Part shown: positions 1 to 64,000 of the stretch, one piece after another
Position numbering within the stretch: position 1 is the stretch's first letter
Layout of the letters: the number at the start of each line of letters is the position of its first letter
NCBI GenBank assembly: GCA_020633295.1
Contig: JACKDW010000001.1
Location: 1,149,828 to 1,213,827, forward strand
Direction of reading: 5' to 3'
DNA length: 64,000 nucleotides
DNA from: Myxococcales bacterium
GTDB taxonomy: Bacteria > Myxococcota_A > Polyangia > Nannocystales > Nannocystaceae
Translations under genes and position numbers: made by a program
Notes under the pieces: model-generated
What the model was told of the DNA's origin: nothing
What the model saw: the letters and a program-made list of their open reading frames with translations, nothing else
Databases searched by the model: none

Positions 1-2176
<2,176 letters not shown>

Positions 2177-2213
2177 CCGCTCGCGCGCGTCCGCTTCGGC
2201 CGCGCGCTCGCGC

Positions 2214-3323
2214 TCACGCGGCCGCGTGCTTCGGGCGCGGCCGCGGGTCGACGCCGAGCCGCGACAGCACGCGCTCGAGGTGCGCGAGCGCGAGCTCGTT
2301 GCCGCAGCGCTGGTGGCCGCGCAGCGCCTCGCGGTGCTCGTCGACGCGCGCGAGGAACTCGCGGAGGTCACGGGGCGTCGGCCCGCGCCCCTGGATCGCG
2401 CGGCCCCAGCCGCAGCGCTCGAAGTACAGCGCGTTCACGGTCTGCTCGAACAGCCCGCCGTTGGGCAGCAGCAGCATCGGCTTGCCGAGGTAGATCGACT
2501 CGCTGATCAGCGTGAAGCCGGCGGTGCTGACGACGGCCCGGCAGCTCGCGAGGTCGCGCAAGAAGCCCTCCGTCGACGGCGCGCGGAACTCGAGGTTGGC
2601 GTAGCGCGCCGCGCCGGGCGGCCGCTCGAGGTTGTAGATCACGAAGCGCTGATCGACCGCCGCGAGCGCCTCCAAGAGCCCGCGCAGCCCCTCGGGCGCG
2701 TTGTGATACACGAGCACGTGGTCGCCGACGCTCGGCCGCCGCGCCCGCACCTCGCGGCGCAGGATCGGCGGGACGAGCACGCTGTCGCCCGCGTGCTCGG
2801 GCCGCAGGCGCGGGAAGAAGAACGAGCTGATGATGTTGAGCTCGCAGCGACGCGGCGTCGCGGCCTCGACCACGCGCCGCGCGACCCAGGCCTCCCACCG
2901 CGATCGCCACGGGACCTCGACGCGCGCGCGCGTGAGGATCTGCTGGTGGTCGAGGCAGACGATCGGCAGGCCGAGGCGCTCGGCGGCGCGGGTCGAGTAG
3001 GTCTCGAAGTCGCTGATCAGGAGGTCGGCGCCGAAGCGGCGCATCCGCGCGGCGAGCCGCGGCACCGCGTCGCGCGTGGCGACGCGCCGCCGCGTCATCG
3101 CGGCCAGGCTGCGCCACAGGCGGATCTGGTTGTTGTGCATCTGGTGATGCAGCACCGGCGCCTCGACCGTGCGCCGCCCGCCGGCGGCGATCACCTCGCG
3201 CGCGACCCCGCCGCAGATGAACAGCAGCTCGTGCCCGCGCGCCTCGAGCAGCTCGGCCATGGCGGACACCCGCGAGCTGTGACCGCGACCTTGGGACGTG
3301 AGCGCGTAGACGATTCGTGCCAT
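2214..3323 (-). CDS. GT-B glycosyltransferase of the GT28/MGT (MurG/UDP-glucuronosyltransferase-like) type
   Basis: N-terminal G-rich motif YALTSQGRGHSSR and C-terminal donor-binding region. ATG at 3321-3323 preferred over the GTG printed as M1. Confidence 0.6.
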   Translation of the reverse strand: MARIVYALTSQGRGHSSRVSAMAELLEARGHELLFICGGVAREVIAAGGRRTVEAPVLHHQMHNNQIRLWRSLAAMTRRRVATRDAVPRLAARMRRFGADLLISDFETYSTRAAERLGLPIVCLDHQQILTRARVEVPWRSRWEAWVARRVVEAATPRRCELNIISSFFFPRLRPEHAGDSVLVPPILRREVRARRPSVGDHVLVYHNAPEGLRGLLEALAAVDQRFVIYNLERPPGAARYANLEFRAPSTEGFLRDLASCRAVVSTAGFTLISESIYLGKPMLLLPNGGLFEQTVNALYFERCGWGRAIQGRGPTPRDLREFLARVDEHREALRGHQRCGNELALAHLERVLSRLGVDPRPRPKHAAA

Positions 3324-3548
3324 CGCCCGCACGGTAGCGGCGCGACGCGAGCGGGCCGTGGCGAGCCAGCCGCGCGCGCGTCACAGCTCGGCGAACTCAC
3401 CGTCGCGTCGCCCCGCGCGGACGATCGCCGCGTGACCGACACGAGCGGGCGACCGCCGCGCGACGTCGCCGTGACCCGCGCGCGACACTCGAGACATGAC
3501 CATCGAGACATTCGAGAAACGCCCCGGCGGGCCGCGGCGCGCGAGCGC

Positions 3549-5039
3549 TCAGGGGCCCGGCGGGCGACGCTCCGCCCACGGCCGCGCCTGCTCCAGCTGC
3601 CGCGCGAGCCGCAGCACGCCGGCGTCGTCCCCGTAGCGCCCGGTGAACATCACGCCGATCGGGAGGCCGTCGTCGCCCCAGCACAGCGGCAGGCTGATCG
3701 ATGGTTGGCCCGAGACGTTGAAGACCATCGTGAAGGGCGTGAACTCGTAGGCGCGCTCCACCGTCATGTCGACGAGCGCCTCGATCCGCAGGAGCGGCTT
3801 GAGCCGCAGGCGCGCGACGAGCTCGTGCAGGCGCCGCTCGAGCCCCGCGGCCTGCAGCGCGAAGTGCTTCACCGGCGGCGCGCCGAGCGTGGGCGTGAGC
3901 AGGACGTCGTGCTCCTCGAGCAGCTGGTGCACCTTGCGCGCCTCGGCGTGGAGACGCCGCAGCGCGAGGGACAGCGCGCCGGCCGGCGTCGAGTCTCCGA
4001 TCTGTCCCAAGAGAAAGCTCGATGTCTCGACGTCGTGCGGGCGCACGCGCCGACCGAGCATCGCGCGCGCGAAGCGGAACTCGCCGGCCATGCCCGAGGT
4101 GTAGACGTGGAAGAACGCCTTCGCGAACTCGTGGCGATCGATCGCGGGCCCGCGCTCGACGACCTCGTGCCCCAGCGACTCGCACAGGCGCGCGGCGTCC
4201 AGGACCGCGCGCGCGCACGCCGGGTGCAGCTGACCCGGGAGCAAAGGCTCGCGGCAGAACGCGACGCGCAGTCGCCCGGGAGCGCGCGCGATCGCCTTGT
4301 AAAACGACTCTGTCACGGGCGGCGCGCAGAAGCGCGCCGTCGGCTCGGCGCCGCCGGTCGCGTCGAGCATCGCGGCCGCGTCGCGAACGCTGCGCGTGAG
4401 CACGTGCTCAATCGCGAAGCCGTGGAGCAGCTCACTCGCGTCGGGTCCGCAGGGCATACGCCCGCGCGACGGCTTGAAGCCGACGAGGCCGCAGCACGAG
4501 GCCGGGATCCGGATGGAGCCCCCGCCGTCGCCGCCGTGGGCCATCGGCACGATCCTCGCGGCCACCGCCGCCGCCGCGCCGCCGCTCGAGCCGCCGACCG
4601 TGTAGCCGGGCTTCCACGGGTTGTCGGTCGGCCCGTAGAGTTCGGGCTCCGTCACCGGCAGGATCCCGAACTCCGACGCGTTGGTCTTGCCGAAGATCGA
4701 GAGCCCCGCGCGCTTGTAGCGACGCACGAGCTCGGCGTCGCGCGCGGGCACGTAGTCGCGGTACAGCCGGCTCGCGCCGCGCAGCGGCACGCCGGCGTAG
4801 GCCGAGATGAGGTCCTTGAGCAGGAACGGCACGCCGCGAAATGGCCCTTCGGGCAGGCCATCGGCGAGCCGGGCGCGCGCCTCCTCGTACATCGGGATCA
4901 CGATCGCGTTCAGCCGCGGGCCCCAGGCCTCCGCGCGCGCGATCGCGACTTCGAGCAGCTCCGCCGGCGTGACCTCGCCGCGCGCCACCAGCTCGGCGAG
5001 CCCGACGCCGTCCTGCGCCTCGTACTCGTGTGCGTGCAT
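3549..5039 (-). CDS. Amidase-signature family amidase
   Basis: GGSSGG and [13 protein letters not shown] motifs with the Ser-cisSer-Lys signature region. Confidence 0.8.
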
Positions 5040-5097
5040 GGGGTGGGAGGGTAGCAGGCGCGGGCCCGCCCTCGCTCGCTCGCGTCGCGCTCGCGGC

Positions 5098-5550
5098 TCA
5101 GTCGCGTCCGCGGAGGTCGTCGCGCAGGCGCATCAGCAGCTGGCCCAGGCGGTTCTCCCCGGAGCCGTCGCCCCCGTCGCCCCAGTAGCGATCGCGCGAC
5201 GTGTGCTCGACCAGGAGCGCGTCGCCGGTGCCGAGGAGCGCGCGCCGGAGTCGGCGGTGCTGGGTGAACTTGGCGCGCAGCGCCGCCAGCATGACCTCGT
5301 CCTTCACTTCCTCCCAGTCCGCGCGCAGCCCCGGGAGCCCGCGCCCGATCTGCTTCGCGAGCCCCGGCGTCCGCGCGTCGCGGACGCGCGCGCGCGATCG
5401 GGGGTCTTCGAACTTCATCGCCTGAAAGTAGTGCTCGCTCGTCGGCCAGCGCTCGCCGTCGAGCTCGATCGGGTGCGGCGAGAAGTTCGAGAACTCGCCG
5501 TAGTCCCGATCCTCGCGATAAAACCGGATCACGTCACGCGCGCGCGCCAT
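5098..5550 (-). CDS. NADAR-domain (YbiA/DUF1768) protein
   Basis: 150 aa with FYRE..GEFSNFSP...HYFQA..F core typical of NADAR. Confidence 0.7.
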   Translation of the reverse strand: MARARDVIRFYREDRDYGEFSNFSPHPIELDGERWPTSEHYFQAMKFEDPRSRARVRDARTPGLAKQIGRGLPGLRADWEEVKDEVMLAALRAKFTQHRRLRRALLGTGDALLVEHTSRDRYWGDGGDGSGENRLGQLLMRLRDDLRGRD

Positions 5551-5556
5551 CTCAGC

Positions 5557-6102
5557 TCAGCAGTCCTCGCACCACGACGACATCCCGCCGAGGTTGCTCA
5601 CCTGGGTGAAGCCCGCGTCGAGCAGCGCCTGCTTGGCGATCCCCGCCCGCCGGCCCGCGCGGCAGTACACGACGATGGGCTTGCGCTTGTCGCCGCCCTG
5701 CAGCTCGGCGATCTCGTCGACGCGCGCGGCGACGTCCGTGTGCGCGATGTTCTTGGCGCCCTCGACGTGACCACCCTCGAACTCCTCGACCGAGCGCACG
5801 TCGAGCAGCAGCGCGCCCTCGTCGCGCACGAGCCGACGCGCGAGCGCAGCGTCGCCGTCGGCGAGCCCGGCCGCGTCCTGCTCGGCTGACGCCGCAGCCT
5901 GCTCTCCCCCGACCTGCGCTCCCGCGACCGGCTCTCCCACCGCCGGCGCTCCCGCAGCGTGCTCTCCCGCCGCCAGCTCGTTCGCGGGCGCCTTCGACGG
6001 CGCGGGCTCCGAGGACGTGCTCGAGCACGCCCCGAGCGTCAGCGCGGCCGCGAGCGCGATCAGGCAGGAGCACAGAGAACGGCGACGAGTGGCGAGCTGC
6101 AC
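5557..6102 (-). CDS. Rhodanese-domain lipoprotein
   Basis: C-terminal rhodanese fold (LLLDVRSVEEFEGGHVEGAKNI...IVVYCRAGRRA with active-site Cys). Lipobox signal LTLGACSS. GTG start at 6100-6102 chosen; the longer ORF upstream is Arg-rich junk. Confidence 0.6.
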   Translation of the reverse strand: MQLATRRRSLCSCLIALAAALTLGACSSTSSEPAPSKAPANELAAGEHAAGAPAVGEPVAGAQVGGEQAAASAEQDAAGLADGDAALARRLVRDEGALLLDVRSVEEFEGGHVEGAKNIAHTDVAARVDEIAELQGGDKRKPIVVYCRAGRRAGIAKQALLDAGFTQVSNLGGMSSWCEDC

Positions 6103-6134
6103 GCCCCGTGCATACCACCCGCGAACGGCGGCGC

Positions 6135-7112
6135 TCAACCGGCGGACTCGCACAGGCGACGATTCGGGTCGCCGCACTTGCGATCGACCCACAGCCCGTC
6201 GGAGGGTCGCGCGACCATGCAGTGGGCGTTGCCGGCGTTGTCCGGCTCGCCGAGGTTCCAGTTCTGGTAGCCGTCGGCGACGTTGCTGTCGTCGACCCAG
6301 ACCCAGGTGCCCTGGTCGACCAGATCGTCGGCGCCCAGCCACACGTCGCCCGCGGCGCCCGCGATCAGCCCGCCGATGTAGTCCTGCTCGCCCTGCGAGC
6401 CGATGATCGCCAGGTCGACGCCGGCGCCGAGGTTCATGCACTCCGTGCGGCTGCCGCTGTAGTTCGCCGTCGCCTCGCAGAACCAGTAGACGCTGTCGCC
6501 GAACTCGCCGAGCGTGCAGCCGGCGCACATCTCGTTGGACGGCGAGTACTCGTCGACGAGCGGGTCGCAGTCGTTATCCTGATCGTCGCACAGCTCTTCC
6601 TGGCCGGGGTTGCGGTTGCCGTCGCCGTCGTCGCAGTCCCCGCCCTGATCCACGAAGCCGTCCGGCTGATCGCAGGCGAGCGTCGTCTGGTTGTCGTCGC
6701 CGTAGCCGTCGTTGTCGCCGTCGAGGAACCACTCCACCTCGACGCAGCCCGGGCCCGTCGTCGGATCACCCGTCGTCGGGTCGTCCGTCGTCGTCGACGG
6801 GTCGATCGTCGTCGTCGCCGACGGGTCGACGCTCGTCGCCGGGTCGACCCCGGTCGTCGGGTTGTCGGTGCTCGCGCTCGTGCTCGGGTCGGGGTCGGTG
6901 GTGCCCGGCGTGGTCCCGGCGGTCGTGCTCGGGTCGCTCGACGGCCCGCTCGTCATCGACCCGCTCGTCGACGACTCGCTCGTCGACTCGGAGCCGTCGC
7001 TCTCGCTCTCGCCGCCGCTGCCCTCCACAGGATCGCCGCTGCAGGCCGCGGCGAGCAGGACGCTCGCGGCCCACGCGAGCGCGCGTGTCTTCGCCGTCGT
7101 TGATAAGCTCAT
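6135..7112 (-). CDS. Secreted lipoprotein: S/T/D-rich linker, MopE-like Cys/Asp metal-binding repeats, C-terminal C-type lectin domain
   Basis: Lipobox LLAAACSG. DGDNDGYGDD...CDDGDGNRNPGQEELCDDQDNDCD repeats. C-terminal CTLD hallmarks (WLGADDLVDQGTWVWVD, NWNLGEPDN, HCMV...WVDRKC). ATG at 7110-7112. Confidence 0.7.
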   Translation of the reverse strand: MSLSTTAKTRALAWAASVLLAAACSGDPVEGSGGESESDGSESTSESSTSGSMTSGPSSDPSTTAGTTPGTTDPDPSTSASTDNPTTGVDPATSVDPSATTTIDPSTTTDDPTTGDPTTGPGCVEVEWFLDGDNDGYGDDNQTTLACDQPDGFVDQGGDCDDGDGNRNPGQEELCDDQDNDCDPLVDEYSPSNEMCAGCTLGEFGDSVYWFCEATANYSGSRTECMNLGAGVDLAIIGSQGEQDYIGGLIAGAAGDVWLGADDLVDQGTWVWVDDSNVADGYQNWNLGEPDNAGNAHCMVARPSDGLWVDRKCGDPNRRLCESAG

Positions 7113-7193
7113 GTCTTTAGAGACAGTATATCGAAGCCGCGGCGTTGGTTCGCGCGCCTTTGCCCGCGCGCGCGGGTAGCACACGCACCTACG

Positions 7194-8180
<987 letters not shown>

Positions 8181-8216
8181 CGGTCAGCGTGACGTCGCTC
8201 GAGCGAGCGATCGAGC

Positions 8217-8678
8217 TCAATCCAGGAAGTCGCCGAGCGTGCGCCCGAGGTTCGGCGCCGCGGCCTCCACGTGCCCCTGCGCCGTCCCCCGCAGGCGCTG
8301 GTAGGCCTTCTTGATCGCGCCGCTGACCTTCTCGGCGCGGCGATCGGTGACGACGAGCAGCGCCTCGGCGGCGCGCCGCGTGTCGCGGGACAGCGCGTCG
8401 GCGAACGCGTCGCCGACCGACACGTCTTCGCCCTCGGCGCGGCGCTGGGCCTCAACATAGAAGGGCTCGAGCGCCTCGGCGAATTCCGGGAGCAGGCGAT
8501 CGACGACCTCGGCGACCATCGTCGGCTTGACGGCCTTGACCACGCGGAACCCCGTGCGGACCGCCGCGCCCGACAGCCCGCGCTTGCCGGCGACCTCGGA
8601 CTCGACCAGCGAGACGCACGCCGTGACGACGCGCGGGCGGGTTTCGGACTGCGTGAGGAGCTCGGCGAGGGTTGCCAT
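8217..8678 (-). CDS. Hypothetical protein
   Basis: Protein-like composition from MATLAELLTQSE onward. Upstream part of the ORF is Arg/His-rich artefact. Confidence 0.4.
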   Translation of the reverse strand: MATLAELLTQSETRPRVVTACVSLVESEVAGKRGLSGAAVRTGFRVVKAVKPTMVAEVVDRLLPEFAEALEPFYVEAQRRAEGEDVSVGDAFADALSRDTRRAAEALLVVTDRRAEKVSGAIKKAYQRLRGTAQGHVEAAAPNLGRTLGDFLD

Positions 8679-8764
8679 GGAGCGCGGGTATGGCGGAATT
8701 CGACGCCGTTCGCAAGACGTCGCGCGTGGACAGTGCCCGCGTCGACTGCGATGATGCGGTCGAC

Positions 8765-11188
8765 ATGATCGAGTTCGGGACTCCACCGCGACGAGCTCGC
8801 CAGCGTCGAGCGCTCGCGGCGACGCTCGCGGGCGCGCTCCTCGTGATCACGGCGCCTGCCCTCTCGGCCTGCTCGGCCCCGCGGACCGGCGACGGCCCCG
8901 ACGCGGGCGCGACGCCTGATCCGCCGCTCCACGGTGACGCGATGCAGAAAAAACGGCAGCACGAACCGGACGAGAAGACCTCCAACGCGGCGCTGACCCT
9001 CGAGGAGGTCGCCGCCTACCCGCGCCCCGGCGCGACGCACCCGACCAAGCTCGCGTTCACGCCCGACGACGCGCGCGTGACCTACCTGCGCAGCCCGGAG
9101 CTGACGCTCACGCGCCAGCTCTACGACTTCGACCCCGCGCCGCGCGACGGCCGGGGGCAAGAGCAGCAGCTCGTCGCGCTCGAGGGCGACGGCATCACCG
9201 AGGAGAACCTCTCGCGCGAGGAGAAGCTGCGGCGCGAGCGGCAGCGCGTGCGCGGGCTCGGCATCACGCGCTACGACTGGGCGCGCGAGGGCGACGTGCT
9301 GCTCTACCCGCTCGCCGGCGAGCTGCACCTGCGCGATCGCGCCGGCAGCTGGAGCACGACGTACAAGAACGCCGCCGCGAGCGGCGACGACGACGGCGGG
9401 GCGCCGCCGCTCGACGCCCGCCTGTCCCGCGACGGCCGCCACGTCGCGTTCGTCCAGGGCGGCGAGCTGATGGTCGCCGACGTCGCCGGCGACAAGCCGC
9501 TCAAGCCGCGCGCGCCGATCCAGAGCCCGCGCGCGCCGGGCACGACCCGCGGGCTCGCCGAGTACATCGCCCAGGAGGAGATGGACCGCGACCACGGCTA
9601 CTGGTGGTCCCACGACGGCGAGCTGCTCGCGTTCGCCGAGGTCGACGAGACCCACATCCCCAGCTTCCGCATCGTCCATCAGGGCGCCGGTCCCCACGAG
9701 TTCGAAGATCATCGCTACCCCTTCGCCGGCGAGGACAACGCGCGCGTGCGCCTCGGCGTGGTCCCCAGGACAGGCGGCGCGCCGGTCTGGATGCAGCTCG
9801 GCGAGTTCGAGTACCTCGCGCGCGTGAACTGGACGCCCGACGGCGCGCTCGTCGCCCAGGTCCAGGACCGCGAGCAGTCGCAGCTGCGCCTGATCAAGCT
9901 CGACCCGCGGACCGGGGCCGGCCGCGACCTCCTGATCGAGCGCTCGAGCGTGTGGATCAACCTCCACCACATCTTCAAGCCGCTCGAGGAGCCCGCCGAG
10001 GTCGTGGGCGACGCCGCCGGCGGCTTCGTCTGGGCCTCCGAGCGCAGCGGCTTCCGCCACCTGTACCTGTACTCCGGCGAGGGCGAGGAGCTGCGGCAGC
10101 TGACGATGGGCCCCTGGCAGGTCGACGGCGTGGTCGCGATCGATGAGCCCGGCCGGCTCGTGTACTTCCTCGCCAACCGGGACGACCCGACGCAGAAGCA
10201 CCTCTACTCGGTGCCGCTCGCCGGCGGCGCGATCACGCAGATCACGACGAAGCCGGGCACGCATGACGTCGTCATCGACCACGCGCGCAGGCGCTTCATC
10301 GACGTCCACTCGAGCGTCGCCGCGCCCGAGACGGTGACGCTGCGCGAGCTGTCCCCGAGGGCCCCCGTCATCGCCGAGCTGCCGGTCCCCGCCGACCCCC
10401 GCGTCGCCGCGCTCAAGCTGCCGCCCCCGCAGCTGGTCACGCTGCAGAGCCGCGACAACACCACGCTGCACGGCGCGATCTACAGCCCAGACCCCGACGT
10501 CTTCGGCGACGGGCCGTACCCCACGATGATCTCGGTCTACGGCGGACCGCACGCGCAGCGCGTGCAGAACAACTGGGCGATGACCGTCGACATGCGCGCG
10601 CAGTACCTCGCCGCCCACGGCGTCCTCGTGTTCAAGCTCGACAACCGCGGCTCCTCGCGCCGCGGCCTCGACTTCGAGGGCGCGCTCAAGCACGACATGG
10701 GCAACATCGAGGTCAAGGACCAGGTCGACGGCGTCGACTGGCTCGTCGCCCAGAAGCTCACCGACCCCGACCGCGTCGGCATCTACGGCTGGAGCTACGG
10801 CGGCTACATGTCCGCGATGGCGCTGGCGCGCGCGCCCGAGACCTTCAAGCTCGCGATCGCGGGCGCGCCGGTGTCGACCTGGCGCGCCTACGACACCCAC
10901 TACACCGAGCGCTACATGGGGCTGCCCGGGGCCAACGCGGCGGGCTACGAGCGCGCGAGCGTGATGCACCACCTCGAGCACATGCGCGGCGCGCTCCTGC
11001 TCGTGCACGGGCTCATCGACGAGAACGTGCACTTCCGCCACACCGCGCACCTGATCAACGGCCTGATCGCCGCGCGCAAGCCCTACGATCTGCTGCTGTT
11101 CCCGGGCGAGCGCCACATGCCGCGCAAGCTCGAGGATCGCGTGCACATGGAGCAGCAGCTGTTCGCGTTCATCCGCGAGCACCTGTAG
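8765..11188 (+). CDS. Dipeptidyl-peptidase IV / S9B-family prolyl oligopeptidase (DPP-IV N-terminal propeller plus alpha/beta hydrolase)
   Basis: Signal peptide then propeller region. Catalytic GWSYGGY nucleophile elbow. Downstream Asp and His ([14 protein letters not shown]). Confidence 0.8.
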
Positions 11189-11189
11189 C

Positions 11190-11275
11190 GCCGGCCTCCT
11201 CCGCTCCTCCTCTCCTCCTCTCATCTCCCTCTCCACCTCTCCTCCCCTTCACTGCTCCTCCTCCCGCTCCTCGCC
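11190..11275. repeat. About 85-nt pure pyrimidine (CT) tract in the DPP-IV/uvrD intergenic region
   Basis: cctcctccgctcctcctctcctcctctcatctccctctccacctctcctcccc... Mirror-like polypyrimidine run, almost no purines, immediately 5' of the uvrD-like start. Confidence 0.8.
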
Positions 11276-11286
11276 GCGCGCCCGCA

Positions 11287-13353
<2,067 letters not shown>

Positions 13354-13410
13354 GCCGACGGGCGCGTCAACGCGCGACGGCGCCGCGCCGTCACGCGCGG
13401 GCAGGGGCGA

Positions 13411-13899
13411 TCAGGCGCCGCGCTTGGCGATGAAGTCGCGCAGCTGCTCGCCCGCCTGCGCGCGCACCTTGTTACGGACGATCGGCGTCCACCCGAGCAG
13501 CACGCCGGCGGGGCCGAGCGCCATCCGTGACCAGCGGTAGAAGTCGAAGTCGTCGACGTGCTCGACGATCAGCCCGTCCTTGAAGCGGAAGCTCGCGTCG
13601 ATCACGTTGTGCACCTTTCGCCCCGTGGCCGAGAAGGTGTAGCGCGCCTCCCAGTGAGCGCCGCCGCGCGCGTCGTCCCCCGTGATGTTCGAGACCTCGA
13701 GCTCGAGGTCGGTCGCGCGACTCGTCAGCATGCGCCACATGTCCCCCGCGTCCGAGCCGCGCAGCTCGGGGAACACGGGATCCGAGAACCGGACGTCGTC
13801 GTGGTAGCAGGCGGCCATCGCCTCCCCGTCCTTGGCCGCGAAGGCGTCGTAGAAGCGCGTGATGAGCTCGGCGTGGGCGTGCATGATCGGGACGGACAT
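13411..13899 (-). CDS. NTF2/SnoaL-like (ketosteroid-isomerase-like) small protein
   Basis: ELITRFYDAFAAKDGEAMAACYHDDVRFSDP pattern of SnoaL-like fold. ATG at M13 of the ORF. Confidence 0.55.
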   Translation of the reverse strand: MSVPIMHAHAELITRFYDAFAAKDGEAMAACYHDDVRFSDPVFPELRGSDAGDMWRMLTSRATDLELEVSNITGDDARGGAHWEARYTFSATGRKVHNVIDASFRFKDGLIVEHVDDFDFYRWSRMALGPAGVLLGWTPIVRNKVRAQAGEQLRDFIAKRGA

Positions 13900-14436
13900 C
13901 GCTCGAGCGCGGCCCCGTGTCCAGCCGCAGCTCACATCACCCGGCGGGGTCCCACCTCGTCGTCCACGCGGCCGTCGCGGCCGGTCCCCGATTGCGTGTA
14001 CACGCGCCCCGCCCCCGCACGCGCGGCTACGCTGGACTCAGCTCAGGCCCGGCAGCCGACGGTGACCGGCGCCCGCGCCTCGGCTGATCGCGCGCCCCTC
14101 GTGTATTCAACGCCGCCGCGTGATCCAGCCCCGGGCGCGCACCGAGGGCCCCCCAGCGTCGGGTAGGGCGGCGCTCGCCCGCGCGGCGTCGCGTCAGCCA
14201 GCGCGCCGGTTCGCGTCCTGTGGCGCGGGCGGTCGGCGCGTGTCACAACGATCTCAAGGGCGCGAAAGCCCCCGACGATCACCCACGACGCGAGCGCGTA
14301 CACCCGCGCGCGACCTCCTCGCGTCGCCTATTCGCAATAGCACCCCTCGCGGCCCACGACCGCGATCTCGAGCGAGTCGCCCGCGCGGCGGCATATGTCC
14401 TCGAGGTCACGCGTCGTGTGCCGACGGAGCCAGGTC

Positions 14437-15270
14437 ATGCAGCACACCGTCGCACTCTATCACTACCTGACCTCGATCGGCTCCATGCAGGCTCGCCTCG
14501 CGCTCGCCGAGAAGCGCGTGCGCTGGCGCAGCGAGCTCGTCAACACGATCCGCGCCGAGCACCTCGCGCCCGCGTACGTGCGCATCAACCCGCACGGCAC
14601 GATCCCGACGCTCGTGCACAACGGGCTCGTGATCGTCGACGCGCTCACGATCCTCCGCTACATCGACGACGAGCTGCCCGGGCCCGCGCTGACCTCGGAC
14701 GACCCCGACGAGCGCGCGTGCATGGAGAAGTGGCTCGAGGTGCAGGACATCTTTCCGCTGCAGGAGCTGTGCTTCGGCACGCTCGAGGGCCTCAACGCGC
14801 GCGTCGCCCACCAGATCATCGACGAGCGCATCGAGATCGCGTCGCGCATGGCCGAGCGCTACCCCGACCTGCGCGCCCGCTATCACGCCAAGCTCGACGA
14901 CATGGAGGCCTTCGCCGAGATCTACCGCGACCCGCGGCGCGTCACGACGCTCGTGCGCGACCTCGCGGTCACGCTGCAGCTGATGGAGCACGAGCTCGAG
15001 GGTCGCCGCTGGCTCGCCGGGTACACCTACTCGCTCGCCGACGTCGCCTGGGCCGCGATCTTCTCGCGGCTCGAGAGCTGCGGCTTCGCGCACTTCTGGG
15101 ACCGTCACCCGCGCGTGCGCGAGCTGATCGCCAGGCAGCGCATGCGCGCGAGCTTCGACGCCGCGATCACGGTCTACTGGAACAACGAGATCCAGGAGGC
15201 GCTCACCCGCGCCGGGTACAAGCGCAAGCGCCTCGCCGACGCGCTCGTGACCGTCTCGGCCATGGAGTGA
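14437..15270 (+). CDS. Glutathione S-transferase family protein
   Basis: Thioredoxin-like N-domain (LYHY...RVRW...INPHGTIPTL). Helical C-domain. Confidence 0.6.
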   Translation: MQHTVALYHYLTSIGSMQARLALAEKRVRWRSELVNTIRAEHLAPAYVRINPHGTIPTLVHNGLVIVDALTILRYIDDELPGPALTSDDPDERACMEKWLEVQDIFPLQELCFGTLEGLNARVAHQIIDERIEIASRMAERYPDLRARYHAKLDDMEAFAEIYRDPRRVTTLVRDLAVTLQLMEHELEGRRWLAGYTYSLADVAWAAIFSRLESCGFAHFWDRHPRVRELIARQRMRASFDAAITVYWNNEIQEALTRAGYKRKRLADALVTVSAME

Positions 15271-15277
15271 CGCGCGC

Positions 15278-15988
15278 TCACGGGCACGGCCGGTTGCACG
15301 CGTACACGTCGCCGCCGCAGTCGAGCATCTCGCCGGTGCACTGCGAGAACCCGCAGTTGGGGACCTCGCAGATCAGCAGGCAGCTCGCCTCGCCGACGCA
15401 CTGGATCATGTCGCAGCCCTCGTCCCCGCCGCAGGTGATCACGCAGTCGGAGGTCGAGGTGCACTGGATGTTGCAGGTGTGCGCGTCGATGCACGAGACC
15501 GCGCACTCGGCCGAGTTCCCGCACTGCACGCTGCAGCTGTCGGCGTTGTGACAGTCGAGCTCGCAGTCGCAGCCCGCGCAGTCGAGGTTGCACTCGAGCT
15601 CGCTGCACTGCTGCGCGTCGACGCAGGCGCCCGTGGTCGACGACGTCGTCGGCGCAGACGTCGTCGCGGCGCTCGTCATCACGGCGCTCGTCGCTGAGGT
15701 CGTCGTCATCGTCGCGGTCGCGGTCGCGGTCGCGGTCGCGGTCGTGGCCCCGCTCGTGGTGCCGCCGCTCGACGCGAGCGCGGTCGCCTCGCTCGCGCCG
15801 CCCGTGCCGCTCGTCGTCGCCGCGCTCGTCGCCGTCGCGCCGCTCGAGCCGCTCGTCGTCGCGGAGCTCGTCGCCGGGCCCGCGGTGGTCGCCGAGCCGC
15901 TCGAGCTCGACTCGTTGAACACCGGGTTGATATCCAGGCACGCCGCGCACAGCAGCGCGCACACGGCCCAGCGCGCGCGTCTCATCAC
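15278..15988 (-). CDS. Secreted cysteine-rich protein with S/T/A low-complexity linker and tandem Cx3-4C repeat module
   Basis: Signal/lipobox ALLCAACL. (AT)n dipeptide run from (gcgacc)n. C-terminus with about 28 Cys in 8-residue-period repeats (CSVQCGNSAECAVSCIDAHTCNIQCTSTSDCVITC...). Confidence 0.6.
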   Translation of the reverse strand: MMRRARWAVCALLCAACLDINPVFNESSSSGSATTAGPATSSATTSGSSGATATSAATTSGTGGASEATALASSGGTTSGATTATATATATATMTTTSATSAVMTSAATTSAPTTSSTTGACVDAQQCSELECNLDCAGCDCELDCHNADSCSVQCGNSAECAVSCIDAHTCNIQCTSTSDCVITCGGDEGCDMIQCVGEASCLLICEVPNCGFSQCTGEMLDCGGDVYACNRPCP

Positions 15989-16055
15989 GGTGAGTGTACC
16001 CGACTCCGCGCGCGCGAATACATGACTTTATGGTCATATCCCGGCGAGGCCGCCG

Positions 16056-19007
<2,952 letters not shown>

Positions 19008-19030
19008 CGGGTACTCATAACACGGGGCCC

Positions 19031-19126
19031 GACGCCGACAGGACCGCCGACAGGACCGCCGAGACGACCGCCGAGCCGACCGCCGAGACGACCGCCGAGA
19101 TGACCGCCGAGATGACCGCCGAGCCT
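19031..19126. repeat. 12-bp tandem repeat x8 (accgccga[g/c]a[c/g/t][g/c/t]) in the M16/thioesterase divergent region
   Basis: gacgccgacagg accgccgacagg accgccgagacg accgccgagccg accgccgagacg accgccgagatg accgccgagatg accgccgagcct. Confidence 0.85.
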
Positions 19127-19129
19127 CCC

Positions 19130-19558
19130 ATGTTCTCGCACCGGCTGCGCGTGCGCTACGCCGAGGTCGACGCCCAGGCGGTCGTCTACAACGCGCACTA
19201 CCTCATGTACTACGACATCGCGCTCGTCGAGTACCTGCGCGCCCAGGGCCTGCCCGAGCCCGCGACGCCGCCGGAGCCCGGGCGCGACTTCGTCGTCAAG
19301 CGCACGAGCCTCGAGTTCGACGCGCCGCTGCGCCTCGATGATCTGTTCGATGTTACATGTCGCGTCGCGCGGCTCGGCCGCAGCTCGATCACCTTCGCGC
19401 TCACGATCGTGCGCGCGGGCGAATCCACCCCGTGCAACCGCGGCGAGATCATCTGGGTCTACACCGACATGCAGCAGCGCCGCGCGTGCCCGATCCCGGC
19501 GCACCTGCGGGCGCTGCTGCTCGGCGCGGCGACCACGAGCGCGCCGGCGCGCCCGTGA
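19130..19558 (+). CDS. YbgC/4HBT-family acyl-CoA thioesterase (hotdog fold)
   Basis: MFSHRLRVRYAEVDAQAVVYNAHYLMYYD motif. ATG at 19130. The track ORF extends 5' through the tandem repeat, possibly not translated. Confidence 0.65.
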   Translation: MFSHRLRVRYAEVDAQAVVYNAHYLMYYDIALVEYLRAQGLPEPATPPEPGRDFVVKRTSLEFDAPLRLDDLFDVTCRVARLGRSSITFALTIVRAGESTPCNRGEIIWVYTDMQQRRACPIPAHLRALLLGAATTSAPARP

Positions 19559-19567
19559 TCGCGCGCG

Positions 19568-20266
19568 TCAGGCATCGATCACGCGCGCCGACGACGACCC
19601 GCGCACGGCCAGCAGCAAGCCGTCGTCGATCGACAGCACCGTCGAGCGGTAGCCGCTCCCGGGCGCCTCCAAGTAGGCGCGCAGCGGCCCCAGGTCGCGT
19701 TGAAACAGGCGCGCGTCGTCCACGAGCACCAGCGCGCCCGGGCGCAGGCGCGGCTCGAGGAGCGTGAGGAGCTCGCGCGCCAGCGGCGGGAAGCCGTCGA
19801 GGAGCAGCATGTCCACGGGCCCTGACTGCTGGGCCAGGGTCTCGCGGGCGTCGCCCTCCCGCAGCTCCACCCACTCCGCGACGCCGGCCTCCTCGAGATG
19901 GCGCCGCGCCGCCGCGGCCTTCTCGGGCACGATCTCGGAGCCGATCACGACGCCGCCGCCGTTATCGCGCACGGCGCAGGCCAAGTAGATGGTCGAGACC
20001 CCGAGGGACGTCCCGAACTCCACGACGCGCCGGGCTCCGCTCGCGCGCGCGAGCAGGTACAGGAGCGCGCCGACCTCGGGGCCGACCGGGATGAGCTTGT
20101 CGTCCAAGCGCGCGCTCGTGCCGGGCGAGAAGCGGATCCCGCGGCCCAGGAGCAGCGAGGGCAGCTGGCGCGCGTACAGCCACGCGAGCGCGGGCTGCTC
20201 GCCGCGCGCGCGCCTGTGAAGCCGGGTCAGCACGGCGTCGGATACAGGGTCGAGGGCCAGGGTCAT
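19568..20266 (-). CDS. Class I SAM-dependent O-methyltransferase (family 3, caffeoyl-CoA OMT-like)
   Basis: VVEFGTSLGVSTIYLA...LLLDG motifs. ATG at 20264-20266. Confidence 0.65.
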   Translation of the reverse strand: MTLALDPVSDAVLTRLHRRARGEQPALAWLYARQLPSLLLGRGIRFSPGTSARLDDKLIPVGPEVGALLYLLARASGARRVVEFGTSLGVSTIYLACAVRDNGGGVVIGSEIVPEKAAAARRHLEEAGVAEWVELREGDARETLAQQSGPVDMLLLDGFPPLARELLTLLEPRLRPGALVLVDDARLFQRDLGPLRAYLEAPGSGYRSTVLSIDDGLLLAVRGSSSARVIDA

Positions 20267-20374
20267 CGTCGTCTCCTCCGGAAGCGAGCCGCTCCCGAGA
20301 AGCGACTCGCGCTTCACGATAGACTCCGGGTCGCGTGCGTCACGTGCACATTCCTCAGCCAAGGAGTGCAAGAA

Positions 20375-21274
20375 GTGGAATCCGTCGACACCGGCCTGCT
20401 CGATCACCTGGAGGCGCTGCTCCACGCCGCGAGCGTCTCGGACGCGGCCAAGCAGCGCGGCCTGAGCCCGTCGGCGATGAGCCGCGTGCTCACGCGGCTG
20501 CGTGAGCAGCTCGGCGATCCCCTGCTCGTTCGGGCAGGTCACCGGCTGGTGCGGACCCCCCGGGCCGAGCGCCTGCGCGAGGAGCTGCCTGGACACCTCG
20601 ACGCCATCCGGCGGCTGCTCGCCAGGCCGACCGCGCGCCCGCGTCGCGGGCGACCGTTTCGCGTCCGCGCCGCGGACGCGGTCGCCGGCATGCTCGGGCC
20701 GCCGCTGCTGCGCGAGCTCGAGACCCAGCTCGCCGACGTCTCGCTGGTCTTCCTCGGGGAGGGCGACGAGAGCGTGGAGGCGCTGCGCGACGGCTCCGTC
20801 GATCTCGATCTCGGCGTGCAGGGGGAGCTCGGCGCCGAGATCGTCGTCCGCCCGCTGTTCGACGATCACATGGTCGGCCTGCAGCCGACGGCCGCCGAGC
20901 TCGATCACGCCGAGCTCGACGCCTACTGCGCCGCCGAGCACGTCGTCGTCTCGCGTCGCGGCTGCGCGCGCGGCCCGGTCGACGAGCGGCTCGCGGCGCT
21001 GGGGCGCTCACGGCGGGTGCCGCTCGTCGTCGGCAGCTACCACGACGCGGCGAGGATCACCGCGACCGCCGGCTTCCTCGCCATGCTGCCGGCGAGCCTC
21101 GCCAAGACGATGCAGACCTACCTGCCCGTGCGCGCGTTCTCGCTCCCGGTCCCGACGCCGCCGATCCACTTCGCGGCTGCCTGGCACCCGCGGTTCCAGG
21201 ACGACCCCTGCCACCGGGCGCTGCGCGAGGCGCTGCTTCACCTCGTCGCCCGCGTCCGGCCGACGATCGCGTAA
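20375..21274 (+). CDS. LysR-family transcriptional regulator
   Basis: HTH LEALLHAASVSDAAKQRGLSPSAMSRVLTRLREQLGDPLLVR. Substrate-binding domain. AAGGAG RBS 8 nt before GTG. Divergent from the OMT. Confidence 0.75.
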   Translation: MESVDTGLLDHLEALLHAASVSDAAKQRGLSPSAMSRVLTRLREQLGDPLLVRAGHRLVRTPRAERLREELPGHLDAIRRLLARPTARPRRGRPFRVRAADAVAGMLGPPLLRELETQLADVSLVFLGEGDESVEALRDGSVDLDLGVQGELGAEIVVRPLFDDHMVGLQPTAAELDHAELDAYCAAEHVVVSRRGCARGPVDERLAALGRSRRVPLVVGSYHDAARITATAGFLAMLPASLAKTMQTYLPVRAFSLPVPTPPIHFAAAWHPRFQDDPCHRALREALLHLVARVRPTIA

Positions 21275-21355
21275 TCGCGCGCGCTCGGTGTATGTGCACG
21301 AACCGACGCCGAGCACATTGCGCACATCACGCATGCGCGCTTCGGTATCGTCCGC

Positions 21356-22030
21356 GTGATGCTGCTCTCCACGCGACGACTGGCGCCCCTCTGTGTTCTG
21401 CTCCTCACCGCCGCGCCGGCCTGTGACGGCGGCAAGAAAGACGACGCGAAGGCCGAGACCAAGACCGACGCGAAGGCCGACGAGAAGGCGGCGGACGCGA
21501 AGGCCGACGAGGCCGACGACAAGAAGGAGCCGAAGACCCTCGAGCCGGGCAAGGTCGAGCTGCCCTGGACCTGGGAGCGCGTCTCCGGCTCCTTCGAGAT
21601 GGGGATGGAGTTCACCTACGACCTCTCGGGCACCGACGCCAAGGGCAAGGAGCTCAAGGACCAGTTCCTCTGCAAGATCCCCAAGGCCAACGACAAGGAG
21701 GTCGGCGTCGTCTGCAACACGGTCGAGAAGCCGAGCAAGGACAAGGGCGCCGGCCAGGTCGCCACGCTCACGTGGTCCGAGTTCAGCCCGATGTTCTCCG
21801 TCGAGAAGCCGACCCACGAGCTCAAGAGCCGCGAGACCATCACGGTCCCGGCCGGCGAGTTCGACTGCGTCGTCGCGGACCTCAAGGACTTCTTCGGCAA
21901 GCAGCTGACCGTCTGGATGATCGTCGACAAGCCCGGCGTCTACGCCAAGGTCATCGAGACCATGCCGAACGCCGAGGACGACAAGACCAACAAGGTCTAC
22001 GAGCTCGCGGCGATCAAGACCGCCGAGTGA
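21356..22030 (+). CDS. Lipoprotein of unknown function with Lys/Asp/Ala-rich N-terminal linker
   Basis: Lipobox LLTAAPACDGG. KKDDAKAETKTDAKADEKAADAKADEADDKK. Locally lower GC. Confidence 0.6.
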   Translation: MMLLSTRRLAPLCVLLLTAAPACDGGKKDDAKAETKTDAKADEKAADAKADEADDKKEPKTLEPGKVELPWTWERVSGSFEMGMEFTYDLSGTDAKGKELKDQFLCKIPKANDKEVGVVCNTVEKPSKDKGAGQVATLTWSEFSPMFSVEKPTHELKSRETITVPAGEFDCVVADLKDFFGKQLTVWMIVDKPGVYAKVIETMPNAEDDKTNKVYELAAIKTAE

Positions 22031-22039
22031 GCGCCGGCG

Positions 22040-22064
22040 TAGCGCCTGACCATTCAGTCAGGCG
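22040..22064. terminator. Perfect 9-bp-stem hairpin between convergent genes (putative bidirectional terminator)
   Basis: gcgcctgac-cattca-gtcaggcgc. Confidence 0.5.
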
Positions 22065-22081
22065 CGCCGCCTGCCGCCCGA

Positions 22082-23023
22082 TCAGTCGCCGGGGCCGGGG
22101 ACGAAGTCCGGGTCGTTCGTCACGATGATGCGCGCGACCGCGACGGACTCGCGGAAGCTGAGCACCACCTCGTGCGGGCCCGCCGCCCAGTCCTGCGGCC
22201 ACGGGTCCTCGACGTACTCACACGGTCCGCCGTCCTCGGCCCGCCAGTTGATGTCGTTCCAGCCGTAGTTGCCCTGCATCCCGCCGTCGTTCTCGCAGTC
22301 GCCTTCGAAGATCGCGATCTCCTCGGGCTGCCCGTCGAGCTTGATGAAGTACGAGTCGGCCGACCCCTGGTTGAAGTAGCGCACCCAGATCCAGTAGCTG
22401 TCGCTGCACGGGACCTCCGGCGTCCAGACCACGCCGTTGTCGACGGGCTCGTTGCCCCCCTGCCACGTCGCGATCGCGCCCTCGCCCACCATGCTCATGG
22501 CGTGCTCCCAGCCGCCGAAGACCTCGGCCGCGTCGCCGTCGAGCGTGATCTTGACCGGCGGGTCATCGGGCGCGCACGCGTCACCGTCGCCGTCTCCATC
22601 TCCGTCGCCGTCTCCGTCGCCGTCTCCATCTCCGTCGCCGTCTCCGTCGCCGTCTCCGTCACCGTCGCCGACCGTGTCGGTCTCGCCGCCCAGGCACTCG
22701 CACGGCCCGTAGCCCGCGCCGTCGTCGTCGCAGACCTGCGCACCGTTGCCGCCGTCCGGACAAGCGCAGCCGACGCTCATCCCCGGCACACAGACGTCGC
22801 TGCCCGTGGACGCGTTGCCGGAGTCGGTGCCCGCCGACGGATCGCCGCTCGTGCTGCCGTCGGTGGACTCGCCGGTCTCCTCGCCGTCGGTGTCCGTGTC
22901 GGTGTCGGTGTCCGAGTCGGTGTCGGGCGCGGACGTGCTCGAGCCCGAGTCCCCGCAGGACGCCAGCAGCGGGAGCGCGAGACAGGCGTGTACAAACAAC
23001 CTCTTGATGTTTCGATCAACCAT
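22082..23023 (-). CDS. (GD)n-repeat lipoprotein with C-terminal globular domain (unknown function)
   Basis: Lipobox LPLLASCGDS. (TD)n. Cys-rich block. (GD)15 from (gacggc)n hexamer tract. Trp-rich C-domain. Confidence 0.65.
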   Translation of the reverse strand: MVDRNIKRLFVHACLALPLLASCGDSGSSTSAPDTDSDTDTDTDTDGEETGESTDGSTSGDPSAGTDSGNASTGSDVCVPGMSVGCACPDGGNGAQVCDDDGAGYGPCECLGGETDTVGDGDGDGDGDGDGDGDGDGDGDGDGDGDGDACAPDDPPVKITLDGDAAEVFGGWEHAMSMVGEGAIATWQGGNEPVDNGVVWTPEVPCSDSYWIWVRYFNQGSADSYFIKLDGQPEEIAIFEGDCENDGGMQGNYGWNDINWRAEDGGPCEYVEDPWPQDWAAGPHEVVLSFRESVAVARIIVTNDPDFVPGPGD

Positions 23024-23174
23024 CGCGGCGAATGATACGAGAACTGCTGAGCGCCCGAAATTCCCGCCCTTCACCGGGTAGCCAGGACGCGGACGTCAGC
23101 ACGCCGGCGAGGTTGTAGGAACAACGATTCATCGCGGCCGCGCCGACGCGATCGCGCCAGGGCGCGACCCTGCG

Positions 23175-24596
23175 CTACTCGGGGTCGCCGCGCGAGGCCG
23201 CGACGAGCTGCGCGAGCGCGACGAGCTCGTCGTGAATCCAGCGACGCTCGCGTCGCAGCGCCTCGACCCGATCCCGCCGCCGCCACGACAGCAGGCGCAC
23301 ACGCATCACGCCGATGAGGCGCTCGAGCGCCTCAAAGAACAGCAGCGCCGCGTAGCCGAGCAGCGGCGCCAACGAGCCGATGACCACGCCGCGCCAGGCC
23401 GACGTCACGACGGCCGCGAGCGCGCCGATCGCGACCCAGGTCACCGGGAACAGCAGCATCGCGGTGAGCACCTTGATCGTCGCGATCATGTCGTCCTCGT
23501 CGCGCGCGAACCGGACCGCGAGCACGCCGATCAGGCGGTAGGCCGGGTAGTGCAGCGCGGCGCCGAGCAGCGCGAAGGGGGCGAGCAGCGCGAGCCCGAA
23601 CGCCTGCGCGCGGAGCGAGGCGACGCGTCGACCTGGGCGCGGCGCGTCGAGCCCCGCGTCGAGCCCGACGTCGAGCCCCGCGTCGAGCCCCGCGCCGAAG
23701 CCCGCGAGCCCGACCGAGCGCAGCGCGTCCTCGTGCTGCTCGAGTCGGAGCACGAGCTGGTCAACGCGCGCACGGTGCCGCTCCTTGAGCTCGTGGTAGC
23801 CCTCGAGGATCCGGCGACGCAGTTCGAAGCGCTCGCCCGCAGCCGGTCGCGCGGCCGCGCCGGCTGACGCCGCGACCGACGACAGGATCCGCTCCGCGCG
23901 GTCGGCCAGCGCGAGCGCCTCGGCCTGCTCGGCCTGGACGACCACGTCCGCGAGCGCGCGCTCGAGGCGGGCGGTCAAGCGCGCGACCGCCTCGCGCGGC
24001 GGCTCGACGCCGGCCTCCAGCGGCCCTGACGCGATCGGCTCGACCTGGATCGGCGCGCCGAAGTAGAGCAGCGCGGCGCTGCGGAACACGTGCTTGTTGG
24101 CGTAGTCCAGGCCCACCGGCACGATCACCAAGTCGGTCAGCCCCGCGCCGAGCGCGATGCGAGCGGCGCCCGTGCGCAGCGGCTTGAGCTGGGGCGCGGA
24201 GTGAGACACGCCCTCCGGGAAGATCGCGATCGAGCCGCCCCGCTGCAGCACCTCGCGCGCGACCGCGAAGGTCCGCGTGTTGTCGACTGCGCCGCCCTGG
24301 CTGTCCTGCCGACGCGCGACCGGGATCGAGTCGACGCCGCGGACCATCGCGCTGACGACGGGGATCGAGAACAGCGTCGACTTGGCGAGGAAGGAGACCG
24401 GGCGCGGCAGCGAGATCAACGCGATCCCGGGGTCGACGAGCGCGTTGGGGTGGTTGAGCACGAACATCACCGGGCCGCGCGCCGGCACGCGCTCGACGCC
24501 GACGCGATCGATCCGGCGAAAGAACACGCGCAGCGCGAGGCTGATGACGCCGCGCAGCGCTCGGCGAGCCGCTGTCTGGGGTGGCTGTCCGCGCAC
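23175..24596 (-). CDS. Lysophospholipid/1-acyl-glycerol-3-phosphate acyltransferase (LPLAT/PlsC family) with C-terminal TM extension
   Basis: HX4D motif NHPNALVD. FPEG motif. Hydrophobic C-terminal segments. Confidence 0.7.
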   Translation of the reverse strand: MRGQPPQTAARRALRGVISLALRVFFRRIDRVGVERVPARGPVMFVLNHPNALVDPGIALISLPRPVSFLAKSTLFSIPVVSAMVRGVDSIPVARRQDSQGGAVDNTRTFAVAREVLQRGGSIAIFPEGVSHSAPQLKPLRTGAARIALGAGLTDLVIVPVGLDYANKHVFRSAALLYFGAPIQVEPIASGPLEAGVEPPREAVARLTARLERALADVVVQAEQAEALALADRAERILSSVAASAGAAARPAAGERFELRRRILEGYHELKERHRARVDQLVLRLEQHEDALRSVGLAGFGAGLDAGLDVGLDAGLDAPRPGRRVASLRAQAFGLALLAPFALLGAALHYPAYRLIGVLAVRFARDEDDMIATIKVLTAMLLFPVTWVAIGALAAVVTSAWRGVVIGSLAPLLGYAALLFFEALERLIGVMRVRLLSWRRRDRVEALRRERRWIHDELVALAQLVAASRGDPE

Positions 24597-24636
24597 GCGC
24601 GCGTGAGTATCGCGAGGATCCCCGCTGTCTAAAAGG

Positions 24637-26115
24637 TCAGTCTCCGCGATCGGCCGCGAGGATGAACTGCGCGTAGAATCGAACGCCCCCGGCGAGATCC
24701 TCGATCGGGATGCGCTCGTTGAGCCCGTGGAAGCGGTGGTTGTCCTCGGGCTCGAAGCGCAGCGGGCTGAAGCGGTAGCTGTCGTCGGCGATCTCCTCGT
24801 AGAAGCGCGAGTCCGTGCCGCCGATCACGAGGCCCGGGACCGTCACGACCTCGGGGTAGGTCCGCGCGAGCGCGCGCCGGACCGCGAGAAAGCCCGGGCC
24901 GTCGGCCGCGCTGACGCGCGTCGGGTCGCGGCCGCCGGGGAGCGGCTCGAGCTCGATCGCCGGGTCCGGGACCACGCGGCGGACATGCGCGAGCACGTCC
25001 TCGATCGTCTCCCCCGGGAGGATGCGGTGGTTGATCACGACGCTCGCTACGCCCGGGAGCACGTTGTCCTTCACCCCGCCGTCGATCATCGTGAACGCGG
25101 TCGTCGTCCGGATCATCGCGTCGGTCGCCGGGCGCGACGCGAGCAGGCGGAGGATCAGCGGGTCGAACAGCCAGCGGTTCGCGAACACCGCGCGCATGCC
25201 GAAGCTCATCTCGGGCGCGAGCGCGTCGAACAGCAGCCCCGTCGGCGGTCGCAGATCCGCCGGGAGCGGGTGATCGCGGAGCTGCTGGATCGCGTCCGCC
25301 AGCGTCGTGATCGATCCCGCCCGCGCCGGGATCGAGCTGTGTCCGCTCTCGCTCCGTACGCGCAGCCTGACCGAGAGGTAGCCCTTCTCCGCGACGCCGA
25401 CCAGCGCGACCGGGGCGGCGATCGGCATCTGCCGCTCGAGGATCAGCATGCCCTCGTCGAGCGTGAATTCGAGCCGCACGTCGCGTGACCGCAGGCGCTC
25501 GACGATGGCGCGCGCGCCCCCGCCGTCGCCCTCCTCATCATGCCCAAAGGCCAGATAGATCGTGCGCCGCGGCTGCGCGCCGCTCTCGAGCAGCTGCTCG
25601 ACCGCCTGCAGGATCGAGATCACCGAGTTCTTGTTGTCGACCGCGCCGCGACCCCAGACGAAGCCGCCCGCGACCGCGCCGGAGAACGGGGGCTGCTCCC
25701 ACTCGGCGAGCTCGTTGGGATCCACGGGCACCACGTCGAGGTGGGCCAAGATCGCGATCGGGCGCGCGGCGGGATCGCTGCCGCGCCACGTGTAGAGGAG
25801 GCTGTAGTCGGCGACGACCTCGCGCGTGAGCGTCGCGTGCACGCGCGGGAAGCTGCGCTCGAGGTGGTCGTGCAGCGCGAGCAACGGCTCGCGCGCGGGC
25901 GGGGCGTCCGGGCGCGTGACGGTCTCGAGGCGCAGCGCGCCCGCGAGCTTGTCGGCCACCGCGTCCACGTCGACGGTGAGCTCCTCGCCGGGCGTCACCT
26001 CGAAGGGGATCGGGCGCACGCTCGCGGCTCGAATGATGACGATCACGAGCAGGACCGCGACCGCCGCGATCACGACGCGCCCCCCCCGGCGAAGCAGTCT
26101 CTTGAATCGCTCCAT
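24637..26115 (-). CDS. M20-family metallopeptidase (carboxypeptidase/dipeptidase-like), membrane-anchored or secreted
   Basis: ILAHLDVVPV...GRGAVDNK...HDEEG motifs. N-terminal TM/signal. Confidence 0.7.
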   Translation of the reverse strand: MERFKRLLRRGGRVVIAAVAVLLVIVIIRAASVRPIPFEVTPGEELTVDVDAVADKLAGALRLETVTRPDAPPAREPLLALHDHLERSFPRVHATLTREVVADYSLLYTWRGSDPAARPIAILAHLDVVPVDPNELAEWEQPPFSGAVAGGFVWGRGAVDNKNSVISILQAVEQLLESGAQPRRTIYLAFGHDEEGDGGGARAIVERLRSRDVRLEFTLDEGMLILERQMPIAAPVALVGVAEKGYLSVRLRVRSESGHSSIPARAGSITTLADAIQQLRDHPLPADLRPPTGLLFDALAPEMSFGMRAVFANRWLFDPLILRLLASRPATDAMIRTTTAFTMIDGGVKDNVLPGVASVVINHRILPGETIEDVLAHVRRVVPDPAIELEPLPGGRDPTRVSAADGPGFLAVRRALARTYPEVVTVPGLVIGGTDSRFYEEIADDSYRFSPLRFEPEDNHRFHGLNERIPIEDLAGGVRFYAQFILAADRGD

Positions 26116-26146
26116 CGAACGCCCGCACCAGTGTACGTGACGCGAG

Positions 26147-26184
26147 ACGTCAAACACCCCGCCTCGAGGACCTCGAAGGCGGGG
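26147..26184. terminator. 12-bp-stem GC-rich hairpin downstream of the histone-fold gene
   Basis: aaacaccccgcc-tcgaggacctcga-ggcggggtgttt perfect inverted repeat. Confidence 0.55.
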
Positions 26185-26363
26185 TGTTTAACAGGATCGA
26201 CTCGACGGGGGCTGCCCCGTTCGGGTCTTCGCGCTCACCGGAGTGGAAACGCTCCGTCTCGGTGATACGGGAGCCAGGTGTTTCCTTCGGTCACCCCGGA
26301 CCGGGGCGCGCGCGAACCCGGGCAGCGAGCCCTGTCTCGTGCGGCGAAGGGACCGGCTGGGCG

Positions 26364-26551
26364 CTAGACGTCGTGCGGGCGGACCGTGCTGCGGTTGTTG
26401 CTCTTGCAGCGAACGATGGCCTGCTGAAGCAGCTGATGGACCTTCTCGGACACAGCTGAGACCAACTCACCGTCGCTGCGCATACCGGCCTGGCGGATCA
26501 CATCCCTGACCTTGCTGCCCACGACAAGAGTCTCCTTGTTGTTATTTGCCA
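26364..26551 (-). CDS. Small bacterial histone-fold (DUF1931-like) protein, 62 aa
   Basis: MANNNKETLVVGSKVRDVIRQAGMRSDGELVSAVSEKVHQLLQQAIVRCKSNNRSTVRPHDV has helix-loop-helix-loop-helix spacing and a C-terminal RxTVxxxDV resembling archaeal/bacterial histone folds. Sits in a locally AT-rich island. Confidence 0.5.
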
Positions 26552-27013
26552 TTGCGGTGTTCTTTCGTTCTTCGCTGTCGAATGAGAGGGTGGTAGCGGT
26601 TTCATGGGCCGGAGCGAGAGTCCGACACACCGCGACGCACCATAAACCCGTTCTACGCGCCTGCAAAGCCCCAGGAGACGCAAAAATCGAAAAAAGTGCT
26701 GCGATCGGCAGTCGCAGGGGGTGCATCTTCATCGTCTGCAGGCCCCACCTGGGGGGTTCTCGGCGTCACCTCGTGCCGTCATCACCCCCCGAAGCGCAGC
26801 CCTCGAGTTGTACGAGCATGCACTCCGCGTCCTCCCTCGCCCCCCGCCAAATCGCCCCACAAACGACGATCTCGGCGGTTTCGCGGGACATGTCGGACCG
26901 GCCTCGACGCGCCTTCGGCCCGACCGCGACCCGACCTCAACCACCTCGACCCTCAACCCGAACGTATCGGGCGCGTCGGAGCTCGTGGATGGTCGGCACG
27001 ACGATCTCGTCGT

Positions 27014-27544
27014 CTACTCGAGCTCGAGGCGCCAGCGCTTGAGGGCCGCGAGCGAGCGACCGGCCGCGCCGGTGATCGAGAGTCGACGCAGCGCCGCGTC
27101 GGCGTGGTGGTCGAGGCGCAGGGCGAGATGATCGGCGGGCGGGCTGCGCCAACGCTCCGCCCACTCGACCACGACGACCCGGTCCGGGCCGAAGAACCAG
27201 TCCTCTTCGAAGTCGAGCCCGAGGGCCTCGAACGCGGCGAAGCCCGCGAGCTGCCCGTCGCGCGGCGCGTCGAGCCGGAACAGATCGACGTGAACCAGCG
27301 AGACCGGCCCGGGGTGCTCGACGCACAGCGCGAAGGTCGGGCTGCGGACCTGCCGGGGATCATCAACGCCGAGCCCCTCGGCGAGCGCGCGCGTAAAAGT
27401 GGTCTTGCCTGCGCCCATCGGCCCGTCGAGGAGGAGCACCTCGCCGCCCTGCAGCGCGCGCCCGAGCGCGCGCGCGCGCGCGGTCAACTGCTCGAGCGTG
27501 AGCTCTCCTGCGAGCGCGTCCGCGTACTCACCCATGGTACCCAT
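27014..27544 (-). CDS. tsaE: tRNA threonylcarbamoyladenosine biosynthesis protein TsaE (YjeE)
   Basis: P-loop GPMGAGKTTF with the TsaE-specific downstream SPTF motif (SPTFAL). Confidence 0.75.
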   Translation of the reverse strand: MGTMGEYADALAGELTLEQLTARARALGRALQGGEVLLLDGPMGAGKTTFTRALAEGLGVDDPRQVRSPTFALCVEHPGPVSLVHVDLFRLDAPRDGQLAGFAAFEALGLDFEEDWFFGPDRVVVVEWAERWRSPPADHLALRLDHHADAALRRLSITGAAGRSLAALKRWRLELE

Positions 27545-27720
27545 GTCGATCACCGGGGGTCTTCGCACCACATGCGGGGGTCTGGGGCGGCGATTGTACG
27601 GCGCGTCTCGTCATCGCATGCGTGAGTGAGCGCAAGTCCGGGGCGTTTCTCCCCGCGCGCCGAACGTCGCCCTCGCCGCCATTGCACGCCACGAAACCGG
27701 GGTGATACGCCTGCGGTCCC

Positions 27721-29880
27721 ATGTTTGTGGGAGTCGCGGCGTACGGGAGAGCCCGGCGATACGGCGGGCCGGCGCTCGCGGTGTTGCTCGCGCTGACGCT
27801 CGCCTGCGACGCGCCGAGCGTCCCGGAGTCGGCGCCCGTGCCCGAACCGAGCGCGGCGCTGCGACCACCGGAGGCGCGCGGACATGTCCCGAGTGACGCG
27901 CGCGTCGCCGACTACGTCATCGACGCGCGGCTCGACGCGGACGAGCACCAGGTGACCGGCACCGTGCGCATCACGTGGCGCAACCGGACCAGCCGGACCG
28001 TCGACGACCTCCAGCTGCACACCTACATGAACGCGTTTCGAGCCGAGGACACGGCCTGGATGCGAGAGGCGCGAGGAGGTCACCGCGGGTCATCGCTCGC
28101 GCACGAGGACGACGCGCCCGGCTGGGGTTACGTCGATCTGCTCGCGGTCCGCCGCCTCGACCACGAGAGCCCGCCGCCGCCCCGCGGCGCGAGCGAGCTC
28201 TCGGCGGCCGCGCCGGTGCAGCTGCGCTGGGCCGAGGGCGAGGACCCGAGCGTGACCCGCGTCGCGCTCGACGAGCCGCTCGGGCCGAACGACCAGGTCA
28301 CGGTCGAGCTCGACTTCGTGACGCAGCTCCCGCGGGTGTTCGCGCGCACCGGCTACGCGGGCGACTTCCACATGCTCGGCCAGTGGTACCCGAAGATCGC
28401 GGTGCTCGAGACGGGCGGCTGGCGCAACCACGTGTTCACGCTCAACGCCGAGTTCTACGCGGACTTCGGCGACTACACGGTGCACCTGGATGTCCCAGAG
28501 AACATGATCGTCGGCGCGTCCGGCGTGCTCGTCGAGGAGCGCGTCGAGGACGGCCGCAAGCGCCTGCGCTACGACGCCGAGATGGTCCACGACTTCGCCT
28601 GGGTCGCCGACCCCGACTTCGTCGAGCACCTCGGCGAGTGGCACGGGATCCGGATCCGCCAGCTGCTCCAGCCCGAGCACGCGCGCGACGCCCCGCAGCA
28701 CCTCGCGGCCCAGATCGCGGCGCTCGAGAGCATGGAGGCGCGCTTCGGCCCGTACCCGTGGTCGACCATCACGATCGTCCACGTGCCCAAGGAGGCCAAG
28801 GGCGCCGGCGGCATGGAGTACCCGACGCTGTACACGACGTCGGACATCCTCGCGCGCAAGCCGTGGCACGCGCTGGTCGGCTTCGACGAGCGGCTCTCCG
28901 GGGTGTTCACGACCATCCACGAGTTCGGGCACCAGTACTTTCAGGGGCTCCTGGCCTCGAACGAGCAGCGGCAGCCCTGGCTCGACGAGGGCATGAACAC
29001 CTTCTCCAACGGCCTCGCGATCATGGACTGGACGCAGTCTGAGTCGCCCGTCGTCGCGCGCCTCGGCAACCAGGTCGCGACCGTCGATCAGCTCGGGCGC
29101 CTCACCATGCTCGTCAAGACCGACCTCGTGCCCGTCGACAGCGCCGCGGAGGAGTTCCCGAAGCTGACCGAGTCCTACGGCTCGACGGTGTACCGCAAGA
29201 CCGCGGCGCTCATGCAGACGCTGCGGAGCTACGTCGGCCACCCGCGCTTCGACGCGGCGCTGCGCGTCTACGCGGAGCGCTGGCGGTTTCGTCACCCGAC
29301 CGGCGACGACCTCGTGGCCACGCTGCTCGAGCAGCTAGGCCCGCGCGCGACGCTGACTCGCGAGGGCGACGAGCGCGTCGAGCTCGACGTCCGCGACTAC
29401 CTCGATCAGGCGCTGCACACCGTGCGTCGCGTCGACTTCGAGCTCGAGCGCGTGCAGAACCGCCGGGCGGTCTCGAGCGCCGGCTGGCACCGCGACGAGC
29501 ACGGCGCGCTGGTCGGCGGCGAGCCGCCCGCCGAGGAGACGTCGATCGCCGAGCTCGCGGATGACGAGCTCGAGGGCGTCGTCGTCGTGCGCCGCAAGGG
29601 CGACTTCCAGCTGCCGGTCGAGCTGGAGATCGAGTTCTCCGACGGCGCGGTCGTCCGGCGCTGGTGGGACGGGCGCGACGCGTACCGGATCTTCGTGTGG
29701 CCGGGGCGACGGGTCGCGCGCGCGACCGTCGACCCCGACCGCCTGATCGCGCTCGAGAGCTACACGCTCAACAACACGCGCTTCGCCCCCGAGCTCGAGC
29801 GCGACGACGGGCTCTCGCGGCCGATCGGCGACACGGTCGAGCTCGTCGAGCTCGCGCTGCTCGGAGGGCTCGGCCTGTGA
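27721..29880 (+). CDS. M1-family (aminopeptidase N-like) zinc metallopeptidase lipoprotein
   Basis: Lipobox LALTLACDA. HEXXH-(18)-E gluzincin motif IHEFGHQYF...WLDEGMNTF. Confidence 0.7.
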   Translation: MFVGVAAYGRARRYGGPALAVLLALTLACDAPSVPESAPVPEPSAALRPPEARGHVPSDARVADYVIDARLDADEHQVTGTVRITWRNRTSRTVDDLQLHTYMNAFRAEDTAWMREARGGHRGSSLAHEDDAPGWGYVDLLAVRRLDHESPPPPRGASELSAAAPVQLRWAEGEDPSVTRVALDEPLGPNDQVTVELDFVTQLPRVFARTGYAGDFHMLGQWYPKIAVLETGGWRNHVFTLNAEFYADFGDYTVHLDVPENMIVGASGVLVEERVEDGRKRLRYDAEMVHDFAWVADPDFVEHLGEWHGIRIRQLLQPEHARDAPQHLAAQIAALESMEARFGPYPWSTITIVHVPKEAKGAGGMEYPTLYTTSDILARKPWHALVGFDERLSGVFTTIHEFGHQYFQGLLASNEQRQPWLDEGMNTFSNGLAIMDWTQSESPVVARLGNQVATVDQLGRLTMLVKTDLVPVDSAAEEFPKLTESYGSTVYRKTAALMQTLRSYVGHPRFDAALRVYAERWRFRHPTGDDLVATLLEQLGPRATLTREGDERVELDVRDYLDQALHTVRRVDFELERVQNRRAVSSAGWHRDEHGALVGGEPPAEETSIAELADDELEGVVVVRRKGDFQLPVELEIEFSDGAVVRRWWDGRDAYRIFVWPGRRVARATVDPDRLIALESYTLNNTRFAPELERDDGLSRPIGDTVELVELALLGGLGL

Positions 29881-30662
29881 CGGCGCTGCGGCGGGTGCTC
29901 GGCGCGCCGGGCCTGTGGCTCACGATCGCGGCGCTGAAGCTCGCGCTCGCGTTCGTGTTAGTCCGCCCCGCGCGCGCGGTGCTCGAGGCCAGCCTCGCCC
30001 CGTTCACGATCACCTCCGGGCGGAGCGCGCTGCTCATCGAGCTCACGCGGATCATCGCGCGGCACGAGGCGATCGCCGCGGCGCTCGTGACCTCGCTGAT
30101 CCTCACCGCGATCCTCGGCGTGCTGCTGTGGCTGCTGGTCGCGGGCGCCGTGATCACCCGGCTCGCCGCGCGCCGCTCGCTCGACGAGACGCTCGGCGCG
30201 TCGCTGCGCTACCTGCCGAAGATCGCGCTCGTCACCGTCTACTCGCTCATCCCGCGCGCGCTCGTGGTCTTCAACCTCGTCGTCGACCCGCTCGGAATGG
30301 AGAACTTCTGGGCCCGGCTGATCGTCTTCTGGCTCGGCTGGACGTGGTGCACGCTCGCGCTCGACCGCGCCCGCGCGGGGGTCGTGCTGCGCGGCGCCTC
30401 GGCCCTCGATCCGCGCCCGCTCGTCGGCGCGTTCCTCGAGGTCGTCACGCGGCGCCGCGGGCTCGCGGCCGCCGGCGTCATGCTGCTCGGCGGGCTGACG
30501 ATGGTCGCCACGCTCGAGCTCGGCGTCTGGTACCTGGGCGCGCCCTGGGTCGTGTGGGCCGCGCGGCTGCTCGCGATCGTCTCCGTCGGCCTCGCGCTGT
30601 GGCGGATCGCGTTCGCGGTCGAGGCGGCGCTGGACGAGGGCGCGCGAGCGCCGGGCTCCTGA
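29877..30662 (+). CDS. Polytopic membrane protein of unknown function, translationally coupled (GTGA overlap) to the M1 peptidase gene
   Basis: GTG at 29877 overlaps TGA 29878-29880. Several predicted TM helices. Confidence 0.5.
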   Translation: MTALRRVLGAPGLWLTIAALKLALAFVLVRPARAVLEASLAPFTITSGRSALLIELTRIIARHEAIAAALVTSLILTAILGVLLWLLVAGAVITRLAARRSLDETLGASLRYLPKIALVTVYSLIPRALVVFNLVVDPLGMENFWARLIVFWLGWTWCTLALDRARAGVVLRGASALDPRPLVGAFLEVVTRRRGLAAAGVMLLGGLTMVATLELGVWYLGAPWVVWAARLLAIVSVGLALWRIAFAVEAALDEGARAPGS

Positions 30663-30755
30663 GCGCTCGAGCGCCGGGCTCCTTCTTCGTGCCGTCGCGA
30701 AGTCGGTGATACCGACCAACAAGCGGCGCGAGCGGAGCCGCGTTCGAGGGCTGGC

Positions 30756-31697
30756 TTAGGTCAGGCTCGCGCGGCTGAAGTCGGTGAGCCGCGCGAACTG
30801 GTCGAAGCGCTCCTGCACGTCGTCGATCTCGAGGTCGCGCAGGCGGTCGTACGAGAAGCCCTCGACGCAGAAGCTCGCCATCACCGAGCCGCAGATCATC
30901 GCGGTCCGCAGGGTCGAGCCGGAGGGCTCGACGCCCTGCCCCGCGAGGTAGCCCATGAAGCCGCCGGCGAAGCTGTCGCCCGCGCCGGTCGGGTCGACGA
31001 CCTCCTCGAGCGGGAGCGCGGGCGCGACGAAGATGTCGCCGTCGCGATCGAACAGCAGCGCGCCGTACTCGCCGCGCTTGATGACGAGGTTGCGCGGCCC
31101 GAGCTTGAGGATCGCGCGCGCGGCCTTGACGAGGTTCTCCTGGCCCGAGAGCTGACGCGCCTCCTCGTCGTTGACCATGAGCACGTCGACCTTGCGCAGC
31201 ACCGCGAGCAGGTCGTCGCGCGTGGTGTTGATCCACAGGTTCATCGTGTCCATGCCGACCAGCCGCGGCTCGCTGAGCTGCTCGAACACCTGGCGCTGCA
31301 GCGCCGGCTGGATGTTGGCGAGGAACAGGTACTCGCTGCCGCGGTAGCGCGCCGGGAGCTTGGGCTCGAACTGCTCGAACACGTTGAGGTGCGTCTCGAG
31401 CGTCGTCCGATCGTTCATGTTCTCGTGGTAGCGGCCCTTCCAGCGGAAGGTCTTGCCCGCGACGACCTCGAGCCCCTCGAGGTCGACGCCGGCGCCCTTG
31501 AGATCGTCGACGGTCGCGGCCGGGAAGTCCTCGCCGACGACGCCGACGAGCCGCGTGGGCGCGAAGAACGAGGCCGCCATCGCGAAGTAGGTCGCCGAGC
31601 CGCCGACGCTCTCCTCGCGCACGGCCTTGGGGGTGATGATCCAGTCGATGGCGACGCTGCCGACGACGAGCAATTCGGGGCGCTTGGGGGTGTTCAT
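30756..31697 (-). CDS. PfkB-family carbohydrate/nucleoside kinase
   Basis: DPTGAGDSFAGGF anion-hole motif. N-terminal GG motif. Confidence 0.75.
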   Translation of the reverse strand: MNTPKRPELLVVGSVAIDWIITPKAVREESVGGSATYFAMAASFFAPTRLVGVVGEDFPAATVDDLKGAGVDLEGLEVVAGKTFRWKGRYHENMNDRTTLETHLNVFEQFEPKLPARYRGSEYLFLANIQPALQRQVFEQLSEPRLVGMDTMNLWINTTRDDLLAVLRKVDVLMVNDEEARQLSGQENLVKAARAILKLGPRNLVIKRGEYGALLFDRDGDIFVAPALPLEEVVDPTGAGDSFAGGFMGYLAGQGVEPSGSTLRTAMICGSVMASFCVEGFSYDRLRDLEIDDVQERFDQFARLTDFSRASLT

Positions 31698-31834
31698 GGG
31701 CGAGTCTTCCAGGCTTGTGCGGGGCTCATGCGGGCTCGCCCCGGCGCGTTCGCGACGCGCGAGGCGACGGGTGACGAGTGGGCGTGACGAGTGGGCGAGA
31801 CGAGTGGGCGAGACGGTGCGGGGCGACGCGCTCG

Positions 31835-32754
31835 CTACAGCAGGTGCCCCGCGAGCAGATCGATGCGCTCGCGCATCGCCGGCGTGATTTTGCTCGGGTC
31901 CGTCATGATCGCGTGCTCGAGCGCGCGCGGGTACGGGAGCTCGGCGGTCGTCTGCGGCAGCTCGGCGGCGACCTTGACGATCACCTCGCGGGCGCGCGCG
32001 GCGTTCTGCCGGACCACCGCGATCACGGCCTCGACCGAGACCTCCTCCTCGCTCTCGTGCCAGCAGTCGTAGTCGGTCGAGAGGGCCATGAGCGCGTACG
32101 CGATCTCGGCCTCGCGCGCGAGCTTGGCCTCGGGCAGCGCGGTCATGCCGATCACGCTCGCGCCCCAGCTGCGGTAGAGGTTGGACTCGGCGCGCGTGCT
32201 GAACACCGGGCCCTCCATGACGACGTAGGTGCCGCCGTCGTGCACGGTCGCGCCGGCCTCGCGCGCGGCCGCGACGAGGCGCCCGCGCAGGCCCGCGTCG
32301 ACGGGGTCGCCGAACTGCACGTGCGCCGCGACGCCCTCGCCGAAGAAGGTCGCGGGACGGCCCTTCGTCCGGTCGATGAATTGATCGGGGAACACGAGGT
32401 GACCGGGGACGATCGGCGCCTGCAGCGAGCCGACGGCGGACACGCTGATGAGGTGCGTGACGCCGAGCTGCTTGAAGCCGTGGATGTTGGCGCGGTAGTT
32501 GATCTCGTGGGGCAGCACGGTGTGCCCGTGCCCGTGCCGCGGGAGGAACGCGACGCGCACCGGCTCACCGCTCGCGCGCGGGAGCAGCCCGCAGGTGTAG
32601 GCGGCCGAGGGCGCGCCAAACGGCGTCGAGAGCTCGACGGTCTCGACCCGCTGCAGCGCGTCCATGTCGTAGAGCCCGGAGCCGCCGACGACCCCGAGGA
32701 CGACGTGACTGCGAGCTTCGGGGGAGGCCGGGTGAACGCTGGCTGGCGACATCG
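31835..32754 (-). CDS. mtnP: S-methyl-5'-thioadenosine phosphorylase
   Basis: PNP/MTAP family (GVVGGSGLY...FLPRHGHGH...MTALPEAKLAREAEI). ATG at 32752-32754. Confidence 0.75.
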
Positions 32755-32916
32755 CGCCGGAGGATAACGCGCCAGCGCGTCGCGTCCAGCCTGCGCGCGA
32801 CCGACCGACGCGCGATTTTCTCGAGCGACGCGAGCGCGCGCGCTGGCCCAGCGCGCTCACGGCGGGGTCTTCCGGCCCGTGGGAGCCCGGTGTATAGGGC
32901 TCTGCGAGCCTCCTCC

Positions 32917-34506
32917 ATGGAATCGACCCCAACTTCGGCGCGCGCGCGCGGGATCGCGGCCGCAGGTCACGTGATCACGGCCGAGGCCGCGTCGGAGGTG
33001 ATGGCGGCCGGCGGCAACGCGATCGACGCGGTCGTCGCGGCGCTGTGGGCCGCGAGCGTGGCCGAGCCCGTGCTCTCGTCGCCGGGCGGCGGCGGCTTCA
33101 TCCTCGCGCGCACGGCCGACGGCCAGACGCGGGTGCACGACTTCTTCGTGCACACGCCCCGGCGCAAGCGCATGCGCGACGTCGACTTCTACCCGATCGT
33201 CGCGGACTTCGGCGTCGCCACGCAGACCTTTCATATCGGCCTCGGCGCCGCGGCGGTCCCCGGCTTCGTGCGCGGGGTGTTCGCGGCCCACCGCGAGCAC
33301 GGCACGATGCCGATGCGCCGCCTCGTCGAGCCCGCGATCGCGGCCGCGCGCGAGGGCCTGCTGCTGCGGGACTACGAGCAGTACCTGCTCTCGGTGGTCG
33401 GCCCGATCTACAAGATCACGCCGGAGGCCTGCGCCCTGTTCGCGCGCCCGGGAGACGACGGCGCGCCGGCGCTCAAGGGCGCCGGCGATCGCATCGCCAA
33501 CCCCGAGCTCGCCGACACGCTCGAGGTGCTCGCGCGCGAGGGCGACGCGCTGTTCTACGAGGGCGAGATCGCGGCGTCGATCGCGAAGCTCTGCGCCGAG
33601 GGCGGCGGCCACCTCACGCGCGAGGACCTCGCCGGCTACCGCGACGTCGCGCGCCCGCCCCTCGTGCACCACTACCGCGGCGCGCGGCTCGAGCTCAACC
33701 CGCCGCCGGCGCTCGGCGGTCTGCTGATCGCCCACTCGCTCGAGCTGCTCGCGCGCCTGCACCCCGGCGAGCGCGACCTCCAGCGGCTCGGCCGCGGCAG
33801 CCCCGCCCACGCGCTGCTGCTCGCGCGGACCCAGCAGGAGACCAACCGCGCGCGCGTGGCCGCGGAGGCGCTCGTCGAGGGCGGCGAGACGCCGCCGATG
33901 CTCGACGACGTGTGGCTCGATCGCTTCGTCGCGTCGCTGGCTGACACAAAGGTCAGCCAGCGCGGGACCACGCACATCAGCGTCATCGACCGCGACGGCA
34001 ACGCGGCCGCGGCCACCGTCTCGAACGGCGAGGGCTGCGGCCACATGATCCCGGGGACAGGGATCATGCTCAACAACATGCTCGGCGAGGAGGACCTCAA
34101 CCCGCGCGGGATGGGCTCCTGGCCCCTGGGCAAGCGCATGACGTCGATGATGGCGCCGGCGGCGATCCACCTCCCGAGCGGCGACCTCGCGATCGTCGGC
34201 AGCGGCGGCTCCAACCGGATCCGCACCGCGATCCTGCAGGTGATCCTCAACATGGTCGACTTCGGGATGGACGCGCGCGCGGCCGTCGAGGCCCCGCGTC
34301 TGCACCAGGAGGGCAAGCACCTCGACTTCGAAGCGCTCGTGGGTCGCGAGACCCGCGACGCGCTCGCGCGCGCGTTCCCCGATCATCGGGCCTGGCCGAC
34401 GCGCAACATGTTCTTCGGGGGGGTGCACACGGTCGTGCGCGCCGCCTCGGGCGCGCTGAGCGGCGCCGGTGATCCGCGGCGCGCCGGCGTGTGCGTGGTC
34501 GCGTGA
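32917..34506 (+). CDS. ggt: Gamma-glutamyltransferase
   Basis: Autoprocessing-site Thr nucleophile QRGTTHISVIDRDGNA. GGxxG region. Confidence 0.75.
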   Translation: MESTPTSARARGIAAAGHVITAEAASEVMAAGGNAIDAVVAALWAASVAEPVLSSPGGGGFILARTADGQTRVHDFFVHTPRRKRMRDVDFYPIVADFGVATQTFHIGLGAAAVPGFVRGVFAAHREHGTMPMRRLVEPAIAAAREGLLLRDYEQYLLSVVGPIYKITPEACALFARPGDDGAPALKGAGDRIANPELADTLEVLAREGDALFYEGEIAASIAKLCAEGGGHLTREDLAGYRDVARPPLVHHYRGARLELNPPPALGGLLIAHSLELLARLHPGERDLQRLGRGSPAHALLLARTQQETNRARVAAEALVEGGETPPMLDDVWLDRFVASLADTKVSQRGTTHISVIDRDGNAAAATVSNGEGCGHMIPGTGIMLNNMLGEEDLNPRGMGSWPLGKRMTSMMAPAAIHLPSGDLAIVGSGGSNRIRTAILQVILNMVDFGMDARAAVEAPRLHQEGKHLDFEALVGRETRDALARAFPDHRAWPTRNMFFGGVHTVVRAASGALSGAGDPRRAGVCVVA

Positions 34507-34597
34507 GCGTCGTCGCCTCGGCTCACGGGCCGGCGCGCGACCGCGTGTGACTCTCCGCGCGTGGTCAAGCGCGCGGCTTGCTGCTACACTCCCCGCG

Positions 34598-34683
34598 TCT
34601 CGAGGAGCGTTGCGACGGCCGTGTGCCGCCAGGCTCGAGACGCCCCGCGAGAACCAGCGCGGGATCGCAACGGCGCTCGTGAA
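34598..34683 (+). ncRNA. SAH (S-adenosylhomocysteine) riboswitch in the ahcY leader
   Basis: tCUCGAGGAGCGUUGCGAC...gccAGGCUCGAG...caACGGCGCUC matches the conserved cores and P1 pairing (CUCGAG/CUCGAG) of the SAH riboswitch class. Positioned 60 nt upstream of ahcY. Confidence 0.7.
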
Positions 34684-34743
34684 CCGGCCCTCCGCTGTTC
34701 GCGACGCACCGGGCGCGGCGGGCCATTCCCGAAGGAATGTGCT

Positions 34744-36183
<1,440 letters not shown>

Positions 36184-36275
36184 CCCCGTCGCGCGCTCCT
36201 CGGATCCGCCCGCGCCACGAGGCGCGCGCGGGCCCGAGCCCGTTCGGGCGCCGGGCTGCGGTATATGCCACAGCG

Positions 36276-37640
36276 GTGAGCCCGTCCGCGCACGCCGAGC
36301 CCGAGACCGCCAGCGCGCAGGCGCCCGGCCGCCGCGTCGCGCTGTTTATCGCGCGGCTCGTCGCCCGCGACGTCGCGCGCGGGCTCTCGACGCTGATCGC
36401 CGCCGCGCTCGCCGCGTCGATCTGGCTGCACCGGATCATCCCGCCGCCGCAGGTGCGCGCCGACCTCATCGCCGCCGCGCCGCTGCCCCGCGCGCTCACG
36501 CTGATCGCCGCGCTCGCGCTCTACCTGCGGCTGACCGCGCCGCTCGTGCGCACCGCGATCGCGTCGCGTCGGCTCGCGTACCTGCGCCAGCTGCCCATCT
36601 CGCCAGGTCAGTGGAGGGGCGCGCTGACGGCCTCGCTCGCGCTGCTGCACGCGCCCTGGCTCGCGCTCACGGTCTACGGCGTCGCGCCGCTGCCGTGGCC
36701 GTCGGCGCTGGGCTACGGGCTGGCGTGGGCCGGCGCGACGCTCGACGTCCACGTCACGCTCGTGCACCTCGCCGACCGCAGGGCGCCCTGGCGCCTCGGC
36801 CGGCGCGCGCTGACCTACGCCGCGCTCGCCGGGATCGCGCTGCGAGGCTCACCGGCGCTCGCCGGGGTCCTCGGCGCGCTCGCCTGCGGCTGGGCGATCG
36901 CGCGACTCGGTCGCCTCCCGCCCGAGCCCGCGCGCGCGCCCGGCCTCCCCGGGCTCGGCTGGCTCGCGCGACGCCCGACCGCCGCGCTCGCGCGCCTCGA
37001 GCTCATCATGCTGATCCGCCGCGCGCCGCGGTCGCTCGCGCTCGTGGGCGCGCTGCACCTGGCGCTCGGCCTCCACGCGCTGATGGCGTTTCGCAACGGG
37101 GCCGCGCGCCCCGGCGACGGCCTGCCGCGCTTCCTGCTCACGCTCGGCTGCCTCGCCGGCCCCGCGCTCGCGCTCGCGGCCCGGCGCGCCCTCGACCGCG
37201 ATCGCTGGTACCTCGACGCCTTGCCCGTGTCGCGCCGCGCCGCGCTGCTCTCGCCCGTGCTGACCGCGCTGTGCGTCTCGGCGCCCGTGGTCGCGCTCAC
37301 CGTCGCGTCCGCGCTCACCACCATGACGGGTCCGCGCGACCTCCTCATCTTCGCCGACTGCCTCGTGATCGCGCTGTGGCTCGCCAGCGTCGCGCCCTGG
37401 CTGATCGCGCGGGGCGAGCTGCGCCGCGCGCTCGATCGCGGTCAGACGGCCGCCGGCGCGCTCGCGCTGGCGCTCGGGCTCGCCACGCTGCTGCCGCTGC
37501 AGGGTCCCCTCGGGCTGCTGGGGCCGGTCGTCGTGACGGCGCTGCTGCTCGCGCGCGCCGCCCAGCTCGGCCCGCGCGCCGACGCGGCGCGGCGCCGGTT
37601 CGAAACGTCGCGCGACGACGATGACCACGATCAACCCTGA
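36276..37640 (+). CDS. Large polytopic membrane protein (about 10 predicted TM segments), putative permease partner of the downstream ABC ATPase
   Basis: Repeated hydrophobic 20-23 aa blocks. No recognisable motif. Followed 17 nt later by an ABC ATPase gene. Confidence 0.45.
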   Translation: MSPSAHAEPETASAQAPGRRVALFIARLVARDVARGLSTLIAAALAASIWLHRIIPPPQVRADLIAAAPLPRALTLIAALALYLRLTAPLVRTAIASRRLAYLRQLPISPGQWRGALTASLALLHAPWLALTVYGVAPLPWPSALGYGLAWAGATLDVHVTLVHLADRRAPWRLGRRALTYAALAGIALRGSPALAGVLGALACGWAIARLGRLPPEPARAPGLPGLGWLARRPTAALARLELIMLIRRAPRSLALVGALHLALGLHALMAFRNGAARPGDGLPRFLLTLGCLAGPALALAARRALDRDRWYLDALPVSRRAALLSPVLTALCVSAPVVALTVASALTTMTGPRDLLIFADCLVIALWLASVAPWLIARGELRRALDRGQTAAGALALALGLATLLPLQGPLGLLGPVVVTALLLARAAQLGPRADAARRRFETSRDDDDHDQP

Positions 37641-37657
37641 GCCCGCACGCGAACGAT

Positions 37658-38308
37658 ATGTCTGAAGAAGCACACTCCACGGAGACGCCGGCGCTCGTCG
37701 CCGACGCGATCGTGGTCCGCCGCGGCGGCCTGCGGATCCTCGACGGCGCGAGCCTGCGCTGCGGGCCCGGGCTGTTTCACCTCACCGGCGCGAACGCGTC
37801 GGGCAAGTCGACGCTGCTGCGCGCGCTCGCGGGCGTGCTGCCGGTCGCGCGCGGGCACGTCCGCGTCGCCGGTCATGACCTCGCGCGCGCGCCCGTGCTG
37901 GCCCGGCGCGCGCTCGGCTACATGCCCGAGACCGCCGACCTGTTCCCCTACCTGCGCTGCGACGAGCTGCTCGAGACCGTCGCCAGCCTGCGCGGCGCGA
38001 CGCGGGCCGAGGCGCTCGCGCCCCTCGAGCCCCTCGAGATCGGCGCGCTGGCCCGCGCGCGCGTCGGCACGCTCTCCTTCGGGCAGCGGCGCAAGCTCGC
38101 GCTCGCGGCCGCGCTGTGCGGGCGGCCGCGCGTGCTGCTGCTCGACGAGCCCGAGAGCGGCCTCGACAGCCACTCGCTCGCCTACCTCGAGGGACATCTT
38201 CAGGAGCTCGTCCGTGCCGGCCGCACGATCGTCGTCGCTAGCCACCGCGCGCGCCCAGGCGCGAGCGCGACGCTGCGGGTCGAGGGCGGCCGCGTGCGCG
38301 CCCTGTGA
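37658..38308 (+). CDS. ABC transporter ATP-binding protein
   Basis: Walker A GANASGKST. Signature LSFGQRRK. Walker B LLLDEPESGLD. H-loop. Confidence 0.75.
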   Translation: MSEEAHSTETPALVADAIVVRRGGLRILDGASLRCGPGLFHLTGANASGKSTLLRALAGVLPVARGHVRVAGHDLARAPVLARRALGYMPETADLFPYLRCDELLETVASLRGATRAEALAPLEPLEIGALARARVGTLSFGQRRKLALAAALCGRPRVLLLDEPESGLDSHSLAYLEGHLQELVRAGRTIVVASHRARPGASATLRVEGGRVRAL

Positions 38309-38518
38309 GTGATCGCGGTCACAGCTGGCGCAGCGTCCAGAATTCCGGGAAACCTTCGCGCAGTCGCGCGTCGTAGGCGAGCTCGCGCGGCAGCGGCGAG
38401 CGCTCCACCGCGTCGACAAGGTCCCGCGGCGGGCGGTAGCCGTGCTCGGTCACCGCCATGGCGCGCGCCTAGCTTCGCAGCGCCGAGCGCCTGGCGAAAC
38501 GGCCAGGCTCCCGGGCGC

Positions 38519-38566
38519 GAAAAAATTTTTTGACGCTCGACATCCTGGCCTGTACAACCAACACGC
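38519..38566 (+). promoter_or_regulatory. AT-rich sigma70-like promoter (A6T6 tract, TTGACG -35, 17-nt spacer, TACAAC -10) followed by GAACCT-n6-AGGTTC inverted repeat
   Basis: gaaaaaattttTTGACGctcgacatcctggcctgTACAACc. Inverted repeat at 38594-38611. Confidence 0.45.
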
Positions 38567-38646
38567 AGACACAGGGACGCGGCGGTCACAGGAACCTTGA
38601 GACAGGTTCTTTGTGGTCTGTTGGTGCTTTCTGTTACCCTCGCGGC

Positions 38647-39546
38647 GTGGAGAGCATCTACACGTCCCCCGAGGGTAAGCGCGCGCTGCTCGACGTCTAC
38701 GAACGCCAGCTCGCCGCGCTCGAGCGCGCCGGCCAGCGCTTCACCTCACGCCGCGTCGACACGCGTCACGGCGAGACGCACCTGCTGCTCGCCGGGCCGG
38801 AGGACGCGCCGCCGGTCGTGCTGCTGCACGGGGGCAACGGCGACGGCGTGATGATGGCGCGGGGCTTCGCGTCGCTGATCGAGCGCCACCGCTGCGTGTT
38901 CGTCGACATCCCCGGCGAGCCCAACCGCAGCTGCGAGCGCGCCTTCGACAAGTCCCGAGCCGACGACGCGATCGGCCGCTGGATGGAGGACGTGCTCGAC
39001 GCGCTCGCGCTGGAGCGCGTCGCCATGCTCGGCGTCTCGGGCGGCGGCTACCTGACGCTGCGCTGCTGCGCGACGATCCCCGAGCGGCTGCGCCGGGTCG
39101 TGCTGATCACGCCAGAGGGCCTCTCGCGCGCGGGCGCGTGGACGCAGCTGACCCGCGTCGTGTGGCCGCTGCTGCGCTACCGCCTCTCGCCGGGGCGCGC
39201 GAGCGTGCGCCGCTTCCTCGCCGCGCTGAGCACCGCGGGCGCGCCGGTGCCCGCGGACTCGATCGATCACTTCAGCCTCGTGCTCGAGCACGTGCGCAGC
39301 GTGATGAACCTCGGCGCGCCGCTGACCCGCGAGGAGCTGCGCGGGCTCGAGGCGCCGGTGCTCCTGCTCGCCGCGGGCCGCGACGTGCTGTTCCCCGGCG
39401 GCGCGGCGATCGAGCGCGCGCGGGAGATCATCCCGCAGCTCGAGGAGCCGATCCTCGAGCCCGCGGCCAACCACGTCCACGCCGGGTTCTACACCGGCGC
39501 CGCGATGGCGAGGATCCGCGCGTTCCTGGACGCGCCAGGCGCGTGA
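38647..39546 (+). CDS. Alpha/beta-hydrolase fold protein
   Basis: VVLLHGGNGDG. Nucleophile elbow GVSGGG. C-terminal His region. Confidence 0.65.
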   Translation: MESIYTSPEGKRALLDVYERQLAALERAGQRFTSRRVDTRHGETHLLLAGPEDAPPVVLLHGGNGDGVMMARGFASLIERHRCVFVDIPGEPNRSCERAFDKSRADDAIGRWMEDVLDALALERVAMLGVSGGGYLTLRCCATIPERLRRVVLITPEGLSRAGAWTQLTRVVWPLLRYRLSPGRASVRRFLAALSTAGAPVPADSIDHFSLVLEHVRSVMNLGAPLTREELRGLEAPVLLLAAGRDVLFPGGAAIERAREIIPQLEEPILEPAANHVHAGFYTGAAMARIRAFLDAPGA

Positions 39547-39556
39547 GCGGCCGCGA

Positions 39557-41032
39557 TCACTCGGGCACGAACACGGCCTTGAGCGCGCCGCCGGTCATGT
39601 CCGAGTAGGTGTAGTGCACGCCGGCGATCGGCAGCTGCTCCGCCAGCTCGGTCTCGGGATCGAGCCGCCAGGCCCAGCCGTCGTAGTCGACGATCCACAC
39701 CTTGCCCTCGATGTCGATGCTGACGCCGACGGGCGTGCCGCACTGCGGGAAGTAGTGGTTCTTCACCCAGGTCTTGGTGTTGCCGTCGACCTGGATCAGC
39801 CCGCAGCCGGCGCCCCCGTTCGCGTTGGACGCGACCCAGACCTGGTAGTTGAGGTCGACCGCGATCCCGCGGTGACACGAGTTCGTGTCGGGGATGAGGT
39901 GGAAGGTCTGCAGCTGCGGGTCGAAGTAGGAGATCGGGCCGCAGTAGCCGCCGAACCACGGCAGGCCGTTGAAGTCGACCGTCATGCCGTAGGGCGTGTG
40001 CCCCATGCCCGAGTTCCAGTGCGAGAGCTCGAGCGTCTTGCTGTTGACGCGCCAGAGGTCGTCCTGGAACACCCCGGTGAACCACACGTTGCCGTCGCCG
40101 TCCATGGCCGCGCCGTACGGCGCGTGCGAGGCCGGCCAGCCGTCGATCTGCACCGTCGCGTCCTGCACGCCCGAGTTGATGTCGATGCGGCCCATGTAGG
40201 CGATGCCGTTGCTCGTGTGCCAGCCGACCCAGAGCTTCTGCGCGTCGTACTCGCAGGTACCCTGGTTAAAAATGCCAGGGTCGAAGGTCGTCCCGCGCGG
40301 GCCGCCGACGTACTCGGCGATCGGCGGGTTCACGGTCGTCGTCCAGATCCGGCACTCCTCCTGGTCGTAGGGGACGAGCGTGTCCTTGTCGGGCGAGGTC
40401 GTGATCATCCCGTCGTTGTTCTTGTCGATGCAGTCCTCGACCTGCGACGCGTACATGCTGACGGTCCCGGTGCCGCGGTTGGAGACCGCGGCGTAGCGGC
40501 CGTCGATGTTGACCGAGGTGCGCGACGGGCTCGCGGCCGCGGGGTTGGGATCGCTGTAGTAGCGCGCGAGCTCGGTCATCGACTGGGTGTCGATCTTCGA
40601 GATGCTGCCCTGCGCGGTGTTGGCGACCCAGAGGTAGCTGTAGTCGACGTCGCCGTTGCCGCCGCCGCCCATGTTGCAGTCCGCGTCGCCGTCTCCGTCT
40701 CCGTCGCCGTCCCCGTCGCCGTCCCCGTCGCCGTCTCCGTCGCCGTCTCCGTCGCCGTCTCCGTCGCCGTCTCCGTCGCCGTCTCCGTCACCCGCGGTCG
40801 AGCCCGACCCGCTCATCGACGAGTCGGAGCCAGCCGGCCCCGCCGACGTCTCGCTGCCGCCGTCGCTCACCGATCCCGCGGACGCGTCGCTCGCGGCGCT
40901 CGCGTTGCTGTCGCCGCTGTCGCTCGAGGACTCGCTCTCGCGCGTGCTGTCGTCGCCGCACGCCGACGCGATCAGGGTCAGCGCGCCGAGGAGCCCGAGC
41001 GCGCCCCGCCAGTAACCGGTTTGATAAGACAT
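39557..41032 (-). CDS. (GD)n-repeat lipoprotein with C-terminal beta-propeller-like domain
   Basis: Lipobox LTLIASACGDD. S/D-rich linker. (GD)19 from (gacggc)n. Repeated hydrophobic-Trp blades (NGIAYMGRI, GNVWFTG, GKVWIVD). Confidence 0.65.
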   Translation of the reverse strand: MSYQTGYWRGALGLLGALTLIASACGDDSTRESESSSDSGDSNASAASDASAGSVSDGGSETSAGPAGSDSSMSGSGSTAGDGDGDGDGDGDGDGDGDGDGDGDGDGDGDGDGDGDADCNMGGGGNGDVDYSYLWVANTAQGSISKIDTQSMTELARYYSDPNPAAASPSRTSVNIDGRYAAVSNRGTGTVSMYASQVEDCIDKNNDGMITTSPDKDTLVPYDQEECRIWTTTVNPPIAEYVGGPRGTTFDPGIFNQGTCEYDAQKLWVGWHTSNGIAYMGRIDINSGVQDATVQIDGWPASHAPYGAAMDGDGNVWFTGVFQDDLWRVNSKTLELSHWNSGMGHTPYGMTVDFNGLPWFGGYCGPISYFDPQLQTFHLIPDTNSCHRGIAVDLNYQVWVASNANGGAGCGLIQVDGNTKTWVKNHYFPQCGTPVGVSIDIEGKVWIVDYDGWAWRLDPETELAEQLPIAGVHYTYSDMTGGALKAVFVPE

Positions 41033-41246
41033 GTTTTAAAAGATAGTTGAATGAGCCACCGCCGGGAAGCGGTCCTGAGCGCCGCGCGTCGCCGCCCCGA
41101 GCGCCGCGCGTCGCCGCGAGCTCGCGCGCCGACGTGAGCGAACATGGCCGTGAGACCAGGATAAAGCCACGCGGCCGCAGACGACGGCGACGGGCAGCGC
41201 GCGCCCGCCCGGTGCGCGAGCGCCCGGCTGGCGACCCGGTTCCGGC

Positions 41247-43181
41247 TCAGGGGTCGAGCGGCACGAGCGCCGCGGCGTCGAGGTCCTCGTTGTCGCCGAT
41301 GTCGTCGACCGCGCCGTTGCCGAGCTGCCCGGCGCTCCCGCGACCCCAGCAGCGCACCGCGCCGTCAAAGGCGCGCGCGCAGGTGTGCGCCCCGCCGGCG
41401 ACGAGCCCAGCCTGCGTCTCGAGCGTGAGCGCACCGACGGCGCTCGGCACCTCCCCGGGGTCGTCGCCGAGGTTCTCCGAGTCGCCGTAGCCCAGCCGAC
41501 CGTTCGCGCCGGCGCCCCAGCACAGCGCGCCGGCGCCCCCGGCGAGGATCGTGCACGTGTGCTCGGCGCCTGCGGCCACCGTCTCGTTGTCGCCGCCCGT
41601 CGAGATGAAGCCCGCGTTCATCACCGTGGTGAGCGCGCTGTCGCCGATGTTCGCCGTGTCGCCCTGCCCGAGCTGACCCGAGGCGCCCTGACCCCAGCAC
41701 AGCAGCTCGCGGATGGTGTTGACCTCGAACACGCCGCAGGAGAACCGCCCGCCGACGCGCAGCGCGACCGCGTCCGCGTCGACCAGCACGTACGGGCTCG
41801 CGCCCGCGCTCTCCGTGACCATGGCGCCGTAGTCGTCGGTGTCGTCGTGCCCGAGCTGCCCCTGATCGTTGCGACCCCAGCAGCGGATCTTGCCCCCCGT
41901 CTGCGTCGAGACCAGGGCGCAGCTGTGATCGCCGCCCGCGGCGATCGCCTGCACGAGGGCGTCGTCGGGGAACAACAGCGGCGTCAGGTCGACGAGCGAC
42001 TCGTCGTCGCCGAGCGACTCGGCCGAGCCGCGACCGAGCTGCCCGAAGGTCCCTCGCCCCCAGCACAGCGCGCCGCCGTCCTTCAACATCACGCAGGTGT
42101 GCGCGTCGCCGGCCGCGACGCTCACGACGACGGCGCCGACGGGCAGCGGCACCGGCCCGACCTCGGCGGGGACCTCGTCGTCCCCCACGTCGTCCGTGTT
42201 GCCGTAGCCCAGCTGCCCCTCGGCGTTGTCGCCCCAGCAGAACAGCGCGCCCTCGTCCGTGTACGCGCAGGTGTGCCGTCCGCCGGCCGCGAGCCCGAGC
42301 ACGCGGTACTGCGGGCCGCCGAGATCGACGTCGAGGTAGGGCAGCGACCCGGGGCTGTTGCCGACGGTGTTCGTGTCGCCGTAGCCGAGGCGCCCGTCGC
42401 TCCCCTTCCCCCAGCAGCGGATCGCGCCGCCCCACAGCAGCGCGCAGGTGTGCTCATCGCCCGCGACGAGCGCCCGCGCGCCGCCCTTGAACACGCAGAA
42501 CGACTCGCACAGCGCCGCGTCCTCGTCGTCGGCAGACGGGTCGCACTGCTCGTGCAGATCGTGCACGGCGTTGCCGCAGGTGGTCCACTGGCAGCTGTTG
42601 TTGCACATCGGCCCGCCCTCGCAGGCCTCCTCCAGCCCCGGGCCCTGCTGCACCACGCCGTCGCCGCAGCTCGCGGCCACGCAGGCGTTCGAACAGGCGT
42701 CGAGGTCGTCGAGGTTGCCGTCGTCGCACTCTTCGTCGTCGTCGAGCACGCCGTCGCCGCACACGCCACCGCTGGTCGTCGTGCCGTCGGTGGTCGTGCC
42801 CGTCGAGCTCTCGCTGGTCGAGCTCGTCGAGCTCGTCAGGCCCTCCGTCGTGCTCGACGTCAGCGGGTCCGTGGAGGACGCGTCCCCCGTGGTCTCGACC
42901 GTGGTCCCCGGCCCCTCGGTCGCGGGCGCGGTCGTCGTCCCCTCGCTCGTCGCCGCGCCGTCGCAGCCCTCGAGGCCGAGGCTCTCGAACGAGAGGCCGT
43001 CAGTGTGGCAGTGCCCGGGCGTCGCCGTGCAGCCGGCGCCGAGGCACATCACCGCACCGAGCGCCGCGACGGACAGCGCGGCCCACAGCTCCAGATCTCG
43101 ACGCACCACCGTCGCTATCGTACCGCGGACCTGGCCGCCCGCGCAGGTCCAGCTGATCGCGCGCTTCCGCGCCGCGCCCAC
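41247..43181 (-). CDS. Lipoprotein with Myxococcus-type cysteine-rich repeats followed by RCC1-like repeats (about 6)
   Basis: CGDGVLDDDEECDDGN and following Cys repeats. Repeated CWGxxxxGQLGxG blades (RCWGKGSDGRLGYG, FCWGDNAEGQLGYG, LCWGRGTFGQLGRG, RCWGRNDQGQLGHD, LCWGQGASGQLGQG, RCWGRGSAGQLGNG). Start uncertain (lipobox LGAGCTA). Confidence 0.7.
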   Translation of the reverse strand: MGAARKRAISWTCAGGQVRGTIATVVRRDLELWAALSVAALGAVMCLGAGCTATPGHCHTDGLSFESLGLEGCDGAATSEGTTTAPATEGPGTTVETTGDASSTDPLTSSTTEGLTSSTSSTSESSTGTTTDGTTTSGGVCGDGVLDDDEECDDGNLDDLDACSNACVAASCGDGVVQQGPGLEEACEGGPMCNNSCQWTTCGNAVHDLHEQCDPSADDEDAALCESFCVFKGGARALVAGDEHTCALLWGGAIRCWGKGSDGRLGYGDTNTVGNSPGSLPYLDVDLGGPQYRVLGLAAGGRHTCAYTDEGALFCWGDNAEGQLGYGNTDDVGDDEVPAEVGPVPLPVGAVVVSVAAGDAHTCVMLKDGGALCWGRGTFGQLGRGSAESLGDDESLVDLTPLLFPDDALVQAIAAGGDHSCALVSTQTGGKIRCWGRNDQGQLGHDDTDDYGAMVTESAGASPYVLVDADAVALRVGGRFSCGVFEVNTIRELLCWGQGASGQLGQGDTANIGDSALTTVMNAGFISTGGDNETVAAGAEHTCTILAGGAGALCWGAGANGRLGYGDSENLGDDPGEVPSAVGALTLETQAGLVAGGAHTCARAFDGAVRCWGRGSAGQLGNGAVDDIGDNEDLDAAALVPLDP

Positions 43182-43292
43182 GCGCCGCGACGCGGACGCG
43201 CGCGCGCCTCGCCTCGCCGCGCGCTCACCCGCCCGCGACGACGCGCGACGCGGACCGAGCCGCGCGCGTCGGCGCGAGCGCGCGCGCCCTGA

Positions 43293-44594
43293 CTACCCGA
43301 GCGGCGGGCAGTCGTAGTTGAAGCTCATCTCGCCGGACTGCTGATACGCGTTGCAGGCCGCGCCGCACAGCTCGATGAAGGTCTCGCTCCCGTCGGTGTA
43401 GCGCCAGCCGGTCTCGGTCGCGCAGTCCGCCCCGTCGGGCAGCGGGTCGGGGTACGAGTCGCCGCCGACCTCGATCCGCAGCGTCGTCATGTCGGGCTGA
43501 TCGCCGGGGACCTGGATGATGCACGGCAGCACGCCGCCGATGATCCCCTGCAGCGCCTCCTGCAGCTCGATCTTGTTGACCGTGTTGTAGAACTTCTCCG
43601 TGGGGTCGTCCTTCGGTCGCCCGCCGGCGACGGCCGCGTCGTTGAGCACCTCGAAGGGGTTGATCCCCTGGTTGTCGGGCGCGTTCTCGATGTCGACGCC
43701 GATCACGTAGGTGGCGATGCCCTGCGCGAGCGCGTCGGTGATCGTCGGCACGAGGTTGGCGTCGTACTCGAGCAGCTGATCGTCGTTGTTCGCGTTCGTG
43801 CTGCAGTTCGCGGAGCCGTCGGTGATGAAGATGATCAGGCTCTGCGGCTTGTCCTCGCCGGTCATCGGGTCCGGCAGGCCGAGCAGGTGATCGACCGCCG
43901 ACGCGACGCCGCGCTCGGCCGGCGTGCCGCCGGCGAGGCTCGTGTCGCTGGCCCCGGGGATCCCGGCCAGCACGCTGCTGGCGTTCGTCGGCGCGACCGG
44001 GACCTCGGGCGGCGAGTTGACGAGGCACGCGTCGGGGCCGAGCGCGGGCACGGCGTCGACCGAGGGGAACAGCTGCGCGCCGAGGTTGAGGTTGCCGTCG
44101 TACTGCGTCCCGATCAGCTCGACGACCTCGTGCAGGCTGCGCCAGCGCGTGACCTTCGGCGTCGCCGGCGTCATCGGGTCGCTGTCCTTGAAGCCGTCGT
44201 CGTTCGCGTCGTCGGCGTCGTCGTCCCAGTTGTTGTTGTCGTTGACCATCGAGCCGGACTTGTCGAGCACCAGCATGACGTTGGGCGCGGTGTTGGTCTG
44301 CATGTCGACCGCCGCGCCGCCGCACCAGTTGCCGTCGAACATGCACACGCCCTCGTTGCAGATCTCGGTGATGTCGCAGTCCGACTCGGACTCGCACATC
44401 ACGGGGCCGCCCGCGGTCGTCCCCGAGTCGGTGTCGGACCCGCTGGTGGAGATCGACGACGTGACGCCGAGCGAGTCGATCCCGCCCGCGTCCTCGGTGC
44501 CCGCAGATGAGGTGGTCCCGCTCCCGCTGTCTCCGCAGGCTCCGAGGAGCAGCGCGAGCGCGAGCGCGCGGTGGCGTCTGGTCATGGCGTTCAT
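43293..44594 (-). CDS. vWA-domain lipoprotein (MIDAS motif) with S/T/D linker and Cys-containing C-terminal domain
   Basis: Lipobox LLLGACGDS. MIDAS VLDKSGSM. FITDGSAN. ATG at 44592-44594. Upstream part of the track ORF is artefact. Confidence 0.7.
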   Translation of the reverse strand: MNAMTRRHRALALALLLGACGDSGSGTTSSAGTEDAGGIDSLGVTSSISTSGSDTDSGTTAGGPVMCESESDCDITEICNEGVCMFDGNWCGGAAVDMQTNTAPNVMLVLDKSGSMVNDNNNWDDDADDANDDGFKDSDPMTPATPKVTRWRSLHEVVELIGTQYDGNLNLGAQLFPSVDAVPALGPDACLVNSPPEVPVAPTNASSVLAGIPGASDTSLAGGTPAERGVASAVDHLLGLPDPMTGEDKPQSLIIFITDGSANCSTNANNDDQLLEYDANLVPTITDALAQGIATYVIGVDIENAPDNQGINPFEVLNDAAVAGGRPKDDPTEKFYNTVNKIELQEALQGIIGGVLPCIIQVPGDQPDMTTLRIEVGGDSYPDPLPDGADCATETGWRYTDGSETFIELCGAACNAYQQSGEMSFNYDCPPLG

Positions 44595-44662
44595 TGTCTG
44601 GCTGTCCTTTCGTCGCGGGCCGACGCCGCGCGCCAGGCCGCCTCCTCGAGCACCTCGGCGCG

Positions 44663-45970
44663 TTACTCGATGATCGCCTCGCACGCGCACTCGATGACGA
44701 CCTTGACCTCGCCCTCCTGGATCGCAACGCACGCGTCGCCGACGAGCTCGATCTCGTCGGGCGCGTTGAGCTGCCAGCCGTCGGGGTCCTCGTACGGCAC
44801 CTCGTCGTCGTTGATCGTCACGCGGCACTCTGACTCCATGCCGTCGACGACCTCGACGTTGAGCGCGAGCTTGCAGTCGCGCACGCCGTTGATGATCGTG
44901 TTGAACGCGTCGACGAGGCCCTGGCTGTCGTTGGCCTTCCAGAACTCCGCGTCGTCGGGCGCCATCTGGCCGAGCCCCGCGTTGGCGAGGTCCTGCAGGT
45001 GCTGATCGCTCACGTCGTTGCCGACGCTGATGACGAACACCTGCACGCCCGCGGTGTAGGCGTTGGCGGCGGCCGCGACCGAGACGGCCTGGCCGTTCTG
45101 CGGATCGGGCTCGGCGCAGGTGTCGGGCTCGCCGTCGGTCGCCAGCACGATGACCTTGGGTCCGTCGTCTGGCAGCGCGAGCAGCGTCGGCACCACGGCG
45201 TCGATCGCCTCGCCGGTCGGCGTGTCGTCCTCGGGGACGTTCTGCGAGTAGAGCGCGTCCATGGCCGCGGAGTTGTTCAGCGCCACGGGCGTCTCGGCCA
45301 TGACCGGGCACTCGCCGAAGTCGAAGCCGTTGAAGCTGGTGTAGAGCGAGAGGCCGAAGTGGACCTGGGACTCGTACTGCGCGACGACGCCGACGTCCTG
45401 GTCAAACAGCGCCTCGTAGACCGCCTCCCAGCGCGTCTGGCCCGAGAAGTTCTGGGTCATGCTCCCCGACTGATCGACGAGCACGACGACGTAGGGCTCG
45501 GTCGGCGCGAACAGCACGTTCGCGCCGCAGATCTCCTCGGTGTCCGAGCCGGTCTCGGTCTCCCCGTTCGTGTTGGAGTTCGAGTTCGAGTTCGAGTTCG
45601 AGTTCGAGTTCGAGTTCGAGCTCGAGTCCGTCGCGGAGTTCGAGTCGCTGTTGGAGTTGGAGTCGGAGTTCGAGTCGGTCCCGGCGCTCGAGTTCGAGTC
45701 GCTGTTGGAGTCCGAGCCCGCCGAGTCCGACGCGGTCTGCGAGTCCGAGTTCGACGCGCTCGCCGGGCCCGCGCTCGCCGAGTCGCTGTTGCTGTCGCTC
45801 GGGCCGTTGCTGTCGCTCAGCGACATCGCCTGGCACGTCTCGAGGCTCTGGCTGCCCGCGAAGCCGTCATCGCTGCAGTTGTTGCCGCACGCGGGGACGA
45901 CCACGGCCGCGGCGGCGAACGAGAACACCCCGCCGATCGCGGGGATAACGCGTCGAATTACGAATTGCAT
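44663..45970 (-). CDS. Second vWA-domain lipoprotein, paralogous architecture, with (SN)n/(SD)n repeat linker
   Basis: Lipobox VVVPACGNN. (NS)n from (gagttc)n. MIDAS VLVDQSGSM. LATDGEPD. C-terminal Cys pair CACE. Confidence 0.7.
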   Translation of the reverse strand: MQFVIRRVIPAIGGVFSFAAAAVVVPACGNNCSDDGFAGSQSLETCQAMSLSDSNGPSDSNSDSASAGPASASNSDSQTASDSAGSDSNSDSNSSAGTDSNSDSNSNSDSNSATDSSSNSNSNSNSNSNSNSNTNGETETGSDTEEICGANVLFAPTEPYVVVLVDQSGSMTQNFSGQTRWEAVYEALFDQDVGVVAQYESQVHFGLSLYTSFNGFDFGECPVMAETPVALNNSAAMDALYSQNVPEDDTPTGEAIDAVVPTLLALPDDGPKVIVLATDGEPDTCAEPDPQNGQAVSVAAAANAYTAGVQVFVISVGNDVSDQHLQDLANAGLGQMAPDDAEFWKANDSQGLVDAFNTIINGVRDCKLALNVEVVDGMESECRVTINDDEVPYEDPDGWQLNAPDEIELVGDACVAIQEGEVKVVIECACEAIIE

Positions 45971-46024
45971 GTATTTCGCTCCGGCACCCGCGCCCGGTCG
46001 ACGTGGGTGTTCGGGCATATTTTC

Positions 46025-46050
46025 ACATGTTCATTTAGACATGTCCATTT
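46025..46050. promoter_or_regulatory. Two direct 12-mers ACATGT(T/C)CATTT spaced 14 bp in an AT-rich island upstream of the vWA gene
   Basis: acatgttcattt ag acatgtccattt. Each contains the ACATGT palindrome. Confidence 0.45.
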
Positions 46051-46219
46051 GGCGCTTTTCCAAACGCCCGCGAAATTCGTGGGCAGAGGTCCCCACGCCG
46101 CGACGGCGCGCCGGGCCGCGGCCGCGCGCCCCCACGGCTGATTCCGAGCGCGCGAGCGCGTCGCGCCGCGCGAGCGAAAACCTGGCGCGAAGGTCAGCTA
46201 AACTCGACGAGCCGCGGGG

Positions 46220-48460
<2,241 letters not shown>

Positions 48461-48579
48461 GCACGCGAGCCTACGCCAACCCGCGCGCCCGAGACCAGCG
48501 CGGCGCCCCGCGAACGCGGAAGTTTCGGCGTATCATCCCGCGTGTCGACGCTCGCGGACCACGAGCGTCCCCCCGGTCC

Positions 48580-50046
48580 ATGCCGCCCCGGTCCTACGCG
48601 CCCGAGCTCACGCGGGCCCACCTCAGCAACCGCTTCCTCGGCAGCCTGATCCGCTACTTCACCGAGCACTTCGGGGAGGACCGCGTGGGCGCGATCGTCG
48701 AGGAGGCCGGGCTCAGCCTCGCGTACCTCTACGACACCTCGCGCTGGACCTCGGTCGAGTTCGACCGGCGCCTGTGCGACGCGGTCGCGCACCAGATCGG
48801 CGGGCTCGTCGACGCGCCGCCCTACAACCACCCGCTGTGGCAGCACTGGCGCCGCGCGTCCTCGGCGATGTTCGACCGCCAGGACGTCATGGGGCCGCTG
48901 TGGCTGCTGCTCTGGTCGTTCGAGCAGCCTTCGAACTTCTTCGCCAACATCGACAACCTGTACACGCGCGGCAACCGAGTCACGCGCATGGAGGTCGTCG
49001 CGCACGCGCCCGGGCGCACGCTCGTGCGCGCGCGCTTCGAGGGGCCGCTGCGCGTCGATCGCCCCGGGACGTGCTGGAGCCGACGCGGGCTGTTCGAGGC
49101 CATCCCGACGATCTGGCGGCTGCCGCGAGCGAGCGTCGTCCACCCGCCGCACCAGTGTATCCACCGCGCCCACCGGGCCGAGCACTGCATCTACGACATC
49201 CGCTACCACGACGCGCAGGAGGTCGACCCGAGCGAGGAGCTCGCGCGCCTGCGGCGGCAGATCCGGCGGGCCCTGCCCGCGCTGCTCGAGTCCATGGACC
49301 GGCAGTACGAGGAGCACCGCGAGGCGCTGATCACTCAGCGCAAGACCGCGCACTACCTGCCGCCCTCGCTGGTCGAGGCGATCCGCATCAACCCCGAGGC
49401 CGAGCTGCGCCTCGGCGGCGAGCACAACACCGGCGCCGTGCTGTTCGCCGACATCAAGGGCTTCACCGCGCGCTGCCGCACGACCCCGGCGGACGAGGTG
49501 ATGACGCAGCTCAACCTGTACTTCGAGCGCGTCGAGTCGATCATCGAGGCCCACGGCGGGATCGTCGACAAGCGCATGGGCGACGGCCTCATGGTCGTGT
49601 TCATCGACCCCGAGCGCGGCACGCCGCTGACGACGCTCGCGGCGGCCGCCGTGCGCTGCGGGCTCGCCATGCTCGACGTCATGCCGGCGCTCGGCGAGGT
49701 CCTGGCGACGCGCGGCGCCGAGCCGCTGCACCTGCGCGTCGGCGTGGCCGCCGGGCGCGTCGTCCAGGGCAACCTCGGCTCGGCGCGGCGCATGGAGTAC
49801 ACGGTCATCGGCGAGGCGGTGAACCTCGCCTCGCGGCTCGAGACGGCCGCGCCCGCCGACCGCCTGCTGTGCACGCCCGAGTGCCTCGCCGACGTCGAGC
49901 CCGAGCTCTACAAGCGCCAGGACGCGCGCGTGGTCGACGTCAAGGGCGTCGGCCCGGTCCGCACGATCGAGCTGACGCCCGCGCTCGGGGCCGCGCGCAC
50001 GCCGAGGCCGTCGGACTCGTCGATCATGCGCCTGCGCGAGCTGTGA
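48580..50046 (+). CDS. Class III adenylate/guanylate cyclase with about 270-aa N-terminal domain of unknown function
   Basis: Cyclase core VLFADIKGFT...GDGLMVVF...YTVIGEAVNLASRLE. N-terminal region Cys/His/Trp-rich without obvious TM. Confidence 0.7.
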   Translation: MPPRSYAPELTRAHLSNRFLGSLIRYFTEHFGEDRVGAIVEEAGLSLAYLYDTSRWTSVEFDRRLCDAVAHQIGGLVDAPPYNHPLWQHWRRASSAMFDRQDVMGPLWLLLWSFEQPSNFFANIDNLYTRGNRVTRMEVVAHAPGRTLVRARFEGPLRVDRPGTCWSRRGLFEAIPTIWRLPRASVVHPPHQCIHRAHRAEHCIYDIRYHDAQEVDPSEELARLRRQIRRALPALLESMDRQYEEHREALITQRKTAHYLPPSLVEAIRINPEAELRLGGEHNTGAVLFADIKGFTARCRTTPADEVMTQLNLYFERVESIIEAHGGIVDKRMGDGLMVVFIDPERGTPLTTLAAAAVRCGLAMLDVMPALGEVLATRGAEPLHLRVGVAAGRVVQGNLGSARRMEYTVIGEAVNLASRLETAAPADRLLCTPECLADVEPELYKRQDARVVDVKGVGPVRTIELTPALGAARTPRPSDSSIMRLREL

Positions 50047-50058
50047 GCGCGCGGCGTT

Positions 50059-50637
50059 CTACATGTCTTCAGGGTCATCATGGTCGGCGCCGTCGCGACC
50101 GCGGCCGAGCGGGAACGCGGCCTCGACCCGGTACTTCGAGCCGTGCCGGGAGAGCACGCTCGAGTACAGCCGCACCGCGTCGACGCGAAACGGCAGGCAG
50201 GCGTACAGCGCGTGCGCCTGGACGAACTCGGCGACGCGGCGCTCGGGCGTCCGCTTGAGCCGCGCGAGCGTCACGTGCGGCGCGAACTTGCGGCGCTCGG
50301 GCTCGATCCCCAGCGGCGTGAGCAGGCGATCGACGCGGCGCTTGAGCTCGCGGACCGGCTCCGGGTGGCGCACGCCGACCCAGATCACGCGCGGCTGGCC
50401 GCGCGGCGGGAACACGCCGACGCCCGCGAGCTCGAGCTCGAACGCGGGCGCCTCGAGCTCGCCGAGCGCGTCCGTGATCGCGCGCGCGAGCCCGCCGTCC
50501 GTGTCGCCGAGGAAGGTCAGCGTGAGGTGAAGCTTGTCGCGGCCCTCCCAGCGCGCGCCCGGCAGCCCGCCGTGCAGGAGCTCGAGCTGCTGGTCGACGA
50601 GGTCGGGGAGGTCGAGGCCGATGAACAGGCGCGGCAC
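50059..50637 (-). CDS. thpR: RNA 2',3'-cyclic phosphodiesterase (2H family, ThpR/LigT)
   Basis: Two HxT/Sx motifs: HLTLTFLG and HVTLARL. Confidence 0.7.
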   Translation of the reverse strand: MPRLFIGLDLPDLVDQQLELLHGGLPGARWEGRDKLHLTLTFLGDTDGGLARAITDALGELEAPAFELELAGVGVFPPRGQPRVIWVGVRHPEPVRELKRRVDRLLTPLGIEPERRKFAPHVTLARLKRTPERRVAEFVQAHALYACLPFRVDAVRLYSSVLSRHGSKYRVEAAFPLGRGRDGADHDDPEDM

Positions 50638-50663
50638 CGGGCGATACTACACGCCAGCCGGCC

Positions 50664-52583
50664 TCACAGCGTCACGCGGTGACGCTCGCGCCACCACTCG
50701 AACACGAGCAGCGTCCACAGCACCTTGCGGTGATCGTGGCGGCCGCTGATGTGCTCCTCGACGAGGCGCGTGACCACGACCGGGTCGAGCATGCCGGCCG
50801 CGCGCAGGCGCTCGGGCGCGAGCGCCCGGCGCAGCTCCCCGGCCAGCGTCGTGCGGAGCCAGCGGGCCACGGGCATGCCGAAGCCGTGCTTGCGCCGGTG
50901 CCGGAGGTGCGCCGGGAGGGTGCCCCGCAGGGAGCGCTTGAGCGCGTACTTGGTGATCAGCCCCGCGCGCAGCTTGAGCGTCGGCGGCAGCGAGACCGCG
51001 AGCGCGATGACCTCGGGGTCGAGGAAGGGCGCGCGCACCTCGAGGCCGACCGCCATGCTCGCGCGGTCGATCTTCGTCAGGATCCCGTTGCTCAGGTAGC
51101 TGGAGAAGTACATCGCCGACATGCGCTGCGCGTGCGTCAGCCCCTCGTGGCGCGTGTAGGGCTCGGCCATGACGCGCTCGATCGCGGCGGTCGTGATCGC
51201 CGCGCGCAGCTCGGCGCGCAGCGGGTCGTCGGGGGCGCCGGGCATCACCGACGAGAGCCAGCGCATGTGCCGGGAGGGCGCGCTCTCAGCGTCGGCGCCG
51301 CGGACGAAGCGGCGCAGGATGAACTCCGGCCGGAAGTTGCCGTGGCGCGCGGGGAGCCAGTCGGCGCTGCGCGCAACCTGGTCCCGCAGCCATCTCGGCG
51401 CGAGGCGGTAGAAGCGGGCGCCCGTGTCGGCGAGGAAGGTGTCGTAGCCGAGCAGCAGCTCGTCGCCGCCGTCGCCGCCGAGCGCGACCTTGACGTGCTC
51501 CCGGGCGAAGCGCGCGAGGAAGTGCGTGGGCACCAGGCTCGGGTCGGCGAACGGCTCGTCGAGCCAGCCGCGGATCGCCGGCAGCAGCTCGAGCAGGTCG
51601 TCCGCCAGCATCGTGCGCACGTGGTGGCGCGTGCCGAACATGCGCGCGACCTCGGCCGCGTGCCGCGTCTCGTCGTAGGACGGCTCGTCGAAGCCGATCG
51701 TGAAGGTGCGGATCGTCCGGGGGTCGACGTGCGCGGCCATCGACGCGAGCACGGCGGCCGAGTCGAGGCCGCCGCTGAGGAACAGCCCGAGGTCGACGTC
51801 GGCCATCAGCCGGCGCTTGACCGAGCGCGTCAGCCCGTCGCGCAGCGCCTCGAGCTGCGCGTCCTCCCCCAGCGCGTGAAACGAGCGCCGCGCGAACGGG
51901 TCGGGGGCGTAGCGCGAGATCTCAACCTGACCGTTGTGCCAGACCATTCGGTGCCCCGGCGGCAGCTTGCGCACGCCCGCGATCGCGGCGCGCGGGCTCG
52001 GGACGTACTCGTAGGTCAGGTACAGCGCGAGCGCGTGGGGGTCGACGCGGCGCGCGATCGCGGGGTGCTCGAGCAGCGCGCTCAGCTCGGAGGCGAACAC
52101 CAGCGAGCCGTCGGGCAGGTGCGCGTAGTACAGCGGCTTCTGCCCCGCCCGGTCGCGCGCGAGCAGGGCCCGACCCGCGCGCCCGTCCCAGACCGCGAAC
52201 GCGAACATGCCGTTGAGCTGACGCGGCAGGTCGTCGCCGAACTCGACGTAGCCGTGCAGCAGCGCCTCGTTGTCGCAGCGCGTGGCGAACTCGTGCCCCC
52301 GGCGGATGAGGTCGCGCCGCAGCGCCTCGTGGTTGTAGATCTCGCCGTTGGCGACCAGCGCGACCACGCCGCCGCGCCCGCCCGGGTCGCGCCGCAGCAT
52401 CGGCTGCGCGCCGCCGCCGAGGTCGACGATCGCCAGGCGCTCGTGCGCCAGCCCGCACGGCCCGTCGACGTAGACGCCCTCGCCGTCCGGGCCGCGGTGC
52501 GCGAGCGCCCGGCCCATCCGCGTGAGCGTGACGAGCTCGGGCGTCGCCCCGTCCGCGCGCAGCCAGCCCGCGATCCCGCACAC
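50664..52583 (-). CDS. asnB: Asparagine synthetase (glutamine-hydrolysing)
   Basis: MCGIAGW N-terminal Ntn nucleophile. SGGLDSA PP-loop. Confidence 0.85.
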   Translation of the reverse strand: MCGIAGWLRADGATPELVTLTRMGRALAHRGPDGEGVYVDGPCGLAHERLAIVDLGGGAQPMLRRDPGGRGGVVALVANGEIYNHEALRRDLIRRGHEFATRCDNEALLHGYVEFGDDLPRQLNGMFAFAVWDGRAGRALLARDRAGQKPLYYAHLPDGSLVFASELSALLEHPAIARRVDPHALALYLTYEYVPSPRAAIAGVRKLPPGHRMVWHNGQVEISRYAPDPFARRSFHALGEDAQLEALRDGLTRSVKRRLMADVDLGLFLSGGLDSAAVLASMAAHVDPRTIRTFTIGFDEPSYDETRHAAEVARMFGTRHHVRTMLADDLLELLPAIRGWLDEPFADPSLVPTHFLARFAREHVKVALGGDGGDELLLGYDTFLADTGARFYRLAPRWLRDQVARSADWLPARHGNFRPEFILRRFVRGADAESAPSRHMRWLSSVMPGAPDDPLRAELRAAITTAAIERVMAEPYTRHEGLTHAQRMSAMYFSSYLSNGILTKIDRASMAVGLEVRAPFLDPEVIALAVSLPPTLKLRAGLITKYALKRSLRGTLPAHLRHRRKHGFGMPVARWLRTTLAGELRRALAPERLRAAGMLDPVVVTRLVEEHISGRHDHRKVLWTLLVFEWWRERHRVTL

Positions 52584-52908
52584 GGCTCAGCCGACCTCCG
52601 GCGGCCGGTGGGGCGCGCCAGGCGGCGGCGCGGGGGGCGCGGGCGTAGGCACAAGGCGCATGGGCGAGGCTCAGGCGTCTCGCTCGCGCGCGCGAGCGGA
52701 GACCCAGACTCGTACACTTCGAGGCCGCTTGTCCACGCCGACGCGCGCGCGCGTGCGAGCGCGCGCGCGGCACAACGCGACCCTTCAGAACCTGTCCGAT
52801 CGGTCTGCACTCGAAGCGCGCGCGTCACGGCGGCGATCGCCCGCGCCCCGCGCGCGCCCGCGAGCGCGCGCGTCACGGCGGCGATCGCCCGCGGAAGCGC
52901 GGGCTCGC

Positions 52909-53466
52909 TCACACCGCGGCGTCGTGCTGCGGACGGCCCCGCGCGAGCTTGCGCTGCAGGCTGCGCCGATGCATGCCGAGGCGCCGCGCCGCCTCGGAGA
53001 TGTTGCCCTGGCAGTCGGTCAGGACTTTCTGCAGGTGCTCCCACTCGAGCTCGTCGAGCGGCTTGGCGGCCGTCGGCGCGGGGAGGTCGATCAGCGAGGC
53101 CTGCTTGCGCGAGAACGCCGCGAGGATCTCGTCGGGCTCGGCGGGCTTCGTCAGGTAGTGCACGGCGCCGAGCTTGATCGCCTCGACGGCGCTGGCGATG
53201 CTGCCGTAGCCGGTCAGCACGACGATCTCGATCTCCGGGTCGAGCTGCTTGAGCGCGGCGACCAGCTCGAGGCCGTTGCGGCCGGGCATGCGCATGTCGA
53301 CGACGGCGCGCGCGGGGTTCCAGGCGCGCGCCTCGGAGAGCGCCTCGTCGTAGCCGTGGGCGATCACGACGGCGAAGCCGCGGCGACGGAACGACCCAGC
53401 GAGCGCCCCGCAGAACGGCTTGTCGTCATCGACGACCAGAACGTATTCGCGCGTCTCGGCACCCAT
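52909..53466 (-). CDS. regA: Response regulator of the RegA/PrrA/ActR type (REC + Fis-type HTH)
   Basis: LVVDDD...D...TGYGS...K REC. C-terminal GNISEAARRLGMHRRSLQRKL nearly identical to the canonical RegA HTH. ATG at 53464-53466. Confidence 0.7.
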   Translation of the reverse strand: MGAETREYVLVVDDDKPFCGALAGSFRRRGFAVVIAHGYDEALSEARAWNPARAVVDMRMPGRNGLELVAALKQLDPEIEIVVLTGYGSIASAVEAIKLGAVHYLTKPAEPDEILAAFSRKQASLIDLPAPTAAKPLDELEWEHLQKVLTDCQGNISEAARRLGMHRRSLQRKLARGRPQHDAAV

Positions 53467-53530
53467 GGCGTTCCCCCTGCAGTTGTGAACGAGCCCTCTT
53501 CCGGTGATCGTCTCGGCAGTCTTCGAATGT

Positions 53531-53602
53531 GTCGGCGAGGTTGTCGGCGAGGTTGTCAGCGAAGTTGTCAGCGAAGTTGTCCGCGAAGCCGTCCGCGACG
53601 AC
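53531..53602. repeat. 12-bp tandem repeat x6 between regB and regA
   Basis: gtcggcgaggtt x2, gtcagcgaagtt x2, gtccgcgaagcc, gtccgcgacgac. Confidence 0.85.
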
Positions 53603-53740
53603 GCGTCGCCGCGTGAGAAAAGCGTGCAGCTGATCTTACGTAAGGGCAAGGGGAGTGAGCCGACTCTCGCGACCGGACGTCGCACCCACGCCGCCGCCCC
53701 GCGTAATCGGCAGCGCGCGCCCGCGGTTCGGGGTTTCTCG

Positions 53741-55051
53741 CTACACGCCGGCGAGCGTCGCGTGCTGCGGCCGGACCGGGAAGCGCACGCGCGCCTTCGT
53801 GCCCCGGTCCGGGCTCGACTCGAGCTCGATCGAGCCGCCGAGCTGGCGCAGGTGCGCGCGCGCGAGGTACAGGCCCAGGCCCATCCCGCGGCCCTCCTCC
53901 TTGGTCGAGTAGAAGGGGTTGAAGGCGCGCGCGAGCGCCTGCTCGTCCATGCCCACGCCGTCGTCGACGACCTCGACGAAGACCTCCCCGTCGAGGACGT
54001 CGAAGCGCGCCACGACCTCGCGCGCGCCCGGGTGGTTGCGACAGGCCGCCGCCGCGTTCGAGACCAGCTCGCGGAGGATCTGGCCGATGACCTCACGCGG
54101 CTGCCGGACCTCGTCGGGCGGTCGCACCGCGGGCGTGAACACGACGCGCACGCGGACCCCGACCGCGGCCTCCACCAGCTCGTCCTCGAGGTCGCGCAGG
54201 GACCACGCGTCGACCTCGCGCCCGAGCTGCGGCAGCCGCAGCTCGGGCGAGGCCATCTGGTGGATGATGTGCTTGCAGCGGCGGACCTGCTGCTTGATGG
54301 TCGTGATCGACTCCTCGCGCTCGTCCTCGCCCATGTAGTCGAGATCGCCGACGAGCGCGCTGATCGTGCCCAGCGGCGAGCCCAGCTCGTGGGCGGCGCC
54401 GGCGGCCAGGGTCCCGAGCGCCGCGAGGTTGCGATCCTGCAGCGCCTCCTCGCGCAGGCGCGCGAGCTCGCCCCGCTGGCGCGCGAGCGACATCGCGATG
54501 CGGTGCACGAAGTAGGTCATGAAGGTGCCGGAGATCGCGAACGCGACCCACATGCCGCGGATGTGCGCCGAGAGGTGCTCGCCGTGCCCGGCCACGGCGC
54601 CGACGCCCGGCGAGACCAGGAACAGCGCGGCGAAGCCGGCGAGGCAGTAGAGCGCGAGCGTCCACATCCAGCGCGGCGAGATCTGGGTCGCCAGCGTGAT
54701 GGGCACGAAGAACATCGTCGTGAACGGGTTGGACACCCCGCCCGAGAGGGCCAGCAGCGCCGTCAGGGCGGTGGCGTCGATCATCAGGTGCGCGCCGGCG
54801 ATGTTCGGCGTCGCCTTGCCCGGCTTCAGGATCCAGCGCTGGGTCGCGAGGTTGAGCGCGACGAGCACGATCATCACCGCGCCGGTGCCTCGCGGTTCGG
54901 GCGGCGGCGGGAACCAGTTGATGATCCGGACCCAGGTCGGCGGGTGCAGCAGCTGCACCGTCCAGCCCAGCGCGATCAGGCCGAGCAGCACCCAGCGCGC
55001 GAACACGAAGGTCCGCAGCGCGATGTTGGCCGAAGACCGGGCGGCGGGCAC
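53741..55051 (-). CDS. regB: Membrane sensor histidine kinase of the RegB/PrrB type
   Basis: Conserved quinone-site heptapeptide GGVSNPF in TM region. H-box AHELGSPLG. Redox Cys region RRCKHII. N, G1, G2 boxes. Confidence 0.7.
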   Translation of the reverse strand: MPAARSSANIALRTFVFARWVLLGLIALGWTVQLLHPPTWVRIINWFPPPPEPRGTGAVMIVLVALNLATQRWILKPGKATPNIAGAHLMIDATALTALLALSGGVSNPFTTMFFVPITLATQISPRWMWTLALYCLAGFAALFLVSPGVGAVAGHGEHLSAHIRGMWVAFAISGTFMTYFVHRIAMSLARQRGELARLREEALQDRNLAALGTLAAGAAHELGSPLGTISALVGDLDYMGEDEREESITTIKQQVRRCKHIIHQMASPELRLPQLGREVDAWSLRDLEDELVEAAVGVRVRVVFTPAVRPPDEVRQPREVIGQILRELVSNAAAACRNHPGAREVVARFDVLDGEVFVEVVDDGVGMDEQALARAFNPFYSTKEEGRGMGLGLYLARAHLRQLGGSIELESSPDRGTKARVRFPVRPQHATLAGV

Positions 55052-55115
55052 CGACGCATCATGCCACGCGCGCGGGCGCGCCGGACGATCGAAGCGTCAG
55101 GGGGCGCCGCGACGC

Positions 55116-55367
55116 TCAGTTCGTGTCCGTGTCGGACTCGGTGTGCGCGTGCTCGTGGCCGTCGGTGTCGGTCTCGGTCGACTCGCCGCTGTCGGTCTCG
55201 TGCCCGTGCTCCTCCTGGCACGTGCCCTGACCGTCGTGGACGTCGCAGATGAGCCCCTCCGCGCAGTCCGAGTCCTTCTCGCAGACCTTGCCGACGCCGT
55301 CGTCGCAGGCCGCAGCCAAGGAGACGCCGAGGAGCAGACCGAGTACCGCCGTGGTGACGCGTCGCAT
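55116..55367 (-). CDS. Small lipoprotein with Cys-rich core and His/Asp/Glu/Thr-rich C-terminus (putative metal-binding)
   Basis: Lipobox GVSLAACDDG. CEKDSDCAEGLICD...GTCQ. EEHGHETD...DGHEHAHTESD. ATG at 55365-55367. Confidence 0.5.
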   Translation of the reverse strand: MRRVTTAVLGLLLGVSLAAACDDGVGKVCEKDSDCAEGLICDVHDGQGTCQEEHGHETDSGESTETDTDGHEHAHTESDTDTN

Positions 55368-55483
55368 GCCGGCACGGTATCGAGCGAGCGTCGCGGCGCG
55401 CAAGGGGGCTTCCCCTCGGCGCGGCTGCGACACGACGTCGCAACCCGACGCCCGGTCCCCGGGGCGCCGCAGCTCCAGGCGCT

Positions 55484-55858
55484 GTGATATGCAGCCTGGG
55501 CGTGGAGTTGTGTGTGACTACAACGTTCGAGGTGGCGCGGCGCGTCGTCGCGCTCGGGCTGCTCGCGCTGAGCGTCAGCGGCGGGCTGCTCGGCTGCATC
55601 GCCACGCTCGCGCCCAACGTCCGCGCCCGCGATCACCACGCGTCGCTCGAGCCGCGCAGCACCTGGGATGACTGCAGCGCCTGCCACGAGCTCGAGAGCG
55701 TCATGGCGCACCGGCTCGAGCACATGAGCCCGCGGGCGCGCGCCGGCGCCGAGGCCCAGGCCATGCGCGGCGGCGGGGCGCCGCTCGTGCGCGACTGGAT
55801 GGCCGAGGAGCCGCGCGGCTGCCTCGACTGCCACCGCCTGCGGGGGGGCGCGCCATGA
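55484..55858 (+). CDS. Small diheme c-type cytochrome lipoprotein
   Basis: Lipobox GGLLGCIA. Two CxxCH heme-binding motifs (CSACH, CLDCH). Confidence 0.55.
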   Translation: MICSLGVELCVTTTFEVARRVVALGLLALSVSGGLLGCIATLAPNVRARDHHASLEPRSTWDDCSACHELESVMAHRLEHMSPRARAGAEAQAMRGGGAPLVRDWMAEEPRGCLDCHRLRGGAP

Positions 55859-56775
55859 CTCGAGCGCCAGGTCGAGCGAGACGTCGAGCGCGCGCCGGCC
55901 TGCTGACCGCGGCGCTGGTCGCCGGGCTGGGCCTGACGCCCGCGCCCGCGCGCGCCCACCACACGCCGGGGCACAGCGCGTCGGAGGGCGTGCGCACGAT
56001 CAACAGCCTCGGCGGCACCGGCGGGCGGGCGCGCACGCGGCTGCTGCTGCTCAACGAGTACAGCTACACGGGGCAGGGGCTCAACCCGGGGCACTCCTAC
56101 ATCCTCTCGCTCTACGGCGAGTACGCGCCGATCCCCGACGTCTCGGTCGCCGTCCAGGCGCCGCTGCAGGTCGCGGCGTTCAAGGAGAACGACTACGCGC
56201 CGCTGGTCGGCTACGGCAACACCCGCGTCGCGCTGCGCGTGACCCCGCACGCGCGCAAGCTGATCCACCGCGTGCTCAGCACGGGCTTCAACCTCTCGAT
56301 CCCGACGCGCACGATCACGTTCCCGGTCGACCCCGGGCGCATCTGGGTGGTCACGCCCTACGTGATGTTCACGCGCACGTACACGCAGACCTACTACCAG
56401 GTGATCGCCCTCCTGCCCGTCGAGTCGCGACCCGCGGGCGTGGCCGTCGACCTCTCGCTCGGCGGGCAGGTCGGCACCCGCCTGCTCGACAGCAAGCTCT
56501 CGGCGGGCTTCGGCGCGCTCGTCGACGTCCGGCTCGCCAACTGGAAGGCCACGGTCGACGGCGGCCTCGAGTTCACGCCCGAGACCCGGCCCGGCGAGGG
56601 CCTGCCGGGCTCGTCGGACGATCGACCGATCGGCGCGACGCGGATCATCGGGACCATGAACACGGCCTACAACTTCGCGCGCTGGGGCTCGCTGATCGCC
56701 AGCCTGCAGCTCCCGCTGACGCCGAGGCACGACTTCACGGTCGGCGGCAGCCTCGGCCTCCAGGTGTTCTTCTAG
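55855..56775 (+). CDS. Outer-membrane beta-barrel protein, translationally coupled (ATGA) to the cytochrome gene
   Basis: Signal peptide ending PARAHH. Alternating amphipathic strands. C-terminal LGLQVFF with terminal Phe typical of OMP beta-signal. Confidence 0.55.
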   Translation: MTRAPGRARRRARAGLLTAALVAGLGLTPAPARAHHTPGHSASEGVRTINSLGGTGGRARTRLLLLNEYSYTGQGLNPGHSYILSLYGEYAPIPDVSVAVQAPLQVAAFKENDYAPLVGYGNTRVALRVTPHARKLIHRVLSTGFNLSIPTRTITFPVDPGRIWVVTPYVMFTRTYTQTYYQVIALLPVESRPAGVAVDLSLGGQVGTRLLDSKLSAGFGALVDVRLANWKATVDGGLEFTPETRPGEGLPGSSDDRPIGATRIIGTMNTAYNFARWGSLIASLQLPLTPRHDFTVGGSLGLQVFF

Positions 56776-56890
56776 TCAGGTGTGCTCGCGCGCGCGACCG
56801 AGGAGGCCGCGCATAGGATCCAATTGCTCGAAGGCGGAGGGCCGCGCGCTGCGTGCGTTCGACGAGACGTCGGGTTCGCTTGGTTTCGGG

Positions 56891-58123
56891 CTAGAAGCGC
56901 CCGCGCAGCGTGAGCCCGCCCGGGGACAGCCCGGCGCGCAGCGTCGCCTGGGGCTTGCGGTCGCGCGTCCACACGAGCGCGGCGACGCCGAGGGTCACGA
57001 GCGCCGCGCCGCCCGCGAGCAGCAGCGCGCCGCCGATGTCGGTGTTGTAGCGCTTCTGGCAGTCGAACACGTCCATGCCCGTCGCGCCGTCGCAGCTCGC
57101 CCGCTGGTAGTCGCCGTCGACCGCCAGCAGCGCCGCGCCGGCGCCGAGCCCGAGCGCGCCGAGCCCGAGCGACGCCCACGCGAGCCCGCGGCGACGCTTG
57201 AACTCCTTCGGGCGCTCGAGCTGGACCTCGATCGTGTCGCGCACGCCCGGCGCCGTCACGAGCTCGCGCTCCTCGTCCTTGTAGTTATCCATGCTGACGC
57301 GCAGCACGTGCTTGCCGCGATCGACCTCGACCTCCACGGGCGACAGCCCGATCAGCTCGCCGTCGATGTACACGCGCGCGCCGGGCGGCTTCGTCGTCAG
57401 CGTCAGCTGGCCGGGGCGCGTCTCGAGCGAGTCGATGAGCAGCGCGGCGTTGGTCGCCAGCGACTCGCCGACCTCCGGCAGCCCGCAGGTGTCGCACTGG
57501 TCCGCCGCGTCCGTGATCACCTCGCCGTTGTCGAGCGAGTAGAGCTTGAGCGTGATCGCGTAGTCGCGATCGTCCGCCTCCACGCGCGTGCGCAGGATGT
57601 GGGTCGCGCCCGTCGCCGCGCGCAGGCGCTGGTAGCAGGTCGGATCCTGGCACACGGAGCCGACCGCGACCGAGACGCGCGTCGGATCGATCACGCGCAC
57701 CTTGCTGCGCCCGAGGCCCTCGAGCAGCGCGTCGGTCAGCGGCTCGACGAGGAACTGCGGGTCCGAGCCCGTGATCTCGAGCGGGTGGACCGCGACGGTG
57801 AACGACGCGAGCGCCGAGTCGTCGTCGATCGAGCTCGTGGCTGAAGATTCAGGTGGCGCTGCGCCGGGCGTCGCGCAGCCGGGCCGGGCGTCGCGCCCGG
57901 CGCGGGCGTCGCGACCGACGCAGGCGCCGGCGCGGGCGCAGGGGCTCTGCTGCGCGGCGGTCGTCGCCGCAGGCGCCGGCGTCTCAGGTGCCGCGGCCGC
58001 AGGCGTCCAGGTGCCGCGGGCGCCGCGACGCCGCTGACGGGCGCGAGCGCGAGGCATAGCGATATCGTCGTCGCGAGCGCGCGGGCGAGCGCGCGACGGG
58101 GCGCGGGCGATGGTGGCGGACAT
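56891..58123 (-). CDS. PEGA-domain protein with C-terminal transmembrane segment
   Basis: PEGA motif LTTKPPGARVYIDGELIGLSPVEVEVDRGKHVLRVS. C-terminal TM GALLLAGGAALVTLGVAALVW. Start uncertain. Confidence 0.55.
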   Translation of the reverse strand: MSATIARAPSRARPRARDDDIAMPRARARQRRRGARGTWTPAAAAPETPAPAATTAAQQSPCARAGACVGRDARAGRDARPGCATPGAAPPESSATSSIDDDSALASFTVAVHPLEITGSDPQFLVEPLTDALLEGLGRSKVRVIDPTRVSVAVGSVCQDPTCYQRLRAATGATHILRTRVEADDRDYAITLKLYSLDNGEVITDAADQCDTCGLPEVGESLATNAALLIDSLETRPGQLTLTTKPPGARVYIDGELIGLSPVEVEVDRGKHVLRVSMDNYKDEERELVTAPGVRDTIEVQLERPKEFKRRRGLAWASLGLGALGLGAGAALLAVDGDYQRASCDGATGMDVFDCQKRYNTDIGGALLLAGGAALVTLGVAALVWTRDRKPQATLRAGLSPGGLTLRGRF

Positions 58124-58202
58124 CCTGTCATCGGCTCTCTCTCCGGCTCGCTGCTCCGTCGGTCCTCCGACGCTCCTCCGTCGTCCCCGCGGCTCCTCCC
58201 GG

Positions 58203-61361
<3,159 letters not shown>

Positions 61362-61608
61362 TACCGCCGCGCAATCGCACTCACAAGAATCGCGTGTTTG
61401 CTCGCGCGGCGCAACGAGCGTTGACGCCCGCCGCGCGCCCGGTGAGCGCTCGAAAAGAGCTCCTCGCCCCGCGCCGGCGGCTCGCTCGCGGCGCCCTCGT
61501 TGTCACGCCGCGCGCGTCGCCGACGCGGTCCACGAGCAGACGCGATCGCGCGCGCCGTCGCGCTCACGCGAGCGGGGATCTGCCCGGAGCGCGCGCGTCG
61601 CGTACAGC

Positions 61609-62573
61609 TCATGGCAACGGGTTCGCGCAGCGAAAGCCGACGTCGCTCGGCGCGTCGGCGGGCGCACCGTTGCCGCGGCTCGCCGCGCGCAGCAGCGACG
61701 GGCTGGTGCTGACGAAGCTCCCGCCGCGGAGCGAGCGGCGCTCGATCGGCGACGCGTCCGGGCCCGGCGGGTCGACGAGCGGCCCGCTCGCGTAGTAGTC
61801 GGCGTCGTACCAGTCGCGCACCCACTCCTTCACGTTTCCTGACATGTCCAAAACGCCATATGGAGACTGACCGCTCGGGCGCGAGCCGACCGGCTCGCTC
61901 ATGTCGGCGCCGCAGCCCGCGATGCTGCTGACCGCGTGCTCGCAGCTCGGCGCGGCGTTGCCCCAGGGGAACTCCGCGCCGCTCTCGCCGCGCGCCGCTT
62001 TCTCCCACTCCGCCTCCGTCGGCAGGCGCATCCCCGCCCACGCGCAGTAGCTCGCGGCGCCCTGCCACGCGACGCAGTTGATCGGGTGCTCCTCGCGCCC
62101 AGGCTTGCCCCAGTTGCACAGCGCGTCCGCGCCGCTCGGCGCCTGGCACTTGCCCGCGTCGACGCAGACGGCGTACGCCGACACGGTGACCTCGAGCGTG
62201 TGGATCTCGAAGCCGCCCAGCCAGACGCTCTCGACCGGCATCTCGTCGCTGGCGTCGCTGGACCCGCGGATAAACATGCCTTCAGGGACATATGTGACCA
62301 GGAGCCCGTCGCCGCTCCCGGTCCCGCCGGTGTCGCTGTCGCCGTCCCCGTCCCCGTCTCCGTCCCCGTCCCCGTCCCCGTCGCCCGTCGGGCCCGAGCT
62401 CGTGGTCTGCGTGCCGGGCTCGGTCGCGTCGGTCGCGTTCGCGCCGCTCGTCCCCGGCTCGCCGGTCACCTCGTCGGTGGTCGGGCCCCCGAGCCCCACC
62501 GTGTAGGCGGCGTTGTCCTCGAGACAGGCGGCGACGAGCCCCGCGAGCAGGACTGGGAGGAGCTTGCGCGTCA
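61609..62573 (-). CDS. FGE-sulfatase (SUMF1/formylglycine-generating-enzyme-like) domain lipoprotein with (GD)n repeat
   Basis: Lipobox GLVAACLE. (GD)7. FGE core RLPTEAEWEKAARG, PWGN, DMSGNVKEWVRDWY, RGGSF. Confidence 0.7.
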
Positions 62574-62640
62574 CCGCGGCATCATACCGCGAAGCGCCGC
62601 AGCGCCCGATCTCGCGGCGCACGCTCGCGACGCGCGTGGC

Positions 62641-63048
62641 ATGCTCACCGTGATGACGACCCGCGCGCACGAGCCCGCGCGTGAGCGCGCGTTCCTGGAT
62701 CGCCTGCGCGCGCTCATCCTCCGCTATCGCGGCGACGACCCCGACGACCCCGACGACGCGAGCTCGCGCCGCGACCCCGCGCTCGCGCGCGCGCTCGCCG
62801 AGATGCTCGAGACGCTGCGTCGCCCGCCCGACGATCCCGACGCGCCGCCCGGCGAGAGCCTCTCGCGCGCGGACGTGTACCGTATTCGCATCAGCAAGTT
62901 CGTCGCGCGCGAGCTGCCCCCAGGGTCATTCGCCGATCGAGCGCTGCGCCGCGCGGTCCGCCAGGAGGCGCGCGCGCTGGCGGAGCTGCTGCTCGGCGCG
63001 GCGACGCCCGACAGCCCCTACCTCGACCGCGCGCGCGAGCGCGGCTGA
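62641..63048 (+). CDS. Hypothetical small protein (135 aa)
   Basis: Protein-like composition (RALILRYRGDDPDDPDD...VYRIRISKFVARELPP). Not antisense to a better gene. No motif. Confidence 0.35.
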   Translation: MLTVMTTRAHEPARERAFLDRLRALILRYRGDDPDDPDDASSRRDPALARALAEMLETLRRPPDDPDAPPGESLSRADVYRIRISKFVARELPPGSFADRALRRAVRQEARALAELLLGAATPDSPYLDRARERG

Positions 63049-63074
63049 CGCGACGCGCGAACGCTGACTCGAGC

Positions 63075-63738
63075 TCACGCGCGCGCGCGCGCGCCCATCT
63101 CCTCGCGGATCCGCTTCTTCGTCGCCGCCCACGCGCAGATCGGGCAGCGCGTCAGGTCGTGCCCGCGCGCCGGGCAGTGCTCGCGCCCGAAATAGATGAT
63201 CTGCAGGTGCAGCCGGTTCCACGCCTCGCGCGGGAAGATCGCCTTGAGGTCGCGCTCGGTCCGCTCGACGGTAGTCCCGTTGGACAGGCCCCAGCGCGCC
63301 GCCAAACGATGGATGTGGGTGTCGACCGGGAACGCGGGGACGCCGAAGGCCTGGGCCATGACCACGCTCGCCGTCTTGTGGCCGACGCCCGGCAACGCCT
63401 CGAGCGCCGCGAAATCGCGCGGCACCTCGCCGGCGTGCCGCTCGAGCAGCAGCTCGGACAGACGATGAATGTTGCGCGCCTTCGCCGGCGCGAGCCCGAG
63501 GCTCCTGATGTAGCCGCGGATCTCGTCCACCGACAGCGCGGCCATCTCCGCGGGCGTCCCCGCGCGCTGAAACAGCGCGGGCGTCACCAGGTTGACGCGG
63601 GCGTCGGTGGTCTGCGCCGAGAGCAAGACCGCGATCAGCAGGGTGTATGGATCGCCGTGCTCGAGCGGAATCGGCTGCGTCGGGTACAGCGTGTCGAGGA
63701 TCTCGTGAATCCGCCGGGCTCGTTCAGCGCGCTTCATG
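63075..63738 (-). CDS. nth: Endonuclease III (HhH-GPD base-excision glycosylase/lyase with 4Fe-4S cluster)
   Basis: HhH LPGVGHKTASVV. Catalytic Asp. C-x6-C-x2-C-x5-C cluster CPARGHDLTRCPICAWA. Confidence 0.8.
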
Positions 63739-63867
63739 CCGACTCGAGTGTAGATCGGCGGTGAAAAATGCGCGAATTCGCGCCTGTGCTGATGACGCCT
63801 GCCCCGCCCCCGCAACGCGTGCGGATGCCGATCGTGCCGGTAGGCCCTTCGGGTACACTCGGCTCCA

Positions 63868-64000
63868 TGCCAAAGGGTTCGTTCCTCGGAGTTCTGGCTC
63901 TGGCCGCGCTCGTCAGCGTCGGCGGGTGCAAAGACAACAACGGTCAGCAGACCAACCCGCCAGACCAGACGGCCAACGCTGGCAACACCGGGCAGCCGGA
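63868..64000 (+). CDS. Lipoprotein, 3'-truncated by window edge
   Basis: ATG then MPKGSFLGVLALAALVSVGGCKDNNG lipobox. Frame stays open to the window end. Confidence 0.45.

What the first reader, a model, noticed from the sequence alone, without database searches (positions are those of the whole stretch)
22082..23023. Family of (GD)n-repeat lipoproteins encoded by (gacggc)n hexanucleotide tracts: slippage-prone microsatellites inside coding regions
Three unrelated-domain lipoproteins share the same N-terminal architecture: lipobox, S/T/D-rich linker, then uninterrupted Gly-Asp dipeptide repeats. They are 22082-23023 with 15 GD, 39557-41032 with 19 GD, and 61609-62573 with 7 GD. The repeats are encoded by perfect (ggcgac)/(gtcgcc)n tracts of 42-114 bp (for example 22570-22665, 40690-40795, 62320-62380). 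Perfect hexamer tracts of this length are unusual in bacterial coding DNA. They would change copy number in-frame by slipped-strand mispairing, so linker length probably varies between strains. The GD repeats could be Ca2+-binding or flexible acidic spacers projecting the globular domain from the membrane.
Basis: seen in the sequence. Interest (0 to 1): 0.5.

Follow-up and report, generated by a model that had tools for sequence, protein, structure and literature searches.

The report
Conserved Gly-Asp stalks in myxobacterial lipoproteins
Three unrelated lipoproteins of a myxobacterium carry runs of 8-18 Gly-Asp pairs in a long floppy acidic tether, but the DNA is not a perfect microsatellite, and the one close relative available has exactly the same run, so these look like selected protein stalks, not mutation hotspots.

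Summary
The protein-level observation is real. Three minus-strand lipobox ORFs carry uninterrupted (GD)15, (GD)18 and (GD)8, next to a CBM35-like beta-sandwich, a 7-bladed beta-propeller and an FGE-sulfatase domain.

The DNA claim is wrong. The tracts mix GGA/GGC/GGG/GGT and GAC/GAT. Two adjacent GGCGAC units occur nowhere in the window. The rare codon GGA makes up 15/41 Gly codons in the tracts against 33/1392 outside.

AlphaFold2 gives no confident structure from the lipid Cys to the domain (about 105-125 aa) in A and B.

Across 75 homologues of B, linker length is tight (quartiles 104/111/118) but the sequence is not conserved.

The GD block itself is the most constrained part. A 90%-identical orthologue has exactly 18 GD, with 6 synonymous changes, 0 non-synonymous changes and 0 indels, while the flanking linker has 3 indels. 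A paralogue pair in another genome shows 27 third-position and 0 replacement changes over 67 residues.

Repeat-number polymorphism does occur in this family, but was seen only for a TTDAS repeat, not for GD.

Best reading: a protein-level-selected, polyanionic, disordered stalk. It is a new variant of known lipoprotein tethers and dipeptide-repeat stalks. Ca2+ binding is plausible but untested.

The parts
22082..23023 (-). Gene A: 313-aa lipoprotein (signal peptide, TD/ST-rich stretch, 6-Cys module, (GD)15, CBM35-like domain)
   Evidence: ORF. Eighteen homologues, all Myxococcota MAGs with a conserved Cys23.
22955..23023 (-). A signal peptide and lipobox (MVDRNIKRLFVHACLALPLLAS|C)
   Evidence: Sequence inspection. 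The Cys is at least 90% conserved in alignment A1.
22799..22954 (-). A membrane-proximal low-complexity stretch, including (TD)5 (aa 24-75)
   Evidence: pLDDT below 50.
22694..22798 (-). A 6-Cys module DVCVPGMSVGCACPDGGNGAQVCDDDGAGYGPCEC (aa 76-110)
   Evidence: The same module, followed by GD-rich sequence, occurs in the unrelated proteins P0019-P0023. No Pfam or NCBIfam hit.
22580..22669 (-). A (GD)15 tract. DNA has period 30 (3.1 copies, 95%); Gly codons are GGC 6, GGA 7, GGT 2
22109..22576 (-). A C-terminal beta-sandwich, CBM35/CBM6-like (aa 150-305)
   Evidence: AF2 pLDDT about 90. Foldseek best hit 2w47_A (CBM35), E 2.7e-5, TM(target) 0.78.
39557..41032 (-). Gene B: 491-aa lipoprotein (signal peptide, S-rich stretch, (GD)18, beta-propeller)
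   Evidence: 866 homologues, annotated 'lyase / Vgb family', Nannocystaceae.
40958..41032 (-). B signal peptide and lipobox (…LTLIASA|C)
   Evidence: Cys25 is at least 90% conserved in A4.
40793..40957 (-). B membrane-proximal S/D/G/A-rich stretch (aa 26-80), fast-evolving
   Evidence: pN/pS 0.52 and 2 of the 3 linker indels against L001; the third lies just after the tract.
40685..40792 (-). B (GD)18 tract. GGA/GGC alternate; perfect period-12 run at 40725-40789
   Evidence: Identical length in L001, with 6 synonymous and 0 non-synonymous differences.
39560..40645 (-). B 7-bladed beta-propeller (aa 130-491)
   Evidence: Pfam Vgb_lyase 36.8 bits, below the cutoff of 50. AF2 pLDDT about 90. Foldseek 1l0q_A YVTN propeller E 4.8e-15 and Vgb lyase 2z2p.
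61609..62574 (-). Gene C: 321-aa lipoprotein (signal peptide, T/G/P/E-rich stretch, (GD)8, FGE-sulfatase domain)
62524..62574 (-). C signal peptide and lipobox (VTRKLLPVLLAGLVAA|C), GTG start
62386..62523 (-). C membrane-proximal low-complexity stretch (aa 18-63)
62338..62385 (-). C (GD)8 tract. Gly codons are GGG 5, GGC 2, GGA 1
61624..62289 (-). C FGE-sulfatase (SUMF1/EgtB/PvdO-type) domain
   Evidence: Pfam PF03781, E 4e-48.
44663..46018 (-). Same class, different dipeptide: VWA-domain lipoprotein with an (SN)/(SD) repeat linker. 45576-45620 is a perfect (GAGTTC)7.5
15278..15988 (-). Same class: Cys-rich lipoprotein with an S/T/A/G linker containing (AT)6, encoded by a perfect (GTCGCG)5.7 at 15711-15744

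Best explanation
The (GD)n runs are the domain-proximal part of a long (about 80-125 aa), intrinsically disordered, strongly anionic N-terminal tether. The tether joins the lipid-modified Cys of secreted lipoproteins to a globular binding or enzymatic domain. The organism is a Nannocystaceae/Polyangia-type myxobacterium.

Proposed history and function:
- The tracts were built by tandem duplication of 12-30-nt units.
- They are now held by purifying selection on the amino-acid sequence and, where it can be seen, on the number of units.
- Their mixed synonymous codons leave no perfect hexamer microsatellite.
- Functionally they act as a flexible polyanionic stalk. Every second residue carries a negative charge and every other residue is Gly. 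This keeps the domain away from the anionic membrane or polysaccharide surface and supplies the long unstructured N-terminus that Gram-negative outer-membrane lipoproteins commonly need.

Shown: the anatomy, the lack of predicted structure, the codon pattern, the conservation statistics and the family-wide length constraint.
Inferred: lipidation, cellular location and the stalk function.
Speculative: divalent-cation binding and protease resistance as the reason why the exact GD sequence is conserved.
For: (1) No predicted structure. AF2 models of A and B have pLDDT below 50 and no secondary structure from the N-terminus to residue ~150 (A) or ~128 (B). They have confident domains afterwards.

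(2) Generality. Thirteen lipobox ORFs in the 64 kb window are followed by a low-complexity stretch, and where I computed charge (12 of them) it is net-negative in 11. Three more contain dipeptide repeats: SN/SD, AT and TD.

(3) The B family behaves as a length-constrained spacer. In 75 homologues the linker-length quartiles are 104/111/118 (sd 13.9). Composition is T24/G17/S16/A11/D9.5 %, and median net charge is -13. The repeat type differs from protein to protein: PTTDG, TTDPS, TTDAS, SN, SD, GDGDGDPTTT.

(4) The GD block is conserved at the protein level.
- Window B against L001: 36/36 aa, Sd 6, Nd 0, no indel. pN/pS is 0.52 in the adjacent linker (2 of the pair's 3 linker indels lie there, the third just after the tract) and 0.19 in the propeller. 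P(0 replacements at the propeller's rate) = 0.018.
- Tandem paralogues in L013: a (GDGDGDPTTT)n block is 67/67 aa identical with 27 nucleotide differences, all at third positions. P = 0.001 at the globular rate.

(5) Codons.
- GGA is 15/41 in the tracts, 33/1392 outside (Fisher p = 2.5e-13) and 2/108 in isolated GD dipeptides.
- No two GGCGAC units are adjacent. P = 0.042 for A and 0.0038 for B, given their codon counts.
- Predicted RNA self-structure is about half that of an all-GGCGAC tract, and weaker than in 94-97% of synonymous re-encodings.

(6) Literature. Half of E. coli outer-membrane lipoproteins have disordered N-terminal linkers longer than 22 aa. These are needed for efficient Lol sorting and can be replaced by artificial GS linkers of adequate length (10.1101/2021.01.05.425367). 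None of the three proteins has the +2 Lys that marks inner-membrane lipoproteins in M. xanthus (PMC3222651).
Against: - Only one close orthologue pair exists for a long uninterrupted tract. A and C have no relative above 54% and 50% identity.
- Any two pure (GD)n arrays align at 100%. The conservation test therefore rests on both arrays being pure and of equal length. Concerted evolution within arrays could contribute to that.
- The next homologues of B (78% and 75% identity) have TD/PTD-rich linkers and no GD run. GD is therefore replaceable over longer times, which fits a generic spacer better than a sequence-specific module.
- A generic spacer does not explain why replacements are rarer in the GD block than in the folded domain.
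- The codon pattern could be a hitch-hiking by-product of amplifying a GGAGAC-GGCGAC founder unit. The RNA-structure tests are individually marginal (0.03-0.06).
- Low pLDDT is not proof of disorder.
- No signal-peptide or lipoprotein predictor was available, and B's lipobox has Ala at -3.
Confidence: 0.65

Rival explanations
1. First reader's model. The tracts are slippage-prone in-frame microsatellites. Their copy number changes frequently, so linker length differs between strains, as in a size-variation or contingency mechanism.
For: - The tracts are tandem DNA repeats with higher-order units: a 65-nt perfect period-12 run in B and period 30 at 95% in A.
- Window B and L001 have different internal codon periodicities (12 nt against 24 nt). 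Differences fall at units 5, 9 and 13, which implies unit-level turnover or conversion since they diverged.
- In the same protein family, four variants with identical globular parts differ by whole TTDAS/TTDGT units (482/492/497 aa). That repeat is only 92% perfect at the DNA level.
Against: - There is no perfect hexamer tract, and GGCGAC is never adjacent to itself.
- A and B are less perfect than random synonymous encodings.
- GD number is identical (18 against 18) across a divergence of ~29% at 4-fold sites, while three indels accumulated in the neighbouring non-repeat linker.
- No GD-number change appears in four further close comparisons.
- Linker length is tightly constrained across the family.
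Confidence: 0.15
2. The GD block is a specific divalent-cation (Ca2+/Mg2+) binding element. Overlapping DxDxDG-like units bind Ca2+ and stiffen, compact or cross-link the stalk. This is why the exact sequence and number are conserved.
For: - (GD)n is a continuous series of D-x-D-x-D-G units, the linear core of the Dx[DN]xDG calcium loop (PMC3123361).
- Disordered Asp-rich 'condensed-charge' and Excalibur-like motifs bind Ca2+ at about 100 uM, and Asp is preferred over Glu (PMC8391695).
- Replacements are absent in GD blocks although synonymous change is high.
- Among GD-bearing A-family members, the domain-proximal segment holds 10-15 GD with charge -12 to -17 (the lower bound of 10 is a hand count for P0006).
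- A Cys of the globular domain follows the block within 2-3 residues in A, B and several homologues, which is reminiscent of DxDxDGxxCE.
Against: - There are no Pfam hits to EF-hand, Excalibur, TSP3 or RTX families at E <= 0.1.
- The distal bidentate acidic ligand of canonical loops is missing, and position 12 of the loop is Gly.
- There are no hydrophobic residues, which the IDP study found to favour binding.
- Close homologues do without GD.
- No binding data exist.
Confidence: 0.3
3. The sequence is selected for protease resistance. Gly and Asp offer no preferred site to the many secreted serine proteases and metalloproteases of predatory myxobacteria, so almost any replacement would create a cleavable stalk.
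For: - There is strong per-site constraint without predicted structure.
- All alternative linkers in the family are built from a similarly restricted alphabet (T, S, G, D, P, A), with a median of about 7% hydrophobic residues and few basic residues.
- By analogy, staphylococcal SD repeats need glycosylation to resist a host protease (PMC3794999).
Against: This is purely inferential: no protease data exist for this organism. The fast-evolving S-rich part of the same linker tolerates many replacements.
Confidence: 0.2
4. The tracts are sequencing or assembly artefacts.
For: None found.
Against: - An independent MAG assembly (JAUIKS010000015) carries the same (GD)18 in the syntenic orthologue, with different synonymous codons.
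- GD blocks recur in many independent assemblies.
- The tracts keep the reading frame and are 48-108 nt long.
Confidence: 0.01

Closest known systems
Intrinsically disordered N-terminal linkers of Gram-negative outer-membrane lipoproteins (RcsF, Pal, NlpD; El Rayes et al., 10.1101/2021.01.05.425367)
   Same: An unstructured segment between the lipidated Cys and the globular domain. Length matters more than sequence across the family. No inner-membrane retention signal.
   Different: The segment here is about 4-5 times longer (about 100 aa against more than 22), strongly acidic and built from tandem repeats. The GD sub-block is sequence-conserved, which the 'any disordered sequence will do' result does not predict.
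Ser-Asp dipeptide-repeat (SDR / region R) stalks of staphylococcal Clf/Sdr adhesins (PMC3794999)
   Same: A long X-Asp dipeptide repeat between the anchor and the ligand-binding domain, proposed to project the domain from the cell surface. It is encoded by an imperfect higher-order DNA repeat. B's linker gives weak composition-driven hits to these models.
   Different: GD rather than SD, so there is no hydroxyl for the SdgA/SdgB glycosylation. The anchor is an N-terminal lipid rather than a C-terminal LPXTG. The organism is a Gram-negative myxobacterium. The runs are 8-18 units against 25-275. There is no homology (12-16 bits against cutoffs of 999 or more).
Size-variable lipoproteins with in-frame tandem repeats (Mycoplasma hyorhinis Vlp; reviewed in PMC7954426 and PMC6080569, found but not read; the properties given are from my own knowledge)
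   Same: Lipoproteins whose extracellular part contains in-frame tandem repeats that can change in number.
   Different: Vlp repeats are 12-13-aa units at the C-terminus with documented high-frequency size variation and promoter phase variation. Here no GD-number variation was seen, and the DNA is codon-scrambled.
Pro/Thr/Ser-rich interdomain linkers of carbohydrate-active enzymes and CBM-containing proteins (own knowledge)
   Same: Low-complexity, extended, protease-tolerant linkers next to a CBM-type domain. Homologues of A and B use PTT, TTDPS and similar repeats in the same position.
   Different: The GD chemistry (no Pro, no hydroxyl, charge -0.5 per residue) and the attachment to a lipid anchor.
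Dx[DN]xDG calcium loops and 'condensed-charge' Ca2+ motifs of disordered proteins (PMC3123361, PMC8391695)
   Same: The D-x-D-x-D-G spacing and the Asp-rich disordered context.
   Different: There is no flanking secondary structure, no distal bidentate Glu/Asp at the canonical position and no profile match. Binding is untested.

Membership tests
Bacterial lipoprotein (Lgt/LspA substrate) | N-terminal signal peptide with a basic n-region and a hydrophobic h-region | tested here: met
   By inspection. A: MVDRNIKR + LFVHACLALPLLAS. B: R9 + ALGLLGALTLIASA (no K/R in the first 7 residues). C: VTRK + LLPVLLAGLVAA. No SignalP or LipoP tool was available.
Bacterial lipoprotein (Lgt/LspA substrate) | Lipobox [LVI][ASTVI][GAS]C, with the Cys conserved in homologues | tested here: met
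   A has LASC and C has VAAC, both canonical. B has ASAC (Ala at -3, non-canonical but within the looser PROSITE-type pattern as I recall it). The Cys is at least 90% conserved in A1 and A4. Most of the 120 B homologues have G/A-C lipoboxes.
Bacterial lipoprotein (Lgt/LspA substrate) | Actual diacylglyceryl modification and membrane location | not testable with these tools
   Only an extrapolation is possible: no +2 Lys, the M. xanthus inner-membrane rule, and C has Ala at +7, the M. xanthus matrix rule (PMC3222651).
Disordered N-terminal lipoprotein linker (El Rayes et al.) | Unstructured from Cys+1 to the first secondary-structure element of the globular domain, more than 22 residues | tested here: met
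   A: no DSSP element and pLDDT below 50 up to residue ~150. B: up to residue ~128, with the first strand at 133. C was not modelled. The 6-Cys module of A may fold, but the 19-sequence alignment did not resolve it.
Disordered N-terminal lipoprotein linker (El Rayes et al.) | The linker is required for efficient Lol-dependent sorting | not testable with these tools
   This is an experimental property.
Hypermutable simple-sequence (contingency / size-variation) locus | A long perfect repeat of a short unit | tested here: not met
   The longest perfect period-6 runs are 11, 17 and 23 nt. GGCGACGGCGAC is absent from the window. There is, however, a 65-nt perfect period-12 run in B.
Hypermutable simple-sequence (contingency / size-variation) locus | Copy number differs between close relatives | tested here: not met
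   18 against 18 GD in the 90%-identical orthologue. There is no GD-number change in clusters P0002 (3 members), P0010 (3 members), P0113/P0270 or the paralogues P0084/P0269. The sample is small. A TTDAS repeat in the same family does vary.
Clf/Sdr SD-repeat MSCRAMM adhesins | SD dipeptide repeat, LPXTG sortase signal and an IgG-like A domain | tested here: not met
   NCBIfam scores are 12-16 bits against cutoffs of 999-2500, restricted to the low-complexity region. The C-termini lack LPXTG. The domains are a CBM-like sandwich, a propeller and FGE.
Dx[DN]xDG / EF-hand / Excalibur / TSP3 calcium-binding motifs | The linear D-x-[DN]-x-D-G core | tested here: met
   This is trivially true of (GD)n by sequence. 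It is a resemblance only.
Dx[DN]xDG / EF-hand / Excalibur / TSP3 calcium-binding motifs | A distal acidic bidentate ligand or CE signature and flanking structural context; a match to the family profile | tested here: not met
   Position 12 of the loop is Gly. No EF-hand, Excalibur or TSP_3 Pfam hit at E <= 0.1. No structure is predicted.
Dx[DN]xDG / EF-hand / Excalibur / TSP3 calcium-binding motifs | Measured Ca2+ binding | not testable with these tools
   This needs ITC or NMR on a peptide.
RTX nonapeptide repeats (GGxGxDxUx) | A GG doublet and a conserved large hydrophobic residue in each 9-residue unit | tested here: not met
   The tracts contain only alternating G and D.

The most novel reading that the evidence does not exclude
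GD blocks are a previously undescribed, sequence- and number-constrained polyanionic stalk module of Nannocystaceae-type lipoproteins. Their function would depend on the exact Gly-Asp alternation, most plausibly multivalent Ca2+/Mg2+ binding that sets the stiffness or reach of the tether. Their genes would be kept genetically stable by selected synonymous 'scrambling', using the otherwise rare GGA codon, which prevents a perfect microsatellite and strong self-pairing.
Probability: 0.2. Interest if true: 0.55.

Novelty: new variant of a known kind. Interest (0 to 1): 0.35.

Why it matters
Low-complexity linkers are usually dismissed as neutral spacers or as mutational hotspots. Here a pure dipeptide repeat is the most strongly conserved part of its protein: zero replacements against 25-50% change at synonymous sites. 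Its codons are arranged so that no perfect microsatellite exists.

If this holds more widely, it gives a clean natural system for two questions:
- What constrains the sequence of a disordered region: charge patterning, cation binding or protease evasion?
- Do genomes actively de-repeat the DNA that encodes repeats they need?

It also documents that myxobacterial lipoproteins carry tethers about 100 aa long, with family-specific length control. This bears on how far lipoprotein domains reach in or beyond the envelope. It is not a new kind of system.

Tried and rejected
- Looked for the source genome and closer relatives. The exact-sequence look-up of B found nothing. The metagenome scan found no relative closer than 49%. 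The genome scan gave a single 90% orthologue. A and C have no relative above 54% and 50%, so no orthologue test was possible for them.
- A PDB sequence search with the GD tract found nothing meaningful (best E 0.15).
- Literature searches for 'Gly-Asp repeat', 'GD repeats' and variants, and for myxobacterial low-complexity lipoprotein linkers, returned nothing relevant.
- The Pfam 'TrAA12-like' hits (19 and 14 bits, below the cutoff of 30.9) lie in the low-complexity stretch. I dismissed them as compositional.
- I considered and rejected SD-repeat family membership, RTX and TSP3/Excalibur membership, and an assembly artefact (see the membership table).
- I considered using the all-against-all HMMER job to census GD repeats. 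I did not run it because composition-bias correction would suppress a pure GD query.
- An automated parse of A-family linkers failed for several sequences. For those, only manual counts are used.
Full report
**What is there.** The window has 72% G+C. At the three stated places there are minus-strand ORFs that begin with a signal peptide ending in a lipobox Cys, continue with a low-complexity acidic/hydroxylic stretch, and then have an uninterrupted Gly-Asp run just before a globular domain.
- A (22082-23023, 313 aa): LLAS|C, (GD)15 at nt 22580-22669.
- B (39557-41032, 491 aa): IASA|C, (GD)18 at nt 40685-40792.
- C (61609-62574, 321 aa, GTG start): LVAA|C, (GD)8 at nt 62338-62385.

A six-frame scan finds (GD)>=3 nowhere else. 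(GGNGAY)4 matches 32 times, all inside the three tracts, against 0.00 expected from shuffles.

**The globular parts are unrelated.**
- C is an FGE-sulfatase/SUMF1-type domain (Pfam E 4e-48).
- B is a 7-bladed beta-propeller. It scores 36.8 bits on Vgb_lyase, below the cutoff of 50. The AF2 model has pLDDT about 90. Foldseek gives the 1l0q YVTN propeller at E 4.8e-15 and Vgb lyase 2z2p.
- A has no Pfam or NCBIfam hit. AF2 gives a confident beta-sandwich at residues 151-305 that matches CBM35/CBM6/CBM36 modules (2w47_A, E 2.7e-5, TM 0.78 on the target).
- A also carries a 6-Cys module (aa 76-110) between the TD/ST-rich stretch and the GD run.

Written as codons, the tracts mix GGA, GGC, GGG and GGT, and GAC and GAT.
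- Two adjacent GGCGAC units do not occur anywhere in the 64 kb.
- The longest perfect period-6 runs in the tracts are 11, 17 and 23 nt.
- The real periodicities are higher-order. B is (GGAGAC GGCGAC)n with a 65-nt perfect period-12 run. A has a 30-nt unit, 3.1 copies at 95%.
- GGA is a rare codon here: 33/1392 Gly codons in 30 confident genes, and 2/108 in isolated GD dipeptides. It supplies 15/41 Gly codons in the tracts (Fisher p = 2.5e-13).
- Given the observed numbers of GGCGAC units, the chance that none are adjacent is 0.042 (A) and 0.0038 (B).
- I re-encoded each peptide 500 times with the genome's codon usage. The median longest perfect hexamer run was 29 nt for the A- and B-length tracts (21 nt for C), so A and B are less perfect than chance.
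- Those re-encodings also give stronger RNA self-pairing. Actual MFE is -16.9, -22.5 and -6.2 kcal/mol. Simulated means are -24.5, -30.0 and -10.7. All-GGCGAC versions give -39.3, -49.0 and -17.5. Only 3-6% of simulations are weaker than the actual tracts.
- The truly perfect hexamer runs of the window lie in two other lipoprotein linkers: (GAGTTC)7.5 encoding SN repeats at 45576-45620, and (GTCGCG)5.7 encoding AT repeats at 15711-15744.

**Context: a general habit of this lineage.** I noted 13 lipobox ORFs in the window, each followed by a low-complexity stretch. By a crude hydrophobicity heuristic applied to nine of them this runs 25-114 aa in eight, and where charge was computed (12 of the 13) it is net-negative in 11. 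They precede VWA, C-type lectin, RCC1-like, peptidase and other domains.

Homologues of A (18 proteins, 32-54% identity in the CBM-like domain) and of B (866 hits) come from Nannocystaceae, Enhygromyxa and other Polyangia genomes and MAGs. They nearly all begin with a lipobox.

Their linkers use different repeats: (PTTDG)n, (TTDPS)n, (TTDAS)7, SN, SD, GT/GS-rich, or GDGDGD triplets separated by P/T. In 75 B homologues where both the lipobox and the domain start could be recognised:
- Linker-length quartiles are 104/111/118 (sd 13.9). Window B is 105 and L001 is 114.
- Composition is T24, G17, S16, A11, D9.5, P5.5 %.
- Median net charge is -13, and about 7% of residues are hydrophobic.

So length and composition are conserved while sequence is not. 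This is the signature of a spacer. AF2 predicts no structure from Cys+1 to the domain in A and B.

**Test of the slippage prediction.** The single close relative is a syntenic orthologue of B in MAG JAUIKS010000015 ('Polyangia bacterium Co_bin.371', L001). It is 90.6% identical in the propeller, with 28.8% divergence at 4-fold sites.
- It has exactly 18 GD, alignable in register. There are 6 differences at Gly third positions and none elsewhere.
- The rest of the linker is only 62.5% identical and has indels of 3, 5 and 1 aa.
- Nei-Gojobori counts give pN/pS of 0.72 (signal peptide), 0.52 (pre-GD linker), 0.00 (GD tract; Sd 6, Nd 0) and 0.19 (propeller).
- Zero replacements in the tract has P = 0.018 at the propeller's rate and 8e-10 under neutrality.

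A second, independent case comes from two tandem paralogues in another Nannocystaceae contig (L013).
- They share a 67-aa (GDGDGDPTTT)n block that is 67/67 identical.
- It has 27 nucleotide differences, all at third codon positions (pS 0.52 against 0.18 in the globular part).
- P(0 replacements) = 0.001 at the globular rate.

Clusters of near-identical GD-bearing homologues (P0002 with 3 members, P0010 with 3 members, P0113/P0270) also show no change in GD number.

Among the GD-bearing members of the A family, the domain-proximal segment holds 10-15 GD, and 12 in four of them (and hand counts).

By contrast, four variants of another B-family protein have identical globular parts but differ by whole TTDAS/TTDGT units (482/492/492/497 aa). 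That repeat is 92% perfect at the DNA level. Repeat-number polymorphism is therefore real in these linkers and does not need perfect DNA, but I did not see it for GD.

The window and L001 tracts have different internal codon periodicities (12 nt against 24 nt; differences at units 5, 9 and 13). This points to unit-level turnover or conversion with no net length change.

**Caveats.**
- Two pure arrays of equal length necessarily align at 100%. The inference rests on purity and equal length being maintained while synonymous variants accumulate.
- Concerted evolution may contribute, although it would also be expected to erase the synonymous heterogeneity that is observed.
- There is one orthologue pair for a long uninterrupted tract, and none for A or C.
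- At 78% and 75% identity, B's homologues have TD/PTD-rich linkers without GD. The constraint is therefore lineage-specific.

**Mechanism.** My best-supported reading (confidence about 0.65) is a disordered, polyanionic stalk at the domain-proximal end of a roughly 100-aa lipoprotein tether.
- It originated by tandem duplication.
- It is now kept by purifying selection on the peptide.
- It is encoded in a way that avoids a perfect microsatellite, whether by selection or by the history of its founder unit.

This agrees with the finding that disordered N-terminal linkers are common in outer-membrane lipoproteins. They are needed for efficient Lol sorting and can be replaced by artificial GS sequences of sufficient length (10.1101/2021.01.05.425367). 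It also agrees with the proposed wall-spanning role of SD dipeptide repeats in staphylococcal adhesins (PMC3794999).

Neither precedent explains why the GD sequence itself is so conserved. Two non-exclusive sub-hypotheses do:
- Multivalent Ca2+/Mg2+ binding by the D-x-D-x-D-G series. Disordered Asp-rich motifs bind Ca2+ at about 100 uM (PMC8391695; motif definition in PMC3123361).
- Resistance to the organism's own secreted proteases.

Both are untested. No calcium-motif profile matches, and canonical distal ligands are absent.

**Location.** It is inferred only. None of the three proteins has the +2 Lys typical of M. xanthus inner-membrane lipoproteins, and C has the +7 Ala associated with matrix lipoproteins (PMC3222651).

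**Verdict.**
The acidic flexible spacer reading holds. The hypervariable microsatellite reading is not seen and is disfavoured for GD. Ca2+ binding remains open.
- I found no description of bacterial GD-repeat stalks in the searchable literature. They are best classed as a new variant of two known kinds of element: disordered lipoprotein tethers and dipeptide-repeat stalks.
- Interest is moderate to low. The unexpected element is the very strong protein-level conservation and the codon pattern of a pure dipeptide repeat.

Noticed in passing
window 44663-46018 (-), repeat 45566-45716: A VWA-domain lipoprotein whose ~114-aa linker is built from SN/SD dipeptide repeats. 45576-45620 is a perfect (GAGTTC)7.5, the longest perfect hexamer run in the window. 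It is a better candidate for slippage than any GD tract.
   Followed up: partly
window 15278-15988 (-), repeat 15711-15744: A 236-aa lipobox protein (LLCAAC) with an S/T/A/G-rich linker containing (AT)6, encoded by a perfect (GTCGCG)5.7, followed by a Cys-rich C-terminal region. My GC3 filter missed it and it was found only by listing ORFs.
   Followed up: partly
window 22694-22798 (aa 76-110 of A): A 6-Cys module, DVCVPGMSVGCACPDGGNGAQVCDDDGAGYGPCEC, with no Pfam or NCBIfam match. The same module occurs in otherwise unrelated proteins (P0019-P0023), each time followed directly by GD- or D/G-rich sequence. This suggests a recurrent 'Cys-module + GD block' cassette.
   Followed up: partly
window 19033-19123: A 12-nt tandem repeat (CGCCGAGACGAC, 7.6 copies, 93%). 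It apparently lies between a minus-strand M16-peptidase-like lipoprotein gene (16056-19007) and a plus-strand thioesterase-like ORF that starts just downstream. Its function is unknown.
   Followed up: no
L013 8394-9890 and 10001-11494: In tandem paralogues of the B family, synonymous divergence inside the GD/PTTT repeat block (pS 0.52) is about three times that of the globular domain (pS 0.18), although no amino acid differs. Possible causes are gene conversion confined to the globular part, or diversifying pressure on repeat codons. This is unexplained.
   Followed up: partly
window 62338-62385 (C tract, sense strand): C's tract uses GGG for 5 of 8 Gly codons, giving GGGGAC GGGGAC GGGGAC … on the mRNA-sense strand. 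This is a run of G4 blocks that could in principle form a G-quadruplex. It was not evaluated.
   Followed up: no
windows A, B and homologues (for example P0081, P0084, P0112, P0113): The GD block always sits at the domain-proximal end of the linker. In A, B and several homologues it is followed within 1-3 residues by the first conserved Cys of the globular domain (GDAC, GDADC, GDGDPC). This is reminiscent of, but not matching, the Excalibur DxDxDGxxCE signature.
   Followed up: partly
window 41247-43106 (-) and L001 557-2512: The gene upstream of B is an RCC1-repeat (RLD) lipoprotein with an ST-rich linker and a DUF4215-type Cys-rich repeat. It is syntenic in the related MAG.
   Followed up: partly

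What the first reader, a model, noticed from the sequence alone, without database searches (positions are those of the whole stretch)
26131..26732. Small histone-fold (DUF1931-like) gene in a low-GC island bounded by a strong hairpin
The island is 26364-26720, flanked by M20 peptidase and tsaE. It has markedly lower GC, including the runs gttgttatttgcc and aaaaatcgaaaaaagtg. It encodes a 62-aa protein whose helix pattern and C-terminal RxTVRPHDV resemble the histone fold of archaeal histones and recently characterised bacterial histones. A perfect 12-bp-stem hairpin (26147-26184) lies just downstream. The longer 122-aa track ORF adds a hydrophobic N-terminus that I consider spurious. Bacterial histone-fold proteins are an emerging, sparsely characterised class of nucleoid proteins.
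Basis: partly seen in the sequence, partly recalled or inferred. Interest (0 to 1): 0.5.

Follow-up and report, generated by a model that had tools for sequence, protein, structure and literature searches.

The report
Myxobacterial face-to-face histone gene
The small gene is real and encodes a 62-residue bacterial histone of the "face-to-face" type already catalogued in myxobacteria, so it is a correct but unsurprising find that public records still label "hypothetical protein".

Summary
A 62-aa gene lies on the minus strand at 26364-26552, in the only marked low-GC trough of the 64-kb window, between tsaE and an M20 peptidase.

The protein has a histone fold with a truncated third helix. Its closest solved relative is HLp of Leptospira perolatii, a tetrameric bacterial histone that wraps about 60 bp of DNA. 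[quoted passage not shown] It is therefore an FtF alpha3 histone, not a true DUF1931 pseudodimer and not an HBb-type dimer histone.

The 122-aa ORF is spurious:
- Its extension shows no codon periodicity.
- The extension is not conserved, even in the nearest relative.
- It contains a promoter-like motif that is conserved across orthologs.

The gene is not a recent import. The tsaE-histone arrangement recurs in about 60 of 80 related Nannocystales/Polyangia loci. The coding sequence has lower GC than its surroundings in all 81 cases.

The hairpin is real, but it lies at 26152-26189, five bases from the reported position, and has a 13-bp stem. It sits 174 nt past the stop codon and 36 nt before the M20 start.

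Published surveys already list this family in Myxococcota. This is a new member of a known kind, of modest interest.

The parts
26364..26552 (-). Coding sequence of the 62-aa FtF-type alpha3 histone, stop codon included (6.9 kDa, pI 10.0).
   Evidence: ORF. GC at codon positions 1/2/3 is 0.60/0.37/0.81, which shows coding periodicity. There are 90 homologs at 52-84% identity. dN/dS is 0.10-0.21 against four orthologs. PDB and Foldseek matches to HLp, HBb and HTkC. The exact protein is NCBI MCA9720660.1 / MCB9749296.1, 'hypothetical protein H6713_04725 [Myxococcales bacterium]'.
26639..26667 (-). Conserved sigma-70-like promoter: -35 TTTGCA at 26667-26662, a 17-nt spacer, and -10 TATGGT at 26644-26639. 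It sits within the block CTTTGCA-N15-TTTATGGT.
   Evidence: The motif scores at least 12 of 15 within 63-146 nt upstream of the start codon in 51 of 62 tsaE-linked orthologous loci. Only 3 of 4426 control 250-nt windows reach that score. It is invariant in an otherwise poorly alignable intergenic alignment. The generic scan missed it because only 8 of 12 hexamer positions match the E. coli consensus. The transcription start is inferred, not measured.
26553..26632 (-). Inferred 5' untranslated leader of about 80 nt, purine-rich before the ATG, with no strong Shine-Dalgarno sequence.
   Evidence: Position follows from the promoter. Its fold is not significant, z -1.5. Leaders in orthologs are 63-146 nt long and vary in sequence.
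26682..26717 (-). Weak stem (26717-26699) followed by a T-run on the minus strand (26698-26682, CACTTTTTTCGATTTTTG). It could be the tsaE terminator tail or an A/T-rich UP-like tract just upstream of the -35 element.
   Evidence: Listed as terminator-like. The T/A tract, but not the stem, recurs upstream of the -35 element in orthologs. Its role is inferred.
26553..26732 (-). 5' extension of the 122-aa ORF. It is not coding.
   Evidence: GC at codon positions is flat at 0.57/0.57/0.58. The extension contains the conserved promoter. N-terminal extensions in homolog gene calls do not resemble one another. The in-frame open stretch upstream is only 32 aa in the closest relative L001, and 5-9 aa in L002, L006 and L024. 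NCBI annotates the 62-aa form.
26190..26363 (-). Inferred 3' untranslated region of 174 nt between the stop codon and the hairpin.
   Evidence: The region 26120-26380 folds with z -4.09, much of it due to the hairpin. It is only weakly conserved with L001. No Rfam family matches.
26152..26189 (-). Strong stem-loop with 13 perfect pairs plus an inner 4-bp stem. It is the likely 3' end or attenuator of the histone transcript and lies 36 nt upstream of the M20 ATG.
   Evidence: A hairpin at the same position, followed by the same GACGTCTCG, is present in L001. In 57 of 80 related loci the strongest downstream stem-loop starts within 40 nt of the stop codon, where about 12 would be expected if positions were uniform. 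There is no U-tract, and the terminator scan did not list it.
27014..27571 (-). tsaE, the conserved upstream neighbour on the same strand.
   Evidence: Pfam TsaE at 91.8 bits and TIGR00150 at 64.3 bits. It lies upstream of the histone in about 60 of 80 related loci.
24637..26115 (-). M20 family peptidase with an N-terminal membrane anchor, the downstream neighbour.
   Evidence: Pfam Peptidase_M20 at 115.8 bits and NF006111 at E 1.9e-147. It is downstream of the histone only in the window, L001, L002 and L005.

Best explanation
[quoted passage not shown] It is the myxobacterial counterpart of Leptospira HLp.

Inferred mechanism, by homology to HLp and HTkC:
1. Two chains form the antiparallel alpha2 'handshake' dimer.
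2. Two dimers close into a torus-shaped tetramer. The contacts are the R48/S51/N52/R54 hydrogen-bond network at the end of alpha2 and in loop L2. The R54-D61 clamp shapes L2.
3. The tetramer binds DNA backbones without sequence preference. The contacts are the alpha1 N-terminus (S13, K14, R16, R20), loop L1 (S26, G28) and loop L2 (S55, T56).
4. It wraps roughly 60 bp and so compacts the nucleoid.

Transcription, also inferred:
- The gene is transcribed on its own from a conserved sigma-70-like promoter (TTTGCA-17-TATGGT, 26667-26639).
- That promoter lies inside the spurious 122-aa ORF.
- The transcript probably ends, or is attenuated, at the 26152-26189 hairpin.

What is shown: the gene is protein-coding, under purifying selection, has a histone fold, carries the FtF signature residues, and has conserved synteny and a conserved promoter motif.

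What is inferred: tetramer formation, DNA wrapping, abundance, the transcription start and termination.
For: Sequence and structure:
- phmmer against the PDB gives HLp 9qt0 at E 3.5e-11 and HBb at 1.4e-4.
- The family profile gives HLp 2.8e-15, HBb 2e-6 and HTkC 4e-6.
- The AF2 model has pLDDT 84.6, with helices 4-21 and 30-51 and a short alpha3 at 59-61.
- Foldseek ranks HLp first (TM 0.78/0.85, rmsd 1.6 A, 42% identity), then HBb and HTkC, then eukaryotic histone folds.

Signature residues:
- The FtF HMM-logo residues R48, N52, R54, T56 and D61 (Schwab 2024, PMC11390915) are all present at those exact positions.
- They are invariant in the 34-sequence alignment.
- HLp tetramer and DNA-contact residues (PMC12701072) map onto identical or conservative residues (alignment).

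Gene status and context:
- pI is 10.0.
- dN/dS is 0.10-0.21.
- 182 relatives were found in GTDB species genomes. All of the best 80 that carry a taxon label are Nannocystales/Polyangia or broader Myxococcota labels; a few MAG titles name no such taxon.
- tsaE synteny holds in about 60 of 80 loci.
- The promoter motif is present in 51 of 62 orthologous loci against 3 of 4426 control windows.

Literature: published surveys list FtF histones in Myxococcota and align Nannocystis, Enhygromyxa and Plesiocystis histones.
Against: - No experiment exists for any myxobacterial histone. Expression, abundance and oligomeric state are untested here.
- All Pfam histone models score below their gathering thresholds: DUF5805 18.4 bits, CBFD_NFYB_HMF 17.0 and DUF1931 13.9. 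NCBIfam has no model for it.
- Identity to HLp is only about 42%.
- HLp T61 and F63, which contribute to its tetramer interface, are H60 and V62 here.
- Logo position 16 is R here, where most FtF histones have K.
- The protein lacks the positively charged N-terminal tail common in bacterial FtF histones.
- The hairpin has no U-tract and lies only 36 nt from the M20 start, so it may not be a simple terminator.
Confidence: 0.75

Rival explanations
1. It is a dimer-only, DNA-bending histone like Bdellovibrio HBb/Bd0055. It would act like HU or IHF rather than as a wrapping tetramer.
For: HBb is the second-best sequence and structure match. Myxococcota_A are listed among the carriers of 'bacterial dimer' histones. 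The tetramer could not be modelled here.
Against: Bacterial dimer histones are described as lacking R48 and N52. This protein and all 33 aligned relatives have both residues. HBb has E and D at those positions (alignment). The score to HLp is 45.7 bits against 25 bits to HBb. Position 55 is S, not the K of the RKTxxxD motif.
Confidence: 0.15
2. It is a DUF1931-type histone-fold protein with a role outside DNA organisation, as the first reader's label and the UniProt and PDB names imply.
For: PF09123 gives a weak hit of 13.9 bits. The Enhygromyxa ortholog and the PDB entry 9qt0 are both named 'DUF1931 domain-containing protein'.
Against: The score is below the 21.8-bit cut-off and covers only profile positions 22-53 of 138. 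DUF1931 proteins are pseudodimers of two folds that lack the DNA-binding residues. This protein is one fold of 62 aa with those residues conserved.
Confidence: 0.03
3. The true product is the 122-aa ORF: a histone fold behind a signal-peptide-like N-terminus (MKMHPLRLPIAALFSIFASPGALQA), which would be secreted or membrane-associated.
For: The ORF is open from 26732. ENA and Logan gene callers report the 122-aa form. Related doublet histones with signal-peptide-like N-termini do exist in metagenomes.
Against: The extension has flat GC across codon positions. It contains the conserved promoter. The hydrophobic stretch is simply the translated T-run. The extension is interrupted by stop codons in L001, L002, L006 and L024. 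Extensions in other gene calls are unrelated in sequence. NCBI calls the 62-aa form.
Confidence: 0.03
4. The low-GC stretch is a recently acquired foreign island, bounded by the hairpin.
For: It is the only deep GC trough in the 64 kb. Horizontal transfer of alpha3 histones between archaea and bacteria has been proposed at deep evolutionary levels.
Against: The same gene sits downstream of tsaE, with a divergent M1 peptidase beyond, in about 60 of 80 loci across Nannocystis, Enhygromyxa, Paraliomyxa and Polyangia MAGs. The coding sequence has lower GC than its locus in all 81 cases, by 0.071 on average. No repeats or mobility genes flank it. GC3 is still 0.81.
Confidence: 0.03

Closest known systems
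HLp, FtF alpha3 histone of Leptospira perolatii (PDB 9QT0/9QT1/9QT2; Hu et al. 2025, PMC12701072)
   Same: Single histone fold of about 60 aa with a truncated alpha3. It is the best sequence and structure match. These features are conserved: tetramerisation residues R49/S52/N53/R55, the R55-D62 clamp, and the DNA-contact residues S14, K15, K17, K21, G29 and T57. They correspond to R48/S51/N52/R54, R54-D61, and S13, K14, R16, R20, G28 and T56 here.
   Different: About 42% identity and a different phylum. HLp T61 and F63 are H60 and V62 here. HLp T27 and T56 are S26 and S55. No biochemical data exist for the myxobacterial protein.
Published myxobacterial histones: Plesiocystis pacifica A6GF99, Enhygromyxa salina WP_052547863.1 and Nannocystis exedens WP_096326703.1 (aligned in Hu et al. 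2024, PMC11317129, Fig. 1A), and the Myxococcota FtF group of Schwab et al. 2024 (PMC11390915)
   Same: Same family. Orthologs from these genera are 62-72% identical to the window protein (loci L008-L016, L022, L023, L069). Except for the Plesiocystis locus (L080), which lacks tsaE linkage and belongs to the second, Lys-tailed paralog class, they sit in the same tsaE-linked position.
   Different: The window protein comes from an uncultured Myxococcales/Polyangia MAG and is annotated as hypothetical. I did not check which of the two paralog classes each published accession belongs to.
HBb/Bd0055, bacterial dimer histone of Bdellovibrio bacteriovorus (PDB 8CMP, 8FVX, 9EZZ)
   Same: Alpha3-truncated histone fold, RxTxxxxD loop and alpha1 lysines. 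TM is about 0.77.
   Different: HBb lacks R48 and N52 and stays a dimer that bends DNA. Identity is about 32%.
HTkC (Thermococcus kodakarensis, PDB 9F2C) and the archaeal FtF histones
   Same: Same subfamily signature and a torus-shaped tetramer in the crystal.
   Different: Archaeal, about 30% identical, and it coexists with nucleosomal histones.
DUF1931 pseudodimers (Aquifex Aq_328, PDB 1R4V; Thermus, PDB 1WWI)
   Same: Histone-fold superfamily, with weak profile similarity in alpha2-L2-alpha3.
   Different: They have two fused folds, lack the DNA-binding residues and form a separate sequence cluster.

Membership tests
Histone-fold superfamily | Helix-loop-long helix-loop-helix topology (alpha1-L1-alpha2-L2-alpha3). 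| tested here: met
   The AF2 model (pLDDT 84.6) has H4-21, H30-51 and a short helix at 59-61. All of the best 50 Foldseek PDB matches listed (of 1033 with E <= 10) are histone-fold chains.
Alpha3-truncated histones (Schwab 2024) | An alpha3 of only 3-4 residues and a shortened alpha2, with the chain ending right after the RxTxxxxD motif. | tested here: met
   Alpha3 spans residues 59-61, alpha2 is 22 residues long, and the protein ends at V62, one residue after D61. The definition is quoted.
Face-to-face (FtF) histones | Conserved R48, N52, R54, T56 and D61 (HMM-logo numbering), with a basic residue at position 16. | tested here: met
   All five residues are present at those positions and invariant in alignment A1 (definition). 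Position 16 is R here and K in more than 90% of relatives.
Face-to-face (FtF) histones | A torus-shaped homotetramer, which is the feature that defines the category. | not testable with these tools
   Only single-chain prediction is offered.
Face-to-face (FtF) histones | Sequence-independent DNA binding or wrapping of about 60 bp, and high cellular abundance. | not testable with these tools
   No expression or binding data are accessible. The only support is indirect: pI 10.0 and a conserved dedicated promoter.
Bacterial dimer histones (HBb type) | Absence of R48 and N52, an RKTxxxD motif, and membership of the HBb sequence cluster. | tested here: not met
   R48 and N52 are present and position 55 is S. 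The score to HBb is 25 bits against 45.7 bits to HLp.
DUF1931 (PF09123) | Two fused histone folds (profile of 138 positions) and a score of at least 21.8 bits. | tested here: not met
   The score is 13.9 bits and covers only profile positions 22-53. The protein is a 62-aa singlet.
Archaeal nucleosomal histones / CBFD_NFYB_HMF (PF00808) | A score of at least 21.4 bits and a full-length alpha3 of about 10 residues. | tested here: not met
   The score is 17.0 bits and covers residues 30-62 only. Alpha3 is truncated.
Intrinsic (Rho-independent) terminator, for the 26152-26189 hairpin | A GC-rich stem-loop followed by a U-tract. | tested here: inconclusive
   The stem is strong. Only UUU follows, partly inside the stem, and the scan did not list it. 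Its position is conserved in L001. Stem-loops directly after the stop codon are the rule in orthologs.
Sigma-70-type promoter, for 26639-26667 | -35 and -10 hexamers with a 17 +/- 1 nt spacer upstream of the gene. | tested here: met
   TTTGCA-17-TATGGT matches 8 of 12 consensus positions. The motif is conserved in 51 of 62 orthologous loci against 0.07% of control windows. The transcription start was not measured.

The most novel reading that the evidence does not exclude
Nannocystales/Polyangia myxobacteria may run a two-histone system. One paralog is tail-less and tsaE-linked, which is the type in this window. The other carries a lysine-rich N-terminal tail and sits between ftsZ and ftsQ/ftsA. 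The two could co-assemble into mixed FtF tetramers, or could mark different chromatin states. That would be a bacterial analogue of histone variants, in very large genomes (contigs of up to about 13 Mb were seen here). The window itself does not show the second paralog, and nothing here tests co-assembly.
Probability: 0.12. Interest if true: 0.6.

Novelty: new member of a known kind. Interest (0 to 1): 0.3.

Why it matters
Bacterial histones were recognised as real chromatin proteins only in 2023-2025. Only two have been characterised, HBb and HLp. This gene adds nothing new in kind. It does show four things about the myxobacterial branch:
- It is a stable, vertically inherited, strongly constrained gene.
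- It has its own conserved promoter.
- Current Pfam and NCBIfam thresholds miss it, so it is still annotated as hypothetical.
- Some gene callers extend it wrongly to 122 aa.

Cultured carriers such as Nannocystis and Enhygromyxa would allow a test of whether FtF histones organise very large bacterial genomes.

Tried and rejected
- Rfam scan of 25900-27200 at permissive thresholds. The only hit was a chance-level match (Scr5676, 18.6 bits against a gathering score of 56), so no known RNA family lies in either untranslated region.
- Fold of the inferred 5' leader. It is not distinguishable from shuffles (z -1.5), so no structural claim is made.
- tblastn of the histone against the whole window. 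No second copy is present.
- NCBIfam scan. No family matches the histone.
- Generic promoter scan. It found nothing. The conserved promoter emerged only from comparing orthologous upstream regions.
- Four-copy linked construct for tetramer modelling.
- Hairpin energy as evidence. An energy of -35.7 kcal/mol is only in the top 2% in this 72% GC DNA. In L002 and L005 the 'best hairpin' falls inside the M20 coding sequence. I therefore rely on position, not energy.
- Foreign-island reading. Rejected on synteny and on the family-wide low GC.
- The 122-aa ORF. Rejected.

Full report
**What is in the sequence**

On the minus strand an ORF runs from the ATG at 26552 to the stop codon at 26364-26366. 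It encodes MANNNKETLVVGSKVRDVIRQAGMRSDGELVSAVSEKVHQLLQQAIVRCKSNNRSTVRPHDV, which is 62 aa, 6.9 kDa and pI 10.0.

The ORF is open further upstream to an ATG at 26732, which gives the 122-aa version.

The neighbours are on the same strand:
- tsaE lies upstream at 27014-27571 (Pfam TsaE 91.8 bits, TIGR00150 64.3 bits).
- An M20 peptidase with an N-terminal membrane anchor lies downstream, at 24637 to the ATG at 26115 (Pfam 115.8 bits, NF006111 E 1.9e-147).
- An M1-family peptidase is divergent from tsaE, and a PlsC-type acyltransferase follows the M20 gene.

The window is 72.2% GC. The stretch 26364-26720 is 58.8% GC, which is in the lowest 0.1% of windows of that length. It is the only 300-nt trough below 62% in the 64 kb.

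The first is the MANNN codons. The second is a T-run on the coding strand, upstream of the promoter.

**The hairpin**

The hairpin is real but lies at 26152-26189, five bases from the reported position.
- It has 13 perfect pairs plus an inner 4-bp stem, with dG -35.7 kcal/mol.
- It lies 174 nt past the stop codon and 36 nt before the M20 ATG.
- In this GC-rich DNA its energy is only in the top 2% of 60-nt windows.
- Four distinct hairpins with at least 12 perfect pairs occur in the window (8 overlapping matches), against about 1 match expected in Markov simulations.

**Which gene model is right**

The 62-aa model is right, for five reasons.
1. The 62 codons show coding periodicity, with GC at positions 1/2/3 of 0.60/0.37/0.81. 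The 180-nt extension is flat at 0.57/0.57/0.58.
2. Most of the 90 homologs are 62-70 aa. Where gene callers produced 90-103 aa forms, the extensions are unrelated to one another, and each contains the internal MA..K start.
3. In the closest relative, L001 (84% identical), the in-frame open stretch upstream is only 32 aa. It is 5-9 aa in L002, L006 and L024.
4. A conserved promoter lies inside the extension, as described below.
5. NCBI annotates exactly the 62-aa protein, as MCA9720660.1 / MCB9749296.1, 'hypothetical protein H6713_04725 [Myxococcales bacterium]'. The 122-aa form occurs only in ENA and Logan calls.

The hydrophobic 'N-terminus' is the translation of the T-run.

**It is a gene under constraint**

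dN/dS of the 56-codon core against four orthologs is 0.10-0.21, with dS of 0.5-1.7.

**What the protein is**

Sequence evidence:
- phmmer against all PDB chains gives HLp of Leptospira perolatii (9qt0) at E 3.5e-11.
- Next come Bdellovibrio HBb/Bd0055 at 1.4e-4 and archaeal HTkC at 0.14.
- A profile of 34 family members raises these to 2.8e-15, 2e-6 and 4e-6.

Structure evidence:
- An AlphaFold2 model built on that alignment has pLDDT 84.6.
- It has helices at 4-21 and 30-51 and a three-residue third helix at 59-61.
- Foldseek against the PDB returns HLp first (TM 0.78/0.85, rmsd 1.6 A, 42% identity), then HBb and HTkC.
- Histone H4, CENP-A, NF-Y, TAF and MHF chains follow.

**Which histone family**

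Schwab et al. 2024 divide prokaryotic histones into nucleosomal histones and alpha3-truncated histones. Within the alpha3 group they separate face-to-face (FtF) tetramers from 'bacterial dimers' such as HBb.
- The strongest FtF logo positions are R48, N52, R54, T56 and D61, with a lysine at position 16.
- R48 and N52 make the dimer-dimer contacts, and bacterial dimers lack them.
- The window protein has R48, N52, R54, T56 and D61 at exactly those positions. All are invariant in the 34-sequence alignment.
- Position 16 is R here and K in most relatives.

The HLp residues of Hu et al. 2025 can be mapped through the alignment:

| Role in HLp | HLp residues | Window protein |
|---|---|---|
| Tetramer interface | R49/S52/N53/R55 | R48/S51/N52/R54 |
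| RD clamp | R55-D62 | R54-D61 |
| DNA contacts | S14, K15, K17, K21, G29, T57 | S13, K14, R16, R20, G28, T56 |
| DNA contacts | T27, T56 | S26, S55 |
| Tetramer interface | T61, F63 | H60, V62 |

HBb has E and D where this protein has R48 and N52.

Pfam models all fall below their thresholds: DUF5805 18.4 bits, CBFD_NFYB_HMF 17.0 and DUF1931 13.9. NCBIfam has no model. This explains the 'hypothetical' label.

'DUF1931' is how UniProt and the PDB entry name such proteins. The true DUF1931 family consists of two-fold pseudodimers that lack DNA-binding residues and cluster apart.

I therefore file the protein as an FtF alpha3 histone.

**Distribution and context**

A scan of one genome per GTDB species found 182 relatives. 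All of the best 80 that carry a taxon label are Myxococcota; a few MAG titles name no taxon. The named genera are Nannocystis, Enhygromyxa, Plesiocystis and Paraliomyxa, alongside many Nannocystaceae and Polyangia MAGs.

The nearest is a Polyangia MAG (L001). It has the same five-gene order: acyltransferase, M20, histone, tsaE, M1 peptidase.

The tsaE-histone pair, with the divergent M1 peptidase beyond, recurs in about 60 of the 80 loci. The M20 gene follows the histone only in the window, L001, L002 and L005.

The coding sequence has lower GC than its locus in all 81 cases, by 7.1 points on average. The low-GC 'island' is thus an old, intrinsic property of this gene and its promoter region. 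The protein is rich in K, N, S, V and I, and the control region is A/T-richer. It is not a sign of recent import.

**Transcription signals (inferred)**

Aligning upstream regions that are otherwise barely alignable reveals an invariant block, CTTTGCA-N15-TTTATGGT.
- In the window this gives a -35 element TTTGCA at 26667-26662 and a -10 element TATGGT at 26644-26639, with a 17-nt spacer.
- Scored across loci, 51 of 62 tsaE-linked orthologs reach at least 12 of 15 matches within 63-146 nt of the start codon.
- Only 3 of 4426 control windows reach that score, and none of the 19 loci of the other paralog do.
- An A/T tract usually precedes the -35 element.
- In the window this tract is the T-run at 26698-26682. 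Together with a weak 6-bp stem it was also flagged as terminator-like, possibly for tsaE.
- The predicted leader is about 80 nt and has no significant structure.

Downstream, the strongest stem-loop begins within 40 nt of the stop codon in 57 of 80 loci, where about 12 would be expected by chance.

In the window and in L001 the stem-loop lies at +165 to +175 instead, followed in both by GACGTCTCG and then, about 30 nt later, by the M20 start.

Because there is no room for a promoter between the hairpin and the M20 gene, two readings remain:
- the hairpin attenuates read-through, giving much histone and little peptidase; or
- an M20 promoter lies within the 174-nt 3' region.

The data cannot separate these readings.

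**Comparison with the literature and novelty**

- FtF histones are reported as predominant in Spirochaetota, Planctomycetota, Bdellovibrionota and Myxococcota.
- Hu et al. 2024 already align histones of Plesiocystis pacifica, Enhygromyxa salina and Nannocystis exedens.
- Leptospira and Bdellovibrio histones are abundant and probably essential.
- I found no paper with experiments on a myxobacterial histone.

The finding is therefore a correct identification of a new member of a known kind.

The modest additions made here are:
- the gene-model correction;
- the conserved tsaE linkage;
- the conserved promoter;
- the family-wide low GC;
- the observation that two paralog classes coexist in at least 16 genomes.

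**Verdict**

- The mechanism is inferred by homology: a tetramer that wraps about 60 bp.
- Interest is 0.3.

Noticed in passing
L077:3962-4174 (Enhygromyxa salina SWB007), also L080, L056-L060, L063-L066, L068, L070, L072-L074, L076 and L078: A second histone paralog class of 67-74 aa carries a lysine-rich N-terminal tail (MAKKKSSKKK...). It is not linked to tsaE. In L077 it lies between ftsZ (L077 4383-5768, -) and ftsQ/ftsA (2367-3200 and 1070-2341, -), on the opposite strand (Pfam-confirmed there only); homologs of these neighbours occur in 14-16 of the other 18 such loci. It has a different promoter-like motif (CTTGCCA-N16-CCTAyAAT). At least 16 genomes carry both paralogs.
   Followed up: partly
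P0099 (L081:1228-1680), P0100, P0102, P0108, and about 33 of the best 150 hits: Close relatives in metagenomes are doublets, with two FtF-like histone folds in one chain. Several begin with a signal-peptide-like hydrophobic segment, for example MRHLAISLALVLFASATSFAAGA. P0099 is a called gene next to a cyclase and response regulators on a 3.8-kb contig. Secreted histone-fold doublets would be unusual.
   Followed up: partly
window 26152-26189 relative to the M20 ATG at 26115: The strong hairpin sits only 36 nt upstream of the M20 peptidase start, with the same layout in L001. It may therefore set the ratio of histone to peptidase expression by partial termination rather than act as a plain terminator.
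   Followed up: partly
window 12311-12353, 16773-16808, 54219-54249: Three other hairpins with at least 12 perfect pairs occur in the window. I did not examine them further.
   Followed up: no
window 26364-26732: This is an annotation gap. No Pfam or NCBIfam model reaches its threshold for this histone clade. NCBI labels it hypothetical, and Prodigal-type callers in ENA and Logan extend it to 122 aa through its own promoter.
   Followed up: yes
5' leaders of orthologs (for example L002, L005, L061, L075): By eye, many orthologous leaders start with a clear stem-loop of differing sequence about 10-15 nt after the predicted start, for example CCACGCAGG-ACAAA-CCTGCGTGG in L002. This may be an mRNA-stabilising 5' hairpin. 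The window's own leader shows no significant fold.
   Followed up: partly

What the first reader, a model, noticed from the sequence alone, without database searches (positions are those of the whole stretch)
39557..45970. Cluster of four secreted repeat-architecture lipoproteins: (GD)19 beta-propeller protein, RCC1/Myxo-Cys-repeat protein, two tandem vWA proteins
Four consecutive minus-strand genes all begin with lipobox signals followed by S/T/D/N low-complexity linkers. Their downstream domains are a beta-propeller, RCC1 blades preceded by Myxococcus cysteine-rich repeats, and two paralogous vWA (MIDAS DxSxS) domains each with a Cys-containing C-terminal module. Tandem vWA lipoproteins next to propeller and RCC1 proteins suggest a cell-surface adhesion or complex-assembly locus, for example matrix, predation or motility-associated surface proteins. 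Each gene is preceded by a short AT-rich island (41030-41055; 46018-46075) in otherwise 70% GC DNA. A 19-bp direct repeat gagcgccgcgcgtcgccgc x2 sits at 41076-41119.
Basis: partly seen in the sequence, partly recalled or inferred. Interest (0 to 1): 0.55.

Follow-up and report, generated by a model that had tools for sequence, protein, structure and literature searches.

The report
Four adjacent myxobacterial lipoprotein genes, not a system
Four neighbouring genes in a Nannocystis-like myxobacterium encode surface lipoproteins (two adhesin-like vWA proteins related to the gliding adhesin CglB, and two beta-propellers), but they are not found together in any relative examined, so this looks like an ordinary chance neighbourhood and not a new machine.

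Summary
There are four consecutive minus-strand genes with lipoprotein-type signals and low-complexity linkers:
- g1 is a 7-bladed NHL/YVTN-type propeller carrying (GD)18.
- g2 has Cys-rich acidic repeats followed by 7 RCC1 blades.
- g3 and g4 are vWA proteins with complete MIDAS motifs and a Cys-containing C-terminal beta-domain.

Corrections: the repeat is (GD)18, not 19. AT-rich islands precede only g1 and g4. The g4 lipobox is atypical.

New result: g3 and g4 belong to two anciently diverged sister families (hhalign E 4e-56). All 50 members tested match NCBIfam's CglB model, the Myxococcus gliding adhesin. Their scores (about 40 bits for g3 and g4) are far below the 200-bit ortholog cut-off.

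The "adhesion/complex locus" reading fails its own refutation test. In 80 g3-family loci from species-representative genomes, none has a g1-like propeller or a g4-family gene nearby. Two have an RCC1 gene, on the other side. Ten have a second g3-like copy. Orthologues of g4 and g1 sit in unrelated contexts.

All four families are large and multi-copy, mainly in Nannocystales; the g4 family also occurs in Polyangium/Polyangiaceae. Lipoprotein genes are dense in this window. Verdict: ordinary members of known kinds, juxtaposed in a lineage-specific way. Low interest.

The parts
39557..41032 (-). g1: 491-aa lipoprotein. Signal and lipobox (LIASAC, Cys25), S/D/G-rich linker with (GD)18, then a 7-bladed NHL/YVTN-type beta-propeller (about residues 130-491) ending in an invariant HYTYSDMTGG motif.
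   Evidence: Translation. Pfam Vgb_lyase 36.8 bits, below the 50-bit cut-off. Family profile hits the PknD-derived Pizza designs, Vgb lyase and streptogramin lactonase in the PDB. AlphaFold pLDDT 91.5, pTM 0.90. Foldseek top hits 1l0q, 2z2p, YncE. At least 1980 homologues, named 'lyase/Vgb family' by their sources. Invariant columns.
40685..40792 (-). DNA encoding the (GD)18 linker repeat of g1.
   Evidence: Regex on the translation: residues 81-116 are 18 GD units. TRF: 12-nt unit, 8.8 copies, 95% match, at 40684-40789.
41011..41060 (.). AT-rich island abutting the g1 start codon. It is one of only nine stretches in 64 kb where a 25-nt window has GC of 36% or less.
41077..41117 (.). Two exact 19-bp direct repeats (GAGCGCCGCGCGTCGCCGC) with a 22-bp period in the g2-g1 spacer. 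Likely a local duplication or possibly a regulator site. Not conserved in relatives.
41247..43109 (-). g2: about 620-aa lipoprotein. Lipobox LGAGC, T/S-rich linker, three Cys-rich acidic repeats, seven RCC1 blades. The start is 43109 or 43106; the ORF is open to 43181.
   Evidence: Pfam WD40_RLD 313 bits, RCC1 and RCC1_2, DUF4215. TIGR02232 24.3 bits against a cut-off of 20.8. Lipobox.
43293..44594 (-). g3: 433-aa lipoprotein (LLLGAC, Cys20). It has a linker, a small Cys-knot, a vWA domain with MIDAS D111/S113/S115/T224/D259 and an acidic insert after the DxSxS, and a C-terminal Cys-containing beta-domain. It belongs to a Nannocystales multi-copy, CglB-like family.
   Evidence: NCBIfam CglB 42.2 bits, E 5e-11. 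Model pLDDT 83.3. Foldseek hits SpaC, PilB, integrin I-domains, LapA vWFA. The NCBI version starts 3 codons later (P0001).
44663..45970 (-). g4: 435-aa probable lipoprotein with an atypical lipobox (VVPAC). It has a long S/N/D linker, a vWA domain with MIDAS D166/S168/S170/T250/D279, and a C-terminal Cys-containing beta-domain. Its family is conserved across Nannocystales and Polyangiales and stands apart from g3-family, RCC1 and close g1-like genes in the three loci checked.
   Evidence: Pfam VWA 41.3 bits. CglB model 39.6 bits on the C-terminal domain. Homologues 50-60% identical in Nannocystis and Polyangium. 945 cluster representatives at E up to 1e-30. Full-length homology to the g3 family.
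46019..46047 (-). Sigma-70-like promoter (TGGACA, 17-nt spacer, TG-GAAAAT) in the AT-rich island upstream of g4. It is the likely start of a g4-g3(-g2) transcript and contains two ACATGT palindromes.
   Evidence: the only promoter-like site in 7.1 kb, against 0.2 expected. Sequence.

Best explanation
The region is a lineage-specific juxtaposition of four independently evolving genes for cell-envelope lipoproteins in a Nannocystales-like myxobacterium (a MAG labelled 'Myxococcales bacterium', locus tag H6713_04795). It is not a conserved multi-gene system.

Shown:
- The domain architectures and the intact MIDAS motifs.
- Homology of g3 and g4 to each other and, distantly, to the CglB model.
- Absence of conserved synteny.

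Inferred:
- Each product is exported by Sec, lipidated at the lipobox Cys and sorted to the outer membrane or cell surface. A disordered acidic or S/T-rich tether holds a folded head away from the membrane.
- g4 and g3 present an integrin-I-like vWA domain whose MIDAS-bound divalent cation would capture an acidic ligand, as in CglB. They are buttressed by a disulfide-stabilised beta-domain.
- g2 and g1 present 7-bladed propellers (RCC1-type and NHL/YVTN-type) as binding or possibly catalytic platforms.
- g4-g3 (and perhaps g2) are probably co-transcribed from the AT-rich promoter at 46019-46047. g1 has its own AT-rich upstream island.
For: - Architectures.
- CglB relation: all 34 g3-family and all 16 g4-family members hit NF033757, with best E-values of 7.9e-21 and 5.6e-19. 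No other vWA model is hit consistently.
- The g3 match (residues 101-271 to model positions 32-209) puts D111 and D259 in register with CglB D56 and D211, if the 402-position model starts near residue 15 of the 416-aa protein. This is an inference and PMC9946355.
- g3 and g4 families are homologous over the vWA and C-terminal domain (hhalign probability 100%, E 3.8e-56).
- No conserved cluster.
- The families are large and multi-copy: several g3-like loci per Nannocystis genome; at least 1980 g1-like hits; 945 g4-like cluster representatives at E up to 1e-30.
- Lipobox-like signals are frequent in this window: 8 of the 38 ORFs scanned, and g3 (mis-framed in that scan) passes the same rule. This includes another adjacent pair at 6135-8183.
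- Flanking genes are unrelated housekeeping or peptidase genes.
- Promoter and AT-rich islands occur only before g4 and g1.
Against: - g4 and g3 are only 68 bp apart on the same strand and are homologous adhesin-like proteins, so co-expression and some functional coupling in this organism cannot be excluded.
- The source genome and its very closest relatives are barely sampled. The only other copy is a 3.5-kb contig, L001, so a young but real module would look the same.
- Lipidation, localisation and ligand binding are all unverified.
- The g4 lipobox is atypical.
Confidence: 0.75

Rival explanations
1. One reading: the four genes form a dedicated cell-surface adhesion or complex-assembly module. 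This would be an integrin- or PilY1-like combination of vWA, propeller and Cys-rich parts split over several lipoproteins.
For: All four are on the same strand with short spacers (68 to 214 bp) and share a lipoprotein-plus-linker design. The combination of vWA, propeller and Cys-rich repeats is reminiscent of integrins and PilY1 (established knowledge; CglD preprint 10.1101/2023.10.19.562135).
Against: - Synteny is absent: 0 of 80 loci have a g1-like gene, 0 of 80 have a g4-family gene, and 2 of 80 have RCC1 on the other side.
- Orthologues of g4 and g1 sit in unrelated contexts.
- g1 has its own upstream island and a 214-bp spacer.
- Lipoprotein genes are dense here, so runs of them are expected.
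Confidence: 0.1
2. One or both vWA lipoproteins are the functional counterpart of CglB in this lineage. On this view they are substratum-coupling adhesins loaded onto an Agl-Glt-type gliding machine. The single-copy, widely conserved g4 family would be the core adhesin, and the multi-copy g3 family a repertoire of alternative adhesins.
For: - CglB is the only curated family that all members match, over both the vWA and the C-terminal domain.
- The overall design is the same: lipoprotein, MIDAS vWA, Cys-stabilised beta-domain (PMC9946355).
- Group-A glt genes are reported in Plesiocystis pacifica (PMC3169522). cglB homologues are reported as conserved across Myxococcales suborders (10.1101/2023.10.19.562135).
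Against: - Scores of about 40 bits for g3 and g4 against a 200-bit equivalog cut-off.
- No glt or agl genes in the 64-kb window, although cglB is not clustered with glt genes in M. xanthus either.
- There are several to many paralogues per genome, so most cannot be the essential adhesin.
- A closer true CglB orthologue may exist elsewhere in these genomes. This was not testable here.
Confidence: 0.15
3. g1 is an enzyme, a Vgb-type streptogramin or depsipeptide lyase or lactonase, as its database names suggest. On this view it is unrelated in function to its neighbours.
For: Sources name its homologues 'lyase' or 'streptogramin lyase'. The Pfam Vgb_lyase hit has E 2.6e-9. Vgb structures are among the top fold matches.
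Against: - The score is below Pfam's cut-off (36.8 against 50).
- The best fold match is a non-enzymatic S-layer YVTN propeller (1l0q), and other top matches are binding proteins (YncE, BT1954).
- The lipoprotein-tether design and multi-copy family fit binding proteins better.
- The Vgb catalytic residues were not checked.
Confidence: 0.1

Closest known systems
CglB, adventurous-gliding outer-membrane lipoprotein adhesin of Myxococcus xanthus (NCBIfam NF033757; PMC9946355)
   Same: It is a lipoprotein of about 420 aa with a lipobox Cys at about residue 20. It has an integrin-alpha-I-like vWA domain with a full MIDAS (DxSxS...T...D), an additional small beta-domain, and multiple Cys likely forming disulfides. 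Every g3- and g4-family member tested hits the CglB model.
   Different: g3 and g4 score about 40 bits against the 200-bit equivalog cut-off, and the best family members reach only E about 1e-19 to 1e-21. g3 and g4 carry 60-150-aa low-complexity tethers that a 416-aa CglB with MIDAS D56 has no room for. They have fewer Cys (13 and 11, against 17). g3 has an acidic insert after the DxSxS. The g3 family is multi-copy. A link to a Glt machine is untested.
Virginiamycin B lyase (Vgb) and NHL/YVTN 7-bladed propellers (PF24684; PDB 2z2p, 1l0q, 1rwi)
   Same: g1 has the same 7-bladed propeller fold. Foldseek E-values are 1e-11 to 1e-15 and the family profile matches at E 1e-15 to 1e-26.
   Different: g1 is below the Pfam cut-off. 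It has an N-terminal lipoprotein tether with (GD)18 and is about 70 aa larger than Vgb. It has a family-specific invariant C-terminal HYTYSDMTGG motif. Catalytic residues were not verified.
RCC1-like-domain proteins with TIGR02232 'myxo_disulf_rpt' repeats, common in Myxococcota
   Same: g2 passes both curated thresholds and has seven canonical blades.
   Different: Nothing notable. The lipoprotein anchoring and T/S linker are the only additions.
Integrins and PilY1 (vWA plus beta-propeller adhesins); BatA/BatB vWA pairs
   Same: These combine a MIDAS vWA domain with a 7-bladed propeller and Cys-rich modules (integrin, PilY1), or have two adjacent vWA genes (Bat operon).
   Different: Here the modules lie on separate, non-syntenic lipoproteins. 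There are no MoxR or Bat partners and no pilus genes nearby. This is an analogy only.

Membership tests
CglB (NCBIfam NF033757, equivalog) | Whole-protein score at or above the curated 200-bit cut-off | tested here: not met
   g3 scores 42.2 bits and g4 39.6 bits. The best E-values among the 50 family members are 7.9e-21 and 5.6e-19, with no evidence of any approaching 200 bits.
CglB (NCBIfam NF033757, equivalog) | Lipoprotein signal with lipobox Cys | tested here: met
   g3 has LLLGAC with Cys20 and passes the PROSITE-style rule. g4 has VVPAC, which fails the rule, but its homologues have canonical lipoboxes at that position.
CglB (NCBIfam NF033757, equivalog) | vWA domain with complete MIDAS (D-x-S-x-S...T...D; D56/S58/S60/T182/D211 in CglB) | tested here: met
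   g3 has D111/S113/S115/T224/D259, invariant in 34 sequences. g4 has D166/S168/S170/T250/D279, invariant in 16 sequences.
CglB (NCBIfam NF033757, equivalog) | Extra beta-domain and many disulfide-forming Cys (17 in CglB) | tested here: inconclusive
   The C-terminal beta-strand domain is modelled with pLDDT above 85. g4 residues 342-423 match CglB model positions 307-389. Cys counts are 13 and 11. Disulfides were not tested.
CglB (NCBIfam NF033757, equivalog) | Co-occurrence with, and dependence on, the Agl-Glt gliding machinery; essential for gliding | not testable with these tools
   There are no glt or agl genes in the 64-kb window. The phenotype needs genetics.
Pfam VWA (PF00092) | Score at or above the 23.8-bit gathering threshold | tested here: met
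   g4 scores 41.3 bits. g3 has no sequence hit but has the vWA fold by model and Foldseek (probability 1.00 to integrin I-domains, SpaC, PilB).
RCC1-like domain (PF25390) with TIGR02232 repeat | Curated cut-offs of 150 and 20.8 bits | tested here: met
   g2 scores 313.3 bits and 24.3 bits.
Vgb lyase family (PF24684) | Score at or above 50 bits | tested here: not met
   g1 scores 36.8 bits. The fold is shared.
Vgb lyase family (PF24684) | Catalytic His/Glu/Mg2+ site | not tested
   No residue-level alignment to 2z2n or 2z2p was obtained.
   Of 80 g3-family loci, 0 have a g1-like gene, 0 have a g4-family gene, 2 have RCC1 on the other side, and 10 have a second g3-like copy. g4 and g1 orthologues are found elsewhere.

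The most novel reading that the evidence does not exclude
The g4 family is found across Nannocystales and Polyangiales, mostly 40-60% identical to g4, and stood without other family members as immediate neighbours in the three loci examined. It could be the long-diverged functional equivalent of CglB for Agl-Glt-type gliding in the class Polyangia. The expanded, often tandemly duplicated g3 family would then be a Nannocystales-specific repertoire of alternative MIDAS adhesins, some with a Ca-binding-like acidic insert, tuned to different substrata or prey. Their adjacency here would reflect co-regulated adhesin expression.
Probability: 0.12. Interest if true: 0.5.

Novelty: new member of a known kind. 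Interest (0 to 1): 0.2.

Why it matters
Little changes if the main verdict holds. It documents that two large, uncharacterised families of myxobacterial vWA lipoproteins are distant CglB relatives with intact MIDAS sites. It also shows that a visually striking run of repeat-architecture lipoproteins need not be a system. If the novel reading were true, it would give candidate substratum adhesins for gliding in non-model myxobacteria such as Nannocystis and Polyangium. No gliding adhesin from these groups appeared in the papers read here.

Tried and rejected
- The exact-sequence look-up of g3 found only a 3.5-kb metagenome contig with the same g4-g3 pair. It gave no wider context.
- The AFDB Foldseek library was unavailable, so the g3 model could not be compared directly with a CglB model.
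- No CglB sequence could be obtained. The CglB relation therefore rests on NCBIfam HMM scores only.
- A PDB sequence search with the g3-family profile gave only marginal hits (E of 1e-3 or worse).
- The 19-bp direct repeat was tested as a dispersed motif (no enrichment), as an RNA structure (z = -0.85) and for conservation upstream of g1 orthologues (none). It was rejected as a notable element.
- Rfam and tRNA scans found nothing in the finding's range.
- The ATG at 46018 was rejected as the g4 start. It lies within the predicted promoter (46019-46047), and an independent gene call on L001 gives the 435-aa product.
- The MSCRAMM ClfA/ClfB/Sdr hits of g1 and g4 are low-complexity SD-type linker matches, not homology.
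Full report
**Observation**

The window is 72% GC. Coding frames were identified by GC3.

Four consecutive minus-strand genes occupy 39557-45970:
- g1: 39557-41032, 491 aa.
- g2: 41247-43109, about 620 aa. The start is GTG 43109 or 43106.
- g3: 43293-44594, 433 aa. NCBI's version P0001 starts three codons later.
- g4: 44663-45970, 435 aa.

g1, g2 and g3 pass a PROSITE-type lipobox rule. g4 (VVPAC) fails it because of Pro at position -2. Its homologues carry canonical lipoboxes at the aligned position. All four have long low-complexity linkers after the Cys.

The GD run is 18 units, not 19. It is encoded by a near-perfect 12-nt tandem repeat.

The 19-bp direct repeat is exact in two copies, at 41077-41095 and 41099-41117. 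It is not enriched elsewhere in the window. The spacer has no special RNA fold. The repeat is absent upstream of g1 orthologues.

AT-rich islands are rare in this window: only nine stretches have a 25-nt window with GC of 36% or less. They flank the starts of g1 and g4 only. The spacers before g2 and g3 are 83% and 76% GC. The only sigma-70-like promoter match in the 7.1 kb scanned lies at 46047-46019 on the minus strand, just upstream of g4. This suggests a g4-g3(-g2) transcription unit and a separate g1 unit.

**What the proteins are**

g1:
- It weakly matches Pfam Vgb_lyase (36.8 bits, cut-off 50).
- Its family profile matches NHL-type propellers in the PDB: the PknD-derived Pizza designs, streptogramin lactonase and Vgb.
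- Its AlphaFold model is confident (pLDDT 91.5, pTM 0.90).
- The model superposes best on 7-bladed propellers: archaeal S-layer YVTN 1l0q, Vgb, YncE and Bacteroides surface lipoproteins.
- At least 1980 homologues were found. Those that carry a source name are from Nannocystales or unclassified Myxococcales MAGs and are called 'lyase/Vgb family'.

g2:
- It has the RCC1-like domain at 313 bits and seven canonical blades.
- These are preceded by three Cys-rich acidic repeats, one of which passes TIGR02232.

g3:
- It has no Pfam hit.
- Its model (pLDDT 83) is a vWA fold matching the pilus adhesins SpaC and PilB, integrin I-domains and the LapA vWFA domain.
- It also has a C-terminal beta-domain.

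g4:
- It passes Pfam VWA.

The MIDAS residues are invariant across 34 g3-family and 16 g4-family sequences. The two families are homologous over the whole vWA plus C-terminal region (hhalign probability 100%, E 3.8e-56, 28% identity).

**Relation to CglB**

The only curated NCBIfam model that g3 hits, and that all 50 family members hit, is NF033757. This is the model for the M. xanthus gliding adhesin CglB.
- g3 scores E 5e-11 over the vWA part.
- g4 scores E 3e-10 over the C-terminal domain.
- The best family members reach E 7.9e-21 and 5.6e-19.

CglB is a 416-aa outer-membrane lipoprotein. It has lipobox Cys20, MIDAS D56/S58/S60/T182/D211, a beta-jellyroll and 17 Cys (PMC9946355). The design is therefore the same.

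The scores for g3 and g4 are about five-fold below the 200-bit equivalog cut-off. g3 and g4 are therefore CglB-like, not CglB.

Published surveys report group-A glt genes in Plesiocystis (PMC3169522). They also report cglB homologues as conserved across the former order Myxococcales (10.1101/2023.10.19.562135). Distant CglB homologues in this lineage are therefore not new in kind.

**Is it a system?**

A scan of one genome per species returned 80 g3-family loci. All were from Nannocystis, Enhygromyxa, Plesiocystis and related MAGs, often with several loci per genome.

tblastn with the four cores gave these results:
- No g1-like gene near any locus.
- No g4-family gene (at least 40% identity) near any locus.
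- An RCC1 gene near two loci, on the opposite side relative to the window.
- A second g3-like copy near ten loci, eight of them in tandem.

Of the 80 loci, 46 had at least 5 kb on both sides.

Individual contexts point the same way:
- The closest g3 relatives (57-59% identity) sit next to NAPRTase/isochorismatase or other unrelated genes.
- g4 orthologues in N. pusilla and P. fumosum have no g3-family, RCC1 or g1-like gene nearby. On a 98-kb metagenome contig the only family member nearby is a 30%-identical g1-like paralogue about 9 kb upstream.
- g1 orthologues at 75%, 59% and 55% identity have unrelated neighbours.

The g4 family alone has 945 50%-cluster representatives at E up to 1e-30.

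Lipobox-like signals occur in 8 of the 38 ORFs scanned in this window. g3 was mis-framed in that scan and passes the same rule separately. A run of four is therefore unremarkable for such genomes; this last step is an inference.

The flanking genes are unrelated. They include GGT, a riboswitch-controlled SAH hydrolase, an ABC ATPase, hydrolases, S9 peptidases, a cyclase, LigT and asparagine synthase.

**Verdict**

The best explanation is a lineage-specific neighbourhood of ordinary members of large secreted-lipoprotein families. Two of them are MIDAS-intact CglB-like adhesin candidates, probably co-transcribed.

The residual interesting possibility is that the g4 and g3 families are the gliding or adhesion adhesins of Polyangia. 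It cannot be tested with the sequence in hand and is given low probability.

Noticed in passing
window 34596-34685 (+): An SAH riboswitch (Rfam RF01057, 55.2 bits against a gathering score of 37) lies directly upstream of the S-adenosylhomocysteine hydrolase gene. The true ahcY start must therefore lie downstream of the listed ORF start at 34561.
   Followed up: partly
window 46025-46030 and 46039-46044: Two ACATGT palindromes 14 bp apart lie inside the AT-rich, sigma-70-like promoter upstream of g4. They could be an operator for a regulator.
   Followed up: no
window about 44175-44228 (g3 residues 123-140): The g3 family has an acidic insert (WDDDADDANDDGFKDSDP) immediately after the MIDAS DxSxS. 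It is present in only part of the family, modelled with high pLDDT, and reminiscent of thrombospondin/COMP-type Ca-binding motifs. g4 lacks it.
   Followed up: no
window 43110-43292: The g3-g2 spacer is 83% GC and made of degenerate CG-rich tandem repeats (TRF periods 2, 5, 19 and 29). It contains no promoter- or terminator-like site.
   Followed up: partly
window 6135-8183 (-) and 8657-11188 (+): This is another cluster of predicted lipoproteins: a C-type lectin with a MopE-type Cys motif, an unknown 330-aa protein, and a DPP-IV/S9 peptidase. Lipoprotein genes are dense in this genome region.
   Followed up: partly
L002 6005-12925; L088 269-4043: In some Nannocystaceae and Polyangia MAGs, g3-family genes (single or as a tandem pair) sit directly downstream of a NAPRTase-(NUDIX)-isochorismatase NAD-salvage cluster. 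This position is conserved in those MAGs and differs from the one in the window.
   Followed up: no
window 8657-11188, 16056-19202, 24637-26187, 27706-29880, 32503-34506, 46220-48460: The window is rich in peptidase genes (two S9, plus M16, M20, M1 and gamma-glutamyltranspeptidase). This would fit a predatory or proteolytic lifestyle.
   Followed up: no

What the first reader, a model, noticed from the sequence alone, without database searches (positions are those of the whole stretch)
52909..56775. RegB/RegA-type redox two-component system with a metal-binding lipoprotein and a divergent diheme cytochrome c plus small OMP operon
Three elements co-localise. (1) A histidine kinase carrying the RegB hallmarks: GGxxNPF quinone-site heptapeptide, an H-box, and a Cys in the dimerisation region. 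(2) A response regulator whose HTH is almost identical to canonical RegA/PrrA. (3) Two neighbours sharing one divergent 116-bp promoter region (55368-55483). One neighbour is an 83-aa lipoprotein with a Cys-rich core and a His/Asp/Glu-rich tail. The other is a two-gene operon coupled through an ATGA overlap: a 124-aa lipoprotein with two CxxCH heme sites, then a 306-aa beta-barrel OMP with a C-terminal Phe. RegBA is classically alpha/gamma-proteobacterial, so a myxobacterial copy is unusual. This arrangement suggests a small periplasmic or outer-membrane redox/metal-sensing or electron-transfer module controlled by RegBA. I do not recognise this combination as a described system.
Basis: partly seen in the sequence, partly recalled or inferred. 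Interest (0 to 1): 0.65.

Follow-up and report, generated by a model that had tools for sequence, protein, structure and literature searches.

The report
RegBA-like system with envelope cytochrome–porin module
A redox-type two-component regulator in a Nannocystales myxobacterium lies next to a small, undescribed set of cell-envelope proteins (a histidine-rich mini-lipoprotein, a two-haem cytochrome and a narrow outer-membrane barrel), very probably controls them through a conserved palindromic DNA box, and these proteins most likely handle a redox-active metal.

Summary
The kinase and regulator are divergent members of the RegB/RegA (PrrBA/ActSR) family. The family is their best full-length HMM hit and the sequence hallmarks are present, but both score below NCBI's curated cut-offs.

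The 2×CxxCH lipoprotein and the barrel are paired in all 30 related Nannocystales genome loci. The RegBA-like pair is adjacent in about half of them.

New here: a perfect palindrome, TGCGAC-N5-GTCGCA, lies in the divergent promoter (55426-55442). It matches published PrrA/RegR boxes. It is about 300-fold enriched in that intergenic DNA across loci. It persists where the regulator genes are elsewhere in the genome, and it recurs upstream of barrel genes only 32% identical.

The barrel is a 12-stranded COG4313-like fold. Its family is tiny (53 clusters among 1.84 billion), and the mature N-terminus is always His-His. Distant relatives keep the kinase, regulator and mini-lipoprotein but lack the cytochrome.

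His-rich tails, a YtkA fusion and a His cluster in the kinase's periplasmic loop point to metal handling, with copper favoured. That function is inferred, not shown.

Verdict: a new variant of a RegBA-controlled respiratory/envelope module, and moderately interesting.

The parts
52909..53466 (-). RegA/PrrA/ActR-like response regulator, 185 aa (REC domain plus Fis-type HTH)
   Evidence: Pfam Response_reg 1.7e-23 and HTH_8 7e-13. Best NCBIfam hit is NF033791 at 175.9 bits, below the 250-bit cut-off. Best PDB hit is 3RQI at 2.8e-40. The HTH is 17/25 identical to PrrA 1UMQ.
53467..53740 (.). HK-RR intergenic region. It holds two further box-like sites (53595-53609, GCGAC-N5-GTCGC exact; 53668-53684, 17-mer with one mismatch) and a 12-bp x 4.9 tandem repeat (53530-53588).
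   Evidence: The orthologous locus L002 has a box in the same place. No Rfam family was found.
53741..55051 (-). RegB/PrrB/ActS-like membrane histidine kinase, 436 aa. About 6 TM segments; GGVSNPF at 104-110; H-box His221; Cys259; His cluster GHGEHLSAH in the TM5-TM6 loop.
55116..55367 (-). Mini-lipoprotein, 83 aa. Lipobox Cys21, a conserved core (C-x5-C-x5-CDxH-x4-TCQxxHxH) and a variable His/Asp/Glu tail. Probably the first gene of an LPP-HK(-RR) transcript.
   Evidence: There is no Pfam or NCBIfam family. In Enhygromyxa it is fused to a YtkA-like domain.
55426..55442 (.). Perfect palindrome TGCGACACGACGTCGCA, the proposed operator of the RegA-like regulator. It lies 58 bp from the lipoprotein start codon and 71 bp from the cytochrome GTG at 55514.
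   Evidence: It is the only exact match in the 64-kb window, against 0.05 expected. It is conserved and about 300-fold enriched across loci. It matches the PrrA and RegR boxes quoted in PMC5506826.
55514..55858 (+). Putative dihaem c-type cytochrome lipoprotein, 114 aa from GTG 55514 (124 aa if from GTG 55484). It has CSACH and CLDCH, with invariant His and Met as candidate distal ligands.
   Evidence: Only sub-threshold HMM hits were found.
55855..56775 (+). 12-stranded outer-membrane beta-barrel, 306 aa. Signal peptide cleaved at ARA|HH; invariant N-terminal HHxPGHxASEG segment; TPHAxKLIHR periplasmic turn; C-terminal Phe. Translationally coupled to the cytochrome gene through ATGA.

Best explanation
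This is a divergent RegB/RegA-family redox two-component system together with its most tightly linked direct target.

The proposed mechanism has four steps:
1. The kinase has six TM segments, a GGxxNPF loop, an H-box and a conserved Cys 38 residues after the phospho-His. It reports respiratory (quinone/thiol) redox state, and possibly a periplasmic metal through a clade-specific His cluster in its TM5-TM6 loop.
2. It phosphorylates the small REC plus Fis-HTH regulator.
3. The regulator binds the palindrome TGCGAC-N5-GTCGCA in the 116-146-bp divergent promoter.
4. From there it controls transcription in both directions. Leftward is the mini-lipoprotein gene, probably followed by its own kinase and regulator genes (autoregulation; two more box-like sites precede the regulator gene). 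Rightward is the translationally coupled cytochrome-barrel operon.

The products form a small station at the periplasmic face of the outer membrane:
- a narrow 12-stranded COG4313-like barrel, whose invariant His-His N-terminal segment probably sits in or under the pore;
- a disulfide-stabilised lipoprotein with three invariant His;
- in Nannocystales only, a dihaem c-type cytochrome lipoprotein.

My preferred function is uptake or handling of a redox-active metal across the outer membrane. Copper is favoured; Ni, Co, Zn and Fe are not excluded. In this model the cytochrome changes the metal's oxidation state, and expression is tied to respiratory demand.

Shown here: gene content, family relationships, fold, synteny and operator conservation.
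Inferred: binding of the regulator to the box, haem attachment, metal binding and the physiological role.
For: Family assignment. RegB and RegA are the best full-length HMM hits. The hallmarks are present. The R in TM1, GGxxNPF, the H-box and the RCK Cys all align with alphaproteobacterial RegB-like kinases.

Linkage. CYT-OMP is paired in all 30 genome loci. HK-RR is adjacent in 15 of them, in the window and in L032. Barrel homologues only 25-32% identical are again next to a RegBA-like pair, in two different arrangements: RR<-HK<-LPP | OMP in L039/L040, and HK->RR->OMP in L041.

Operator.
- There is one exact 17-mer in the window against 0.05 expected.
- The GCGAC-N5-GTCGC core occurs 32 times in 6.9 kb of the target intergenic DNA, against 9 times in 578 kb elsewhere. 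Three of those 9 are in HK-RR spacers.
- It is exact in 23 of 30 loci, and six more have a one-mismatch site.
- It is present in Nannocystis-genus loci where the two-component system is not adjacent.
- It lies at -50/-52 from the barrel ATG in GC-58% relatives.
- It fits PrrA YSCGGC(5)GWCRMA at 11/12 positions, and the RegR half-sites GNGRC...GNCGC with the same 5-bp spacer.

Metal clues.
- The A-x-A|HH mature N-terminus is kept in every family member examined.
- Four barrel homologues carry His-rich C-terminal tails.
- The lipoprotein has invariant H44, H54 and H56 plus His-rich tails.
- In Enhygromyxa the lipoprotein is fused to a YtkA-like domain.
- In the Nannocystis genus, DUF4198 follows the lipoprotein gene.
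- 117 of 122 kinase homologues have at least three His in the stretch spanning the TM5-TM6 loop, up to 9 in L041. The alphaproteobacterial paralogues have none.

Respiratory link of the family. RegB-like paralogues sit behind cyoABCD-SURF1. The Paraliomyxa orthologue follows the nuo operon.
Against: - Both two-component proteins score below NCBI's curated equivalog cut-offs.
- The Pro of GGxxNPF is replaced by Ser or Ala in 72 of 120 close homologues. Quinone sensing in this clade is therefore not assured.
- About half of the loci lack an adjacent two-component system, and many RegB-like kinases in the order have no module nearby. The coupling is frequent, not obligatory.
- No HMM family claims the cytochrome, the barrel or the lipoprotein.
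- The cytochrome model is poor, at pLDDT 56.
- The barrel's N-terminal segment has low confidence, so its position in the pore is only an analogy.
- Metal identity rests on indirect clues: a YtkA fusion in two species and the DUF4198 neighbour.
- No sigma-70-like promoter was detected, so activation versus repression is unknown.
- No experiment exists for any component.
Confidence: 0.55

Rival explanations
1. Trans-envelope co-sensor. The lipoprotein, the barrel and (where present) the cytochrome are not effectors. They are accessory input components that report outer-membrane or periplasmic redox or metal status to the RegB-like kinase through its periplasmic His-rich loop. This would be conceptually like RcsF threaded through OMPs, or NlpE-CpxA. 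The box would then simply autoregulate the whole signalling unit.
For: The lipoprotein gene sits immediately upstream of the kinase gene, with a 64-bp gap, and is probably co-transcribed with it. The barrel, lipoprotein and two-component system stay together at 25-32% barrel identity and in different gene orders, including HK->RR->OMP on one strand. The kinase has a clade-specific periplasmic His cluster, greatly expanded in L041. The lipoprotein is a small, four-Cys, probably disulfide-bonded protein.
Against: RegB-like kinases are far more widespread than the barrel: 1675 hits against 53 clusters. They occur without the module. In the Nannocystis genus the module lies far from the two-component system and the lipoprotein gene is followed by DUF4198 instead. 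Seven loci lack the lipoprotein altogether. There is no homology to RcsF or NlpE.
Confidence: 0.2
2. Miniature porin-cytochrome electron conduit. The dihaem lipoprotein docks on or in the barrel and moves electrons across the outer membrane, for example Fe(II) or metal oxidation or reduction. The precedent would be RegBA control of the rus operon (Cyc2 porin-cytochrome plus dihaem Cyc1) in Acidithiobacillus ferrooxidans.
For: The cytochrome and barrel genes are translationally coupled, and the pair is found in all 30 loci. Both haem motifs and candidate His/Met distal ligands are invariant. RegA binds the rus promoter in At. ferrooxidans (PMC5506826).
Against: The barrel has only 12 strands. 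In the closest structure the open lumen is about 10-12 Å wide and is occluded by the N-terminus. That is too narrow for a haem domain. From my own knowledge, MtrB- and Cyc2-type barrels are much wider. Distant family members keep the barrel, lipoprotein and two-component system with no cytochrome at all, so haem is not part of the core function.
Confidence: 0.1
3. Hydrophobic-substrate channel. As proposed for other COG4313 proteins, the barrel imports a hydrophobic or aromatic molecule (a phenolic or quinone-like compound). The cytochrome oxidises or reduces it in the periplasm, and the quinone-sensing kinase tunes expression.
Against: The window barrel has no Pfam hit even at E 0.1. The family's defining conserved residues are His, Glu, Arg and Asp, not a hydrophobic lateral cluster. 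His-rich tails, the YtkA fusion and the His-rich lipoprotein have no place in this model.
Confidence: 0.1
4. Coincidental neighbours. The two-component system and the envelope genes are merely adjacent in this lineage and have no regulatory or functional tie.
For: About half of the related loci lack an adjacent two-component system. No experiment exists.
Against: The same palindrome is conserved in the promoter across 29 of 30 loci and in GC-58% relatives. It is also found in front of the regulator gene and is about 300-fold enriched. Linkage recurs in independent gene orders.
Confidence: 0.03

Closest known systems
RegB/RegA (PrrB/PrrA, ActS/ActR, RegS/RegR, RoxS/RoxR) global redox two-component systems
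   Same: It has the same domain architecture. The kinase has about six TM segments, GGxxNPF between TM3 and TM4, an Arg in TM1, an H-box and a Cys about 40 residues downstream. The regulator is about 185 aa with a REC domain plus a Fis-type HTH. The target site is an inverted GCG-type repeat with a 5-bp spacer.
   Different: - It scores below the curated HMM cut-offs.
- There is no senC/prrC gene between the kinase and regulator genes.
- The Pro of the quinone motif varies within the clade.
- The kinase carries an extra periplasmic His cluster.
- The operator is a crisp, perfectly palindromic 17-mer, whereas the alphaproteobacterial sites are described as degenerate.
- The host is a Nannocystales myxobacterium.
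RegBA control of the rus operon (Cyc2 outer-membrane cytochrome-porin, dihaem Cyc1, rusticyanin, aa3 oxidase) in Acidithiobacillus ferrooxidans (PMC5506826)
   Same: A RegBA-type system directly controls an operon that encodes an outer-membrane barrel and a periplasmic dihaem cytochrome involved in metal redox chemistry.
   Different: The proteins show no sequence relationship. Here the barrel has 12 strands and no haem motif of its own, the cytochrome is a lipoprotein of about 90 mature residues, there are no oxidase or cupredoxin genes, and the organism is a neutrophilic aerobe not known to oxidise iron.
COG4313 / Phenol_MetA_deg outer-membrane channels (Pput2725, PDB 4RL8)
   Different: Identity is only 11%, and the window protein has no Pfam hit. 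The N-terminal segment is longer and strictly conserved, always beginning His-His. Context and conserved residues suggest a metal rather than a hydrophobic substrate.
Porin-cytochrome complexes (MtrAB/PioAB/Pcc) and fused Cyc2
   Same: A cytochrome c gene and an outer-membrane barrel gene are adjacent and co-translated.
   Different: The barrel is far too small (12 strands) and there are only two haems. The cytochrome is dispensable in distant relatives of the module.
Periplasmic copper chaperones linked to respiratory control (SenC/PrrC in regB-senC-regA; YtkA/CtaK; PCuAC)
   Same: A small exported metal-binding protein is encoded with a RegB-type kinase. In Enhygromyxa the lipoprotein carries a YtkA-like domain.
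   Different: The lipoprotein core is not homologous to Sco/SenC, PCuAC or YtkA. Its metal specificity is unknown.
RcsF-OMP and NlpE-CpxA envelope stress sensing
   Same: A small Cys-rich outer-membrane lipoprotein is functionally tied to a beta-barrel and to a two-component phosphorelay.
   Different: This is analogy only. There is no sequence similarity, the kinase family is different, and no evidence of threading exists.

Membership tests
ActS/PrrB/RegB histidine kinases | Score above the curated equivalog HMM cut-off (NF033792, 350 bits) | tested here: not met
   The score is 179 bits (E 1.4e-52). It is the best hit and aligns over 3-417 of 423 positions, but it is below the cut-off. The cyo-linked alphaproteobacterial paralogues also fall short, at 219-229 bits.
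ActS/PrrB/RegB histidine kinases | GGXXNPF heptapeptide in the short loop between TM3 and TM4 (PMC3000548) | tested here: met
   GGVSNPF is at residues 104-110, between hydrophobic segments 84-103 and about 111-127. Within the clade the Pro varies: P 46, S 42, A 30 of 120.
ActS/PrrB/RegB histidine kinases | Conserved Arg and Gln in TM1 (R31 and Q38 of R. capsulatus) | tested here: inconclusive
   R19 (the ARW motif) is invariant, including in the alphaproteobacterial RegB-like kinases. The nearest Gln (Q33) is 14 residues after the Arg rather than 7, and it is not conserved.
ActS/PrrB/RegB histidine kinases | H-box histidine followed about 40 residues later by the redox-active Cys (Cys265) | tested here: met
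   His221 and Cys259 are 38 residues apart. The Cys is at +38 in 120 of 120 close homologues. It aligns with the RCK motif of the alphaproteobacterial paralogues. It is replaced by Met in the distant L039 kinase.
ActS/PrrB/RegB histidine kinases | Kinase activity responds to ubiquinone or thiol redox state | not testable with these tools
   This is a biochemical property.
ActR/PrrA/RegA response regulators | Small REC plus Fis-type HTH architecture, and score above the NF033791 cut-off (250 bits) | tested here: inconclusive
   The architecture is met (185 aa; Response_reg plus HTH_8). The HMM is the best hit at 175.9 bits but below the cut-off. Full-length match to the B. pseudomallei protein 3RQI is 2.8e-40.
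ActR/PrrA/RegA response regulators | Near-invariant HTH sequence (100% identical among RegA, PrrA and RegR according to PMC5506826) | tested here: not met
   Identity to the PrrA HTH (1UMQ) is 17/25, with mostly conservative changes.
ActR/PrrA/RegA response regulators | Targets carry an inverted GCG-type repeat (PrrA YSCGGC(5)GWCRMA; RegR GNGRCRTTNNGNCGC) | tested here: met
   TGCGAC-N5-GTCGCA is conserved in the promoter. It matches the PrrA box at 11/12 positions and has the same spacer as the RegR half-sites. Actual binding was not tested.
c-type cytochromes (dihaem) | CxxCH haem-attachment motifs in an exported protein, with available distal ligands | tested here: met
   Two CxxCH motifs, the lipobox Cys, H37 and M91 are invariant in 29 sequences.
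c-type cytochromes (dihaem) | Membership of a described cytochrome family by HMM | tested here: not met
   Only sub-threshold hits were found: Paired_CXXCH_1 E 0.0087; TIGR01904 E 0.0037; PDB cytochrome c554 E 0.078.
c-type cytochromes (dihaem) | Covalently bound haem | not testable with these tools
   This needs haem staining, spectroscopy or mass spectrometry.
COG4313 / Phenol_MetA_deg outer-membrane channels | 12-stranded barrel fold | tested here: met
COG4313 / Phenol_MetA_deg outer-membrane channels | Pfam PF13557 match | tested here: not met
   The window protein has no hit at E <= 0.1. Distant relatives P0170 and P0165 have only weak or faint precomputed hits.
COG4313 / Phenol_MetA_deg outer-membrane channels | N-terminal segment folded into the barrel lumen | tested here: inconclusive
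   A conserved 27-residue segment precedes strand 1, but it is modelled at low confidence (pLDDT below 50 for residues 27-42 and 49-54).
Porin-cytochrome conduits (MtrAB/Pcc, Cyc2) | Barrel wide enough to house a cytochrome domain, and a multihaem or fused haem partner | tested here: not met
   There are 12 strands, two haems on a separate lipoprotein, and no CxxCH in the barrel.

The most novel reading that the evidence does not exclude
The His-His-tipped 12-stranded barrel, the Cys4/His3 mini-lipoprotein and (in Nannocystales) the dihaem cytochrome form a new trans-envelope sensing device. It would report extracellular or periplasmic metal or redox status to a RegB-type kinase through that kinase's periplasmic His cluster. 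This would be an outer-membrane-to-inner-membrane input route not known for the RegB family, with the module autoregulated through the TGCGAC-N5-GTCGCA operator.
Probability: 0.15. Interest if true: 0.8.

Novelty: new variant of a known kind. Interest (0 to 1): 0.6.

Why it matters
1. A clean operator for the RegA family. In alphaproteobacteria the RegA/PrrA binding sites are notoriously degenerate; ChIP-seq gave no consensus (PMC4263372). Here a RegA-family regulator appears to use a crisp, perfectly palindromic operator conserved across about 30 species. That offers a clean model for how this family recognises DNA, and a simple handle to define its regulon in Myxococcota.

2. A rare, unstudied envelope module. 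The barrel family has 53 clusters among 1.84 billion representative proteins. Every member starts with His-His after signal-peptide cleavage, and the family has stayed linked to a RegB-type system over deep divergence. That points to an undescribed way of coupling respiratory redox control to metal or redox chemistry at the outer membrane.

3. It is testable. Culturable hosts exist (Nannocystis, Enhygromyxa, Plesiocystis), so every inference here can be checked with standard genetics and biochemistry.

Tried and rejected
- Pfam and NCBIfam scans of the lipoprotein, cytochrome and barrel gave nothing significant.
- PDB profile searches of the cytochrome and the lipoprotein gave only non-significant hits: cytochrome c554 at E 0.078, and knottin-like mini-proteins at E >= 0.07.
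The permitted 3-sequence alignment gave pLDDT 56, too poor for a fold search.
- The afdb50 fold library was unavailable.
- The sigma-70 promoter and terminator scan found nothing. The Rfam scan found nothing near threshold.
- A literature search for RegB in Myxococcota found no relevant paper. A search for 'GCGNC' with PrrA found none.
- Clustering all flanking ORFs of the loci found no further conserved partner. Beyond the five genes and LigT, only clade-level neighbours appeared: S1 protein, DsbA-like protein, M28 peptidase and FGE-sulfatase.
- The contigs for distant barrels P0188 and P0161 were too short to be informative.
- The five other GCGAC-N5-GTCGC matches in the window lie inside coding DNA and were dismissed as chance.
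- The electron-conduit reading was considered and down-weighted, because the barrel has only 12 strands and distant relatives lack the cytochrome.

Full report
**Observation.** The window has about 72% GC, so long spurious ORFs abound.
- Regulator: 52909-53466 (-), 185 aa, Response_reg plus Fis-type HTH_8.
- Kinase: 53741-55051 (-), 436 aa, HisKA plus HATPase_c.
- Mini-lipoprotein: 55116-55367 (-), 83 aa.
- 2×CxxCH lipoprotein: ends at 55858 (+). It starts at GTG 55484 (124 aa) or GTG 55514 (114 aa, the NCBI call).
- Barrel: 55855-56775 (+), 306 aa. Its ATG overlaps the preceding TGA as ATGA.

A public assembly of the same organism also calls the lipoprotein, kinase and regulator as genes. By the name of the identical barrel protein, the organism is a Myxococcales MAG.

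**The two-component system.** The best NCBIfam model for the kinase is ActS/PrrB/RegB (NF033792): E 1.4e-52, aligned end to end, but 179 bits against a 350-bit cut-off. For the regulator it is ActR/PrrA/RegA (NF033791): E 7e-52, 176 bits against 250.

The hallmarks described for RegB (PMC3000548) are present:
- GGVSNPF at residues 104-110, between the third and fourth hydrophobic segments;
- H-box His221;
- Cys259, 38 residues after the His.

The Cys is at +38 in all 120 closest homologues. The Pro of the heptapeptide is Ser or Ala in 72 of them.

I aligned the kinase with RegB-like kinases from alphaproteobacterial chromids. Those genes sit behind cyoABCD-SURF1. The TM1 Arg, GGxxNPF, the H-box and the 'RCK' Cys all line up.

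The regulator matches the B. pseudomallei protein 3RQI over its full length (2.8e-40). Its HTH is 17/25 identical to R. sphaeroides PrrA. That is similar, not 'almost identical'.

Such kinases are common in this order: 1675 hits, and the best 120 have at least 49% identity. JGI already labels several of them RegB. I found no paper on them. I therefore treat the pair as divergent RegB/RegA-family members, not orthologues.

**The neighbours are conserved proteins of unknown family.**
- A word-indexed search found only 25 relatives of the barrel, all from Myxococcales or Nannocystis.
- An exhaustive profile search of 1.84 billion representative proteins found only 53 relatives.
- The cytochrome had 3 indexed relatives, but tblastn recovers it in every related locus.

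In 29 cytochrome sequences the lipobox Cys, P29, H37, CxxCH-x2-E, V87, W90, M91 and the second CxxCH are invariant. The spacing from the lipid Cys to the first haem motif is nearly always 26 residues (range 25-28). This fits an exported dihaem c-type cytochrome with His and Met distal ligands. No cytochrome HMM reaches threshold.

The lipoprotein core is C(lipid)...G-x2-C-x5-C-x5-C-D-x-H-x4-T-C-Q-x2-H-x-H. It has four Cys and three His invariant in 19 sequences. Several orthologues end right after HxH, while others carry His/Asp/Glu-rich tails.

Here the 27 residues before strand 1 are the most conserved part of the protein: A-x-A|HH[VT]PGH[GSA]ASEGVR. Every family member examined, down to the weakest profile hits, begins its mature chain with His-His.

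A second conserved His pair, in TPHAxKLIHR, falls in what should be a periplasmic turn. Four homologues add His-rich C-terminal tails, which would also be periplasmic.

**Synteny.** A scan of one genome per species returned 30 loci: Nannocystis, Enhygromyxa, Plesiocystis and Polyangia/Nannocystaceae MAGs.
- CYT-OMP is paired in all 30.
- The kinase and regulator are adjacent and divergent in 15.
- The lipoprotein is present in 21.
- Another 11-Mb contig shows OMP<-CYT | HK->RR.
- In the Nannocystis genus the two-component system is elsewhere, and the lipoprotein gene is followed by a DUF4198 gene.
- In Enhygromyxa the lipoprotein is fused to a YtkA-like domain (PF13115, 8e-12).

The most telling result comes from barrel homologues only 25-32% identical, found on GC-58% and other metagenomic contigs. 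These are again next to a RegBA-like pair, in two arrangements:
- RR<-HK<-LPP | OMP (L039/L040, with a recognisable 79-aa lipoprotein orthologue);
- HK->RR->OMP (L041).

No cytochrome gene is present in either. The conserved core is therefore barrel plus lipoprotein plus two-component system, and the cytochrome is a Nannocystales addition.

Conversely, orthologous kinase-regulator pairs also occur without the module: after the nuo operon in Paraliomyxa, and alone in a Nannocystis MAG.

**The operator.** Listing the intergenic DNA upstream of the cytochrome gene in all loci revealed a shared palindrome.
- In the window it is TGCGACACGACGTCGCA at 55426-55442. It is the only exact match in 64 kb, against 0.05 expected.
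- The GCGAC-N5-GTCGC core occurs 32 times in 6.9 kb of these spacers, against 9 times in 578 kb of other DNA.
- Three of those nine lie in kinase-regulator spacers (window 53595 and 53669; L002). The other window matches are inside coding DNA.
- 23 of 30 loci have an exact site, often two in tandem. Six more have a one-mismatch site.
- The site is present in Nannocystis-genus loci that lack an adjacent two-component system.
- It sits 50-52 bp before the barrel ATG in the distant L037-L040 loci.
- It matches the published PrrA box YSCGGC(5)GWCRMA at 11 of 12 positions. It also matches the RegR half-sites GNGRC/GNCGC with the same spacer (PMC5506826).

This is strong comparative evidence that the RegA-like regulator binds here. 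If so, it controls both divergent transcription units and its own genes. Binding itself is inferred.

**Function.** Several clues point to metal handling at the periplasmic face of the outer membrane:
- the invariant His-His N-terminus;
- the His-rich tails on the barrel and the lipoprotein;
- the lipoprotein's HxH motif;
- the YtkA fusion;
- the DUF4198 neighbour.

In addition, the kinase stretch spanning the predicted periplasmic TM5-TM6 loop carries a His cluster (GHGEHLSAH in the window). At least three His are present there in 117 of 122 homologues, and at least nine in L041. The alphaproteobacterial paralogues have none.

From my own knowledge, RegBA systems in other bacteria control haem-copper oxidases, and in Rhodobacter the copper chaperone gene senC/prrC lies between regB and regA. 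The cyo-SURF1 and nuo contexts seen here fit that respiratory theme.

My preferred model is a redox-regulated outer-membrane metal entry or handling station, probably for copper, in which the cytochrome adjusts the metal's oxidation state.

I weighed three alternatives:
- A co-sensor role. This is plausible, because the lipoprotein gene heads the kinase operon and the kinase has the His loop. It is weakened because many kinases lack the module.
- A miniature electron conduit. This is disfavoured, because the barrel has only 12 strands and the cytochrome is dispensable.
- A COG4313-type hydrophobic channel. This does not fit the polar, His-rich conservation.

**Comparison and novelty.** The regulatory half is a new, divergent branch of a well-known family. 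The envelope half has no described counterpart that I could find by HMM, structure-sequence or literature searches. The nearest functional precedent is RegBA control of the Cyc2/Cyc1 rus operon in Acidithiobacillus, and the proteins there are unrelated. I rate it a new variant of a known kind, of moderate-to-good interest. The linkage and the operator are well supported. The mechanism is unproven, but it is directly testable in culturable relatives.

Noticed in passing
window 53530-53588: A 12-bp unit (TGTCAGCGAAGT on the + strand; GACAAC[TC]TCGC[TC] on the gene strand) is repeated 4.9 times at 93% match. It lies in the unusually long (274 bp) spacer between the kinase and regulator genes, next to the two box-like sites. 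Orthologues in L032 and L034 have only 3-9 bp between these genes.
   Followed up: partly
window 26700-26716: A one-mismatch copy of the palindrome (TGCGATCGGCAGTCGCA) lies in a low-GC (about 55%), non-coding stretch. It is about 150 bp upstream of a small gene of about 62 aa (26364-26552, minus strand; MANNNKETLVVGSKVRDVIRQAG...). It could be another target or chance (0.9 such matches are expected per window).
   Followed up: partly
L021:~9000-9558 and L022:~8870-9502 (Enhygromyxa salina): The mini-lipoprotein is fused to a C-terminal YtkA-like domain (PF13115, E 8e-12) carrying an MPDHGHG motif. From my own knowledge, the YtkA family includes a B. subtilis factor for copper insertion into cytochrome oxidase.
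   Followed up: partly
L001:4032-4847 and L005-L007, L009, L010, L012: In the Nannocystis genus the lipoprotein gene is followed by a DUF4198 gene instead of the kinase and regulator genes. DUF4198 is annotated elsewhere as a periplasmic Ni/Co-transport component, and its mature N-terminus is also His. The palindrome is retained in the promoter.
   Followed up: partly
proteins P0005, P0006, P0007, P0170: Some barrel homologues carry a C-terminal extension after the terminal aromatic residue. It consists of an Arg/Lys run followed by 40-80 residues very rich in His (for example HGHTHSPGGTHSPEGHTHGPGD...).
   Followed up: no
L041:1-1011: The RegB-like kinase next to the most distant barrel homologue has a greatly expanded His-rich loop before its last TM segment (HGVHGVHGVH...HAEHDHGVHADHASHG...).
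   Followed up: no
window 50059-50637 (-); L032, L033, L034: A LigT/2',5'-RNA-ligase-family gene is conserved a short distance downstream of the regulator gene in many loci (9 in the clustering). Its relation to the system is unknown.
   Followed up: no
L044 (Palleronia plasmid) and L045 (Azospirillum brasilense plasmid): Alphaproteobacterial chromids carry RegB/RegA-like paralogues as the last genes of cyoABCD-SURF1 clusters. They are annotated only as 'ATP-binding protein' and 'response regulator'. They also score below the NCBIfam RegB cut-off.
   Followed up: partly
L034:351-7645 (Paraliomyxa miuraensis): The orthologous kinase-regulator pair sits immediately downstream of a nuo (complex I) gene cluster, and no barrel or cytochrome module is in view.
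   Followed up: no
L019:9614-9902: The cytochrome gene is split across two reading frames, so only the second CxxCH is in frame. This is either a frameshift pseudogene or a MAG assembly error.
   Followed up: no
L037:1084-3015: In one distant locus the barrel gene is followed by a CcmH (cytochrome c maturation) gene and a pyridine-nucleotide-disulfide oxidoreductase gene. In another (L036) a rhodanese gene and a CobW_C metallochaperone-like gene are nearby.
   Followed up: no
window 48580-50046 (+), 56891-58222 (-), 58203-61361 (-): The flanking genes are a class III adenylate/guanylate cyclase, a PEGA-domain membrane protein and a large Ser/Thr kinase. The kinase has an Asp/Asn-rich repeat and, on visual inspection only, apparent C-terminal TPR-like repeats (no domain scan was run). 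These are typical myxobacterial signalling genes and are not conserved with the module.
   Followed up: partly

Follow-up and report, generated by a model that had tools for sequence, protein, structure and literature searches.

A receptor-type Ser/Thr kinase and a predicted exported partner form a conserved gene pair, and a candidate envelope-signalling unit, in Nannocystaceae and other Polyangia

Receptor kinases of the PknB/PrkC/StkP class combine a cytoplasmic Hanks catalytic domain, a single transmembrane helix and an extracytoplasmic sensor region made up of PASTA repeats. Elsewhere, membrane signalling proteins and envelope enzymes are encoded beside an exported or anchored accessory protein, as exemplified by YycH/YycI with WalK, ExoR with ExoS, RcsF, LpoB with PBP1B, and PelC with the TPR protein PelB. 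These accessory proteins act by periplasmic protein–protein contact. Myxobacteria harbor hundreds of eukaryote-like kinases, almost none of which has a known input. In a kinome survey, Myxococcota kinases with C-terminal TPR repeats were grouped as 'Myxo1', the repeats being predicted to serve protein interaction (bioRxiv 10.1101/2025.01.12.632604).

The locus described here lies in a window of 64,000 nucleotides, the whole stretch of DNA analysed, from a Myxococcales bacterium of the Nannocystaceae (Table 1). We read it, with a probability of about 0.6, as a conserved two-gene envelope-signalling pair—a receptor kinase and an exported partner—lying next to an unrelated gene for an FGE-fold protein. 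The kinase shares the catalytic domain, the single membrane helix and an extracytoplasmic sensor region with the PknB/PrkC/StkP class, but its sensor, in place of PASTA repeats, has a TPR-like and a TPR domain joined by a Pro-rich spacer. By architecture, its C-terminal TM/TPR arrangement agrees with 'Myxo1'. In contrast to both groups, it is accompanied by a dedicated, conserved gene for an exported partner; no description of such a partner for a kinase of this type was found in the literature searched. Like the accessory proteins named above, the partner appears to be an exported protein encoded beside a membrane signalling protein, and action by periplasmic contact is proposed for it by analogy. 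Its N-terminal domain is predicted to share the fold of LpoB and PelC, and just as PelC works with a TPR protein, the kinase carries a TPR ectodomain. Differences exist as well: the signalling protein is a Hanks kinase and not a histidine kinase as in the WalK and ExoS systems, and the C-terminal hairpin, Cys loop and terminal Phe of the partner have no Pfam or NCBIfam match. No sequence-level homology of the partner to YycH/YycI, ExoR, RcsF, LpoB or PelC was found. For one widespread family of kinases, the pair provides a concrete candidate for an input partner, conserved across many relatives, and a cultured host for it exists in Paraliomyxa miuraensis (locus L013).

Table 1. Features of the kinase–partner locus and its FGE-fold neighbour (window coordinates).
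Feature	Position	Strand	Basis or detail
Partner gene	56891..58131	-	true start ATG 58131, signal peptide; frame interrupted in window
Partner basic tail, ending ...LTLRGRF-COOH	56894..56965	-	terminal Phe
Two Gly-rich hydrophobic helices around acidic loop with two invariant Cys	56966..57199	-	AF2, hydropathy, conservation
PEGA beta-sandwich	57221..57412	-	PF08308 E=7e-13; AF2 strands
Partner N-domain, alpha/beta, like TolB-N, LpoB, PelC, FlgT	57419..57805	-	AF2 pLDDT about 90; four invariant Cys
2-nt insertion, frameshift	57876..57877	.	absent from L054, L055, L056
Receptor-type Hanks Ser/Thr kinase gene	58203..61361	-	1052 aa; start ATG conserved in L007
C-terminal periplasmic TPR domain, residues 938-1040	58242..58550	-	Pfam TPR_16, TPR_2, TPR_19
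Pro/Glu-rich spacer (PEPEPEPTPPPEP...), TonB-like	58578..58736	-	weak NCBIfam TonB match, residues 881-929
Membrane-proximal periplasmic TPR-like domain	58752..59264	-	ortholog alignment; profile matches consensus TPR structures, E=3.8e-11
Single TM helix, residues 674-696	59274..59342	-	hydropathy 2.43; RR on N-terminal side, acidic C-terminal side
Kinase catalytic domain, residues 366-653	59403..60266	-	Pfam Pkinase (PF00069) E=6e-36
DDAN/DDAY acidic tandem repeat, disordered cytoplasmic N-terminal region	60729..60812	-	TRF period 12 nt, 8.3 copies
Conserved non-coding block directly 5' of kinase ATG	61362..61446	-	85 nt
FGE-sulfatase-fold lipoprotein gene	61609..62574	-	PF03781 E=5e-48; 321 aa from GTG 62574; lipobox LVAAC
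Site of FGE catalytic CxxxxC pair, absent (RGGSFVSTSPSLLR)	61687..61728	-	alignment to FGE structures 6muj, 2q17, 5nxl
(GD)8 tract, lipoprotein linker	62338..62385	-	length differs between assemblies

A sequence-only reading of this DNA had described the kinase as a protein of 1052 residues with an acidic tandem-repeat N-terminus, one membrane helix and a TPR region, and Pfam, TRF, motif and hydropathy checks agree with it throughout. All catalytic motifs are intact, namely GxGxxG (GEGGMG), VAIK (AIK), HRDxKxxN (HRDFKPDN), DFG and SPE, and judged by its sequence the kinase looks active and membrane-spanning. The charges flanking the helix are consistent with an N-in, receptor-type topology, which we infer for this protein. 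The acidic repeat is absent from the ortholog at locus L007, which belongs to a close relative, and N-masked in contig L051, which stems from the window's own population. At the other end, TPR_16 and TPR_2 match residues 942–1030 within a C-terminal domain that is highly conserved among orthologs; outside the catalytic domain, conservation is highest in the periplasmic TPR domains, and the Pro/Glu-rich spacer differs in length. Orthologs were recognised by an HMM of the family-specific membrane-proximal ectodomain, which matched in 35 or more loci. A word-index search with the ectodomain had returned none or one fragment, low-complexity and transmembrane words having swamped the candidates, and looking up the exact kinase sequence gave no match. 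Pfam and NCBIfam searches to E 10 gave no meaningful match for the N-terminal region, for the proximal ectodomain or for a small ORF near the locus.

The partner gene cannot be read through in the window as assembled. A 443-residue PEGA ORF starting at 58222 is not the gene and is partly an artefact: the conserved start, also found in L007, is the ATG at 58131 (MTGC..., followed by a signal peptide), in another frame. Three assemblies that are 98.8–99.8% identical to the window (L054, L055, L056) all lack bases 57876–57877, and removal of these two bases yields a single ORF of 412 residues with a signal peptide. In one of the three, L055, base 57940 is missing too, and the translation gives a natural Ala/Pro/Thr linker. 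It is conceivable, if rather unlikely, that the insertion is real and the gene a genuine pseudogene in this strain, given that three independent assemblies disagree with the window at this position and that slippage is plausible in so repeat-rich a region. An assembly error is more likely. The 320 codons downstream hold a GC3 of 0.94–1.0 and barely differ from the intact copies, and several indels cluster in an Ala/Pro linker of about 80% GC, a pattern characteristic of consensus errors. The 443-residue PEGA ORF is a frameshift product, and its annotation needs correction. Programmed frameshifting was considered and dropped, the near-identical assemblies simply being without the extra bases.

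The restored partner is modular. Foldseek searches with the predicted model of its N-domain gave PDB matches with E-values down to 6e-8 and a probability of 1.0 to TolB, FlgT, LpoB, PelC and GNA1162, so that the modelled domain has a TolB-N/LpoB/PelC-like fold; a common function is not implied. The cysteines of this domain form two pairs and are 99–100% conserved in 138 family members. The PEGA domain proposed earlier is present (PF08308, 48.8 bits against a cut-off of 20.8), whereas the single C-terminal anchor proposed with it is replaced by two hydrophobic helices at residues 222–247 and 275–299 of the AF2 model. With regard to PEGA domain proteins, the partner contains one PEGA sandwich, and this domain does not define the family: it is absent from the variants in L013, L015, L016 and L017, which lie beside the closest relatives of the kinase. 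Six cysteines are invariant in the family, and 125 of the 138 members end in Phe, mostly within GRF. Pfam and NCBIfam searches to E 10 yielded nothing meaningful on the N-domain or on the C-terminal module of hairpin, invariant Cys loop and terminal Phe, which lacks annotation. A signal peptide followed by two helices would put the Cys loop of this module on the cytoplasmic side and its basic flanks on the periplasmic side, contradicting the positive-inside rule. A signal peptide is found in every homolog, which, together with an N-domain fold like that of periplasmic envelope proteins, points to an exported envelope protein. The family, which has no annotation, is large: the best 150 matches contain more than 100 full-length clusters at 50% identity. 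An initial impression of rarity, based on 12 word-index matches, was overturned by an exhaustive HMM search.

Of 39 informative loci from genomes and metagenomes of Nannocystaceae/Polyangia, sampled by sequence patterns with a bias to particular clades, 32 have kinase and partner within 2.6 kb of each other. The earlier suggestion that the two form an envelope pair is borne out by the loci anchored on the kinase, as the partner adjoins it in all 11 genome loci with both flanks available. Anchoring on the partner gives a similar picture. Five of five divergent family representatives that were sampled adjoin an orthologous kinase, and 11 unique metagenome loci also contain the kinase, nine times adjacent and twice 2.3–2.6 kb away. 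No kinase ortholog occurs in the sequenced flanks of seven further partner-anchored loci (L002, L025, L027, L028, L029, L034, L043), and the link is therefore not obligatory in cis. All four relative orientations occur. The spacer between kinase and partner measures 71 nt in the window and 4 nt in L007, and stop and start codons overlap as ATGA in L013, L015, L016 and L017. Because the genes are convergent or divergent in most relatives, and hence not co-transcribed there, 'operon' is too strong a term for the pair. No other window gene is common to the kinase–partner loci, and no third conserved component was found: the genes of unknown function beside the partner in L047–L050, L001, L002 and L005 are homologous neither to one another nor to window ORFs. 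In one clade, ruvX-yceG also accompanies the partner gene; a functional link to ruvX-mltG was considered and dropped, this context being confined to that clade.

Taken as a signalling pair, the locus would comprise a kinase that is likely an envelope receptor and whose periplasmic TPR ectodomain engages the partner. In the proposed mechanism, the kinase would extend from a disordered acidic cytoplasmic N-terminus and an active catalytic domain through the membrane helix into the periplasm, where a Pro-rich spacer would separate a TPR-like domain from a distal TPR domain of three repeats. Exported by means of its signal peptide, the partner would present a domain with the TolB-N/LpoB/PelC-like fold, in most cases a PEGA sandwich, a Cys-loop hairpin and a basic, Phe-ended tail. 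The TPR ectodomain may then bind either the globular domains or the invariant C-terminal tail, and a change in this contact could report the state of the envelope, switching the cytoplasmic kinase domain on or off. Alternatively, the partner might chiefly serve the kinase as a substrate or docking target, phosphorylated in the cytoplasm on the loop between the helices or on the basic tail, and not act as a periplasmic TPR ligand. The conserved adjacency fits this equally, and a hairpin inserted into the inner membrane after signal-peptide export would leave its loop cytoplasmic and near the kinase domain; moreover, the loop usually contains a Thr (..WDT../..YNT..) and the tail a Ser. However, neither residue is invariant, the invariant Cys pair and DxDxDG-like acidic motif of the loop look extracytoplasmic, and the strongest non-catalytic conservation, in the periplasmic TPR domains of the kinase, would be left unexplained. 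We therefore regard phosphorylation of the partner as the unlikely reading and a periplasmic contact as the preferred one.

A more speculative variant of that contact, to which we attach little credence, has the hairpin span the outer membrane, with the TonB-like spacer carrying the distal TPR domain of the kinase across the periplasm to the partner. The basic flanks would then be periplasmic, the disulfide and Ca-binding-like loop would lie at the cell surface, and the terminal Phe would correspond to an outer-membrane-protein-like signal. If true, the pair would constitute a trans-envelope link that reports the state of the outer membrane or cell surface directly to a Ser/Thr kinase.

The sequence-only reading had gone further and joined the FGE-like lipoprotein, the kinase and the PEGA protein in one envelope module or operon, with the FGE-like protein as extracytoplasmic sensor or modifier. 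Three head-to-tail minus-strand genes with the claimed domains do exist (ORFs, coding-type GC3 in all three, Pfam matches), and the first encodes a secreted FGE-fold lipoprotein as described, with PF03781 at 164 bits against a cut-off of 23.3 and a lipoprotein-type signal, VTRKLLPVLLAGLVAAC. A three-part module nevertheless seems improbable. In its favor, all three genes are co-directional; nth, the small ORF, the FGE-like gene, kinase and partner are collinear in L007 and the same-population contig L051; and some bacterial kinases, the 'Proteo1' family, carry a fused FGE-sulfatase domain (bioRxiv 10.1101/2025.01.12.632604). Against it, synteny that includes the FGE-like gene, whose lack in relatives the sequence-only reading had named as refuting, is confined to these two loci: none of the other 30 loci containing kinase and partner has the FGE-like gene within 10 kb of the kinase, so that only the latter two genes stay paired in relatives. 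FGE-sulfatase and kinase genes are, in addition, both very abundant in myxobacteria—Minicystis rosea has 69 and 360, respectively (PMC8436480)—and chance adjacency is therefore to be expected. The spacer between the FGE-like gene and the kinase measures 247 nt, and its 85-nt block just 5' of the kinase start is identical to L007 at 74 of 85 bases as against 48% in the rest. The block may serve the kinase–partner unit as promoter or operator. Neither Rfam nor RNA folding gave a match or significant fold in the block or the gene-end region, and a scan for sigma-70 promoter and terminator consensus sequences gave 0 matches, a result that carries no information in either direction at 73% GC. The FGE-like gene probably lies outside the kinase's own transcription unit, and by the synteny data its product appears to be a lineage-specific neighbour outside the conserved pair. 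PADLOC anti-phage defence models gave only generic kinase-domain matches and none for the FGE-like protein or the partner.

The lipoprotein is also catalytically disabled, which further speaks against the module. The FGE-sulfatase fold (residues 128–349 here) is common to this protein and FGE/SUMF1, and the closest matches among solved structures are FGEs from bacteria and from human (E=1e-24 to 1e-21), but both catalytic, copper-binding cysteines, whose retention the earlier reading had left to be checked, are missing. Where the Streptomyces enzyme reads 'RGGSYLCHDSYCNRYR', the window protein has 'RGGSFVSTSP--SLLR', its 'VSTSP--S' aligning with 'LCHDSYC' of the FGE structures, and the L007 ortholog ('RGGSYYSTTATLLR') lacks the pair too. 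By this alignment, the protein cannot make formylglycine, and its annotation as a formylglycine-generating enzyme requires correction. It is a lipoprotein like GldK/PorK, a non-FGE member of the fold along with PvdO and the C-domain of EgtB, and it has no DinB domain; it stays far below the curated NCBIfam cut-offs for GldK/PorK (62 against 350 bits), PvdO (52 against 500), EgtB (60 against 360) and SenA (61 against 420). Its linker, previously counted as (GD)7, is (GD)8 in the window and, with 6 extra bases, (GD)9 in L051.

Finally, that kinase and partner are neighbours by inherited gene order alone, without functional coupling, is very improbable: the loci all stem from a single part of Myxococcota and the partner also travels with ruvX-yceG in one clade, but the adjacency outlasts at least four different rearrangements and a full turnover of the other flanking genes, and four loci show the overlaps expected of translational coupling.

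A gene of the partner family, that of the PEGA-domain protein in the window, adjoins the orthologous Hanks-type kinase gene in 11 of 11 kinase-anchored loci with both flanks present. Scanning genomes for the kinase-specific ectodomain—the family-specific segment beyond the transmembrane helix—had yielded 13 true loci, in Nannocystis, Paraliomyxa, Nannocystaceae, and Polyangia; further loci were obtained by a partner-anchored metagenome scan and by contig look-ups for partner homologs, and two HMMs, one for the PEGA-protein family and one for the ectodomain, were run against all ORFs of all loci. Among the kinase-anchored loci, kinase and partner genes are divergent in L008–L011, convergent in L012 and L018, and arranged as partner then kinase in L014. 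The kinase precedes the partner with an ATGA stop/start overlap in L013, L015, L016, and L017; translational coupling of the two genes is predicted in some lineages. Because no other window gene is common to these loci, and because the genes of no known family that flank the partner show no relationship from one locus to another, the conserved unit comprises exactly two genes, kinase and partner.

Features of the window discussed in the text
Feature	Position	Strand	Remarks
FGE-sulfatase-fold lipoprotein ORF	61609-62670	-	PF03781 match, E=5e-48
(GD)n tract, lipoprotein linker	62338-62385		(GD)8 in window
Hanks kinase ORF, 1052 aa	58203-61361	-	Pkinase residues 366-653
DDAN/DDAY repeat	60727-60826		12-nt x 8.3
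Partner ORF as first read	56891-58222	-	PF08308 PEGA
Small gene between nth and FGE gene	62641-63048	+	~135 aa, GC3 ~0.9
Gene for 306-aa protein	55855-56775	+	signal peptide
Substitution and indel cluster	55396-55530		aligned to L054 36-170
Small lipoprotein gene	55116-55433	-	105 aa, Cys-rich
Two-component pair	52909-55051	-	

The three ORFs of the minus-strand trio are genuine genes, as proposed, with third-position GC of the coding type in each (window GC ~73%). The partner ORF as first read, 443 aa long, lacks the signal peptide found at the N-terminus of every homolog. An ATG at 58131, in a different frame, opens such a signal peptide (MTGCPPPSPAPRRALARALATTISLCLALAPVSGVAAP), and L007, the closest relative, has the same MTGC start 4 nt past the kinase stop, with the alternative frame closed. 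Same-population contigs (98.8–99.8% identical) were recovered by exact-protein look-ups; bases 57876–57877 are missing from all three that cover the site, one of which lacks base 57940 as well. Since these contigs lack the two bases, and since a single 412-aa ORF, opening at ATG 58131 and closed by the stop codon at 56891–56893, is restored by their removal, the first ~115 residues of the PEGA protein in the sequence-only reading are an artefact. In the near-identical assembly L055, the stretch apparently out of frame in the window encodes a natural Ala/Pro/Thr linker. An assembly error is favoured over a real lesion, at odds of roughly three to one, because codons downstream of the frameshift are intact and the indels are concentrated in this repeat-rich linker of ~80% GC.

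The partner is an exported protein. Its AlphaFold2 model (mean pLDDT 75.6, ~90 over the N-domain; ORF residue = model residue + 120) comprises an alpha/beta N-domain, a PEGA sandwich, two long helices (model residues 222–247 and 275–299), and a weakly predicted C-terminal hairpin; the PEGA domain of the sequence-only reading is retained, and its single C-terminal membrane anchor gives way to two helices. Foldseek matches of the N-domain—TolB-N, FlgT, LpoB, PelC, GNA1162, and CsgG—are all periplasmic envelope proteins, and the PEGA part resembles carboxypeptidase regulatory domains. Neither the N-domain nor the C-terminal module is recognised by Pfam or NCBIfam, and all named family members are annotated as hypothetical protein. 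Six cysteines, four of them within the N-domain and the other two in the inter-helix loop with its C..VDADGDC-type motif, are 99–100% conserved in 138 members, of which 125 end in Phe. Variants in L013, L015, L016, and L017, beside the kinases most similar to that of the window, lack the PEGA domain and keep all else; the L013 variant (11131–12009), whose start overlaps the kinase stop, belongs to the cultured Paraliomyxa miuraensis SMH-27-4. By its signal peptide and the two helices that come after it, the partner would have its Cys loop in the cytoplasm and its basic flanks in the periplasm. The charges of flank, loop, and flank in the window's partner (+3, -3, +5) would then run opposite to the positive-inside rule. 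Either this protein is an exception to the rule, or its hairpin is not an inner-membrane one and might lie in the outer membrane or mediate oligomerisation instead.

The kinase looks active and membrane-spanning from its motifs (GEGGMG, AIK, HRDFKPDN, DFG, and SPE) and its single transmembrane helix (residues 674–696). Acidic, low-complexity sequence makes up the cytoplasmic N-terminal 360 residues; the DDAN/DDAY repeat encoded there, absent from L007 (84% similar) and replaced by a run of N in the same-population MAG contig L051, is a recent expansion prone to mis-assembly. The ectodomain is TPR-based: past the helix lies a ~170-aa domain matching consensus TPR structures by profile (E=3.8e-11), and then come a Pro-rich spacer of the PEPEPEP type, which matches TonB weakly, and a TPR domain at the C-terminus (TPR_16, TPR_2, TPR_19). 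This architecture agrees with that of the TPR-bearing 'Myxo1' kinases of a kinome survey, in which a protein-interaction role was predicted for the TPRs (bioRxiv 10.1101/2025.01.12.632604). The kinase's TPR ectodomain may bind the partner, and such contact would control kinase output; if periplasmic, the invariant C-terminal ...GRF tail would make an attractive TPR ligand. That the partner is instead a substrate of the kinase seems unlikely; the loop predicted to be cytoplasmic would be compatible with it. By analogy, the pair resembles sensor kinases that act with accessory envelope proteins, without belonging to any of those families, and literature searches on PEGA or FGE-sulfatase in combination with kinases turned up no dedicated partner.

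The FGE-fold lipoprotein had been read as a member of one envelope module. Its gene adjoins the kinase gene solely in L007 and L051, leaving the proposed three-gene operon unsupported, and such adjacency by chance would be unremarkable because both kinds of gene are so numerous in Minicystis rosea (69 FGE-sulfatase and 360 kinase genes; PMC8436480); a three-part module is accordingly improbable. The 247-nt spacer between the two genes shows 48% identity to L007 outside its final 85 nt, which end at the kinase ATG, and 87% within that block, which has neither an Rfam match nor a significant fold and may act as a promoter or operator region for the kinase gene itself. The functional start of the FGE-fold gene is GTG 62574, giving a lipoprotein-type signal (VTRKLLPVLLAGLVAAC); the part of the longer ORF that lies upstream of this start overlaps a conserved plus-strand gene. 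The protein also matches human SUMF1 (2aft) and falls far under the cut-offs of the GldK, PvdO, EgtB, and SenA models. In alignments to solved FGEs (6muj, 2q17, 5nxl, 6s07), VSTSP--S stands opposite CHDSYC/CHESYC, and both catalytic cysteines are missing from the L007 ortholog too. Because the Cys pair is missing, the protein is incapable of making formylglycine by the known mechanism. The linker's GD tract is present as proposed, one repeat longer than the claimed (GD)7, whereas L051 has (GD)9 (4669–4675), an in-frame repeat polymorphism between same-population assemblies. The small gene divergent from the FGE gene has a 60% identical counterpart at the same position in L007 and no Pfam match; it leaves a divergent promoter region just ~66 nt.

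Across all unique informative loci, kinase then partner on the same strand occurs in 7, partner then kinase in 2, a divergent arrangement in 5, and a convergent one in 15 (adjacent) or 3 (1–2 genes between); flanks without a kinase ortholog were found in 7. A word-index search had suggested a rare partner family, which was overturned by an exhaustive HMM search (2149 matches at E<=1e-30; among the best 150, ~100 are full-length, at 300–400 aa). All five representatives picked from it as divergent have an orthologous kinase beside them, and with orientations so varied it is most improbable that the two genes are neighbours by descent only. In one clade (L001, L003–L006, L012, L018, L021–L045) the partner gene lies downstream of ruvX-yceG (mltG), and Big_7 and ApbE genes precede the kinase, a clade-specific context not seen in the window. 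ECF sigma-factor genes beside the pair in two divergent loci (L047, 9186–9842; L048, 4164–4811) may hint at the pathway's output.

Near the trio, a two-component pair unrelated to the kinase–partner finding begins with a PilS-like histidine kinase (6TM, HisKA, HATPase_c); its second ORF, read by eye only, is a putative response regulator with a Fis-type HTH. The Cys-rich protein, without a family match, combines a hydrophobic segment at the N-terminus with a tail rich in His/Asp/Thr/Glu (HETDSGESTETDTDGHEHAHTESDTDTN) and is possibly metal-binding. Around the start of its gene, dense substitutions and small indels separate the window from L054, an otherwise 99%-identical contig, owing either to hypervariability of this stretch or to faulty assembly. 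The 306-aa protein, without a Pfam or NCBIfam match, ends in ...LGLQVFF like an outer-membrane beta-barrel; its gene and the partner gene converge, with 115 nt between them, and four metagenome assemblies contain identical copies of it.
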